DNA of 64,000 nt, taken from a virus. Lineage: Duplodnaviria; Caudoviricetes. The stretch is from IMG/VR virus record IMGVR_UViG_3300031853_000002, positions 32,001-96,000 of that record. One strand, 5' to 3'. This document shows positions 1 through 64,000 of this stretch, piece after piece (position 1 is the stretch's first letter; every line of letters begins with the position of its first letter). The notes under the pieces were generated by a model, which made no database searches, was not told where the DNA came from, and saw only the letters and a program-made list of their open reading frames with translations. The position numbers were made by a program, and so were the translations under genes.

Positions 1-1
1 T

Positions 2-946
2 GAAATATGGTTCGAGCATCATTTCTTTTAGGCTGGACATGAAAGTCTTAGAGTAGACGAAATGAATGGAACAGTTATAGTTTCATTATCAGATACATCA
101 TTTACACTTGTTCCAGGTTCTTCTAGTATATAGCTTAGAGCTTAGGATAATACTATTGTTATTTCTAGCAATGCTCTAACTTATATTGATACTGATGATC
201 AATTAGAATGGAAAGAGAATAAATTATACCATAAAGATTCTGGAATAAAGACAGGTTCTTATGGACCTAAAAGTTCTTCTTCTGGTGTAAATATTATTAA
301 AATTCCAAAAATTACTTTTAATAAGTATGGACATGCTACTTCTGCTGAAAATATAGATATAACTATTAGAGACTATGTTGAACAAAGAAGTGCTGATGAA
401 TCTGATACTAATAGACAAATACTTCTAGCAGAACGTAATACTAGTACAAGTGATACAAATATAACTAGAAAGGGAGAAGGTCTTACTTATAACAATCATA
501 CAAAGTTACTTAAGGCAGGAAGCTTAGAATTATCAGGAAGTCAATCTCAAAGTCTTGTAATAAGACAAGGAGATGTTATAGTAGAAAATGGTATTATTGT
601 TGGTAAATTGCAGGGAGAAATAACAGGTACTGCTATTCCTAAGATTCACTTATCTTAGGTACCTGAATATGGAGGTGCATCTACAAATCTATATGGACAT
701 GTGAAATTAGTAGATACAATAGAAGGTACACCTAAACCATCTAGTAATAATTCAGATGTGAATGCTCCTGTTGAAAGTTTAGCAGCTTCTCCATATCTAG
801 TTTATAATTATGTTTAGGCTAATAAATTTAAAGTAAATGGAATCAATGCTAACCACCAAGCAATAGAAATTTAGGATAGATTAAACTTTACAGATGATTT
901 CGTTCTATAGAATAACAATATATCTATAGGTTGGACCGAATTATGA
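2..946 (+). CDS. Tail fibre-like protein, 5'-truncated (code 15)
   Basis: Frame open from the window start with TAG as the only in-frame stop seen; ends TGA 944-946 overlapping the next ATG. Fibre-type motifs PKITFNKYGHATS and NLYGHVKLVD. Confidence 0.75.
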
Positions 947-2976
947 GCAAACTTATATACTCACCTACTTCAGCTCTACTTGAGAGTACTTACGATGGAA
1001 TAAAAAATAGAGATTAGACCGTTAATCCTGTGTATTATTCAGTTGCTTATACAGGAGATGGATACATGTATACACATGGAAAAAAGTTTAGATTATTTAG
1101 TGTTATTAATGATGAGATAGAAGGTTTAGCTTTTTAGATTTAGAATGGAACTGCAATCCTAACTATAGATGGTATATCAATGGGTTCAGGAACCGTTATT
1201 CAAGGTATTACTGGAGATTCTGTAATTACGGCCACTACAAAGGATGGAACTACAAGCATTGGACATACAGAATACCTTAACGAAAGTAAATAGTACGGAA
1301 GTGCAACTTAGGTCCCTATAATTACAGTAAATAAATCTGGACATATTACTGCTATATAGAATAGTGCAACTATAGATATATCAAAAGTTAAAGCAGGGGC
1401 AGTATCTGATTCTGGATCATATTACTTAACAGGAGTTACAGGGAATACTCTTCAAAATCCATTATATAGTTCAAAATTATATTTTGATGAAGATGGTAAT
1501 TTACATGCTAACAATCTTTATATAGGAAATAATGCAATATCTACATTATATGTACCTACCTCTCATACTTCAGTTTATGCAACAGATTCTACGTACGGAC
1601 ATGTAATATTATCTGATACACCAAGCAGTGACCATGATGTAAATGATAATATAGCTGCTACCCCAAAAGCTGTAGTAGAAGGAATAAATACTGCAAATTA
1701 GTATGCACAAGAATTATTTGCTGCATAGGATGCTATGGTATTTCTCGGCACTATAAAGGCTAATGGAGTTATTACTTCACATAATTCTACAGCACTACCT
1801 ACTGTTGTTGACAATACTACCAGTATAGATACACTTACATATAAGGTAGGTTGGACTTTTCGTTTTATTGAAGCTGGTACATTTAATGGAAATGATGTAG
1901 AAATAGGCGATATGATTATAGCTGTAAAATCTAAGGGTTCTCAATTTAATATAAATGATTGGACAATAATTCAAACAAATATAAGCGGAGCTCTTACAGC
2001 TACTTCAAATTTAAATGGACTTTTATACTCAAATAACTCAAGAGTTGTAAATTCTTTAGCTTTAGCTTCTGGAGTACTTAAAAGTGATGGAAGTTCCTTA
2101 TCTTTCGTTAATCCTAATACACTTTATAGAACAATTAAAGTTAATTCTACTTCAATAGGAACGAATGCTCTTAATCTTATAAGTGGAAATGCAATATCTC
2201 TTACAAGAAATAATGGAGATGTTACTATAGCTGTAAGTGCTTCAAGTATTATAGGGGCTTCTTCATCTCTTACGTTAACTTAGGGAGATATTAATTTTAT
2301 ATATAAACCTAATGCTGATGCTTCACTTACTATAGGAGATGCATTAACATTAACAAAAGATTAGAATGATAATTATATTTTAAAACATGCAACGGGTACA
2401 ACAATTAATAATGTGCTTGGTAGCATAACTACTGATAGTTATGGGCATGTAACTAGTGTTACTTAGGTATCTTCTCTTCCAAACCCAAACGCACTCACTA
2501 TTAAAACTAATAGCACTAGTGTCTTATCTTATACAGGTTCTGCTGCTAAAAGTTTAGTATTTAAAAACGGAGGAGATATATCTTTTACAACCTCTACTAG
2601 TGGAAGTGATAATATAATTAGTGCAACAGTAACACATAAATATAGGGAGATTAAGTATGCTGCTAATTCTTCTACAACAGCTTCCTAGTTATTAGCCAAT
2701 AATTCTGCTACTGCTCTTACTTTGATTGGTGGAGAAAATGTTAGTATAACTACAGTTGATTCATCCAATGAGGCTTTGCCTGCAGGAACATTAATGATTA
2801 ACGCACTTGATACTTGGAGGAATATAGAGGCATATAAGTTTCAAACTGCTCTGTCCCGTAGTTCTATAGGTACAGCGATTCTTAAATTTGGTAATGATTT
2901 TATATATAGTGATGATGAAGTTTCTATAATGTGGACTGAAATAGATGAATAGGGTAGAGTGACATATGTAAAATAA
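943..2976 (+). CDS. Tail fibre protein, ~677 aa (code 15)
   Basis: Joins ORFs 1735 and 2722 across TAGs; ATGA start, TAA end. Ser/Thr/Gly-rich with YGHVILSD, DSYGHVTSV and VEIGDMIIAV..DWTIIQTNI motifs. Confidence 0.8.
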
Positions 2977-2977
2977 T

Positions 2978-4357
2978 ATGAGTAAATTTGTAGGAATTAA
3001 AACATATGAAAGATTTAGAAGTTTATGGGAGAACAATGCTATAGATGAGTTCTCCCTAAACTTTATTCTGGATACTGGGCAATTATATACTCATGGTATA
3101 TTTATAAATAGTGCAGTATTTGGAACAGCTGCTAATGGTGCTGTACCGTTATCTATTGCTGGAACTACAAACACTTTAGCACTTTCATCACATACACATT
3201 CTTAGTACTATAATAAGAATGAAGATATAGATATATCCAATCATAAGATAATTTCTGGAGATAAAGATCTTCTCTTTTGTAGTGGAGGAGCATTATATTT
3301 AGGTAATACTACTAATCCAACTTATATATCAGGAAGTAGCTTATATTCAGTAAAAGGATAGAATACATATACTATTTTAGATACTGGAAATTTCTCTATA
3401 AGTAATACATTACCCTCTGGATATACACATAATAATACAGCTTATATAAAGTATGGTGATAGCTCTTTTTAGATAGATTATGTAAAAAGAATAAACACAT
3501 CCCAATCATTTGATTATTTAAACTCATATACATAGGCTGGAACAAACCAACTAAATGGAGTATATTATGGATATATAAACTTTACAGTAGATAATGTTTA
3601 TACTAATCCTGCTTGGGCACAACTTAGAATAAATATTCCAGGAAAGTCTATACAATACCGTACTAGTGCAGATGTTAATAATTGGATTAGTATGACTGAT
3701 AGTACAGCTGTTAAATTGGGAACAGCTGGAGATACTAATATTACTAATGGTTCTGTAATATCCGCTTTATCATATAATGGTATAATATTTCAAGGGGGAA
3801 CAAATTCATTTAAAGTTGGTAATGGTACTAATAGTATCAATATATCAGTAAATCATGGTTTATCTACAAAAAATATAACTATTAATGGAAGTACATATGC
3901 TTTATATACTTCTGCTTCTAGTTTACCTACTATTTTAGCTCCAACAACACTGGGAACTGATGGACAAATATTAGGAACTAATGGAACAACACTTGAATGG
4001 AAAACTCTTGATAAAGATAATTAGTATACAGCTACCTTATCCGAAGTTGATTTAACTACGTCTTGGTCTAATGTGGATAATCTAAACACTAGGCTTATTG
4101 AAAGTGGTTCTTATATTATACAAATTACTTATGCTTCTTGTATATATACTGGAACATTCTCATATGTTTAGGGAGGAACAGTCGATGATGAAATAATACT
4201 TCATTGTTCAGGAACTATAGACTCTGTAGGCGGAACTAACAGAGGAAGATTATATGCTAAAATAGGAACCTCTTCAGAAACTACTTATTTAAAATTGGCA
4301 GTTTCTTAGAGCGAAAGTAATGTTAATTTATCAATTAAATATAGAAAACTAATATGA
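2978..4357 (+). CDS. Tail fibre-associated protein, ~459 aa (code 15)
   Basis: Joins ORFs 2978 and 3692; ends TGA overlapping ATG 4354. Shares a ~70 aa module with the next gene and a C-terminal domain with gene 11180. Confidence 0.8.
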
Positions 4358-7300
4358 ACATAAAGGATAGTTATCTACATGGTGGAACTCATGTAGTAAA
4401 AAATATAAATTTTTTAATAGCTGCTTCTGGAACAAATCAAAATAAACTAGTTGCAACTATTACTTGGGCAGAAGAGGGCTCCTCAAATACAGAATTAGCT
4501 ATTCCTATAAGTGGAGCAACATTCGGTTCTTAGACTAAGAATACTGTGTTTGCTGCCCCAAATGGTTCTAATGGAGTTCCTTCATTTAGAACATTAGTTG
4601 CCACAGATATTCCTAATATAAGTGCTAATAAGATTACATCAGATACACTAGGAGCAGATAGATTACCTTTAGCAACAAATAGTGCAAAGGGAGCAGTAAT
4701 TCTTGGAGTAGCAAAGACTTCTGATGCTGATTCAGCTATTACAGGTAAGAAGTATTGGGTTAAAATGAATGCCAATGGAAAGTTATTTATAGATGTTCCT
4801 TGGACTGACCATACTTATACAGTTAATAATGCTACTTTTTCTATAAAGAGTAAGATAGGAACTAATGATGCTGTGACTTTATCAGATTTTACAGCTAACC
4901 AGAGTGCTGCAGATGACTTCACACTTATATAGGGATCTAATATCACTTTTACTAATGATGCTACTAATAGAACTCTTACAATAGCAGGAACTCCTAATAC
5001 TACTTATAAGTTAACTCTTAATGGTACAGTAAAAGGTACTACTGGAGGCACAGATTTAGGTACTTTCTATGCTATAGCAACTTCAGATACATCAACTGCT
5101 AACCAAGTATGGATGCGAAACTCTTCAAACGATGGTTATGGTTGGAGAACTTTAGGAAGTAGAGCTTTTGATAGCACATCTTATATACCATTAGCCGGAA
5201 GTAGTAAAACTTCTCCTATAACTGGCACTTTATATATAAAAGATGCAGATGGTATTTATATAAACAGCAATAATCTAGATAAAAACATTTGGCACATTGT
5301 GGGTAATGCAGGTTCTTGGGATAGTTAGTATGGATTCAATCTACAATATTTAGGAACTGGAGGTGACAATAATAATGATTTAGTATTATGGGCACATGCA
5401 TAGGCAGCTACTCATGTAGAAGTATACAGAGTACACCAAGATGGTTCATTTATATTTAAATCAACTCCAAAGGTAGGTACTACATCAGTTTCATTAGCAG
5501 GGCATAAGCATGCATATACAGACTTAACAGGTAGTTCTACAACTGCTAATCAAGCTATAGTATCTAATGGTACAGCAAACGGATGGACTCTTAAAACTCT
5601 TGGTAGTAGAGCATTTGATTCTACTAACTATGTAAAATTAGATGCTGGAGCAGCTGAACAAACTATTAAAAGTAGTATAGGTTCTCTTGGTATTGGTGTT
5701 ATACAATTATGGAGAGCTAATTCAGGTTATTCAATGATTGGATTTGCTAATGGAACTACCAAAACTAATCTTGGTATGATTGGTTTCTCTTCAGCTAATA
5801 CTCTCATATTTAGAAATACAAGTGGTACTGACTATAACATAGCACATGCTGGTAATATTACAGACAAGGCAGCTACTATAACATCTTCAAGTACTACTTT
5901 AGCTACAATAGCTGGAAAGAATATAACTGCCAAGCTACCAACCAACGCAAAAGATACTGCAGGTATAGTAGCAGGACCAGGAGCAGCAGGTAAAGTTTAT
6001 GTATCTGATTCAAATGGGACTCCTATATGGGATACTTATGACACTACAGTAACTTCAGGATCTTCTCATTTAGTAACTTCTGGAGCCGTTTATACAGCTA
6101 TTGCTAATAATGTTGCAAGCGCAGTACAATATCAAGGAACTATTACTTCTGAAGCTGATATGATTGCTCTTACAGGTGCTGGCCAAGGTGACTTTGCTAG
6201 AGTAACTACTTCATTTACATTTACTGATGCATCTGGAGCTTCAGTTACTGCTCATGTAGGAGACGTAGTTTATTTAACAAATAATACTCCTGGAACTGCA
6301 TCTAACTGGCTTGTAGCACATACTGAAATTGATACAAATACATGGACAGCAGCTTCAACAAGTGCAGCTGGTTATGTGCCTAAACTAGCTACAGGAGGTG
6401 CTAATTTAGCAGCAGCATCTACTGATTATGTATTAGCATTTACAAATGGAGCAACTAGCCCTTCATGGCTTAAACTTCCAGCTAATGCTTATAAGAATGA
6501 TAATACAACTGGAATTAAGTTGAAAACTACAGATGGTGCTCCAGGAACTACAAAGATAACAAATGATACTGTTATATCTGTTGGTTCATCTACAGGATTA
6601 CAGATAAAAGGAGGAACAAATAAGTTCTAGATAGGAAATGGAACTAATTATATAGAAGTAAGTGTAGCTCACGGACTCTCTACTAAGAATATAAGTATTA
6701 ACGGAACCAATTATGCTTTATATACTTCAGCAAGTTCTCTTCCAACTATAAAGGCACCTACTGGATTCGGAACAGCTAATTAGATATTAGCTACTAATGC
6801 AGATGCAACAGGTCTTACTTGGGTAAATAAACCTGCTACTAACGTTACTACATCTCTTTATGTAGGGGCATCTGACGGAACTAGTACAGCTGCTCAAACT
6901 GCAGGTAATGTACATCTAATATTGAAAGAAGGTAGTTCATATACAAGATATAAAATAACAGGTTCAGGAAGAGCTTCTGTTACATCTGATGCTAACGGTA
7001 CAATAACTATAAATAGTGCAGGTTATTCTAATTTTGTAAAATCAGGTAGTACAGCAGCAGCAGGACTTGTTCCTAGTCCAGGTACAACTGCAGGTACAGG
7101 TAAGTTTTTATGTGAAGATGGAACTTGGAAAACTCCATCATATATTGCTGATACAGTACGTCCTATATATACTGGAGGAACATCTAGATTTACAAATTCT
7201 CAAAAAACAGCTATAAACTTTGTAGGTGAAGGTGCTACATCTATTACTTTCTTAGCTGCAGGAAAAGGAGACGGAAAAAGTGGAAATGAAAGTTATGCTA

Positions 7301-7947
7301 ACATCAAAATAAGCTCTAATAATGACTTAGTAAAGTTTTCAGCTATAACATCTAGTACAGAATATTATTTACCTGTAAGAGCTAAGAATACTACTGATAC
7401 TGCTCAATAGTTATATCGTACAAGTATAGTAGTGAAAGATTCTACAATAACTGCTACACTTAGTGGTAATGCAAGTACTGCTACTAATTTAAATAAGGCT
7501 TCAGGTACAAATAGAGGATATTTATACTAGAGTGCAAATACTACTACAGCTTGTACAGGAGTAGGTTCAGTAACTGCAGTTGCAGATATAGGTATTCCTT
7601 ATATAGGATATGCTAGTAATGCAAATACTTATGGTATCTATAAAGACTTATTCTATCTATCTGGAACTATAAAATATATAGGAAATAATGTTCATTCTAC
7701 TAAATTTTCTTGTATAAAAAGCAAAGATTCAGTAACAGATGATTGGAGCGGTTCTTCAACCTCTGGACAACAATCAGGCAGTGGACAACAATCAGGTAGT
7801 GGAACTACATATACAGCAGGAGATGGAATATCTATAAACAATGGTACTATATCTACAACAAGAAAAGAATGGTATGGAACTGAAGCTCAATTCAATTCAT
7901 TATCGAGTTTAGATAATAATACTACATATTATATAATGGCAACATGA
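4354..7947 (+). CDS. Long tail fibre protein, ~1197 aa (code 15)
   Basis: Joins ORFs 4546, 5113, 5734 and 6922 in one frame; ATGA overlaps at both ends. Motifs APNGSNGVPSFRTLVATDIP and two copies of TLGSRAFDST. Confidence 0.85.
7764..7796 (+). repeat. 18-bp period tandem repeat (SGQQSG x2 linker)
   Basis: tggacaacaatcagg at 7764-7778 and 7782-7796. Confidence 0.8.
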
Positions 7948-10900
7948 TTAAGAGAGTTGATGAAAATGGAAATGTTAGGCTTATCACAAATATAAGAAAG
8001 CCACGTAAATGGAGAAGATATGAATATTTATAGAGTGATGGTAATGCATATATAGATACTAAGGTTCTTTATGATTCTACTAAATCATCTTATAAGATAG
8101 AATGTAAGTTTAGTTAGCCTTCTAATGTTGGATCATATGATGCTATATTTGGTGCTTATACTGATGAAAATAGTAAAACTTTAAGAATTATTAGAGGTAA
8201 TAATAATTCCATTATGTGGTCCTATTATAATACTAGAGCAGCAGGAGGAGTATGTGGAAGAATAGAAACTGCTAACTCAAATATAAGAGAAGTAGTACTT
8301 ACTTCTACTACAACTATAGTTACTGAAAATGGAACTACCACAACATATACACATCCAGCTGTAAGTGGTAATGATACAACATCAGTATTTTATTTATTCT
8401 GCCAAGGTACATCAAGTGGAGCAATTAGTTGTAAGAGTAAATCAAGAATCTATTATTTTAAACTATATGATAATGATACTCTGATAAGAGACCTTGTTCC
8501 AGCAGAATACAATGGATAGTATGGAATGTGGGACTTAGTTGAAGATAAATTTTATGGGAATTCAGGTACAGGTTCATTTACAGTAGGACCTGAAATAAAG
8601 AATTATGATGAAATATATGAAGTAAAGAAAGCTTATTCTATTTTGCCTTCTGGAGTTGAATTATATGATTATATAGAAGGTAATGGTACATCTACCTATT
8701 TAGATACTGGAGTAAACCCTCAAGTTAAACCGAGAGTTGTGGCAGATTTAACATTCGTAAATTCTGCTGATAAGGATTATTGGGGTAATTCAGCTATAGC
8801 TGGATCTGCTTATTATGCAGACTTTTATCAATGTTAGTTAAAGTATTATAGATTCGGCAGTACTGTATCAATTGATTGTGGCAATGCAGTGTCTGTTAAT
8901 ACTAGGCATATATATGATGTTTCTGATAATGTTTACCTAGACGGAACCTTAATAAAAACTACTACTAATACTTATACATATAATTCATCTCAGTCTACCA
9001 TTTTAATATTTAAGGCTGCTAGAAGTAATTATTATTCTAACTATAAACTACATGATTTTGAATTATATGATGGTGATACATTAGTAAGACATTTATTACC
9101 TTGTACATACTTAGGAGAACCAGGAATGTGGGATACTGTAGAAAATAAATTCTACAGAAATCAAGGAACTGGACAATTTACTCTTGGAAATAAGATTACT
9201 TTAAAGTAGTATGAGTATTTAGCCACTAATGATGTAAATCAATATATAGCAACTAATGTTTATCTTAATGATGGACATATAGGAGAATATGATATGATTT
9301 TTAAATATGATGCTACAAGTACTAGAAGAATTACTGGAGGAACTAATGGTAAGTGGTCTGCTTATTTTGGGGCACACACAGATAATACCTATGGTATAGT
9401 AACTTCTGGATCTAACTATCCAATAGGAAATATAGATCATCTACGTGAGTACTTTGACTTAGTTAACTATAGAGTTGGTGGATACCTGAATGGTGTTTAG
9501 TATTGGGATAAACCTGCAAGAGCTCTTGATGCTGGATATATGGATATATTTGCATTATAGGCTAAAGCATATGGAGGTGGACAATACTTCTATTCTGGAA
9601 AACTACTAATTGATAATCAAATTGTTCGCGACTTCATCCCAGTTTCATACAACGGAACTCCAGGTTTATGGGATAAAGTAGAATGGAAATTCTATGCAAA
9701 TGCTGGAAGTGGTAGTTTTACTTTAGGACCTGAGAAAGCAAGTGGTATTTATCCTGTTACTGAAGGTTCTGCTTATGGAGTACAATGGACTGAAAATTAG
9801 TCTTCTACTACTTTATTACGCATAGGAAGTTATAATCTACATAGAGAACTACCTATATAGTCTCAATTTAAAGGTTGTGTAGTTAATCCATTTACTAAAC
9901 AAGTAATATATTGGCTAGATGAAAATGATTGGTCAAAGAAAGCGGATGGAACCTCTTCTGTATTAGATGGTACTGATGGATAGGTAATGGTACATATTCC
10001 AAGATTCTGGGGTAAGTCAGGAAAAGCAGGAACAACTTGTTGGGTTAAAATATCACCCAGATATATAGATTCTACTTGGCAAGAAATTCCAGAGATGTTT
10101 GTAGGAGCTTATAGAGCTACTGTAAGTAATAGTAAAGCATATTCCGTTGTTAATACAACTGCAGCTTTTAGAGGAGGAGATAATAGAAGTGCTTATGATA
10201 CTTATCTAAATTCAGACCCATTTAGAAGTGATCTCGGTAAACCTAGAACCAATCTATCAAGAGCTAACATGCGTACTTATTGTAGAAACAATGGTATGGA
10301 AATGCTTAATTATGAGTATTATAAATGGATATTTTATTGGTGTTATGTAATAGAATACGCTAACTTTAATTGTTAGGCAGCATTTAATAGTATGCTTACT
10401 AATGATGGCTTTAGATAGGGAGGACTTGGAAGTGGAGTAACTACATGGTCTAATACAGCTACCTCATGGTCTGGATATAATGCAACTTATCCAATAACTC
10501 CTAATGGTTATTGTAATAGTATTGGTAATGGAACTGGTACAAAAGCCCTTACTATTCCATAGACAGTAAATGGAAGTAATACCATAGCATCAAAAACATT
10601 CTATGTTCCAAGATGGAGAGGCTTTGATAATCCATTTGGAGATACTTGGACTAACCTTGATGGTTGTAACGTACAAGGAGATACAGAAGGTAACCCTAAG
10701 AATATATATACTACAACTGACCCTTCTAAGTATGGAGATAATACTACTGCAATAAGTAATATGACTTTAGCTGGACATATAATCCATAAAGACGGATGTG
10801 TAAAAGAATTTGATCTTGGAAGTACAGGTAATATATTTGCTTCTTCTGTTGGTGGAAGTTCTACTACATATAAGTGCGATTATAATTATACTGGCTCAAA

Positions 10901-11039
10901 AAATACTTCACTTAGATAGCTCTTGGTGGGCGGTGGCGTCGATCGTGGTGGCACGGCTGGCCTTAGTTCTTTGCTTTCTTCCGTTGAGGTTGGTACTGAG
11001 CGTTCGTCTGGCGGTTTCCGACCTATAGTAGTAGTTTAA
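7944..11039 (+). CDS. Receptor-binding protein, ~1031 aa: three tandem ~200 aa beta-sandwich (LamG-like) modules plus C-terminal CLec/Mtd-like domain; probable DGR target
   Basis: Joins ORFs 8214, 8526, 8889, 9294 and 9987. Three repeats end RD(L/F)xPxxYNGxxG(M/L)WDxVExKFYxNxGxGxFTxG (second copy RHLLPCTYLG). C-terminus: RWRGFDNPFGDTW...LLVGG...GGTAGL...GGFRPIVVV*. Confidence 0.85.
10921..11025 (+). other. Putative DGR variable region (VR)
   Basis: 10921-11020 has 6 A and 59 G+C in 100 nt, in an A-rich genome, at the 3' end of a CLec-type gene ending GFRP. Confidence 0.7.
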
Positions 11040-11113
11040 AGATTATAAAGGTAATATAGAATAAGGCTTAGAGATACACTATTTATACAAAAATTAGCCA
11101 TACGTTAGTTTTA

Positions 11114-11150
11114 TTAGATGTAAATAGATTTTAAGATATATTTTTAAAAT
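11114..11150 (+). promoter_or_regulatory. Possible Bacteroidota sigma-A-like promoter (weak match)
   Basis: TTAG-N19-TATATTTT in the 140-bp gap before gene 11180; consensus is TTTG-N19-21-TAnnTTTG. Confidence 0.3.
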
Positions 11151-11179
11151 AAAGTTACCAAAACATATCACAATATACT

Positions 11180-12061
11180 ATGGCAATAAGAAAACAATTA
11201 CAATGGGACGATAGTACAGATATATGGCCTATCACTGATGCCAGTGCTATACATTATACATATAATCCAAGTGATGCTTCTAAAATAACATCTCCAATTT
11301 CAGGAACATCATATGGATTAGATAATTATTTAAATGGATTATTAGATAGAGTATTAACAACAGATGATATAATAGCAGCTGCTACCAATGTAAACAAAGG
11401 TAAAGGTATACTGTATAATAGCGGAGATGGAATTACAGCTGTTGCTTTACCTTCAGCAGGTACAACTAATGCTTTTGTTAAATGTACATATACATCAGCG
11501 GGAGTTCTAAGTTTAACATTTGATCCTAATACTTATTTAGTTTCAACTACTAAGTATGCAGCTTCTTCATCAGTTGGAGGAGCTGCTACTACTGCAGTAG
11601 ATTTAACTGGAGGTGTAAAAGGTAATATACTTTACTAGAATGCAGCTAATGATACAGCTTTTTTAGCTAATGGATCTTCTGGATAGGTACTTAAATGCAA
11701 TGGAAATGCGGCTCCCTCTTGGATGACTATAGAAAATTATACTACAACAACCATTGCTGCAGCTAATTATAGTCTTTCTAATGCAGAATGGAAAGCAGTT
11801 AGTACAGCATTACCAACAAAGACCGGTACATATGCACTTTATATAGATGATTCTACTAATGGTTCTTATGCGGGAATATTTGCAATAGAAGGAGGAGCTA
11901 AAGAAAAGTTGGACGAAATTCCTTTACATTGGGCTACTGCTACAACAACAACTGCAGATAGTGCTCGCATATATGCAGCAGTAAAAGAGGGTAAATTATA
12001 GTTATCTTCTAATACTAGTGGAACATATAATTTAACAATTAAATATAAGAGAATAATATGA
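11180..12061 (+). CDS. Tail fibre-associated protein, ~293 aa (code 15)
   Basis: Joins ORFs 11180 and 11723; ends TGA overlapping ATG 12058. GNILYQNAANDTAFLANGSSGQVL fibre motif. Confidence 0.8.
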
Positions 12062-15000
12062 ATACAAGTTTAGGCTATTCTAAGAAGACTCTAACCAATA
12101 GCAACGTCCTTCTTTCTGGAGGAGGAGATAAGGCTCTTAGTGAATTTATAGGAAGCCTTAATTGGGATTCTACTAATAAAAAGTTACAATATAAAAGTGC
12201 TTCAAGTACTAATTTTACAGATTTAATTACCTTTGGCAGTAATGCTTTTAATTCTACTTCATATCTTCCTTTAAGTGGAGGAACTTTGTCAGGAGATCTT
12301 ACAATAAAGGCTGGATTAAACTTAAAGACAAAAAGTTCATCATCATTAGAAAATCCAAATTAGGATTTATCTATAAGAGCTTTTGGTTATAAAAGTTCAG
12401 ATGATACTGTAATATCTTGGAAATTTTATTCATGGTAGGGAACAAATGAAAATCCTGCGGGAATTGGATATATGCCTATTGTTTTTGGTGCGGCTCATCC
12501 AAATTATAATGGATTAGTATTTACTGGAACTAATAGTTATTCTGGTACTACTTACAGTAATTATTGGGGTATAAATACAAGTAATCCTCAATACTTATTA
12601 GATGTTAATGGTTCTATTAATGGAACTTCAATCTATCTAAATGGAACTGCTTTGGGTACAGCTTCTACTCACGCTCATGGAGATTATGTTACTGCTATTG
12701 GTACAAATGGAAATACATTAACTTGGAGTAAAGGTGGGACAGCACAAACCGCTATTACTGTTCCTTATGCAACTAATGCTGATAAAGTAGATGGTTATCA
12801 TGCAAATGCAATTGAAAATATATATTATGGTGCCTGGTGTGTTGGAGCAAATTCGGGAACTTATTATGGAAAAGTTGCAGAATTTAAGTAGGTAGGTACT
12901 GGTACAGTAGATGTATCAGCAACTTTCTTAATTTCTAAGTATACATCATCGAATATAGCAGGTTCAGTAAATATACTTAATGTAAAAGCTAGAGGTGATA
13001 ATGTATCAAATGTAACTTGTAAAGCAACATGGGCATTATGTACTGACAGTACAATACCAATAACAATAACTAGTATAAGTAATGATAATACTTATTATAT
13101 AAGAATTTATTTTAAATCTACTGGTTGGGGTCCAACTTATGGATGTAAACTTCTAAATTCACATAAATGGACTACTCCTACTATAACTAGTTGGACTTTA
13201 TATACAGGTTAGAAACTTTCTTCAACTACTATTCAATATTTTACAGATATTCCAGTATCTGAAACAGTAATACCTATATCTGTGTCAAATATAGGAGTCA
13301 TTAATAATGCTACAACTATCGGTAGCGATTTAACTACTATAGCTACTGTTTCTGGAGTTGATATAACTGCAAAGATAGGTTCTTATGCTGCTTCTGATCA
13401 TACTCATTCTGTTAAAATTAATGGTTCTACTAAAACTATAGCTGCGCCTGAAGGAACTGCTGTTGATTTAGGTAGTTATCTTCCACTTGCTGGAGGCACG
13501 ATGGCAGGAAATATTGTACTGGGCACAAACTCCATAATTTTTGGTCAAAGCCCATCAAGCACTTGGAATGTTGGTGCAAACAGTGGAATACAGATACTGA
13601 ATACTGTAGGAGCTTCAGCTACTGGCGCTCCTGGAAGCTATTATAGCGGTTTATCTGTTAGTGGATATTATGGATTCCAATTAGCAGCATATGGTGATGG
13701 CGGTAGTCTGTTATTCAGAAACACGGAAAGAAACGATTTTACTTCTGGATGGGTAACGATTATAGACTCTTCCACAATAGGTTCTCAATCTGTAAACTAT
13801 GCAAATAGTGCAGGTAATGCAGATACCCTTGATGGTTATCATGCATCAAATTTGAAAACTGTTATAAGGAATTCTAAACTCCTAACAGTTGCCTCGAGTG
13901 GAGCAGGATGGTATCGAATACTTGATTGTACCAATTCCAGTATGACCTTCTTAATTACATTTTATGGAGGATATAATCACTGTCCACCTACTCCAGTTAC
14001 TTTCTTGGTATCTCATTCATATAATACTACTACAATATCTCAGATAGGTAAATGTGCTTACACAGGATGGATTACTTCATTAAGAGCAGTTCATCATGAT
14101 ACTTATAAATTCTATATAGATGTTTATTTTGCTGTAAGTGGAGGGAGTAGTGCAGGAAATACAGTTGCATTTGAAGTCACTCCATTAGATGATCGCTACA
14201 CTTCATATACTCTAATTGATTATACAAAACAGTCTACAGGAGACGGTGATGCCAAGTGTAATACTTCAACTAACTTCAATGTAGATTATGCATCTTCAGC
14301 AGGTAATGCAGATACCCTTGATGGTTATCATGCATCAGATATTGCAAGATTCTATCTATCTCCCATGACCAGTGGGGCACCAGCAGATTCTGCTAAGTCC
14401 TGGTTTATTAATACTATGCCATCTGATTCAGGTGCTATAGTATATAATGTTCCAGGATCAGAAAAAACAATTATTGCAGGTAAGTCTTCTAGCTCTTGTG
14501 GACATATGTTACAACTTAATTATGAAGATACTTATCTTAGAATACTTAGATATATGGCTGGAAGTTGGCAGTCAACTGATTGGGAAAAAATAAGTGCTGG
14601 GTATGCAGATTCTGCAGGTTCTGTTTCATGGTCAAATGTGACTGGAGGAGTATGTAATAGTGGTCAATTTTGTTTTAGTAAGACAGATGATCATGCAATT
14701 CAAGTGGGAAATATTAGAGGATATGGATCAAATGGGCAATCTGGCGAATATATACATATATATGAACGTGTACACATAGGCTCTCCGGTAGGATGGGGAA
14801 CTAGACCTGCTCCGTCTTACGGTTTGTCTACCTATGGAGGCTGTTGGTTAGCTACAGATATAGGTAATGTTGGTATTGGCACTACTTCTCCTTCTACAAA
14901 ACTTCACGTTTAGGGAAGAACTTTAATACAATCTGATTTAGGTTATAATATATCAGATTGGGTAAATAAAGCTTAGCATGATGGAGCATTAGAAATAATG

Positions 15001-15450
15001 CGAACTTCTAATGCAATGTGTTTAACTATGGGAGTAAGTAATGATAATTATGGGTATATACAAGTTAAAGGAGGGGGTATAACTACTCCAGGAAATTTAG
15101 TAATTCTACCTGGAGGTGGTAGTGTACATATTGGTAATGCTTCTCCTGTTACTAGTTATATGCTAAATGTAGCTGGAAATTGTGCAGCAACTAACTTCTA
15201 CACCACTTCTGATGCACGAAAGAAACAAAATATTTCCATATTCTCAGAACATATCCGTAAATTCCAATTAAAAGATACAGGAAAATGGTATTATGGAGTT
15301 ATTGCTCAAGAAGTTCCAGAAATATTTAGAAATGGAGAAGAAGGTAATATGACAGTCAATTATAATTCTGTACTTAGCTATTATGTAGGTGTGCTAGAAA
15401 ATAAGATAAAGCAATTAGAATAGAAAATTAAATATTTAGAAAACAAGTAA
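12058..15450 (+). CDS. Tail fibre/spike with C-terminal intramolecular chaperone (peptidase S74-like), ~1130 aa
   Basis: Joins ORFs 12058, 12472, 13282 and 14998. YLPLSGGTLSG and GNVGIGTTSPSTKLHV motifs; TTSDARKKQNI, YGVIAQEV and VNYN chaperone motifs; coiled-coil end. Confidence 0.88.
13810..14337 (+). repeat. Exact 39-bp direct repeat (13810-13848 and 14299-14337) inside tail fibre gene
   Basis: gcaggtaatgcagatacccttgatggttatcatgcatca occurs twice (AGNADTLDGYHAS); 15-bp partial copy at 12790-12804. Confidence 0.95.
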
Positions 15451-15453
15451 ATT

Positions 15454-16278
15454 ATGGCAACACCTATTGCAAGTAATCAATTAATAACTCCTAGAGATCT
15501 AGCATAGGAAGGAATATGGACTAATCCTGATGATGATTTTTTAGATATGCGAGATGTTTCTAATGTTAATACTGTAGCTTAGACTATAGCTACTAAGGCT
15601 TGGGGAAGTTCCTCCAACTATAATACTAGAATAATGACCAAGCAGCACATTATTGATACTGGAATAGTCGAATAGAGTAATATATCTGGATATTCTACAA
15701 ATCAATGTCCTCCATTTGAACCAATATATAACTCTACTAATTCACACTATGAAGACTTTCCAGCATTAAATTGGGGATCTGCATATTTAAATACTGGATA
15801 TCCTAATTATGGTTATGTAGACATTTATTTATATAGTCCTTATTATAGATTATGGTCTTGGAATACTTCTAGAGAGGATTTTAAGCTTAATTTAATATGT
15901 TGGAATGGGGCTAATCCAGCTACGGGAGTAAAAAATTGCTATATAGGAAATGGACTTGGAGATGATAATGAAACTCTAGGAGAATTTACAGATTCAAGAT
16001 ATCATTTTAAAGTACTAGATTGGGATGGCAATTGGGCTCATTTGGCTAATGTTCCATGGTATGACAATGCTACAATACCTACAAGTAGTTGCTATTTAAC
16101 ACTTGCTACTGTAGGTACTTATGGGATGTTTTTTGATAGAGCAAATGAATGTGTGTCCTATAGTACTCCAACATATAGTGCAGCGTTAACCGCTTTAGCT
16201 AATGGAACTTCTATATATATATTAGATTAGAAAAAATTAAGTTATAATGGACAAAGGGTATCTCTTTATATATCATGA
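15454..16278 (+). CDS. Hypothetical protein, ~274 aa (code 15)
   Basis: attATG start, includes ORF 16042, ends TGA overlapping ATG 16275. Confidence 0.75.
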
Positions 16279-16583
16279 ATTCTATTCTTACAAAATTTGT
16301 CAGTAATACTTATGACTAGATAGGTGAATATGGGTTCACTGGGACTTTATTAATAAATAGTAGTTTTAAAAATAATTCTATACAAGGGATTATATCTAAG
16401 AATGGAATAGACGCAGGACATATATCTATAGATATTAATTTTAACAATAATAGGATAACTAAAAAGGAACATGATATAGATTATAATTTGATTCCTAAAG
16501 AAATAATTAATTAGTTTATAGATAGATTCATTGCGGAAGTAAATAGATAGCATGCAGCTTATATTGCAGCTTTAAATTCTTAA
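16275..16583 (+). CDS. Hypothetical protein, 102 aa (3 in-frame TAG)
   Basis: ATGA-coupled start, open to TAA 16581-16583; absent from the ORF track. Confidence 0.7.
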
Positions 16584-16598
16584 AAATAGTTAATAGTC

Positions 16599-16629
16599 TT
16601 TGAAAATATTAGAATTTTAGATATCTTTA
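16599..16629 (+). promoter_or_regulatory. Putative Bacteroidota sigma-A-like promoter
   Basis: TTTG-N19-TATCTTTA upstream of ATG 16656. Confidence 0.5.
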
Positions 16630-16655
16630 TTAAGAATTAATTAACAATAAATATT

Positions 16656-16937
16656 ATGACTTTTACAAGTAAATCAACGTCTTACAGTGTGAGTACTGAG
16701 TCTGAGTCATTCAAATTAGTAGGTAATATGTCTGCTAATGAAAATGCTTTAATTAGGGACTTTAATGGTACTATTCAAAATTTAGATGGAACATATCTTG
16801 CAAGCTTCTTTTATGGAGAGAACGAAACAGGAAAGTGTAATAAGAGTATTAACGATGCTCCTAAGGAACAATTTGCAGATATTGACAACTTTTTAGATGC
16901 AGCTATTGTAGAATTAAAATCTGAACTTCCAGAGTAA
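16656..16937 (+). CDS. Hypothetical protein, 93 aa (no TAG)
   Basis: Complete ORF in the standard code with an AT-rich leader. Confidence 0.8.
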   Translation: MTFTSKSTSYSVSTESESFKLVGNMSANENALIRDFNGTIQNLDGTYLASFFYGENETGKCNKSINDAPKEQFADIDNFLDAAIVELKSELPE

Positions 16938-16952
16938 TAATGTTAATGATTT

Positions 16953-17405
16953 ATGACAACAAATGAGGCTTTAATTAGACAAAATTTTATTAGTAAAATT
17001 CTTCTTAAAAAGGATGATAATGAACTCTCTAAATCTTTAAAGGTAAAGATAATGCAAATGAGAATTAAGCTGGCTAAAGTCAGAAAAGAGTTTGATGAAG
17101 ATGTACAAGAAGCAGTTAAAGGCTTCACTCCAGAGGGTTATTCTGAAATAGCTCAAAAGGCAGAGAAAACCGAGGAAGAGACCAAAAAACTAGAAGATTG
17201 GAACAAACAAATTCAAGAAGAATATAATGAGTTTGTTGTAAAGAGAGGTCAAGACGAAGTATTGGTAGATACAAAACTTACTGAGGATGAATATAATGAA
17301 ATCCTTGAAGTTAATGCTGCTAATGACGTTGAAATTAATGGTCAAAAAATTAATGCTGCTGACTTCTTAGAAATTCTTTATACATTATTTGTTGAAGAAG
17401 ACTAA
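16953..17405 (+). CDS. Acidic coiled-coil hypothetical protein, 150 aa (no TAG)
   Basis: Complete ORF, E/K-rich, followed by a terminator. Confidence 0.85.
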   Translation: MTTNEALIRQNFISKILLKKDDNELSKSLKVKIMQMRIKLAKVRKEFDEDVQEAVKGFTPEGYSEIAQKAEKTEEETKKLEDWNKQIQEEYNEFVVKRGQDEVLVDTKLTEDEYNEILEVNAANDVEINGQKINAADFLEILYTLFVEED

Positions 17406-17408
17406 TAT

Positions 17409-17438
17409 AAAGGCGGGCAGAAATGTCCGCCTTTCTTT
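17409..17438 (+). terminator. Rho-independent terminator
   Basis: aaaggcgggca-gaaa-tgtccgccttt hairpin followed by ctttatt. Confidence 0.85.
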
Positions 17439-17443
17439 ATTAT

Positions 17444-20400
17444 ATGAATAAATTTATAGAAATTATTTCCGAGTTGAGACCTAAGAACGGTCAAAACTTT
17501 GCTATAGCGGATGTAAATAATTTACGTGGTGGTTATATACAAGCAACCACTATTGCTGAAAGAGATGCCTTTCTACTTACAAACAAACTAAAGTATGGAA
17601 TGCTTTGTTATGTTAAAGAAGTACCTAATGATACTCATATGTTTATATATAGAGGTAATCAATGGGAAATATGGGAAGGACAAGGAGGTTCTGGAGGAGG
17701 AGGTTTATCTCTAGTTGTTGTTGATGATCTAGAAGAATTAGAAACCAAAACTGCATTACAAATGAGAGGTCAAATAGTCTATATAAATAGTCTTGATGAC
17801 CTACGTTTTTGGAATGGATAGTATTGGGAATCATTTAGAAAAATTTACATATAGAATACTCCTCCGGATGATAAAGGTGGAATATGGATTGATACTTCTG
17901 AGGAGGGTTATCAATCTTCCTCAGATATTATTCAAGATATGCTGAGGGTAATTAATATCCTATAGCAAAAAGTTTAGAAACTAGAATATATGAGGACTGA
18001 GATTGATCCAGGTGATTTTACAAATAGTATGTATACATCATAGGATGAAAAACCTTCAGAGGAACCTCACTATGGTACTTCACTAGAAGAAGATAATGAA
18101 ACACAATAGAATAATTCTCAATTTGAATTATCTGAATCGCCTGAACCTGAATACTTAAATGATGAGTACTCTCCGAATACTAAATGTTTAAAGGTTAAGA
18201 GTGGTACTCAAACTTATATGAAAAACCATTCAGATGATTTTGCTGAGAGAGAATTACTATGGTGTTATGATACTCAAACTTTATGGATTAAAGACCCAAA
18301 AACTTTACAATTAATAAAAATTGGAGCTACTGGTGGTGGCTCTGATGAACCTATTATAGACGATACTATGGATGGAATAATTCAAGAAACAATTAGTAAT
18401 TATAAGAGAATCACTGGTATTGAGTTTGTTGACATGATGAATAGTAACAATCTTTATGTTCTTAGAGTAAAGAACGGTGATCTTACTTTAATAGATAAAT
18501 CACACAATGTACTTAAAACAGAATAGAAAGTACTTTCTTCTGGATTATATAGTCCGTTATATTATCCTTTAAGTGAACATTCTTCAGTTGAAAGTCCATT
18601 CGTGTATATAAATATGGTATATTGTGGAGGTGACTCTAATAAATATAGTTACAATCCTGTATCCCATAGTTTTATAGAATTGTGTAATATTTCTACTCAA
18701 GATCTTAATCTTAATGGCCTTTACTTACATTATTCTGAAGGTTCTGCAGGAGTGAATGGACGTCAATGGATAACTCTTCCACTTACTGGACATATTCCAG
18801 CTGGCAGTACTTTCTTAATAAGATGTGCTCCTTGTTCTGTATATGACTCTAATACTACTATTTTACGTATTGGAGAACCTGATATGGAATGGAAATATAC
18901 AGATACTAAAAATCCAGAAGTACTTGAACAAGCTGCAACAAACGAAACTCCTGCACATTCAGTATGGGATGAAAATAAACTTTTAAAAATAGGATATTCA
19001 TGTTCTATTTATTTAAGTGGAGGACTTGAAGATGTAGATCAAGAAGATTACTCAGCTTAGATGGCTACTCCATTTGATAATAAAGTTCTTACTACTACAT
19101 AGTTATTTAATGCAGGAAACGTAGCCAAATACTTTATAGATTTACTTGGAATAGGTGAGGGAATGGAAGCTTGTGGTAATCCATTTAATAATGTAAGAGA
19201 AGGACTTACACCTAATAATTGTCTTATTTTTAGATACTTTAATATGGATCCTGTTAAATAGGCACTAAAAGCACCTTCTGCATTAGACAACAGTGCTAAC
19301 TTGCAATGGACATATTTTAATTTAGCTAATATAGCTCCACAAGTAAATATACAAGACTACAAACCTTGTAATTCTAAAGAAGGCAAGAGCTTATTCTTTA
19401 ATAAGGCTAAACTTGTTGAAGGGCCTAATGCAGTTACTTGCTCATTTGGATGGAACGCACATACAACACGCTGTTTTAATTGGATTTCTAAAGGATACTA
19501 TGATGAATTTATAAAGATTTGGTTAGATGGAACAGAAGAGTCTGGAGCAATAGTATATGAGTCCTTTAAAGAAGGAGATAATCGTGATGGTAATGGTCGT
19601 AATTGGGACAATCCTATCTATAATAGAATTAGGAATGTGTCCACCTCTGGAGAGGATTATACTGTTCATAAGTTTATACATGATTTTCCTGAGCCTGTAG
19701 ATACTTAGGTATATAACTATAGGGTTGGTAGAGATGGTTATTGGTCTGATACACACCAATTTACTATGAGAAATCGTGATAAAGTAATTGAAAGAGGATT
19801 CCAATTTGTACAAACCACAGACTAGCAGGGATTCCATGATGAAGAATATGAAACTTGGGGAGTTACTGCTGACTTTATAAAGTAGGATGCTCAGTTAAAT
19901 CCAGAAAATGCCTATGAATGGCAAATGAATACAGGAGACCAAACACAAAATGGAAACAGACTTAATGAATGGCTTGCTTTTTATAGATGTGGTAAGAACT
20001 TCTATAGAAATATAGAACAAATGTTCACTATAGGAAATAATGACTTATGTTCTGCTGACCCTAAAGTTCTTGGTACAGGAGAAGATCTTAATAAAGTAAA
20101 TCCAGAAAACATTAACTTTTTCTTTACATTTGAATTTCCTTATGAATTACCAGAAGTAGATAGTAATAGTAAATATATTCCTTCTGTTTATTCATTTATA
20201 TATGGTGATACTTATTTCCTATGTATGAATTCAGAATTTACTCTTACTACACAACAAGATTTATATAATGTATCTAGTAGTTATAGTGCCGATGGAGATC
20301 CAACTGGGCCTACTGGTATTTATAGTATTATAAAACAATGGTGTGAAAATGATCTTACACATATAGATAACAAGATAAAATGGAGGGTAGCATTTACACA

Positions 20401-21322
20401 CGACAATCCATTTACATTACTTACTAAAGCATAGATTTATGGTACATCAAGTGGTGACACTGTAAAGTATAATTATCTTGGAGCTGATATGCAAACTGAA
20501 AACGTTTCATACAGTAGAGGAGGTTCACATCTTAATTCTGTAGGTAATTATTGGTTTAGTAAGTTTCTAGAAGATAATAACTTTAGACTATGTATTGGAG
20601 GACATAAACACACATATACATGTTCACGTCTTATGAGAGATAACCCAAATAACAGAATGAAGCCTTTTGTGTATGATCCAGAATATCATTTAGATAGTCA
20701 AGGATAGCCGGTATATCCAGCTTGGTATAGTAAAGTTGGTGATGCAAGAGATCATTTAATGCAATTTGGAGATTTACATGACGGACAAGGAAATGAACTT
20801 ACATATGTAAAATACGTAACATTACAAGCTACAGGATTTAAAACAACATCTAATAAGGAACTTCCTACAAGAAACATTCCTTGGTTGGAAGCTTATTATC
20901 CTGCTAATGGTGATGCTCCAACTAAAAATAGATTTAGTTCTGATAAAAAGAATGCAGGATAGAACTATCCACATTATATATTATGGAATATAGGTAGAGG
21001 AACCGAAGTGAAAGATCCAACAGGTTCTACAACAGAAAGACCTAGAATTCTTGGAAGAGTATTTAAGACTTAGCCTGTTACAAATAGAAAAAGTGGTTGG
21101 ACTTATTCTTACAATATTCCTTATACTTAGTTAGAAAAGATTCCTGGAAATGGATAGGATAATCCTTCTAATAATATAATTGTAGAATTAAGCTATGCTA
21201 CTGATTCTAGTTCTGAGCCAGAGCATGAAGATTCTTCCACAGAGAATAGTGTTTACTCAGTAGTAAATGCTGAATTAACAGGTAATAATGGTGATCAAGT
21301 AACTTTATTAAATAGTAATTAA
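17444..21322 (+). CDS. Large protein with lamin-tail-like domain and purple-acid-phosphatase-type metallophosphoesterase domain, ~1292 aa (code 15)
   Basis: Joins seven ORF fragments. YINMVY..HSFIELCN..LNGLYLHY (LTD-like); metal-binding motifs TTDQQG (first Q=TAG 19823), NTGDQTQNG, IGNND, FTHDNPF, IGGHKHTY. Confidence 0.85.
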
Positions 21323-22938
21323 TGGCAGTAACTAAAATATTGGTGGACGGAGAGGAAGTACAAAGCCTCTCCACACCAGTTAGATATACGTTAAAAGGTA
21401 ACGGAAAACATAAAGTGCAATATGTAATGGACACTGATACAATTAAGGCTGAAGCCTTTAAAAATTGTGATATTGAGAAAATTACTATTCCACATACAAT
21501 AACAGAAATTAAGTAGGATGCCTTTAAAGATTCTGATATTACACAGGTGGTTCTACAAGGAACTTAGAAGAAAATACTAGCTGATGGGGTAATACCTCAA
21601 TAGGCTACACTTATAGCTAGTAAAGAAACAGTCGGATATTATAATAAATATAATGCTCAATCATAGGTAAGTAAAACAAATGATTTTGTATCAGATATTC
21701 CAGTAGGCTGTGTTCTTTATGAAAGAAGTAACGGTGAACTATATACTGCTGAATATGATAGTAATATAACTGATTTAGCCTTAGGAGTTTGTGTTATTCC
21801 TAAAGGATTATTTGATGAACATGCACATTTTATTTCTCTTGAAAATATTGTTTATGACAATACAGATGGACATGTAAAAAGTTGTGAAAATTACTATGAT
21901 GAATGGTGTATGTTTGCTCCAAGATTAACAGGAGGAGATGGATATCTTTGGCATCAAGATGATATTGAATGTTATTCACAAATTCCTTATTGTGGATTAC
22001 TTTATCATGTAGGAGAATATAATAATCCTATAGAATATAATACAATAGAAGAAATGCCAGACTTAGTCAGCACTAACAAGCCTTCTGGTAACATGAGCTA
22101 TACTGAAACTGTAGACTTTAAGTTTTCCTATGATATATTAAATGTTTATGATTGGAGTAGTAAAGGTACAACTCCATTTGTAGAATGTTGTCAGGATGGC
22201 AGTGCATCTACATATGTTCTTCCTGGAGGTATGAGTATGACTAATCCTTATTATAAAGGAAGTTATTATACACCTCAGACTGTATCAGTATAGGCTACAT
22301 CTGATCAATCAGACCATAAATATCGTTATGGTAGACATTATTACTCTCCATGTCCATATATGCAAGTAAGTGATAGTGATGATGTAACAGCTAATCCAAT
22401 TCTTCTTAAGGACTTGCCTCCTTCATCTTTAGTAGGAGATAGAGGAAATCCTTATAAGTTTTATGGATCTGCTAATGAATTCTTAATACCAAATATAATA
22501 AGCAAGTGTACAAAGCCAACAGTGAACACAAATGGGGATTATTATACTGTTTGGCAAATAGGAACTGCAGATGGAGGAACTCCTACATTCTTTCCTGCTC
22601 CATATTTATGTTATGAGTATGCTCCAGGAACTGGTGCAACTCAACATCAATGGGCATTAGGTACTCCTCTTGAATGGATATGTACATTTACAAAGATAGC
22701 TAAAATACAAAATATTCTAGGAAAGTTAAACTGTCCATTATTACCAAGTAAACCTGCAGACCTTGTACAATCTAGGAATTTTACTAGTTATACTGGATCT
22801 GGAGCTGGATGGTATTGGGGAGGATTAATGGTTAATGATGGAAATTGCTTCTTATTTGATGGAAATTCTCGTAGAGTTGAAAGTATGATAACAACTAATC
22901 AACCTAGATTATCAACAAGACCATTTATAGTAATATGA
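21322..22938 (+). CDS. BspA/LRR_5-containing protein, ~538 aa (code 15)
   Basis: TIKAEAFKNCDIEKITIPHTITEIKQDAFKDSDIT BspA-like repeats; joins ORFs 21322, 21910 and 22360; TAATG and ATGA coupling. Confidence 0.8.
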
Positions 22939-25900
22939 GTAAAATAAAACATTGGGATGAACGAACTCAATAGTGGGTTATTGACGGTGCATCCAATGCT
23001 GCTAATATTGAGCTTACCAATCCTGGTTTCTTAGACTAGGATGGTAACTCAATATCAGTAGACTAGGGATTCACTAAATTATAGAATAGATTATTTCAAA
23101 CAGAAAAGAATGTAGCCTGGATCTACCAAAATGGAGCCAAAGGTGGCAGTGGTGGAGGAGGCGGTGGAGGTATTGACTCAGTATCTTACTCTATAGAAAT
23201 AGAAGAAGGTAATAGAGTTTATACATCCTCAAGTTCTGTGACTATACATATTACAATTACAGGAGGAAGTGTAAAGAAAAACTTCAATGTAATAGTTAAT
23301 GATGAAAATGGAAATACTAAAGGAAGTTATGTTATAACTAGTTTAACTCGTTCAGAAATAACAATTAATAATCTTACTAACTCTACTAATAGACTTACTA
23401 TAAGTGCTAATTCTGGACAAAACTATGCTACTCCAACAACTATTACTATTATAGCAGGAGCTATTAAACTTACATAGACTAGTGTTCCTAATAGCACAAT
23501 TTACCCATAGAATCCAGTTGGAAACACAGTACTTACTGCTTAGAATAGTACTGATAGTAATCTTAATATAACTGTTTTATGTAATGGTCAATAGATAGAT
23601 AATTTTGATATACAACAAGCTAAAGAAACTCAATTTAGAGTAGATTCAATAACAACCTTTTTAGAGGAAGCAAAAAATACATCCATAGGAGAAACATTTA
23701 CATTTGAAATATATGCTATAGGTGTTCTTAATGACAATATATTACGTTCTGAAAGTGTAATATTTAGTTGTGCAATTACACAACCCCTTGTATTATATAT
23801 ATTTACTTATGGAGTTGATAAAACAGTTCCAACTAATAATATAGAATTGGATAATCTTAATAAATTTGTATACGGAAATAGTATCCAATTTAATTATCAA
23901 CTTACATACTCTCAAATAGCTTTTTCTTATTATAATGTATATTATACAGTAACTCCTTGTTATTTTGAAGAAGGACAAATAATAGGTGATACATCTAGAG
24001 AAATATCAGGAGTTATAAATAAAGTTATTAAGGGTATCAATCAGTAGTTTTTATTTAATACTTCTTCTCTTCCTGATAATACTATATATAATCCAGATAA
24101 TAATCAATATAGATTTGTAAGAGTAACTTTACATGCTATATCTGTAGATTCTAATAAGCTTGAAGATACTGAAGTATTATACTTTACATTATAGGAAGCA
24201 ACTACTAAATATATAACAGCTACTAATCTTAATAATAGTTTATTTGCTTATTTCTCTCCAGTTATGGGAGTTCCTACTGGTAACATTACTACTTGGTAGT
24301 ATGATAATAAAAATACTAGATTTCCATATAGTAGTCAAGGAGTTATACAAGATCGCTATATTACTCTTCAAGGTCATAACTTGTCTGGTTTTATGTAGCA
24401 AACAGATATGCAGGGAATTCATTTACCTGGTAAATCTTATGTAGACTTAGAATTAGCTTTATTTAGTGAAAATGCCAATGAAGTGAATCTACTTGATGGT
24501 AATGGCTGGACTTTGTCTTTTACATTTAGAACTGACTCAAATGTGGATGGTTCAGATGTTGTGGTTAGTATGGGTAAATACAATGGAACTACTCTTACAG
24601 CTGGAATAGAAATAAGAGCTAATAGAGTTATATATGCTGTACAAACATCACAATATGGCTTAAACCTTACGAAAGGAGATGTTACTACTGTTGATATAGT
24701 TGGACAAAGATATGTAGGACCTGGAGATACAGAAAGGGCTCCTAATCATTGGTTTATTAAAACTTATGTAAATGGAGTACTTTCTCTTATTACATCACAT
24801 ACTCAATCTTAGATGTTTAACACTGATAATAGTGGTACATATGGATGGTATTTCAGTGATTATATACATCTAGGTGGACGTGTGATAAATGGAGAAGTAA
24901 CAGATGCTTGTTCTGTACATGTCTATGATTTTAAAGGCTATTCTACAGCTCTCTCTGATAATGAAATAATTCAAAATTATATATCATCTACTATATATAG
25001 TCAACTAGGTCCTAATGATAATCCAGATATGTCTTTATAGAATGAATTATTACAGAATAATTTCATTTAGATAGGAACTGATGGAAATTATCATAGTATT
25101 CTTTTTGATGAGAATGATGAAACAGAATATAAAGATGCTAATTCTTTATTAAATAGTCTTATAGGAGCATTAGCTGAATCACGTATACCTTATCCTATTG
25201 TTGTGGTAAATCAAATTAATGGAGATTCTAGATTCTTAGGAATTACAGAAGCTAAGTTTAATGAAGATCTTAAAAAAGATGTTATGGCTTTAAGATTTGC
25301 TATAAATATAGATTACTATACAATGGGTAATGCTACTCCAATTCGTATTGCTAATAATCTCGGTAATGGAATGAGTATTGGTATACAGGGTACTTCTTCT
25401 CTTAGATATAATAGCAAAAACTACGAAATTTATATGGGACAAGACGACGAGGGTAAAGATGTACTTGTTCAAATGAGAGAAGATTGGCTTCCTGAAAATA
25501 GATATACTCTTAAAGCTGATGTGATGGATTCTTCTCATGTTAATAATATTCTTATTGGTAGTATTGTTAATGGACTTGTAACTACTGAAGATGCTCAAGG
25601 GCAAACAGTAAAAGTAGTTCCAATGGATAATACTCCTCCAATGTCTAAGAGTGGATATTAGTATGCAAATAAAGTAAAACATACATCTGAGGGATATCCT
25701 TGTATCTTATTTATAAAATTTAAAGCTACTGGTAGTGATATAAGTACTTGTCATTGTATGGGTATTTATAACTTTAACTTAGGACGTTATGCTTACTATA
25801 ATCTAGGTCTTAAATTATTAAGTAGTATTACATATATTGATGAAACTGAAACTTATCCAAGAACTGTAGCTTCTTATACAGAGGAAACAGAAATAGAACC

Positions 25901-28900
25901 AGGCTCTCCTGTATATTCTATGGAAGTATAGGAAAACAGTGCAATAGCTATGTTTGACTAGGATGATCCTGATATTCTTGGAGAAGGTGTATTTGATTTT
26001 CCTTATGATTCGGATGGACAGGGTATGACTAATCTTGGAAAATTACTTAATTTTTTAGCTTCATTTGGATACAATATCGAAACAGATAAAAAGAAATATA
26101 TACAGAATGATTGGAGAACTCCAAAACTTAAAAAGATAAAAGGAACTTGGTAGGAGTCTGGAGAATATTATCCATCTTGTGACCCAAGAATCTATGTTAA
26201 GTCTACTCTAGATTCATATATGAACTGGAATAATATGGTAAGTTATTATATGATTACTATCATATTTGGACTTGTAGACTCAATGGCTAAAAACTTAACA
26301 TTACGTTCTTGGACTAGATCAAGTAATGGAGATAATATATGGTACATGTGTTTCTATGATATGGATACTGCTTTACGTGTTAATAATGTTGGTGCTGAAA
26401 CAGTTCCATATAATGCGCATTTACATAGATATTATACTAACATAGATTCTATAGCAGAAGCGCGTGTAACAAACCATTGTCCTTCTATTTCAGGAGTATT
26501 TAATTAGGAGTACTCTGGATATAACACAAGACTTCAAGAAATTGTAGAAAATTGTGTTCTTGATAGTACAGATGCTAAAACTTTACAGTCTGTTTATAGA
26601 GAATTACGTACTAGCCTATTTCCTGACCCAGAAGCTTTTATAGAAAGGTACTATGTAGGACAAATAAATAAAGTAGGAGCTGCACTTTATAATTACGATT
26701 ATTATCTTAAATATTTATAGGTAGAAAAGACTTATAATCCTGCTACAGGTAAATATGGTGATAATACATATAATTATAGTGAAATATCTTACTTACATGG
26801 TAATGGTAGCGCTAGTGTAAAAGACTGGTTTGTAAAGAGAATAAGATTTTTGGATGGAGTCTATGGTCTAGGTAGTGGAGGTTCTAATGGAATTAATGGA
26901 ATTACAAATACTCCACTTGCTAGTAGATGGATGGATAATAATGCAACTTATATAACTAATGTAAGTCCTACTAGCATATCACTACAGCTTACAGCTGAAA
27001 GTTAGATGCGTACAACTATATCTACTTCTGGTGAGGCCAACTCTTTCTGGATTGACGAAACTCCTAGAAATTATAGAGTTAATAATGTAGGTTCTAAATA
27101 GGTTGTTACTATATATTCTAACTTATTTCTTACAAATCTTGGAAACTTTAACCAATTTACTTGGGATACTATAGGTTCTCTTAATTTTCCTCTTATTAAA
27201 GAGCTTAGTCTTAGAGATTAGACTAATATTAAAAGTGACAACTTCCTAGTTAATACTAATAATCTAGAATCTCTTGTAAAATTAGATTTACATGGACTAA
27301 CTCTTTTAGACTCCAATTCAACTGTAGTTTATAAACCTTTAAATATAGCTTAGAGTCTTCCGAATCTTGAAGAACTTGATGTATCAAACTCTTCATTTAA
27401 TGAAGTTCCTTTATCAAGTAGTTCTGTTCTTAGAAAATTGAACTTGTCTAATACAAGAATTAAAGATCTTAATTATTCTGATTAGGCTATGCTTGAAGAA
27501 TTAGATATTACTGGATGTAATGAATTAGAAACAATTACTTTGAATAACTGTCCAAAACTTAAATCTTTAACAGTTCCTCAAAGTGTTAAAAGCATATTTA
27601 TAGGTAACTGTCCTGGAATGGAATCTATATATGCTGAATATCAAGGTTCTTAGCTTAGGATAAGTAGTCTTGTTTCGGTTATTATATCCGCTTGTCCTGG
27701 ACTTAAGTATATAAATCTTAATAACTAGAATAATCAAGAGTTGGAAATTAATCTTGTAGGTGCTACAGGTCTTGAAAATTTATAGTTATCCAGGATAATT
27801 ACTACGAATATTACATTACCAGCTAAGGCTAATTGGAATAGTCTTACTAATTTGAATCTTAATAATAGTAGTATAGGTAGTTTTACTTATGACAACACAG
27901 CTAATGTAAAATATTTAGATCTTAAACATTTTGAAAATCTACAATATATTAACTTATCAGAAAATAAAAATGTTATAGGTGTAAGATGTCCTAATATATA
28001 GAATCATCCTGTTAATTTAGTTGGAGGGGCGTTAGCTGAATGTGCTAATCTTCAATATTTATATGGAAATTTTGTTATTACAGGAACTAGAGTATTTATG
28101 AATTGTAGTAATCTTACTATTAATACAAGTCGTATATATAGTGAGTATTCAGTACTCAATTATCCTGTCCCTTTTGTTGATGATGAATAGGCTTGTAATA
28201 TACAGTTTTCTTCAACTTTAAATAGCACAGAAGAAATGTTTAGTAACTGTTACGCATTATCTGGAAGTGATTTTAAAATGATTATGCTAAGCTTAACAGA
28301 TAATATTACCTCTCTAAATAAAATGTTTCTTAATTGTTCATCTGTTGATGCTGAAATTAACTATGACCTATTTAGACATTGTCCTAACGTAACTAATATA
28401 ACTTCTTTTGCTGAAAATACCTTGCTAAGAGGCGGAATTTATTCTAGAACTTCAGAATATAATGAAAATGATTCTACTACATGGGGAACATTTGATTTCT
28501 TACCTGAATTAGAGCAAGCCTCAAATGCTTTCAGTGGTTCAGCAATACAATATATAGATGATAATGTATTTGCTCCTTTGAATGGTTCATATATTAATCT
28601 TAGAGAAGCTGACTATATGTTTTCTAATTGCTTTGACTTGGAAAGTTGTTAGGTTGTAGATAAAAATAATATAGTAACTAATGGTTATTTACATTCTAAA
28701 ACCTTCTTTACAAATCTTAGAAATTTAGGAGCATTTCCTAAAGGCATGTTTTCGGGATGTAATAAGGTTAAAATGTTAATAGATTCTACACAAATAGGAG
28801 ATGTTACTTTCGATTATTTATATCACTGGCCTTATTAGATAAATATTAGAACAATAGATTCTTCAATTTATTAGGGAATTAATCTCGAAGGTACTATACA

Positions 28901-30629
28901 TGATAATGTATTTGGAGGAAGACTTAATTCAGATGGAGAATATAATATAGTAAACTTTGCTGTTATAAATTCTCCTTTTGAAGATAGTGGTTCTAATATT
29001 GAATGTGACTTAAATACTATGAGTAGGATGTTTGAAGGTCTTAGAAATACTTTATTACAAGCTAAGTATGTATTTAGAGGCATCAAGTTTACTAACTCTG
29101 TAATTCCTAATGATATATTTGAGGGATGTACAAAGCTTAATAATATTCAAGGATTCTTTTCTAATCCAACTCTTACTAATGGAGGTTAGACATTTGTTTT
29201 TCCAGATCCACAATTATTTGTTGATTGTATTTCATTATCAAATGCTTCATATTTATTTGATAGTAGCTATAATCTAAATATATAGCTTGTAGGAGAAGGA
29301 TTTAAAAATTGTGCTCTTACTGATGTAAGTGGTATGTTCTACAATTCGGGAGTATTTGGAATGATTCCTTATAGATTATTCTATATGGAAAGAGATGGAA
29401 ATATTAGACAAACTATTGATAATATAACTGGAGTTTTCTATAATTGTTATAAGCTAGGCTATACAAAAGATAGAAAGATAGATGTAGGAAGTATATATGA
29501 AGAAGATGATATAGAAAAAGTTACAACTTATTCTGACGGAGTTATTATAAATCCTGGAACAAGAGTTCCTTTCCAACTTGATTTTACTAATTTTACCGGA
29601 GATGATCCTTGGTATATAGATGGAAGGGATTGGAAAACAATAAATCCAGACTTAGAAACTTCTTCTTATTATCCAAATTTATATACTACAGTATTTTAGT
29701 ATGATGAGTTACAAGCACAAACTCGTTTAGATTCTAGAGATAGAGAGGTTGGATATCAAAACTATATGTTTCCTGCGGATTACTTTAGATATTGCAGTTC
29801 ATCTTGTACTATGAAAGAGGCTTTTAGAGGACTTACATATATTCCTAAATATATTATTCCTAATGATGAAGGTGTAAATCACTTAGTAGAAGGAAATGAA
29901 GTAAATGGTCTTATAGGAAGACTTCCTTGTAAGTTATTCAGTGCTAATACTTTAAATACTAAATTTGAATCTGTATTTTCAGATCTTTAGTTCTGTGCAT
30001 TTATTAACTTTAATAGTTATAAGATGAATGAACTTAATAATGGTATATATAATATAGATCAAAGAGGTATTAAATATCCTCCAGATTTACTTAAATCAAA
30101 TACTCTTCTTACTTCTATTTCAGAAATGTTTAAAGGAACTTTTATAGAAACTGGAGTTGATATTAATTCTGATTTATTATCTAACAACACATTACTTACT
30201 GATATATCAGGTCTCTTCCAAGATGTCTTATTTTCTGAAGAGAATTATGAAGGTGCATCTATTGGAGAAAACTCTTAGATAGATTTTAATATATTCAAAA
30301 GTTGTCCAGAACTATAGGAAGTTAGTAAGTTATTTAGTGTATCAAGCACAATTGATTACTCAAGAGGTCTTAGAATTATACAAAGCACTTTATTTGATCC
30401 TATTAGTAATGAAAATATAGCTAATCCTCGTATAGTAAGTATACAAGGAATGTTTAATAATAATAGATTATTAAGAGGATCTATACCACTCTTCGATACT
30501 GGTAAATTCACACGTATTAGAAATGCAGGTAGTTATGTTGAAGGTGTGACTAAAGAAAATATTACTAATGCTAATGTATTTATTAGTATGCATGAAGCTT
30601 CTTGGATACCACAAACTTGGAGAATTTAA
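22935..30629 (+). CDS. Giant protein, ~2564 aa: LamG-like + CotH-like kinase + LRR + BspA/DUF285-like repeats (code 15)
   Basis: The frame-0 fragments between 23238 and 30278 join across TAGs. IGIQGTSS..SKNYEI, YTLKAD, GIYNFN, GLVDSMAKNL, WYMCFYDMD, WFVKRIRFLD; LEELDVSNS-type LRRs; MFxNC repeats. Confidence 0.85.
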
Positions 30630-33600
30630 TGGATAATTTAGTTAGAACAGATACTGTATTTGGCAAAAGAGTCAATTTAGTAGGTAATATTTCGGCGGAC
30701 TTGGTGTTAGAATCTCTAGGAAAGGTCTACATCAAGTCCCGAAATAAAGCCTAGACATTAGAAGAACTTATTACTAGTTTAGTACGAGAAGATCCTAATA
30801 CAAGTACGTCTAGGGTTAAAGTAGTAGAAGGAATTGAAAATCTTGATACTTCTGAATTTAAAGATGGAACATTTGTATTTGATAAACTAAGTAATATATT
30901 ATATCTATATTTAGATAATGATCTCCTAGAACTTATAAATGTTGCTCCTGAAGGAGAAGGATATGTAAAGCGTTCAGGAGACACTATGACTGGAAGATTA
31001 GCTATCTATGTAAAAAATGGCCCTCCTTTATATGTAAATTCTGCAGATTTAGTTGAAAATTTAAATGCATAGTATCTCAATGGAGAAACTGCAGATAAAT
31101 TTACAAGAAGACATAGAGACGAGAAAATAAGTGGTAGTTGGACTTTTTAGAAAGTTACTACATTCGATTAGGGAGTAAGAATTTATAAAGATGCTGTATT
31201 GCATGGTAGTATAGGGTCTCCAAACTTTTCAAGTGGATTTGGGGGATATGGTTGGAGAATGGATGCGGATACTAATACTTTAACCGTAGATAATTTAGTA
31301 GTTCGTAAACTTATGTAGGTTTATGAATTAGTTGTAAATAAGATATCTGCAACAAATGGTTCTTTATGGATAAGTAATGCAGGAAAAGTTACTGATGTAT
31401 GTAAATTATAGATAAAGCCATATAATTTCTTTACAGATACTGAAGAATATTAGTTATTTTGTGCTGGACTAAAAGAAGACTTTATTAAACTTACTGCAGA
31501 AATAACTAATGAATCTTTAGAAGCTGAGGCTTTCTCTACTTCAAGTGGAGATAATATTATAACAAAAGAATGTTGGAGTAGCAATACTCTTAGAAGTACT
31601 AAATTTATATTTATAAGGCAAAAAGGAGAAGATTATAGAGGATAGTACTTTGATGATCCTGAAGCTACTGATTATTCTATATTTCCTCTATTCAGTGAAG
31701 ATTTCAAATTTAATACTGTTTTTCCTATAATAACTAGGAATAATTATTAGACATTTAAATCTAATGAAAGAACTGCAAATTTATAGAATTACATATCATT
31801 TATATAGCCCTATTATAAGTACTTTGCAAATGGAGATTATTATTTAGTAACTTTTGATGGAGATTCTCTTCCGGTATTTAAAGCTGGAGATATATTACGA
31901 TGTCAAAAATGGACATATGGAGGTATTAAATATTATGATGCTATAGTTTGTAATTAGATAGGCAGCAAATATATAATACAACTTGCCCCATCATTTCTTG
32001 ATTAGAAGACTACTATAAGCTATAATAATGGACTTGAACCTACAACAATACAAAATGTAGATTCAAATAACGAGAATTTATATAAAAGTACTTCTAAATA
32101 TGAGAATGGAAATAATCCTATAGGACAGGTAGAAATCGATGATAGTCTTGTATAGATTGGAAATATATGGGATAGTCAGAGATAGAATGCTGTATATATA
32201 ACATCTACTGATGATGCTGCACCTTATATGGATGTATTATCTAATATGAATAGGCCTGATTACTCTGTTATATATTATGTTCCTATATATAGAACTACTA
32301 AACTATATAAATCTTAGTATAATTTAAGAACTTTTGCTGGTTATAATAATTTAGTAGAAATTCCTTATACAGGGGACTACTATGTTTAGGATATCAGTAT
32401 AAATAATTTTACTTGTGAATATGTATGCTTTAAACACAATGATGTAATATATTTAGCTACAGGAAAAGCTACCCCAAATATAGCAGGAGTACAAGTACTA
32501 CACTATTTAAATACTATTCCAGACAGATGCACAATTCTTGGAGAACTAAATAGCTCTTATATAACTTTAGAAACTACTGGAAAAATAAAATTAGAAAATA
32601 TAGATGGTTCTATAATATAGGAAGAATAGTTAGATCCATTAGTTATTACTTCTACTAAAAATACAAAATCACGATTTGGTAAATTAGATGGAATACAAGA
32701 TGAAATATTCCCAACAGATAAACAACCATATGGTTATGGTCTTTATGGTTAGAATGTATTTCTAACTGGAGAATTCTATCTAAATAATGGATAGGCTGTT
32801 GCAGATATAGGAAAAGAAGCTATGACATTTGCTATAGCCTCATCTAAAATGGGAAATGCTGCTATAAATTTATTAAGAGCAGACCAAATTAGAGCTAATG
32901 ACTTAATTAAAGCTTCACACTATAATAAAGGTACTTTGAAGACTGCAGGTATGTATATAGGCAATGATTCTAATGGAAATCCTGGAATTGTTATTTGGGG
33001 TAATAAAATTCTATTTGCTACCAATGATTTGGAATTTAATGGATATGTACAACCTACAATGTTACTATCTGATGGAAAAATTCAAGGTAAATATTTGAGT
33101 GTTGATGAAGCCCATGGCTCTGTTGATGCCTAGGTTCTTACTAGTGAATTTACAGTTGATAATGTTAAATATACAAGTTTAGACTTATCCCCAGGAACAG
33201 TAAGAGTTTATAAACCTAAGATGTAGAATACTGCATCTAATGGAACAATATATTATACTGAGAGTGATTAGATATAGTATATAAGAAGGTTTATGTTAAA
33301 TAATGATAGCTCTTAGATAAGATGGTTAGTAGTTAATCCAGATGGTTATCCATTATCTAAGAATGCTGGAGGTAATTATGATACTGTTACTTATTTAAAC
33401 TTTACATATTTTAACTCAGATAATGAACCTGTATCTTATTCTGATGGTAATCTTCCAACCAATATAGAAAATGCTCTTATAAATGATTATAGTACTCCGC
33501 TTAAAGTATGGGCCTTAGAAAAAGGAGGAAAAGGTAATTTAGGAGGTTCTACTCTATACTGGAATAGTACTGGAAAAGTAGTAGTAAATGGAATTTTGTA

Positions 33601-36592
33601 TAGTACTGAAGGTAATATAGGAGGATTTACACTTAGTAATAATAGCTTATATTTAAAAAGGAATCCTGAACACCCAAGTGATCTTATACTTTCTAATAGT
33701 GGTTATAAATGGGATAATAGCGAAGCTTCCTTTCCCTATATGTAGCTTAATTCTGTTAATAGTGAAGGTAAAATAGAATTTAGTACCATATATACAAGTA
33801 GAGGATTTTACTATCAAGGAGAAGGTGGACTCCTTATGCAAACTCCAGGAATGGTATTCCAACTTACTATAATTCCTATTATGTATGACAATGGTAACAC
33901 ATGGGGACTTTTTGCTAGATTATCTGGAAAAGGAGTTTTCTCTATTATAAAGATGACCTTTGATGATGGATTATTTATTATTAACTTTCCATAGCTGCAA
34001 GAATCTAATAATTCAGAGCAAGCAGATTGGTTTGTTCGTTCTTATCTAAGAGGAGATTTATTTTTCTATGCTACCGGTCATAATTTTGCAACAACATAGA
34101 CCCCATGGAATAATGGACTTAATGCTTATATATTTAACCCTGATAAAATAGATTAGCACCACTCTGAATTATTATGGTCAAATGATTTTGATGATAAGTC
34201 TAAAGTAATGCATAATCATGCAAGCGTAGATTAGTTTGGATTTATAAGTAATAACTATAATTTTAATAGTTATGGTATAGGAATAAATGGTCCACTTCCA
34301 ACTAGATGTCATTTTGGAGCTGTAATTGGACAAAGATTAGATAATAAAACTCTTATTCAAAGTGAAACATCTGGAGGTCTAGTGTAGATTGGAAAATCTG
34401 AAGCTATGTTCTCTAATGATACTTGGTATAATGCAATAGTTGTATCAACAGCTGATGATGATGAAGTTAACTTTGGAGGTTTTACTTTATGTTGTATGTA
34501 CTCTCCAGGATTCAGTGATAGAGAAAGTGCTATAATTGAAGATGCTGCATATACGTCTGAAGATATATAGGAATATACAGACAGGTAGACTTTATAGCAA
34601 CAAATAATCGATACTTATGGAACTTCAGGAGTTAGATATACAGAAGTTGTATCTGAAAGAGATGATCTTAGAGCTTCAATGACTACTGCAGAATAGGTTA
34701 CATATGCAAGTGATTTAACTAATATAGATAATTATGTATCTAATATAGCTAGTATTGCTTCAGAGGTTAGTAATAACCTTAACAAATTTACTGTTTCTGA
34801 ATTAACTAGCAAGAAAAGTGCTTGTGATGAATATTATAGTTAGATAATAACCATTTTAGATTCTATACAGAATAGAAGTGATACAGATCCAGATGCTCCT
34901 GATGCTGCTTGTACCTGTAGCTTAGGTGGAGATTATCCAACTTTAAGTAGAGCATATTCAGCAAGTGGAAGTAGTACAAGTATTGAAGTAGCTGGCTTTA
35001 GTCCAAGTGATTGTTCTATAACTCTTACACATGTTAAAAAGTCTTCAGGAGATGATTGGATAGATATAAGTAGTAATGATTATAACCCATTATATGACTT
35101 AACTGCTTCTAACGGAATTATAAGTGCCAAGATAAGAACTAATTCAAGTACCTCTACAATAGAAAGACGTTATTACTTTAATTGTAAAACTTCTGGAGGT
35201 GAGTACGATTACTTTACCTTCTGTCAATAGGCTGGAGAAAGCGAATCTGGAGAAGAACAACCTACTGATTCTGATTTAGAAGCACTACTTCCAACATTTA
35301 ATACCTTATTCGATTCTTAGATACAATCCGGAACTAGTTTATATGACTTCTTAGCAGATTCGTTATCTACTGCTAATAGTATGAAGTCTTCGTATAATAT
35401 AAGTACTATTACTAACGGACCTATCAAATTCTTAGGAAGCGGTTATGATGATACTGCTTTTCAAGGATTTTTTATGGGAATGTTACTTACTGCACTTTTC
35501 CCATTTGAAGGATCTGGAAGTATTGACTACAGCAAGGCAAGTAATAGAAATAGTGGAGCTCTAGCTGCTGCACATAAAACTTATGGAGCTAGACTTACAG
35601 ACAGTGTATCTAGCTACGAATCTAAATATAAAGGAGAAATTCTTGCATCTATAGTATTTGCACAAATGATTGCTAACCCTTCTTTTAGAAGTACATTTAA
35701 GAATATAAAGAATAGTGTAAGTTTATCAGGATTTGTTAATTGGTTTAGTTTCTGTGATAGTGATGAATTTCTACTTTCAGCAATAGCTCCAGATGGACAT
35801 GAAATCTTTGACACTCCAGTATCTAATAACTATACGACTGCAACTATAAGTAGTGTTACTAACTTAGGAGAAAGAGATGAAGTAATGTATAGAGATGGTA
35901 AGGCTTCTAGAAAAGATGATGGTAGCTATGACTCTAGCGATGGAGGTATAGCTAATAAAGACACTAGTAATGTTGATAATCATGATAAAAATCATGATAG
36001 AATAGGATATTTTATAGATATTTATGGTACTGCTACAAGTAACACTGTATCTATAAGTACTCCTTCTAATATTACTCATAGTTCACTATAGTCTGATAGT
36101 TCCTCATGTTGGGAAGATCCAAGCAGCTCACATCCTGGACTTTCTGGCTTATCTTATAGCTATACTACATATGCTAAGTATTGTTTATTAGACCTAGCTT
36201 GGAAACCTGGAAGAGATACTGTTAATAATACTAAGAGTACTTCTGGTAGTTGGTTTAGACAAAGACCTTTTAGTGCTCATAGTGATGATTCACCAATGTC
36301 TTATGCTAATGGAGATAGTGATGTTGGCAATACAGATACTACATCATATCCATCTGGGCATTCTGGTTATAGTTGGGGAACAGCATTAGCTTACTCTACT
36401 CTTAAATCTAACTTTAGTACTTCTAATATAAATAATCTATTTGCAAGAGCTTATAAATTTGGACAAAGTAGAGTCATAGTAGGAGCTCACTGGTAGTCAG
36501 ATGTTGAAACAGGTAGATTAGCTGCTGCATGTTCATTTGCTTAGATGTGTGGTAATAAATTATTTATAAATCAAGTTGATTTAGCACAATGA
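30629..36592 (+). CDS. Large tail protein with BACON-like domain and C-terminal PAP2 (class A acid phosphatase) domain, ~1987 aa (code 15)
   Basis: No TAA/TGA found in the frame where read. N-terminal FSSGFGGYGWR..LTVDNLVVRK..VYELVVNKISATNGSL tail motif; C-terminal RQRP, SYPSGH, SRVIVGAHWQSDV. Confidence 0.85.
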
Positions 36593-36900
36593 AATTTAAT
36601 GTAAAAGAAAGATTGTTATTAATAGGAATGTTGCCTCAGTAGGGAAGTCTTTCTGAAATGGTTGATATTTATGATCTAGTAAGAGATTTAAAGCTCTCTG
36701 AGGAAGAGAAGGGAGCTATCTCTTACATAGAGAATAATAATTATGTTAAATGGGATTTTGATAAAGACCCAAATAAAGATATAAATATAAGTAGTTCACA
36801 GATGAAAATTATAAAGGAGGCTATTGAAAAATTAGATAAAGAAAATAAAATTAATTTGGAAATGATTCCACTTATACAAATTATAAATGACTCAGTATAA
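36589..36900 (+). CDS. Hypothetical protein, 103 aa (1 TAG)
   Basis: ATGA-coupled start [20 protein letters not shown] extends ORF 36658. Confidence 0.8.
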
Positions 36901-37411
36901 TAAATTAATTGCTCATGTCCTTAAATGGGAAGGAGGTTGGGGAAATGATCCGGCCGATAAAGGAGGACCCACTATGAAGGGAGTTACAATAGCTACGTAT
37001 ACAGCTTATTGTGCTAAAAAAGGCCGGCCTATTCCAACATTAAAATAGCTAAAAGGAATTACTAAAGCTGAATGGGAAGAGGTTTTTAAAACTATGTTTT
37101 GGGATAGATGGAAAGCAGACCAAATAAAAAATTAGTCTATTGCTAATCTTTTAGTTGATTGGGTATGGACTAGTGGTATTTATGGAATTAAATTTCCATA
37201 GAAAGTTCTTGGTGTAACTGATGATGGAGTTGTTGGACCTTAGACTTTATCTGCTATAAATAATTATCCTAATCAAAAGGAACTTTTTGATAAGTTATGG
37301 TAGAGACGTAAATAGCATTTTATTTCTATTGCTAATTCAAGACCAGGAAATCAAAAATTTCTTAAGGGGTGGCTTAATCGTTTAAATGATCTTAAATATA
37401 GTGCAGAATAA
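36887..37411 (+). CDS. Endolysin, glycoside hydrolase family 108 with peptidoglycan-binding C-terminus, 174 aa (6 TAG)
   Basis: [31 protein letters not shown] and FLKGWLNRL motifs; missing from the ORF track. Confidence 0.92.
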
Positions 37412-37471
37412 TAAGGACTCTGTACTTAAGACTTTATAAAGTACTATTATTACAAATAGAGCTCTTAATGT

Positions 37472-37501
37472 TTTGAGTACAGACTCTTCTTATTATATTT
37501 G
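37472..37501 (+). promoter_or_regulatory. Putative Bacteroidota sigma-A-like promoter for the capsid operon
   Basis: TTTG-N18-TATATTTG; exact TAnnTTTG -7 box, spacer one base shorter than consensus. Confidence 0.55.
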
Positions 37502-37527
37502 ATCTGTATTATAAACAAATATGAATT

Positions 37528-38613
37528 ATGGCAATAGGAATTGATGATTTAGACTTTTATGAGGAAGAGCCTACAATGACTCCATCTCAGGGTGGTGAAG
37601 AGCCATCTCAGGAACCTACTACTTAGGAGCCTCCAAAACCAGAAGAACTACAAACTCCTCCTCCAGCAGGAGGTGCAGTTACACCTCCACCATCTAATAA
37701 TGGGGAAGGAGAAGATGATATAATAACAACTTTACTAAAAGAAAAAGGTATAAAAGATTCTTCAAAGATTAAATTTGAGGGAGATAATGGAAATACAGAA
37801 GAAAGAGATTGGAAAGATTTGTCGAGAGAAGAACAGCTTAATATTTTGAGACAATCTACCATAGCTCCTTCTACTGAAGAACCAGAAAATGACTTGTCAG
37901 ATGAAGAGATCGAATTCTTAAATATGTTAAGAACTAATAATTTAACACCTCAAGAATATCTATCTCAATTAAATAGAGAACCGGAACCAGTCTACACAGT
38001 TGATGAACTGAGTGATGATGACCTGTTCGTATTAGATTTGCAAGCTAGAGTAGAAGGAATTACTGAAGAGCAATTAGCTAAAGCTCTAGAGAATGCTAAA
38101 CAAGATGAGACTCTTTTTAAAAAGCAGATAGAAGGTATTCGTAAAGAATACAAGGACTTAGAAGACCAAAATAGACAATAGCAAGAACTTCTTGCTCAAC
38201 AATAGCAGGAAGAATAGTATCAAAGATTTTCTAATACTATTGTTGAACAGATAGACAAGCTAAACTCTATAGCAGGACTTGATGTAGAATTAGAAAATGA
38301 CGATAAAGAAGAGCTTGCTGAATTCATTCTAGGTCGCGATGAAGCAGGAGTAAGTAATTTAGGAAAGGTCCTCAACGATCCAGAGTCATTAGTACTAATG
38401 TCATGGTATGCGTTAAATGGGGATAAAATGATAGATGATATAACAACTATGTATGAAAATGCTATTAAGAAAGCACGTCAAGAAGCCTACAATAAGGGGG
38501 TAGAAGACGGAAAGAAAGGTATACAACCTGGACATGTAGTTGTTACTCCTCCAGCTTAGAAACCTACTCAACAAACTGAGAAGATTTCTTCCATTGAGGA
38601 TTTAGACTTTTAA
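37528..38613 (+). CDS. Acidic scaffold-like protein upstream of MCP, ~361 aa (code 15)
   Basis: Pro/Glu-rich N-terminus, coiled-coil core, located directly before the major capsid gene; includes ORF 37819. Confidence 0.75.
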
Positions 38614-38640
38614 TAACTTTTTTTAAATAAGATTTTAATT

Positions 38641-41600
38641 ATGATTGTAGCAAATTTTGTAACAAACAGATCTACAATGAGTGACACTAGAACTTATGAG
38701 GATTTCTATAAGTTCCTTGGTACTCAACCTTATAAACTAGGCGTTGTGTCTAGACTTTATCCTGAACTAACTGCTTCTTACTTAACAGAATCTCTTAGAA
38801 ACATTTTCTATCAAAGTAGAAAAGGTGGTAACAAGTATCAGTCTATAGATGCTATGTACTTTGAATGGGATGTTGAAACAAACTATATTAAGAGAGTAGA
38901 GTTTGCAGCAGTTCCAGAAACAGATGGTGCAGATGGTCAAGAAATCGTTATGGCTTTCAAAGAAAGATACTATGAAAAGTATGACATCTTTAAGATTGAT
39001 GAAACTGGGCAGCAATGTTTTGTTGTAGCAAGACCTGTAAGAAAGGCTGATAATTACTGGGAAGTAACTGTTCGTCTTATTGATAATGACTATAAGTCAG
39101 TTCTTGACCTTAGTGGTTGTCAAATTGGTATGACTACAAGATTCTAGAGCAATGCTGTACCTGAAATGCATGAGGAAGGTTTGAACACTTTATATGGTAA
39201 ACACCTAATTTTTACATAGCTTTCCTCCGCTGCTTAAGCAGTGTAAAATTAAATAAATATTTCTAATTGCTGGAACACCCACAGGGTCAATCAGCAGCGA
39301 AGCCTTAGAGATTACAAGCAAATTTTGAAGTACTAAGGAACGTTCAACGACTAGTCCGAAGGACGTAGGAGAAATAAACTCCGAAATGGAATAAATCTAA
39401 AACTTAAATAAATTATGAAATATATTGTATATCAAACTGTTAATAAAGTTAATAATAAGATATATGTTGGAGTTCATGGAACAGAAACTCCTGATGAATT
39501 TGATGGCTACCTAGGAAATGGGGTTAGTATATATAGGCCCGCTACATATCTTAATCCTAAAACTCATTTTCAATATGCAGTAAAGAAATATGGCGTCAAG
39601 AATTTTATAAGAACTACTCTTAAAATATTTGATAAGGAAGAAGATGCCTATAAGATGGAAGCAGAGATTGTAAACGAGGAATTTCTTAAACGAGAAGATG
39701 TTTATAACTTGGCTTTAGGTGGAAAATTAAATTATGATAATTTACATAATCCTAAGAAAAAGGTATATATGTATGACTTAGATGGAAATTTTGAAAGAGA
39801 ATTTGATAGTGTAAACTCAGCTGGAAGGTTTCTGAATCCTTCTGCTGCAGGAGCAGGACATCTTCCAAGGGCTATAAAAGAAGGACATCAATTTCTTGGA
39901 CATCAATTTTCTTATGAAAAAGTTCCATTTATGAAGAAATTAAAATGCAGAAAAATGGGAACAGTTGATAAACCTTATATAGGAGGAAAAGTAGGACGCT
40001 ATAATGATGAAGGAAAACTACTTGAAACTTTCAATACAATGACTGACTGTATAAAAGCAGGTTATAAAAATGCAAAACTTGTAGCACAGGGTAAGCGAGA
40101 ACATTGTAAAGGCTTTATATTTAAGTATTTAGATTAAGATATAGTCTGAACACTATGGCAACATAGTGATAACAAAGTGTATGTTAAGTATTAGAGCAAT
40201 ATTGAGAAACATCGTAACTATATTACAACTCACCGTGTTGATGACAGTTATTCTGCTCAGTATGGTGCATTTGAAGATAAGTTTATTTCTATTGGTGAAG
40301 GAAAGGGACAAGGTAGTCTTACTGAAACTATCTATAGAATGGATAAGATCGAAAAGAACTTACTTGATAACTTCCTATATGTAAGAAATAATGGTTTACT
40401 CTTCAACAAGACTAACGTCGATGTAAATGGCAAACCAACTATTTCTGATCCAGATACAGGTAGACCTATCTATATTGGTGATGGTATAATTCCACAGGTA
40501 GAGAGATTCGCAAGTAAGTATGCATTTGTTAAACTTACTATTGAAGTTTTCAATGTGGTTATTGCTACTCTTAATGAGAAAGCTAAGAACCCAACTGGTA
40601 ATAAGTACATGTTCATCTGTAATGAAAGAATGTGGTCACTTATTCAGACTGTTCTTGGAGACTTCTTAGCTAAGTATAAGACAGAAGGTACATATATTTA
40701 TAGTAAGCAAGCTAATGGCTACGTAAAGGTTGGTGCAACATTCGATTCTTATGAATATGGTGGCAACCAAATTACCTTTAAGGTAGATAGAACATTCTCT
40801 AGAGAGTATGGTCAAGATAAAGGTTATTGCTTATGCTTAGATTTAACTGCTGATGCTACTGAAGCTGAACCACCAATTCAAATGTTTACACTTAAGGGTG
40901 GTGACTTCATTTCTAATAAGTATATTGGTGTAGGTGGACGTAATGGATTAAGCTCAGGTGAAGTTGCTTCTCCTGTTGCTGCTTCAAAGCTAAATTTATT
41001 GGCGTGCTAATCAGTAATGATTAGTTTAAATTTTCCTTAAATGCTGGAAACTCCTTATAAAAGGACAATCAGCAGCTATTATATACATGAAGTCTGTTAC
41101 AGACTCTGATATATTGTAGTTCAACGACTAGTTCAACAAGAACGTACATTCAAGTGAATGGAAATGGGAAATAACTTAATTATGAAATATATTGTATATT
41201 GTACTACATGTACAGAAAATGGAAAAGTGTATATAGGTGTACACAAAACGGAAGATCCAGATAAATTTGATGGTTATATAGGAAATGGTATAGAAGTAGG
41301 ATGGAATATAAAAAATCCTCATACTGCTTTTCAATATGCACTTAAAAAATATGGGTATTCTAAATTTAAAAGAGCAACATTATATGTTTTTGATAATGCA
41401 GAATCTGCTTATTCTAAAGAAGCAGAGATAGTAAATAAAGACTTTATAAAAAGACATGATAATTATAACACTTGTCTTGGAGGTATTCATGCTGGAGTTA
41501 TATATGATACTCTTTATCAATACTCTTATGAAGGAAAACTTATTAAAGAATGGGACTCAATAGGAGAAGCCATAAGATATTATGGATGTAATTCTAATAG

Positions 41601-42393
41601 ATTCAATATGGCTATAAAAGATAAGAGAAGTGCTTTTAATTCTTATTGGTCTAAAACAAAATATGATATTCTTGATATAAGTCTTTATAGAAAAAGCAAG
41701 CATTCAGAAATAAACTGTTATGAATCTAACGGAGATTTATTTAAAGTTTATGAAAATGTTCAAGACATAATTCAAGACTTAGGATTTACAAAAGCCTCAA
41801 TAGAAGATGCATTATCACATAAAATCCCCTTAAAAGGATTTTACTTTATCTCTGATGGTTCGGATATAAATAATATAATAAAAATTAGAGAACTTGTTTA
41901 TTCTTTAACTGATAAAAGTGTTTCCAAATATAAAGATGGAAAATTAGTTAAAACTTACACGAATTTAACTCAAGCAGCTAAAGAAAATGATTTAAGTTCT
42001 ACTCATATTAAAAAATCTATTATTTCAAGAAATGGAGAATGGGCATATGGCTATTCTGAATTGTTTGAAAATAGTTCTATAGAACCAACAGGACTAAAAA
42101 TTGATCAATTTGACCTAGAAGGAAATTTTATAAAAACATGGAATAGTTACTCTGAGTGTAGAAAAGAACATCCAAATGTTAAACAAGTATTAACAGGAGG
42201 AAGAAACCAAACACATGGATATACATTTAAAATTCATAATATAAGTTAAAGATATAGTCTAATCTTGTAGGTAACTACAAGCAATATGGGTCATTTAGTA
42301 ACGTAAATGATTAAATATAATTGGATAAACTGGGGTTACTCAGGTGTAGGAGTTTTCAATCCTTACAGAAGCTTTATACTTAGAGAAGTTTAA
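38641..42393 (+). CDS. Major capsid protein, spliced join(38641..39180,40180..40991,42324..42393), ~473 aa
   Basis: crAss-type MCP sequence; removing two group I introns restores ...EMHEEG|YVKYQSNIEKHRN... and ...VAASKL|INWGYSGVGVFNPYRSFILREV*. Confidence 0.92.
39181..40179 (+). mobile_element. Group I intron 1 in MCP (999 nt)
   Basis: P1 gaggaaggu/gcuuuccuc with U.G at the splice site; P aattgctggaa, Q aatcagcag, R gttcaacgacta, S aagatatagtct; P9 cactatg-gcaa-catagtg; terminal G; P10 acata/tatgt. Confidence 0.93.
39415..40137 (+). CDS. Intron-encoded GIY-YIG homing endonuclease, 240 aa
   Basis: MKYIVY..NNKIYVGVH, YLGNG, E..YNL motifs and VYMYDLDG..EF NUMOD1-like repeats; no TAG. Confidence 0.9.
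   Translation: MKYIVYQTVNKVNNKIYVGVHGTETPDEFDGYLGNGVSIYRPATYLNPKTHFQYAVKKYGVKNFIRTTLKIFDKEEDAYKMEAEIVNEEFLKREDVYNLALGGKLNYDNLHNPKKKVYMYDLDGNFEREFDSVNSAGRFLNPSAAGAGHLPRAIKEGHQFLGHQFSYEKVPFMKKLKCRKMGTVDKPYIGGKVGRYNDEGKLLETFNTMTDCIKAGYKNAKLVAQGKREHCKGFIFKYLD
40992..42323 (+). mobile_element. Group I intron 2 in MCP (1332 nt)
   Basis: P aaatgctggaa, Q aatcagcag, R gttcaacgacta, S aagatatagtct; P9 cttgtag-gtaa-ctacaag; P1 gcu/ggc; P10 tttatt/gataaa; terminal G 42323. Confidence 0.9.
41182..42249 (+). CDS. Intron-encoded GIY-YIG homing endonuclease, 355 aa
   Basis: MKYIVY..NGKVYIGVH start matching the first endonuclease; several NUMOD1-like repeats; no TAG. Confidence 0.9.
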   Translation: MKYIVYCTTCTENGKVYIGVHKTEDPDKFDGYIGNGIEVGWNIKNPHTAFQYALKKYGYSKFKRATLYVFDNAESAYSKEAEIVNKDFIKRHDNYNTCLGGIHAGVIYDTLYQYSYEGKLIKEWDSIGEAIRYYGCNSNRFNMAIKDKRSAFNSYWSKTKYDILDISLYRKSKHSEINCYESNGDLFKVYENVQDIIQDLGFTKASIEDALSHKIPLKGFYFISDGSDINNIIKIRELVYSLTDKSVSKYKDGKLVKTYTNLTQAAKENDLSSTHIKKSIISRNGEWAYGYSELFENSSIEPTGLKIDQFDLEGNFIKTWNSYSECRKEHPNVKQVLTGGRNQTHGYTFKIHNIS

Positions 42394-42405
42394 TTATAAG
42401 ATAAG

Positions 42406-42439
42406 GGAAGGGGAGTAAAAGCCTCCTCTTCCATATTTT
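42406..42439 (+). terminator. Terminator/hairpin after MCP
   Basis: ggaaggggag-taaaagc-ctcctcttcc followed by atatttt. Confidence 0.7.
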
Positions 42440-42464
42440 AAATATAAATTTATTCAATGATAAT

Positions 42465-43316
42465 ATGAGTATGACAAAAGAAAACTACATAGTACTACGT
42501 AGTGTTTATGGTAAGGTAGGAATAAAATATTACATACAACCTTGTAAAGATCCAAAAACTAATAGATATCCTGAGTGTGTAAAGCCCACTAACGCTTTAG
42601 GAGATTTAATTCTTACTGACGCTGAAAGAAATAGTGGACGATATTTTGTAAAAGAAGGAGAACAAATCACAGTAGAGGATGGAACTGTATTTAATCTTGA
42701 TGATGATATACAGAAAGCATAGTGGGAAGCTATTAAACATTGTCCCTTGATTGCTCCAGAAAGATGGGCTAAAGATTCAAAAGGTGACTATCTTATTGAT
42801 GGTACAATGGATTGGAAAGCTAAAAGACCTCGCTATGGTGTTGCTGAACTTTATGTGGATCGTCCTGGTGAAGAAACAAGACAAAGAGTTTCTAAGAAAA
42901 AGAAGATTTTACAAGCTTCAGATTTCATTATAAACGATGATCATGGAGCAGATGGAAGACTTACTATGGCTAAGATTTTAGGTAAACATATGTCAGGACA
43001 ATCAGATGCTGATGTTGAAGATTATCTATTACAAATAGCTGAGAAAGATCCAGATAAAATTATTAAGCTTTACACAGGAGGAGAACTATCCTTACGTATT
43101 CTTCTTGTTGATGCTCGTGAAGCTGGAGTTATCTTTGTTCGTGATAAGATGTACTGGTATAGTGATAAGATTCTTGGAGGAACAGATGATGCAGCTATTA
43201 CATGGATGAAAAATCCAAAGAATAAAAAAATTGTTGAACTTATAAAGAAAGATACTTATCCAGAGTTATATCCTGACGAGATAGATAATAGTCAGGGGAA
43301 AGATAAGACAAAATAA
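42465..43316 (+). CDS. Conserved crAss-like protein downstream of MCP, 283 aa (1 TAG)
   Basis: Joins ORFs 42465 and 42747 across TAG 42720. Confidence 0.8.
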
Positions 43317-43335
43317 ACTTTAAAGTTTATAAATT

Positions 43336-44475
43336 ATGACTGCAAGACAGGTATATGAAGCTGTTTTAATTGAACTAAATAAGTCTCAAGCACCTAACTT
43401 ACTGCTTGAAGATTTTAATTACTTCTTTAATAAGGCTGTCGATTAGTATGTAAATAGAAGATATAACATTTATGATATTAACCAGCAAACAACTGATGAC
43501 GTAAGAGTATTAAAATCTACTGTTACTCTAGAAGTAAAAGATAATAATAATGCTGGATCAAAAAATGGAATAGATGTTACTAGGAAGGGATCACTTTATA
43601 ATTCTGTATATGAGTTCGATCTTCCAACTGATTATTTACATCTTTTAAACTGTATTTGTGAATATAAGGTAATGAAACCTTTTAAGTGCTACGATGCTAA
43701 CACTTATGTACAATTTTCTGCAGAAAGACTAACTGCTGATAGCTGGTCTACTGTAATCAATAATGTTTATACTCGTCCTACTTACAAGAGACCTTACTAT
43801 TATTTACATAATGTAAACAGAGAACTAGTTCAAAGTGAAGGACAATATTTAGATTATACTTCACATCATTATGATGGAACCAGTGGTAACTCTGAACCAA
43901 CACAAAGAATAGATTTACCTACAGATCCTTATGGTTCTGATATTAAATCTATAGGTACTAACTTTGCTGATAGTGACACTTATGGAGAAAATGTAATAGT
44001 AGATGGACATATTACAGATAAGAATGGAAACTTATATGCTAATGATAAGTCCACAACTGGAGGAGTTAGTAGAGTTATAGATATTAAAGGTACTGGTGCA
44101 TCAGCAGGAACTTCTACACAAGTAAATGCTGTAGAAAAACTTGGACAAATTCGTTATGGTAATCCAGGAAATGTACGTATTGAGATAAGATACGGTAAAG
44201 ACAACTCTTTATTCCAACTTGAGAGAGTTTATGTAGATTACATTAAAGCTCCACAACATATAAGACTATCTCAAGAACAGTTAGATTTAACTGAGGATAC
44301 TTCTCAAATGATGGAATTCCCAGATTATGTATGTCAAGAGATTATAAATGAGTTGGTACATATAGTTATGGAAAATGGACGTGATGATCGTCTTAATACC
44401 CATATCCCAGTTTCACAAACTATTGCTAATCCAGCTCAGCAATAGGAACAACCTCAACCAACAAGGAGAGGCTAA
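43336..44475 (+). CDS. Putative tail ring protein, ~379 aa (code 15)
   Basis: MTARQVYEAVLIELNK..EDFNYFFNKA..QQTTDDVRVL, LPTDYLHLL, YIKAP..EFPDYVCQEII motifs; position in the crAss head-tail block. Confidence 0.7.
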
Positions 44476-44491
44476 TAAATAATTAAAAAGT

Positions 44492-45415
44492 ATGTTTCAA
44501 TTTATAACAACTACTATCGTAAATAGTCTTTAGGACTATAATTTCCCTGCTAATAATCTTATTACTGAAGTGAAAGAAGGTAATACTGTAGTGGGAATTC
44601 ATATCAAGAGAGATTTTAAATTTTTAGCAGCTAATATCGAAGCTATCTATAAGAGAGCTGCTTCTGATCCAGTGTTAGCTCAAGCTACCGTAGATCTAAC
44701 TGAAGTAACTGCTCCTATAGTAGACACTACTTTTAGAATTGCTATTTATATTAGACTATCAGGTTCTCAGAATTCATATTATGCAAATGACTTTGTTTTC
44801 AAAGGTAAGCCTTTCTATATTGAATTCTTATGGAGAGTTGGAGAAACTGCTGCTAATGTAGCAAAGAAAGTTATAAAGATAGCAAAGAAATATCAGCAAA
44901 TGGTTTATGAATATCAATTACTTGATATTACTGAAGCCGCTGGTGTTATCACAATCAAAGGTACAGATGAATACCAAACTCTAACTAAGGTAGATCTAGA
45001 GAAGTTTGACGAAAATGAAGGTCCTTGGCAAGAAGGTGGGCATGTTGGAGCATTTATTCCAGTTGATACCTTAGATACGGATAGTGTCTATCATACAGGA
45101 GATGTTGTTGCACTTGTTCAGCAAGCAAAACAAGGCTTTGGTACATATAGAAACATGATTAAGGATTATAGACTTCCTACTGCTTCTAACACTCGTTGGA
45201 ACAAAATCATACAGGACGAAACTCCTATTGTAGGTGCCAAGTACAATCAATATACTATTGTACAGTGTGTTAATAGAGGTATCATGGGTGGAGATGCTGT
45301 TGGTGAAGTTGTTAAATCTAAGACTACTCACGTATTCTTTGTAAAGTCTGACTTAGCTACTGCTTTTGAAACAGAACTTGCTAAGATTGGTACTGTTACA
45401 GCTGTTACAGATTGA
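44492..45415 (+). CDS. Putative auxiliary capsid/structural protein, 307 aa (1 TAG)
   Basis: MFQFITTTIVN start extends ORF 44570; followed by a terminator. Function inferred from synteny only. Confidence 0.6.
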
Positions 45416-45436
45416 TATTTATCCAATTAAAGAATA

Positions 45437-45467
45437 GGGCGGGGGCTTGAGCCCTTGCCCATTTTTT
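45437..45467 (+). terminator. Rho-independent terminator
   Basis: gggcgggggc-ttga-gcccttgccc followed by atttttt. Confidence 0.88.
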
Positions 45468-45471
45468 GTTT

Positions 45472-46140
45472 ATGCTTATCAAAAAATTAGCAGACGCAAT
45501 TTATAACGATGTTGTATCAGGTCTTTAGGGATATCATCATAATCCTTCTATTTCAATGGAATAGTTAGAGGATGATGTAGTAGATGAAAGATTACAAATA
45601 TTAAATGAACATTTTTTAAAAGGAAATCTTCCTATTAAAGACTTAATAATTGCAATTAATTGTATCCCTGTAGATTGTAAAGACCTAGAAAGATGTAGAT
45701 GCCGAGAAAGTATAGGTACTACTCCAAATGCTCATTTTGAAATGCCTTAGGTATTTAATAACAATATTGAATATATAGGTTCTATTGATAGACAACTTCC
45801 ATTTCTATTTTATACATCTTCCTATTAGTGGAACTTTTATCATAAATTTCGCAAAAGAGGAAAAAATAAACCATTTGTATATGTTGATACTTCCCCAAAC
45901 GAAAATGGAATGTATGATGCCTATATATTTAATGCCCCTATGATTAAATAGGTTTCAGTAGTAGCTATATTTAAAGATCCTAGATAGCTAGAGAATTACG
46001 CTTGTTGTTCTGATTTAGATGATGATAACTTTTCCTTTTTAAATAATGAAATAAAAAGAAGACTTACAGAAAAGAAGTTACGTTATTATAGACAATTAGC
46101 TATGTCTCCATTACCAAACGATCAATCTTATAAACCATAA
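45472..46140 (+). CDS. Putative tail ring protein, 222 aa (code 15)
   Basis: MLIKKLADAIYNDVVSGLQG..., AIFKDPR; TAATG coupling; absent from the ORF track. Confidence 0.7.
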
Positions 46141-46832
46141 TGGAAAAATTTGGATATGCAATGTTCTTAGCCAATCAATTATATGGATTAGAGTTACTTC
46201 CAGATGACTTTGAAGAAATAGGATTGGTGGCTTGGAGAATGATTGGAAATAAAAGATAGAAATTATATAGATATTGTACAGAAATAAATTGTTCTTCTAA
46301 TACTATAGAACTTCCATGTAATTGTGATGATATAGAAGCAATTACTTATGGATTTGAAGATTGGAACTTTGTATCTAATCTTTATCCAAATGGGGATCCT
46401 TATTCTGCATGGGCTGAGGACTATATAGAATCTAGAAAGGCTTTTGAAAATCCTTTATATATAGGAGGACGTTATGTACATTATGAAAGAGTTGGAAATA
46501 CACTTTATCTAGATGGAAAGTACTTTGGAAAAATCTTTATTCTTTATAAAGGAACTATATTAGATGACGATGGACTTCCAGAGATTACTGAAGAAGAAGC
46601 AATGGCTATAGCTGCATTCTGTGCTTATTACTCTAAATTTAAAGAAGCTTTAAGAACTAACAACAAAAATATTCTAGAAATGGCTAATATTTTAGAACGT
46701 AAGTGGAAAACTTTATGCTCTTAGGCTAGAGTTCCACAATCTGTATCACAGAATGAATGGAATGAAATTCTAGATGCTAAAGTCAATTGGAATAGAAAAA
46801 TATTTAATAAATCTTATAAACCTTTAAAATAA
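46140..46832 (+). CDS. Putative tail tubular (ring) protein, 230 aa (code 15)
   Basis: ELPCNC, ILYKGTILDDDGLPEI and W..LCSQAR motifs; TAATG at both ends; absent from the ORF track. Confidence 0.7.
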
Positions 46833-46978
46833 TGTATCAGAAAGCAATGCCTGCAGGAAGTGCAGGAATTATGGCAGCTTCCTATGGAATGGAAGCAATT
46901 TTAAAACCAACAGAAGTAGCAATTCCAGAACCAGAGGAGACACCTGTAGTTCCAGAGAAACCTATAGTTGAACCTTAA
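46832..46978 (+). CDS. Small Pro/Glu-rich protein, 48 aa
   Basis: TAATG-coupled start; fills the gap to 46990. Confidence 0.55.
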   Translation: MYQKAMPAGSAGIMAASYGMEAILKPTEVAIPEPEETPVVPEKPIVEP

Positions 46979-46989
46979 GAACCTGGAGA

Positions 46990-47436
46990 ATGAACTACGC
47001 AACAGGATATGCGTTTAATACGGATGAAATATTCGAGAATTTTCCGTATGATAAACTATTAGTAACCTGTAGTGATTGTAATATTGTTAATGGAGATTAT
47101 CATAAAGATAAATTAGTTAAGCGCGTTTTCAAGGACGCGCTTAAACTAATACTTACCGATATCATTGATAATAATGTTACATTTCAACTGCCTACTGGAA
47201 GTAGAAGAGCTGAAATACATGTATTAAATACTACAGGTAAATAGTTTTAGCAAGCTAGAAAAAGAGGTAAATGGAAAGAAGTAGACTTCCTAGCTTCTAA
47301 TTTTACAGGTAATCAATTAGTTTTAGAACTATATGGTAAAAAAGATTCTATTAGTAGACGTAAACCTATATATGTAGATAAGCGTCTTAAAGATAGATTA
47401 ACTGAACATACAAACAATGGAAAGTAGTACTGCTAA
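46990..47436 (+). CDS. crAss IHF-like protein (putative), 148 aa (code 15)
   Basis: LILTDIIDNNVTFQLP HU/IHF-like segment, basic C-terminal half, synteny; TAATG coupling. Confidence 0.55.
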
Positions 47437-48029
47437 TGCAAATAAAAACGATTAATGATTATTATGAAAATGTACGTGAACTATGGCCAAGACTACCTGA
47501 AAAGGATATAAAGAGAATTTTAAATTTTGGATTCAAAGCTTTATATTTACATAATAGTTATGGTGGTGATACCTTTATAAAGGACAAGGATTTCTTATGT
47601 TATATAGGATATCTTAGAAATAATTCTATAGCTCACTATCATTACTATATAAAAAAATTAATAATAAAATTAAGAGTTCTTTATAAAAGACGAAAGATTT
47701 AGTGGGATGGTTATTATTACTTTGCTCTACGTGATGACTAGTATGAAAATTATATAAGTCAAAAGAAAAGAAGAGGCCGTCCAAAAAAATGGTTTGAATA
47801 TGGTTTAATTATGTTATATAAGATAAAAGAAGAATGTCTTATATCACAACATAATTGTAAATATATATTTAAAGTTCCATATAAAAGTGATATTGGAATT
47901 AGATCTTTATAGAGAAATTTTATTAGTGATTGTGCAGAACTAATTGAAACTAGATAGCCATTAAAATTAAAAGATATTCTAGTTACTAATTATAAATATT
48001 AGATATTAAATGAAAAAGGAAACAACTAA
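47436..48029 (+). CDS. Basic hypothetical protein (possibly second IHF-like), 197 aa (code 15)
   Basis: ORF 47436 continues through TAGs to TAA 48027; KKRRGRPKK motif. Confidence 0.65.
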
Positions 48030-51000
48030 TACATTTGAAGGTGGAATGATAAAAGATCTTCATCCATTAACTACTCCAAATAATGTATTGACTGATGCTT
48101 TAAATGCTACATATATTACTTATAATGGTAATGAAAGTATCTTACAAAATGATATGGGTAATGTAGAAATTAAGCATGCACTTTTAAAAGCTGGTTATGT
48201 TCCTGTAGGAATGAAAGAACATGGTGGAATAATTTATGTTGCAGCTTATAATCCTCAAACTGGAAAAGGGCAAGTAGGTTCTTTCCCTTCTCCATAGCAA
48301 TTATGGGAAAGTGAAAATTGGACAGTAAATGCGCCTAAAAATATAATTCCTACAGTAAATATTCCAACTATTTTTTATGAAGGATCTTTTATAATAAATG
48401 AAATAGTAAAACAAGAACTATTTAAAAGTCAAGATGGAGAACCTAGAATATTTCATCCTGGAGACAAATATATAATAAAATTTCCAGCTAAAAGTAGCAT
48501 TACTCCTTATATAAATAATGACTATATGGATATATAGCTAGGAGTAATAAAATCAGATGGAGGAATAGATATTATGAAAACTTGGAATAAAGATAATTCT
48601 GGAGAATTTCTTTATGGAGGTGATGCAGACCCCTCTACCCTTTTATCTAATCCTACAGTAGTACAAATATTTGATGCTTCATCTTCTGGCGAAATGATTC
48701 TTATATTTAATTTACATACTTTAGACTCTTTTAATTTATTAAGAGAATACTCTTTAGCTGGTGAAAATATTAGAGTTACATTTAGAGGGGAAGGGCAAAA
48801 AGATGGGGTCACTTATACAAGTAGTGGAAGTGATGGTAGATTAAGACTAACTAAAGGACAAATAGTAAATGATAGTATTTCTGTTACAGCTTCAGATCAA
48901 ACTTCTGTAAATGTTGAAGGAAAAACTGGAAAGACTAAACTTGTTATTTATCCTAACGTTCCATTTGGAATTATTAAAAGGATGGGACGTACAATGACAA
49001 TCGATTTTGATAAAATTAGAAAGAATCAGGACGAATTCTCAGAATGGAGATTCTTTGTTACTGATACTTATATGAAAATAGGATGGGCTTATGATTTCTA
49101 TAATTTAGATGGAAGTAAAGAAATTGATTATATAAGAATGTATTTCCATAAATTAGAAAATGGGTATACTTCTACTAATAAGGAAGAACTTCCACATATA
49201 GATATTTAGAGGGAATCATATAATGGAAACTTTGAAGATTACATTGACTATAATCAAATAGGTCTACAATATAAAAATATTTATATAACTGAAATTGTAA
49301 GAAAATTTAAAAATGAAGAAAATGAAGAAATAATAGGATTTAAAATGCTATACCTTAGTAAGTTATATAATGAACAATATAATGGATTTTATGAAAATAA
49401 AGCTATAGGTCTTTCTGGAGAAGATGGAGACACTCAAGAACGTAAACCCGAATATAATTCTATAACAGTAAAATCAGTAAATATTGACTTTAAAAATGAT
49501 TCTGATATAACATTATCAGAATCCAAAACTAAAGTACAAAAACCTGGAGAACAGACTTTAGGGCATGAGGTTAATACAGTTGATGTAGATCCTACATTAT
49601 ATATAAATGAATTAAATGCTGAATAGTTAGAGAGTTTATCTAATAAATACTATCTTACTGAAGTACATAATAAATATAATGTAAGTCTAAAATTAAAAGG
49701 GGAAATAAGTGACTATGAGGAAGGAATAATAGGAGTCCCTAGAACAGACCTAATTCCTTCTATAATAAATAATTGTGATTTAAGTGGTAATCTAAGCGTT
49801 GAGTATGAACCTCAATGGAACAGTACATCTAGTATTGTATTTCCGGGAATAATTACTAATTCTCCAAGTGTAATAAATAATGGAACTAAAACATCTTAGG
49901 ATGAGTATCTTGAATTTAGTAATATTATAGTAAATGATTATAGATATATTCAAGGAAGAGCCTCTGGATTATAGACAAGTTCATATGAAACAAAAGGTTT
50001 AACTCCAATGTATTCATCTAAATAGGCTTCTGATAAAAAATCTAGAGTTGCTCCATATTGGAATAAAGAAAGTGGAACTCTTTGTATAGGAGGTGAAGGG
50101 GATGCAAGTGAAACTATTTATCATAGCTGTACTTTAAGACCTAATGGAGATTTAGTACTAGGTCCAGATGCTGGAGGTGGTAATGATGATGGTGGACTTT
50201 CTTCTGCTTCATATCTAATGCATGATCCAATGACTAATATGTTTACTGGTATTTCTGGAGAGGATTCCGAAATTACTTTTAAGGATATGCATGGTTAGGG
50301 TGGATGTGCTTTTGAGGACTAGGAGAGAGGTTTTATTAGTCATAATGTAAATAAAGGAGGAAATAATATTAGGCATCAAAGCGGTGATTATTTAATTGCT
50401 TGTTGGAAATTTACTGATGGAACTACACATTTAGTAAATCTTATGAGTAGAAGAACTTAGGATAAACCTGATGCTTCTGCAAAATGGCCAAGACTTGATG
50501 TAATGCTTAGATGCATTCTTAGTCAATTATTCACTGTTAATAAAATTACTCATAATGCAGAATATATTACTACAGATGAAAAGTTCTATTAGTATGAATA
50601 TGGTAAATCAAAACTAAAAGTTAAATTAAGCTTGAACCCTTCGCAGTTTAATCTTATAAAGAATGATATAATGACCAGTACAAAAAATACTACAAAGCCT
50701 CTTACTAATTATTTGACGGAGGATTGGTCTTATTATGAAGGAGCATTGCATATAGGAGGGAAATCTTATCCTATGGTAAATTTGATTCCAGAAGTACAAG
50801 CTTCTATACCAACTATTGATGACGATATAGAAATAGAACTTCCTGAATTTGATTTAGATGTACTTTTGCAATATTATTTTGGAGTTCAATATACATAGAA
50901 ATAGGAGAATGATCTTGATGTAAAAGCTATATATGCTATAGACACAACAAAATATGCAGATAATGCTGCTATTTGTGAAGAAACAAATGGAAATTATCCA

Positions 51001-51378
51001 AAATGTAGAGCAGATGGAACATATAATTGGTCTGGAACTCCTAAATGCGTACCTATTACATAGTCTAATACTATATTTAAAATGCACAGATGGGATAATC
51101 CATCTAGTATTGTTACTTTTCCAAGATTCTATAGTCATTTCATTACAAAAGCTAAGCGTGATGACTGGACTGATATTCCAGAGGGAGAAGAAAATGAAAT
51201 ATTAGCAGAGGCTCCTATCAATTATGACTCTTCGGATAGTAATTCGGAGCAGGCATACGGTTATTGGACTAATGCTCATGTTGAAGATGCACCAGATCTA
51301 TATATTAAAACTTTGTATAGTCCATAGATATCAGCGTTATGGGATATACCACGTAAAAGTGCTAATTGGAATCCATGA
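48010..51378 (+). CDS. Tail stabilisation/muzzle-related protein A, ~1122 aa (code 15)
   Basis: NTFEGGMIKD..DALNAT..LQNDMGN N-terminus; joins five fragments; ATGA end. Confidence 0.7.
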
Positions 51379-54300
51379 ATCTTATAACACCTTTAAAAAA
51401 TTCACTAGAGGTTGATTTAGCAATTAAATAGTTATCTCAAAAAGGTAATCTAGTGTATGAATACAACCCATTCAAAACATTCAGAATAAATACAACAGGA
51501 GACTCTGAATTATTAGATGAACTTGGTAATCCTTTACCTAAAGGTTCTATCTTAGATTTAGATACATCTAAATTAAAATTTGATTTAAAACATCCTGTTG
51601 ATATGACTATTTAGCCTTCATATGATGGTTCAGTTAATGTTATCTTAAATGATGGCATTAACGAACCTCGTATGATTAATAGTCGTTTCTCTGTTACTGG
51701 AATGGATACTTATTAGATAGTAGATAGAGAAGGAGATAATGATACAAATATATATGATAAAGAATCTTTTGATACTGATATATCTTTATATAAAAAAGTA
51801 AATAGTATAGCTAAAATTAAATTTATGGGTGTTAATACTGGGGGCAATCTTCCTGTTGGTAATTATCACTTTTATTTTAAATTAGCTGATGCAGATGGTA
51901 ACGAGACCGATTTCGTTGGAGAATCTGGTTTAGTAACTTGTTATATAGGAAATTTAAATGAACCTAGTTCAATATAGGGAGGTATCAGAGATTAGAGTAG
52001 CTTTAAAGCTGTCCATTTTAGATTATCTAATTTAGATTCATCATATTCAAATGTTGTAATATATTATACTAGATATACTTCAGATAATTTAGCAAATAAA
52101 ACAACTGAAGCTTTTAAAATATTAAAAAATTTCCCAATATACAGTTCTAATTGTGAAATAAGAATAAATGGCTATGAAGAAAAATTAGGAGTTAGTATTA
52201 ATGATATTAATGCTTAGTTTAATCTCGTAAAATCTGTAAATACATAGGAAATTGCTTAGAATATGTTATTTATGGGAAATGTTAGAAAGGAAGAACTTCC
52301 TTATAAAGAACTTGCTGATTTATCATTGCGTTTTTGGCCAAGTCTTGTGCAAGAGGATAGTATAGGATTTGTAAATGAGAATTATAAAGATACTTCTGGG
52401 AAGTATGAATATTATAATGTAAATAATCTATATTATAAATTAGGGTATTGGAATGATGAAATATATCGTTTTGGGATAGTATATATAATGAAAGATTATT
52501 CACTTTCTCCAGTATTTAATGTCAGGGGAAGAGAACTAGTAAGATTGAATGATTCTTGTACTATAGAAGCCATTTACAATGGTACTGCCAGAGTATATAT
52601 TCCTATAGACAAATAGTATTCAGCTATTAATTCTACTGATAATTGTAAAGGAGTGAGTAGAATATATTGTAATACTTCACAAATATAGGAAAATGAAGTT
52701 AAACCTATAGCAATTAAATTCAATTACACAGAAGATCTTATAAATGAACTTAAAAAATATACTATAGGATGTTTCTTTGTAAGATAGAAAAGAATTGCTA
52801 CTACTTTATGTTAGGCAGTTTCTATAGGTATAGAAAATATAAGTCATTTACCAACAATTCCAATTTCTAATGGAGATAATGAAGATAGTACTACTTATTT
52901 AATGGAAGGGTTCTTTAATAAAGAGAGAATTCTTACACACAACTTTGATGAAAGGCGTGTAACTTTAGATTCTTCATCTGTAAATACTGGAAATGCAGCT
53001 ATATGTCCAGAATTTGAATTAAACCCAGGATTTTATAATTAGTTCTTTACAGGTTCAAATTTTGAAGTTAGAAGTTCTCTCAATCAATTAAAACAAAAGC
53101 ACTGTTCAAGAAGCGGCACACATCTATATAGTATCAAAGGAGAAACAGATACTAATTTAACCCTTCAATAGCTTTAGATTGTATCACTATAGGATGGGTA
53201 GGCACTTGCTAAGAATAGAAACTTATTATATTCAGCGTTAGCAGGAACAGCAGAAGAAGTACAAAGAGTTTCTTATTATACTTATAGAAATCCCTCAGAA
53301 GAAGCTTCTAACGTATTAAGAGGGGTCTATGGTCCTTATATAGGCTTAGAAGGTCAAGAAAAATTACCATATGCCATGACTATAATAGATATAAAGATTC
53401 CTAACTATAGTGAATCTAATATGAGTGAATACTTTCAAATTAGATATCAAGATACTTCTCCATTTGAGCCTATTTCTGAAAGATTCTTGTGGGAAGATAT
53501 TTCTAAAAATAATATATGTTATAGAGGTGATTGTTTTATAGGTAATTTTACACATAGAATGGTAAGAAACTTTGCAGATCCTTCAGCCCCATATAATGAT
53601 GAAATTATTAGTGTAAATACATGGAAGGATAACATGAATTTATCTGATATAGACTCGTTTAAAGATGTTAACAGAGGAGATGTAAACGCAGTTAAAATGG
53701 GGCACTGGATTACAGTTAAAATATGTAGCAATGTAAACCTCTCTATAAGAAGTGTTGATCATTCTTGGACATCAGAAGAAGGAATAACTAATAAGCCACG
53801 TGCTTTCTTCCCATTATATGCTAGAAATACATCAGGAGAAAATAAAGTTCCAGAGTCTAATGTATATAACGATGGATATTCAACTACATTATCTACAAAA
53901 TATAACTTTGAAATGCCTGATGTTCCAGCAGTAAAAAATGTATTTATAACTAGAATAATGTATTCTGAGATAGCTATTAATGATGCCTTCCGAAACGGAT
54001 TTAGAGTATTTAATCTTACTAATTATAGGGATTATACTCTTACATATGGTGCTCTTACTAGAATTATAGAATTAAAAGGAAGTTTAATTGCTGTTTTTGA
54101 ACATGGTGTATGTTTAATTCCAGTTAATGAAAGAGCAGTTGCTGGAAGAGGAGCAGGTGGAAATGTATTTATAAACACGTCTAGTGTACTGCCAGACAAT
54201 CCAATGGTTCTTTCAGATATGTTTGGTACTTAGTGGCCAGAAAGTGTCTTAAAAACTCCATATTATGTATATGGAATAGATACAGTAGGAAAGAAGATTT

Positions 54301-56057
54301 GGAGAACAAATGGGTAGAATTTTGAAATTATATCAGACTTTAGAGTTGAAAAGTTCCTTATTGATAATATATCACTTACTGAGACAGAGAAAGAACCAAT
54401 AATTGGAATACGTAATGTAAAGACTCATTATAATGCGTTTAAGAATGATGTAATGTTTACTTTCTATGATGATATTAATACAATAGAAGAAAAAGTTTGG
54501 AACTTATGTTATAATGAAATATAGAGTAAATTTACTACTTTATATTCTTGGGTTCCCTCTTATTCTGCTGATGTAGACAATATAATGTTTAGTTTTGATA
54601 GAAACACTTCTAAAGTTATTACTAAGCTTACTTCTATTTATCCAAAATTAGCACTTGTACAAGACGCTTATACTGGAAGTACAATTGAAAACAATAGTTA
54701 TGTATGTCTAGGTACTTTAAAAATTAATAATGATAATAACAGTTCTTATAGCTTTTAGTTATATAATGATAATTTTAATAATAACTATAGGTATAGGGTA
54801 GAAAATGGAAGATTATATGTAGTAAAGGAAGCTTATAATTCACAAGATTACTGGACTGCAGCTATAGAAGCTAGAATAATAACAAGCGACTAGTCTACTG
54901 ATATATATAATAAATATATAAGTGGTTCTATATACGGAACAGTAACAGCATGTAAACCTTCATATAGAAATACATTAACCACATCATTTTGGAAACATGG
55001 GCAAGCAGGACTTATGGAAACTGAAGGAAAAATAAAACCTTGTCATTGGTATGGCGAGCAACATCCTTTTGAATTTGAGTTTATAGTTCTTGATAATCCT
55101 ATAATGCACAAGATATTTAATAACTTACAAATAATAAGTAATAAAGCATAGCCTGAATCTTTCCATTTTGATGTAGTTGGAGAAGTATATGATTGGAATA
55201 ATGATAAACTAAATATGTATTGCAGATAGGAGGCTACTAAATAGCTGTTCTAGAAACTAGGTTCTAATATTAAGTATAATCCTAATTATAAAGAACTTAC
55301 TCCAAGATAGAGAAAAATACTAGGAAGCACTTACAATTAGAAATCTACATATTTACCACTATATTATAGAAGGACTGAACACTTAGATAAAATATATAAC
55401 TCTTATACCATGATGCAACAACCATCTGGTAATTGGAACAGTAGAGTTCCTAGAGATTATGCTCACTTATCAGGCTCTGAGATAGTATACGATCCTCAAC
55501 TTAACGAATTTAGAATTTGGACCCATATAGGATGTTGTCCAATAGATGGATACTACGATAAAGAAGTAAGTTATAATGACTATCTTTATATAGTAAATCA
55601 TTTTGCTCCAACACATAGAAGAGTTTACGCTTGGCAAGAAGATGATGGTTCTACAAAATATTATGAACGTATATTCTATGGACGTATAAAAGGAAACTCA
55701 GAATATAAAGAGGATAAATGGTATGTACAGATTCCTTCTATTACATTTATGTAGAAGAATGAGGCTAATTGGAATAAACCTCCTATTATTATAAATCCTT
55801 CTGAACTTCCAGAAGATTTAAAAAATACTTAGATAAGTGCATAGACTCTTCCAGAAGGATACACATTCTCTGAATTACAAATATTACCTAATACAGGTGA
55901 TAGAGGAGATGCTTATCCTCCAACATATGGAGGATGGACAGCTCGTAAAGAAACTAAAATTAGAGATAAATATATGAGAGTAAGAATAAGATATAAAGGA
56001 AATGACCTTGCTGTTATTTCTGCAATAAAAACTATATATACTGAAAGTTATGCGTAA
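51375..56057 (+). CDS. Tail stabilisation/muzzle protein B, ~1560 aa (code 15)
   Basis: LGYWNDEIYRFGIVY, YRGDCFI, RIMYSE, FTTLYSWVP, KIFNNL and IRDKYMRVRIRY motifs. Confidence 0.75.
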
Positions 56058-57276
56058 ATTAATTAGAAAGTGTCAAAATGGAGCTAATACATTGAATGTA
56101 GGAGCTGAATCTCTAAACATTGGAAAGGAATTAAGTTAGTCTGCTTTAGATGCTGCTAATGCTTGGAAATCAGTAGAAAAAGGAGGATTCTTATCTGGAG
56201 TATCTAATTTTGGAAAAGATATATTTAAGAACATGGGAGGAACTTCTGGGCTTATATCCATGGGAGGAAATGTACTTAATTCCTTATTACCAGAAGCTAC
56301 ACAATCAAATGGGCTAAAATTTGCTAATACTGCTTTATCTTTTGCTGAAAATATCCCAGTATATGGTAAATTTGCTACCTTAGCTAAATTAGGACTTAAT
56401 ACTCTTAATACTGTAGCTGGACATACTATAAAATCCTTAAATAATAATCAAGGAGTACAAGATACTTTAGCAGGAACTGGAGGAGGATATGGAGATTTTA
56501 TGAACTCTTGGGATGAGGCTTCTAAGTATTCTGGGAAAAGAGCAGGATTTTTTGATGGTAATAAGTATGACAGAATGGTAGAAGATGCCAACAGACAGAT
56601 GAATATTCTTCAAAGCATAATAGGAAAGAAAAGTATTGGGGATTTGCTAACTACTTAGATGGGAGATAGATGGAACGAACGTACTATGATGGATATGAAC
56701 GGAGGACCTGGAAATATAATGTTTGGGCGTCTTGGTCTTAAAGTAGAAATACTTCCTAAAGTTCATGCACTCCTCAATAAATCTAAAGTTCTTGACACTT
56801 TAAAAGAATGGGAAGAAGATGTTCAAGAATTTAAGGAAGGAGGTAAAATGAATGTTATTCCTGAAGGTTCCTTACATGCACGTTTACATCATATGGAAAA
56901 TGCAGAAGGTCTAACTAAAAAAGGAATTCCTGTAGTTACTGAGAAAGAAGGAGGAGAACTTGAACAACAAGCAGAAATAGAACTAAATGAAATTATATTT
57001 AATTTAGAAGTTACTACTGAACTTGAAAAATTAATGAAAGATGGTTCTGATAATGCAGCTATTGAAGCAGGTAAGCTCCTTGTTAAAGAAATATTTGAGA
57101 ATACTGATGATAGAACAGGCCTTATTAAATAGTTAGAACCAGAAAAGAAAGAGCCTACAACTGAAGATATAGAAAAAAATCATCAAGTATTTAAAAACGG
57201 AGGAATACTAGAAAAAATTAATGGACTTTCTCCAGAACAATTAGAAAAACTAACTAAATTTTTAAATGAGGTATGA
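56050..57276 (+). CDS. Putative cargo/ejection protein, ~408 aa (code 15)
   Basis: Gly/Ala-rich hydrophobic N-terminal half; IPEGSLH..KGIPV..AEIELNEIIF domain; FKEGG and FKNGG motifs. Confidence 0.7.
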
Positions 57277-57845
57277 TAAATATTACTTTAGGAGATAAAT
57301 AGTTTAAGGTAGAAGAAGCTGCCTCATATAAAGAAAGACGAGATGGACTGCAAGGAGTCAAAGAACTTGCTCCAAATGAAGGAATGATTTTTTATTTTGA
57401 CGAACCTGACCTTGTAGAGATGTGGATGAAAGATACTTTAATTCCTTTAGATATAATCTTTATAAATAGTGACTAGGAGGTAACAGCAGTAGAACAAGGT
57501 AAACCTAATGATCCTACTTTATTAAGTCATGAAGATACTCTTTATGTAGTAGAACTTAATCAAGGTTCTGGAGTAAAAGTTGGTGATGAACTTGAATTTG
57601 ATGATGACAAGGCCCCTACTATGAAGGTTCTTGCACCTGATGGTTCTACTCAAATGGAGCTTGAAGGAGGAGAAAGAATAGTATCTCGTAGAGAAACTAA
57701 GGTTCTTATTTCTAAAGCTTATAGAGCAAGAGAAAGTCATAATGATAAAGATTATAAAGCATTAGGACGTTATATATTTAAGGTATTTAAGAAGTAGGAT
57801 TCAAGAGAGCCAGAGTATGTACAACAACCTGCATCTAAATCTTAA
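57273..57845 (+). CDS. DUF192-domain protein with C-terminal extension, 190 aa (code 15)
   Basis: EGMIFYF, MWMKDTLIPLDIIFI, YVVELNQG and GVKVGD motifs; absent from the ORF track. Confidence 0.85.
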
Positions 57846-57867
57846 TATGTTAAAATTAGATAAAATA

Positions 57868-57899
57868 CTTGTAAAAATAGGAGTATAGACATATATTTA
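57868..57899 (+). promoter_or_regulatory. Putative Bacteroidota sigma-A-like promoter
   Basis: CTTG-N20-TATATTTA upstream of ATG 57934. Confidence 0.45.
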
Positions 57900-57933
57900 C
57901 TGTACTCAAGAGTTTAATTAAACTATTTATTTT

Positions 57934-58251
57934 ATGAAGTTCAAAACACTAAAATTTCAAGAGGGAGGTGCAATGCCTCCACAAGAAGCACCAGCAGGCG
58001 CACCTGAAGCAGGTCAAGCTGGAGCACCAGCAGAAGGAGGTCCTGAAGCTGGAGGTCAAGATCCACTTATGCAATTAGTACAGATGAGTATGCAGGCTCT
58101 ACAGAGTCAAGATTGCCAAGCAGCAATGGCTGTATGTCAAGCCTTTGTTCAGTTAGCACAGCAGCAAGGTGGTGCTGAACAGCAACCAGAACCACAAGGC
58201 GAGCCTGTTTATAGGAGAGGCGGAAAACTCGCTAGACTCATAAAGAAGTAA
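57934..58251 (+). CDS. Gln/Ala/Pro-rich small protein, 105 aa (no TAG)
   Basis: Complete ORF between a promoter-like site and a terminator; KFQEGG and YRRGG termini. Confidence 0.85.
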   Translation: MKFKTLKFQEGGAMPPQEAPAGAPEAGQAGAPAEGGPEAGGQDPLMQLVQMSMQALQSQDCQAAMAVCQAFVQLAQQQGGAEQQPEPQGEPVYRRGGKLARLIKK

Positions 58252-58261
58252 TAACTGAATA

Positions 58262-58293
58262 GGGGTATACGTTAATTCGTGTACCCCATTTTT
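58262..58293 (+). terminator. Rho-independent terminator
   Basis: ggggtatacg-ttaatt-cgtgtacccc followed by attttt. Confidence 0.88.
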
Positions 58294-58298
58294 AATAT

Positions 58299-61200
58299 AT
58301 GGCAGAACCTAAAAACCCTTTTAATTTCGGTACAGGGAATATCGATAAAGACCAATGGCTAAGAGATATAGATGCTGAACAAGGTGAATTTGTATCTCAA
58401 TATAGTAATGCAGTAAATAAACATAGAGCTACTCTTCTAAGAGACGCTTTTGCTGATTTACGTAGACGTATAGCCAATGGTGATATGCTGAGCCGTACTG
58501 CTGATGGCTAGTACCAATTTAGTTCAGCATTAAATAGAGAAGATAAACATATGTAGGAGGCATATCAAAGAGCACTTGGCTTTATGGGGGATTTAGCTAG
58601 AAGACAAATACAAGCACCTCCTGCAACAGAACCAGAAAAGAAAGCTCTTGGTAATCTTGAAGAAAGATATATAAAATCTCTCAATCCCTCTGGTAAATTT
58701 AATACAGAGGCGTATTGGAAAAATCAAACAGACGAAGATAGAAGAACATCACTTAGAGAATTTTTAAATAAAGAACTTAAGGAAGCTGGAAATTATCAAG
58801 ACTTTGGAAATTTTGGGGATAGAGATACCTATACTTAGAGACTACAGACTGTAATGAATCTTTTAGAAAGTGGTAAAGCTAATGATTGGTCACTACAACA
58901 ACTTGGATTTACAAAGAATTGGTTAGCAAAACCAGAAGAGGAGGAAGAAAAAAAGTCTGAAACAGATGAAGAAGTAGCTACTAAAGCTTATAATGACCAA
59001 TTAACTTAGAGAAAAGTTGCTCAGCTTAACAATATAACTAACTTTATGTAGTAGGCTTCTCCCGAAATTTGGTATAATTTTTCTACTCCATAGTATGATA
59101 GTACACAATTCAATAATATGATAAGAGAAGCTTGGGCAACTGGGGGAGCGGAAGTAGATAAATATAAAAATCCTTACTCTATAGAAAATGCCTATAGTGA
59201 TAATGTTGGAGGTGTACCATAGAATTTTATAAATGATTACATAAATAACTTTTCTAAAAACCTGAATGATTATTTTGGCAATCTAGGTATAAAGTATAAT
59301 TCTATGTATGCTGATGATAAAGATAAATTAGCATAGAACTTAGCTTATTTATTTAGAAAGAATAAAGAAGGAAAATATACATATAATGAGATAATATAGA
59401 AATATTTAACTCCACTCAGTGATGGCTCTTTCTTAATAAATGGTTCAGAGGATAAGACTTCTGGACGTTATGCTAGATATGTTCCTGGAAAGGGAATAAT
59501 TGAAGAAAGTATAGGTAATACTTATATTAATAGAAATGATCTTGATAATATTTTTAATATAACAAGACAGAAAAATGGAGGCGTTATTAAAGCTCAATAT
59601 GGTACTGCTCTATAGGACTTTAATGAAGACCTGGAGGAAACTTAGCCCAAGGCAATAAGTTAGCCTAAATAGACAAAAGTAGTATCCGAATAGAAAAGCA
59701 GAAGTCCTTTTGATGGTTGGACTACAGGGGATTATGCTTTACTTGGTAGTGCTGCTGCTGATATAGCTTCTGCAGCAGCTTCTTATGTTCCAGGAGGGCA
59801 AGCTATTTCTGGTATATTAGGAGCAGGAAGTACACTGACTTCTAGTATTGTTGACTTTAAAAGAAATAATATAAAGTCTGGTCTAGCTAATTTATTTCTT
59901 GGTTTAGGAGCAGATGTAGCAGGAATGCTTCCAGTAGTTGGTACAGCTGCTAAAACTGCAAAAATAGCTAAAACAATAGGTAAATTATCTAAAATTTTAG
60001 TTCCTGCCTTTACTGCAATGGGAGCTACTCAGGCATTAAGTGCTACTGGGAAGGTAATTAAAGGAGAAGCTTTAACACCTTAGGAATGGCAAGATCTTGC
60101 TCAAGGAATACAACTAATTATTAGCGGCGGAGCTAAAGGTGTTGCAGGTCATAGTAACAGTGCTTTTAAACGTACACAAGCAGAAGGAGTTACGCATTAT
60201 GATGTAAAATTAGAAGATGGTACTACATCAAGAATAACTAGAGAAGAGTTTGAGGGGGCTAAAAGAAATGATTATAAGGGTACTGTTAAACAAAATATAT
60301 TTGGACAAATAAAAGGAAATGCTGTTGTTACCAAGGAAGGAGTAGAAAAAGCTAATAATTAGATAGTATCTGAAAGTCTTAATCCCTTTAATTCAGTAAC
60401 TAGAAAATAGAAATAGTATATGTTGAATAAAGCAGGAGATCAAGGATATTATATAAAAAACTGGATATGGCCAGAATGGAGTCCTATACAAAATAAACTT
60501 AAAAAGATATAGGAAAGAAGACTAGGATTAACATAGCCCACAACTCCTGGAGGAAATTAGCCTAATCTTGGAACTGGAGCACCTCCAACATAGTCAAATG
60601 GCACTAGAGGTAAAAATAAATCCAAACCTCTTACTGAAGAATAGAAAGTAGCTAGAAGATAGAGGGCAGCTACTAAAAAGCAAGAACAAAAAGCAAAGGA
60701 ACTAGAAAATCTAAGAAGATAGCAAATATATGGAATGTCTGAAGAGATTCCACAAGCTTCTAGTCAAGCTATTAATATCCAAAGGAAGTAGGAACAAGCA
60801 AATCTTAGTAGTCGTTTTGCTAATGAAGTGGAAATGCCTGGACCACAAATGGAAACATAGAAAAATAAATTTTATCGCAGATATGGAAATGCAGTAAGAT
60901 ATCATCAAATAGGTGGGATTCTTAAAACTCTTAGAAATGGTGGTATTATTAAAGCTGATGATGGAACTAAGTTCCCTTCTTTAAAAGGATACGCAACAGA
61001 TACTGATTGGGCTAATTTAAATTTTGGTACTAGCACTAATCATAATTATGCCGATAATGGATTTTCTAATAGAAAAGCAGGAGGATTAGGTCCATCAAGA
61101 GGTTTCTATGCTAATGGAGTTAATGGGGATTTATATCAAGATTTAAATTCTGCAAGATAGGCCCAATATAATTATTATACTTTTGATGGAGGAAAAAATA

Positions 61201-62594
61201 TATTCGGAGATGTATTAAATTACTATAATACCTGGAAAACTGATAATCCAAATGGTAATTACCAAACTTTTATATAGGATTATAATTCAAAAGTGGATGA
61301 GTTAAGAAATTTAAATAAGAAAAAATTAAATACAACTTTTAATTCTTCTGGATGGACTTATTTTAATGACTTATTTCATAAACTATATTAGAATTATGGC
61401 AAAACCTACATAAATAAAGATGGAAAAGAAGAAGTTTTTGATGATTGGTCTGATAAATTAAAGGATTATTTTGGAGAAAGTACAGCAAGAAGAGTTCCAA
61501 ACACATTTGATGATCATGAACAATTTGCTGATTTAAGAAATGGCTTATTAAATGATAAGGATTTAAAGTCAAGAGTGGGTATTGATAATGAGGGAAAATT
61601 GTTTATGTATGATTAGAGTAATGATGGAATAACGGAAACATCTAAAACAGGAAAAGAAGGTTCTAAAGCAACTGATTCTGAAGGAGGTATAAAGACTATA
61701 TTTAATACAGAATATAAAAATCCTAATGATCCAACTCCTTATATAATAGCAGGTAAAACTGTTATGGGCTTAATAGGTAATAGAAATATATATAAGAACT
61801 TGTTAGACGAAATGCCTCAAGCACCACTTCGTGATCCTATAGATAGAAAACTTGCTATTGTAGGATGGCAAGAAGCTATTAAACAAGGACAAAATCAACT
61901 TGCTGACCTTAGAAATGCTACTTGGATGTAGCATGGCTCTGACCAGTAGACTAACTTAGCAGGAATGTATGAGACTGAAGGTAAAGGCCGTGATATAATG
62001 AATGATAAGTTCATGAAGGATTCCGGAAGACAGTTTGAAACTGCATAGAAATCTTGGAATCTTGATAATGAAGATACTCTATATAATATTGGAGTTGGAG
62101 ATGCTAATAGAAAAGCTATTGCTGATAGAGCACGTATGATGACACAAATTAGAGCTGCTTGGAGAAGTGGTGATAATAATATACTTATGGGAGCTTTATC
62201 TGACACTGGTAATTGGTTGATGAAGAGATATCAACGTGAACAAGATATAGTTGATAAAACAAGAGAACTTAGCTTAGGAACTCCAGAGGAATGGGCACAA
62301 TCTGAATATACTTCTAAACTTGGAGAATTAGCTAATAAAAAAGAGGCGGATTTAACCCCAGCAGACAGAGCTAAAATTTAGGCTGTAAAGGCTCAAGTTC
62401 TAAGAGAAATGAGAAAGAAATATTCGGAAAGATATTATAATACATTTGGAACTAATTTATTTGGAGGAGGTTCTTATACCACTATGGCTAAAGACGGAAC
62501 TAAATTAGAAATGTCCAAATTAAAAGCAAGAAGTAAAGATAATGATAGATATGTAAGCATGATGAAAGACTTACGTAAACGTAAAAGAAGATGA
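58299..62594 (+). CDS. Large putative cargo/ejection protein, ~1431 aa (code 15)
   Basis: One frame joining ORFs 58299, 58584, 62136 and 62409 with many TAG; central hydrophobic Gly/Ala helical segment; ATGA end. Confidence 0.78.
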
Positions 62595-64000
62595 GACTAA
62601 ATATTCGTAAATTTCAAATTGGAGGTGAATTTGCCTCTTTAGCTGTTAATTATATACCAACCAGTGCTAGTACAACTGCGGGAGCCTATGCTCCTGCGGT
62701 TGCTACTAGTTCTTCAGGTTCTTCAAAGAGTTCTTCATCATCTAGTAGTAAAGATGAACTTAACATAAAGGATGTACTCAAAGTCTTTGATGGAGTTAAG
62801 GGACTTCCTGTTGATATTTAGTATGTTCTTAAAGACTTTAAATAGATGTTTGATGATGATACTTTATTTTCCTTTAGTGGAAAACCTTCCTATTCTTCTT
62901 TAGTAACATACTATCTTAATAATATAGGAAAGTTTAATGCTTTAGGACATAGTAAAGAACTTTATGATGAAGCTAGGAAACAATTAATAGCTAATAATAG
63001 TTTAGATGAAATAGCCATTGATAGAAATGGACGAGTAGTAGTATCAACAGGAGATGGACTTGATGCTGTTACTATGGATGAATTCAAGAAAGGTGATTAT
63101 ACCGCTCTTACTAACAGAGAATTACTTGATCTTAGATAGAAAAAACTTCCCTTTGGAGATTCAGTATATAATACAATGACAGGTGTTGGCATGGATTCTG
63201 TCATTAAAAAGGTTAATGATATTGTACACAGCCTTGGAACTTCTGAGAAGAATATATCTGGATATACAGCTAAACAATCAGATGCTATACGTTCAGGTCT
63301 TACTACTATGAAAGAGCTTCAAGGAGTTGAGGCTAGCACTATGACAGTAGATGGACTTTATAAAAATAAAGCTATTACTAAGGATTAGGCCTAGTAGGCT
63401 AAACTTGCCTTACAAGCAGTTTATAATAGTCTAACTCCACAAGAAAGAACTCTACTTTCTATTCACTCTCAAGGTGGTAGTCCAACTGAAACTCTTTCTA
63501 GTATTATTCTATCTCGTACACCTGATACAATAGAATTTGAGCCTACTTTACAGGCTACTCTTAATCCAGATGGAACTAAGAAAGAAACTACAAAGGCTGA
63601 GAAGGAACCTGGAGATGAAAATGATAATCCACTTACATAGATGTAGGAACAAAAGGGAGGAGTACATACACAACTTACTTGGATTACTAAGGAAGGTGTT
63701 CAAGCTATGCATACTCCTGGAACTGAATATCCTATGTTAAATAATGTAAAGGGTGATATGAGTATTAAGTCTATGCTTACGGCAAGTGGTATAGCTGGTA
63801 TTACTCAAGGTTATGGAGGAATTACTATGGGTGACCAAGTTATTCCATATGAAAACCTTAAAGACGTTATGTATGAGGATAGAGGTGGTGCTGTTGCTGT
63901 TCTTCCAACTACAACAGATCCTCAAGGTAATAAGAAAGTGGATCTTTCTGTTCTAAATGATTATAACGAGATAGTTAATAATATACCGTATGAATAGGGT
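62591..64000 (+). CDS. Putative cargo protein, 3'-truncated (code 15)
   Basis: MRLNIRKFQIGG start; joins ORFs 62591, 62846, 63176 and 63707; runs off the window end. Confidence 0.75.

Follow-up and report, generated by a model that had tools for sequence, protein, structure and literature searches.

Three of the four overlapping genes that occupy 19 kb of the DNA analysed here (the window, a 64,000-nucleotide stretch of a 163-kb IMG/VR record) encode proteins with phosphate-handling domains. Do these genes make up a single machine? The original prediction held that they may, proposing one virion-displayed phospho-editing system that uses virion proteins or host surface phosphates as substrates.

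Four reading frames with TAG read as glutamine

Translating TAG as glutamine yields, as claimed, four consecutive overlapping ORFs on the plus strand (17444-36592): gene 1 (17423/17444-21322, 1299/1292 aa), gene 2 (21322-22938, 538 aa), gene 3 (22935-30629, 2564 aa) and gene 4 (30602/30629-36592, 1996/1987 aa). With translation table 11, all four fall into fragments of no more than 236 aa. The glutamine reading is directly supported by gene 1, where five TAG sites (144, 368, 613, 801 and 1180) align with Gln in at least 19 of 22 homologues. The features relevant to the argument are as follows.

17409..17434, +, terminator-like hairpin (11-bp stem, 6 G-C pairs, then a T-rich tail), directly before the gene 1 ATG
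17444..21322, +, gene 1, purple-acid-phosphatase-like metallophosphoesterase (MPE) protein, 19 in-frame TAG codons
18602..18832, +, lamin-tail-like domain of gene 1
19415..21142, +, Fn3-like N-domain and binuclear MPE core of gene 1 (motifs and model)
21322..22938, +, gene 2, with a short BspA-type LRR stretch, 5 TAG codons
22935..30629, +, gene 3, CotH/LRR giant, 40 TAG codons
25185..26867, +, complete CotH-type kinase fold of gene 3 (protein P0003, residues ~751-1311; model)
27348..30626, +, LRR solenoid of gene 3, with several LRR families at residues 1472-1619
30629..36592, +, gene 4, tail-fibre protein (phrog_33450), 42 TAG codons
34889..36589, +, C-terminal extension of gene 4 (residues ~1430-1996), missing from the orthologues of the two nearest relatives
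36251..36538, +, PAP2 / class A nonspecific acid phosphatase core of gene 4 (motifs and solved-structure matches)
36589-36900, +, 103-aa ORF on the lysis side, ATGA overlap with gene 4
36887-37411, +, endolysin (phrog_315, 8e-39)

We place the start of gene 1 at 17444 because the hairpin covers the earlier ATG; a search for terminator-like hairpins returned this one site against 0.2 expected in shuffles. The junctions between the four genes (TAATG, ATGA, TAATG) are exactly as first described, but coupling is not exclusive to these genes, since another ATGA joins gene 4 to its successor. The chain of overlaps therefore runs on into a lysis-side gene and does not delimit a module. The placement of the block between tail or fibre genes and the endolysin is also borne out, with a phrog_5302 gene (7944-11039) and a fibre-like gene (12058-15450) upstream. 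On balance, we lean towards regarding the stretch as the variable fibre/appendage section of the late operon in a crAss-like phage that reads TAG as Gln.

Domain content of the four proteins

The four domain assignments originally made from the sequence stand. In the gene 1 protein, a conserved N-terminal domain is followed by a poly-Gly hinge and then by lamin-tail-like, Fn3-like and MPE domains. The last scores 26.7 bits as Metallophos (Pfam cut-off 21.5), and its model (pLDDT 86.5) matches plant purple acid phosphatases (PAPs), phytase and PhoD with probability 1.0 and a TM of about 0.6. With 23.7 bits, the lamin-tail-like domain stays under its cut-off of 34.3 in this protein; PF00932 is precomputed for many homologues. 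Gene 1 has the Fn3-like N-domain, the binuclear core and the order of the five motifs in common with plant PAPs and phytases (1KBP, 1XZW, 6GIT) and B. subtilis PhoD (2YEQ), and keeps six of their seven metal-ligand positions; it differs in being fused to the lamin-tail domain and a fibre-like N-terminal part. Its motifs ([ST]DxQG, GDxxQNGN[RK], GNNDL, H[DE]xP and GHKHT) are derived, motif I reading DxQG, but invariant across 23-34 sequences with 42-84% identity to the window's protein. Because an invariant Gln replaces the Tyr ligand of PAPs, and GNND replaces GNH[DE] with loss of its His, the chemistry of this MPE may differ.

The gene 3 giant has an N-terminal domain and a poly-Gly hinge; its other parts are beta-rich and lectin-like stretches, a CotH fold and an LRR solenoid of ~1100 aa. 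By Pfam score the CotH assignment is marginal (24.0 bits, cut-off 23.8), Pfam CotH being detected in 4 of 14 family members (best 1.4e-8), and a sequence-level search of the PDB gave no match for this domain. The fold, however, is recovered whole: the model superposes on B. cereus CotH (5jda) with Z 23.2 and rmsd 3.3 Å over 344 of 359 residues, the next match reaching Z 9.6, and the only significant Foldseek matches are 5jd9 and 5jda. The Pfam match spans the catalytic core of Bacillus CotH (PF08757; 5JD9, 5JDA), from which the gene 3 domain departs in its ~10% identity, in ~200 residues of insertions and in its setting inside a 2564-aa lectin/LRR protein. Invariant residues comprise QGT 818-820, K828/N829, K860, D1115, K1119, N1120, D1142 and D1144, so that the CotH-like D-x3-K-N, DxD, Lys and QGT loop are kept in 40 sequences with 26-44% identity; equivalence to CotH D228/D251 is drawn from motif order and the region of the Pfam match, not from residue-level superposition. 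The kinase is probably active. Among the numerous LRR proteins of solved structure that the family profile matches are 4fs7 and 4gt6, both Bacteroides surface proteins.

In gene 2, LRR_5/BspA scores 33.2 bits (cut-off 27.7) over residues 39-84 only; residues ~30-130 resemble BspA-type LRRs (4fdw, 4fs7), and the rest of the protein matches nothing. Gene 4 is a tail protein with matches to Bacteroides phage tail fibres; its conserved N-terminal two thirds match a PHROG 'tail fiber protein' family (phrog_33450), and its lineage-specific C-terminal module ends in PAP2 (36.3 bits, cut-off 27.2). BLAST among the four proteins detected no common N-terminal anchor.

A conserved pair and two local additions

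How are these genes distributed across related phages? In all 80 related IMG/VR loci, the CotH/LRR giant follows the MPE gene on its strand, immediately in 78 and after an inserted BspA-like gene in two; many of these loci come from a single sample set and so do not count as independent. Both proteins find matches in the same ~35 INPHARED records, where the genes are adjacent with the phosphatase upstream, and the order recurs in 8 of 8 GTDB contigs with sufficient flank. Both genes are missing from two relatives whose capsid region is similar (a positive control was included). In the crAss-like phages crAss002 (gp19+gp20), cr60_1 (gp49+gp48), cr124_1, cr7_1 and IAS virus, the families, order and strand are those of the window: the phosphatase is encoded directly upstream of a giant of ~2600 aa within the structural/lysis block, at 34-36% (gene 1) and 25-27% (gene 3) identity. 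What sets the window apart is the inserted 538-aa BspA-like gene and the PAP2-tipped fibre downstream. The MPE gene and the CotH/LRR giant are thus a real, conserved, syntenic and portable two-gene cassette, with a patchy distribution that takes in crAss-like families, Lak megaphages, ~180-kb Bacteroides phages and Bacillus phage G. Throughout Crassvirales the pair sits within the structural/lysis block. In phage G it lies among DNA-metabolism genes (nuclease, RNR, GGDEF) rather than tail genes, a context at odds with an appendage role; the pair may not be structural at all.

The other two parts behave differently. PAP2 is absent from all 80 IMG/VR loci, and a search of the cassette-bearing INPHARED phages likewise gave no match to it. 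The two nearest relatives (G001 and G002) keep the order MPE-BspA-CotH-fibre with a fibre devoid of PAP2; the BspA-like gene is otherwise missing from the 80 loci and has no match among INPHARED phages. Gene 2 therefore interrupts the cassette as an insertion specific to this lineage. Independent occurrence of the domains across relatives, which the original prediction itself had counted against a single system, is what we see for two of the four parts, PAP2 and BspA.

Should the four genes nonetheless be read as one system? All four overlap and point the same way, the motifs of the three phosphate-handling proteins are mostly intact, and an orthologous fibre (P0275) likewise ends in PAP2. Set against this, the overlaps extend beyond the four genes, the closest relatives preserve the gene order without PAP2, and in every other lineage the cassette does without both remaining parts. 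We consider joint phospho-editing by all four very improbable; the four-part model is largely refuted by distribution. The stretch is not one four-part machine, and PAP2 and the small BspA/LRR gene are local add-ons. What survives of the predicted system is the MPE-CotH pair. Its novelty is more restricted than had been hoped: both genes already carry GenBank product names ("phosphatase", "transferase", "internalin-like", "spore coat protein-like") and a review names phosphatase domains among tail-spike genes (PMC10136315), but for the pair as such we found product names in public records and no functional study in the literature.

What might the cassette do?

Given that the pair is conserved and syntenic and that its catalytic-type residues are invariant, it is plausible that the kinase-fold enzyme and the phosphoesterase are functionally linked. 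The two genes are gained, lost and kept jointly, so that their products most likely act on a common substrate. Our preferred reading, to which we give somewhat better than even chances, is that the stretch combines the portable MPE-CotH cassette, a BspA-like insertion particular to a sub-lineage and a modular PAP2-tipped fibre, all as virion appendages. The MPE and CotH giant proteins would be fibre-like, because a poly-Gly hinge accompanies a conserved N-terminal domain in both, and because all the genes are late, TAG-gated and located beside fibre and lysis genes. Surface glycans of Bacteroidales would be the ligands of the lectin, LRR and Ig-like arms. MPE and PAP2, which require only metals as cofactors, would act independently of each other on the phosphate esters of capsule or LPS, removing or cleaving them and thereby exposing or reaching the receptor. 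A kinase on the exterior of the particle would be without ATP. CotH would most plausibly phosphorylate inside the infected cell, late, where ATP is available, its target being whichever polymer or protein the adjacent MPE acts on.

There are a number of scenarios that depart from this one. By analogy with the spore coat of Bacillus, where CotH belongs to the coat and phosphorylates the adjacent proteins CotB and CotG (PMC7821199), the giant might phosphorylate adjoining virion or fibre proteins intracellularly at assembly, with MPE trimming or reversing the marks and the host surface being no substrate. Confinement of ATP to the cell, late and TAG-gated expression of both genes and the strict pairing of kinase fold and phosphoesterase would fit such a scheme. 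By eye, however, the translations of genes 1-4 contain no obvious CotB/CotG-like Ser-rich repeat substrate, and the lectin-like and LRR arms, like the fusions of CotH to hypervariable C-type lectins in other phages (PMC8008677), suggest variable external ligands; we regard this scheme as rather unlikely. Alternatively, the cassette might merely reside in the late operon and act late through diffusible or intracellular products, for instance in host takeover, in anti-defence or by changing the envelope of the infected cell so as to block superinfection. The phage G context would suit this, and Benler et al. suggest that another phage kinase family modifies the envelope (PMC8008677). It is nevertheless improbable in view of the constant structural/lysis setting in Crassvirales, of proteins of 1200-2600 aa whose N-terminal domains with poly-Gly hinges and LRR/lectin arms are typical appendage traits, and of a Pfam search that yielded no signal-peptide-type or secretion-type family match for either family.

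Might the enzyme-like domains instead be catalytically dead binding modules, reused as adhesins? CotH proteins of Mucorales are invasins, which lends the idea some substance, as do the ligand replacements in MPE and the altered spacing of PAP2 motif 1. But distant homologues show no variation at six of seven metal-ligand positions, at D-x3-K-N and DxD of the kinase, or at the two PAP2 histidines. Invariance of catalytic-type residues fits catalysis better than a binding surface, and we hold reuse as dead adhesins to be highly improbable.

A PAP2 tip on a tail fibre

Returning to gene 4, its orthologues in G001 and G002 measure 1500 and 1503 aa, and homology to the latter stops near residue 1420. 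Only two other large proteins were found to share the C-terminal extension (P0275, the orthologue, at 52% identity, and P0276), and, besides gene 4, only two large PAP2 fusions were found among 5.8 billion proteins. The PAP2 core matches the solved class A phosphatases 9htz, 1d2t and PhoN with E of 6e-14 to 2e-12. Like the cellular class A enzymes (PhoN, PhoC, E. blattae 1D2T, 9HTZ), to which identity reaches ~40-49% over short aligned cores, it keeps PSGH and SRx5Hx3D (motifs 2 and 3) and the RP of motif 1; it differs from them in lying at the C-terminus of a ~2000-aa fibre and in a motif 1 of K-x9-RP, not K-x6-RP. What is new here is this rarely seen fibre with a PAP2 tip, together with the BspA-like insertion.

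We incline, with modest confidence, to see gene 4 as a tail fibre of the usual modular kind, in which a class A acid phosphatase of the PhoN type has replaced the C-terminal tip within the lineage. Enzymatic fibre and tailspike tips (depolymerases, esterases) similarly join a conserved N-terminus to a swappable C-terminal module, enzymatic or binding, and are encoded, as here, in a hypervariable locus beside lysis genes; the hypervariable tail-spike genes of Crassvirales are annotated with glycosyl-hydrolase, phosphatase and CHAP domains (PMC10136315). Compared with other enzymatic tips, those predicted here would remove or transfer phosphate instead of cleaving glycans.

Four recoded genes in one overlapping chain

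With TAG read as glutamine, the region between 17.4 and 36.6 kb of the window resolves into four long genes:

17423/17444-21322, plus strand: gene 1, the metallophosphoesterase (MPE) gene, an open reading frame with TAG=Gln and 19 in-frame TAGs
21322-22938, plus strand: gene 2, the BspA-like gene, an open reading frame with TAG=Gln and 5 in-frame TAGs
22935-30629, plus strand: gene 3, the CotH/LRR giant, an open reading frame with TAG=Gln and 40 in-frame TAGs
30602/30629-36592, plus strand: gene 4, the PAP2-tipped tail fibre, an open reading frame with TAG=Gln and 42 in-frame TAGs

The genes thus read as originally predicted, abutting on one strand with the junctions TAATG (genes 1/2), ATGA (2/3) and TAATG (3/4), and translation of the same interval with table 11 yields only fragments of up to 236 aa. 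All four end in TAA or TGA. Because TAGs in gene 1 coincide with Gln positions of its homologues (at six sites, among them the invariant Q613 and Q1180, 17-22 of 22 homologues have Gln), we assign genetic code 15 (TAG=Gln) to this phage on the strength of its sequence. Its nearest named relatives, in database searches with the window's proteins, are Crassvirales. The window covers bases 32001-96000 of a virus record of 163 kb.

A further ATGA overlap links gene 4 to the next gene, 3' of which lies the endolysin, and genes 1-4 form with the lysis genes one late, TAG-gated, overlapping chain. At its other end, a strong terminator-like hairpin (17409-17434) separates gene 1 from an upstream 150-aa gene; since the hairpin overlaps the earlier ATG, gene 1 probably starts at 17444. 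With the hairpin just ahead of it, the cassette may begin a transcription unit of its own, either regulated separately or reached by read-through. Just downstream of the lysis genes, two TAG-free open reading frames (39415-40137 and 41158-42249) surrounded by genes that do use TAG match PHROG homing-endonuclease families (phrog_314; E 2e-27 and 8e-20). Elsewhere in the window, a 1031-aa protein (7944-11039) matches phrog_5302 'tail protein' over its C-terminal 420 residues (2e-77). The relative cr60_1 has a reverse transcriptase gene adjoining a tail protein annotated as similar to 'major tropism determinant'.

Two of the four genes are conserved as a pair

The original prediction treated all four genes as one virion-displayed phospho-editing system, for which co-occurrence and synteny across relatives had been set as the test. 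When IMG/VR loci were fetched with an MPE profile, the giant was found downstream on the same strand, at 60-200 nt, in 80 of 80 loci, many of which come from one sample set and which do not represent 80 independent events. A homologue of gene 2 is present in two of these loci and PAP2 in none. The two nearest relatives, G001 and G002, keep the order MPE-BspA-CotH-fibre with a fourth gene of 1503 or 1500 aa that lacks PAP2. These distributions largely rule out one four-part system, and the locus should not be annotated as such; what withstands the test is the MPE/CotH couple, conserved and syntenic, whereas the BspA-like gene and PAP2 come and go independently.

The couple is widespread. In INPHARED, the MPE and CotH queries match 36 records each, about 35 of them common to both: crAss002, cr60_1, cr52_1, cr107_1, cr109_1, cr113_1, cr7_1, cr124_1 and IAS virus are included, as are six ~180-kb B. 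thetaiotaomicron phages, 14 Lak megaphages, Bacillus phage G and one Bohxovirus. The two genes are adjacent in all records checked, with the phosphatase gene upstream, and PV036416 is the sole record with a CotH match but without this MPE. GTDB contigs, fetched with the CotH profile instead, have the MPE gene upstream in all eight loci with enough upstream sequence; some of the contigs with the pair are binned with Firmicutes. Both genes are absent from MT835470 and MT835492, phages with a similar capsid region whose records may be incomplete (a positive control was run). Relatives encode the cassette under three codes, TAG=Gln (in-frame TAG in loci L013, L037, L051, L068 and L069), TGA=Trp (in-frame TGA in L044 and L047) and standard (no in-frame stops in L014, L048, L056 and L072).

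In the window, the MPE gene likewise lies upstream of the CotH giant on the same strand, with only the 538-aa gene 2 between them, an arrangement that makes this locus a member of the two-gene MPE-CotH/LRR cassette of phages. The MPE gene and the giant are a portable cassette of two predicted enzymes with conserved catalytic-type residues.

The predicted enzymes of the pair

The metallophosphoesterase expected in gene 1 is borne out by Pfam Metallophos (PF00149; 26.7 bits, cut-off 21.5) and by an AlphaFold model of residues 640-1240 (pLDDT 86.5), for which Foldseek finds a two-domain fold of the purple acid phosphatase (PAP) type and matches, at probability 1.0 and TM ~0.6 on target, plant purple acid phosphatases/phytases (1xzw, 1kbp, 6git) and B. 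subtilis PhoD (2yeq). A lamin-tail domain is sub-threshold here and above threshold in many homologues. The family is large (1213 clusters). In the 23-34 sequences compared, its five metallophosphoesterase motifs are all invariant, though in a derived form ([ST]DxQG, GDxxQNGN[RK], GNNDL, H[DE]xP, GHKHT), a pattern of conservation that argues for a functional metal site. Lined up by motif order, the protein retains metal ligands at six of the seven PAP positions; the complete set is not found, an invariant Gln replacing the Tyr of GDxxY and an invariant Asn the His of GNH[DE]. Because of these two replacements, the protein, while sharing the fold of true purple acid phosphatases, is best described as PAP-like, and a bona fide purple acid phosphatase is excluded.

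For gene 3, the Pfam evidence is marginal: CotH (PF08757) scores 24.0 bits over the whole protein and 23.8 for the domain alone against a cut-off of 23.8, and Pfam CotH matches are found in four of 14 relatives (best E 1.4e-8). Searched against the PDB, the CotH region as a single sequence gave no match at E<=1, a domain-only profile gave chance matches only, and a profile of the whole gene gave only LRR and lectin matches. When a model of residues 750-1400 (pLDDT 75, pTM 0.79) was compared with 48,161 chains using VIA-align, B. cereus CotH (5jda) was recovered at Z 23.2 (rmsd 3.3 Å, 344 of 359 residues), followed at Z 9.6 by PI4KII, a PI4-kinase; in Foldseek, 5jd9 and 5jda are the only significant PDB matches (probability 1.0). 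The modelled domain is, unambiguously, a complete CotH atypical-kinase fold.

An exhaustive HMMER search returned 580 representative clusters of gene 3 homologues, the best 150 of which are mostly giants of 2.2-3.6 kaa with the CotH domain at about the same position. Across 40 family sequences (26-44% identity), a QGT loop, K860, D1115-x3-K1119-N1120 and D1142-x-D1144 are invariant, the last two motifs falling within the Pfam CotH-matched core (profile positions 160-221). A kinase catalytic loop plus a metal-binding motif has this arrangement, and, judged by motif order and the Pfam-matched region, D-x3-K-N and DxD would be the equivalents of D228 and D251, the catalytic and the metal-binding Asp that PMC7821199 (citing Nguyen 2016) gives as essential in B. 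subtilis CotH. In the family profile, a region preceding the kinase is similar to a carbohydrate-binding module of a sialidase (4c1w), and a long LRR solenoid follows C-terminally. The predicted CotH-like kinase with LRRs stands. Some 21 kb past the end of the window, a second match to the C-terminal part of Pfam CotH (G000:C1:117156-117461; 18.4 bits, sub-cut-off, in a 421-aa frame) is probably due to chance.

An inserted BspA-like gene and a rare fibre tip

The description of gene 2 as a BspA-repeat protein may hold for a short stretch: LRR_5 (PF13306) passes at 33.2 bits (cut-off 27.7), but the match is confined to residues 39-84. Residues ~30-130 weakly match the Bacteroides BspA-like surface proteins 4fdw and 4fs7, and no match was found for residues ~130-538, nor for the gene in INPHARED.

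Gene 4 conforms to its prediction as a tail protein with a PAP2 phosphatase (a class A acid phosphatase, distinct from PAP). Its first 760 residues match tail-fibre families of PHROG as well as tail fibres of Bacteroides phages; its C-terminus passes Pfam PAP2 (PF01569; 36.3 bits, cut-off 27.2) and can be aligned with class A nonspecific acid phosphatases of solved structure, 9htz and 1d2t among them (E 6e-14 to 2e-12). Motifs 2 (PSGH) and 3 (SRx5Hx3D) are intact and shared with cellular class A acid phosphatases, whereas motif 1 keeps RP and, by phmmer, has Ser at the canonical Lys position; in a MAFFT alignment the Lys is displaced three residues further upstream, giving K-x9-RP in gene 4 and K-x11-RP in P0275 compared with K-x6-RP in cellular relatives. 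The closest of these are ordinary class A acid phosphatases, at no more than about 40-49% identity over short aligned cores. Among 5.8 billion proteins, a related PAP2 C-terminus occurs in two other large proteins only: P0275, an orthologous fibre with 52% identity to gene 4 throughout, and P0276, which has two PAP2 domains. An IMG/VR scan with the PAP2 C-terminus of gene 4 found no relative.

Compared with the fibre loci of its relatives (L009:83-4582 and L010:65-4573), gene 4 (30629-36592) shows ~66% identity over the first ~270-500 residues and then parts company at one of two points, G001 diverging after ~840 and homology to G002 ending near residue 1420. C-terminal modules have clearly been exchanged here step by step, and gene 4 fits the usual picture of a modular fibre swapping its tip. 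TAG makes up a smaller share of Gln codons in the PAP2 tip than in the rest of gene 4 (0.36 vs 0.63), a difference that is non-significant (Fisher p=0.08), and G+C is higher (0.343 vs 0.302); together these are a hint of recent import.

What might the pair do?

There are several scenarios for how the pair might work. We suppose its products to be fibre-like appendages, because in each cassette family a poly-Gly hinge comes after a conserved domain at the N-terminus, and because size, LRR and lectin arms and genome position are all compatible with such a role. When the four proteins and the upstream fibres were compared by BLAST, no N-terminal virion anchor common to them emerged. The predicted hydrolases (MPE and PAP2), for which metals would suffice, could each alone act from outside the cell on phosphate esters of capsule or LPS, removing or cleaving them. 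The putative CotH kinase, requiring a phosphate donor, would most plausibly act late in infection inside the infected cell, where ATP is plentiful, and share its substrate with the MPE, its obligatory neighbour. Extended to its full scope, this scenario would make the MPE-CotH/LRR pair a virion-borne writer/eraser couple that adds phosphate to and removes it from a defined target, be it a host envelope glycan or lipid or the phage's own fibres, thereby controls adsorption or host range, and is common to crAss-like phages, Lak megaphages and Bacillus phage G, the PAP2 fibre tip, as a second and unrelated phosphatase, having been recruited to the same task in this lineage; we consider it unlikely that all of this is correct.

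In Bacillus phage G the pair sits among DNA-metabolism genes, and its association with virions should therefore be treated with caution. The main rival is a purely 'self-decorating' model, kept alive by analogy with the spore coat, where the kinase CotH is itself a structural component and phosphorylates the proteins next to it (PMC7821199). A pseudoenzyme reading we reject as the leading explanation, given the invariance of the catalytic-type residues.

Parts of this picture have been labelled before. Public records name the products of the pair 'phosphatase', 'transferase', 'internalin-like protein' or 'spore coat protein-like protein'; a Crassvirales review lists phosphatase domains among tail-spike annotations (PMC10136315), and Benler et al. 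describe CotH-family kinase domains as occasional in phages and 'currently unstudied' (PMC8008677). Our literature search found no study describing the MPE-CotH pair or testing either enzyme, and neither the crAss002 paper nor one on new Crassvirales isolates includes proteomics or mentions the cassette genes. The finding is thus kin to enzymatic fibre modules and to an already-labelled, unstudied cassette, to which this locus adds an inserted BspA-like gene and a PAP2-tipped fibre, a rare case of a class A acid phosphatase as fibre tip.

That a kinase fold and a phosphoesterase remain strict neighbours in crAss-like phages, Lak megaphages and a Bacillus jumbo phage alike points to a shared step in phage biology, one that relies on phosphate chemistry and not on glycan cleavage. 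In the human gut, crAss-like phages rank among the most abundant viruses, and their host recognition is, to our knowledge, poorly understood; the PAP2-tipped fibre is a hint that adsorption may be decided by phosphate groups of capsule or LPS. Because cultured Bacteroides phages carry the MPE-CotH pair (crAss002, DAC16-23 and SJC03), its role is directly testable, and in these phages the cassette is a good experimental target. Distant MPE-CotH pairs are also present on contigs binned with Firmicutes, in an Erysipelotrichaceae MAG (L103, 400-kb contig) and a Bacilli MAG (L104, 360-kb contig); each could be a prophage, a megaphage or a cellular copy, and they would bear on where the cassette originated.
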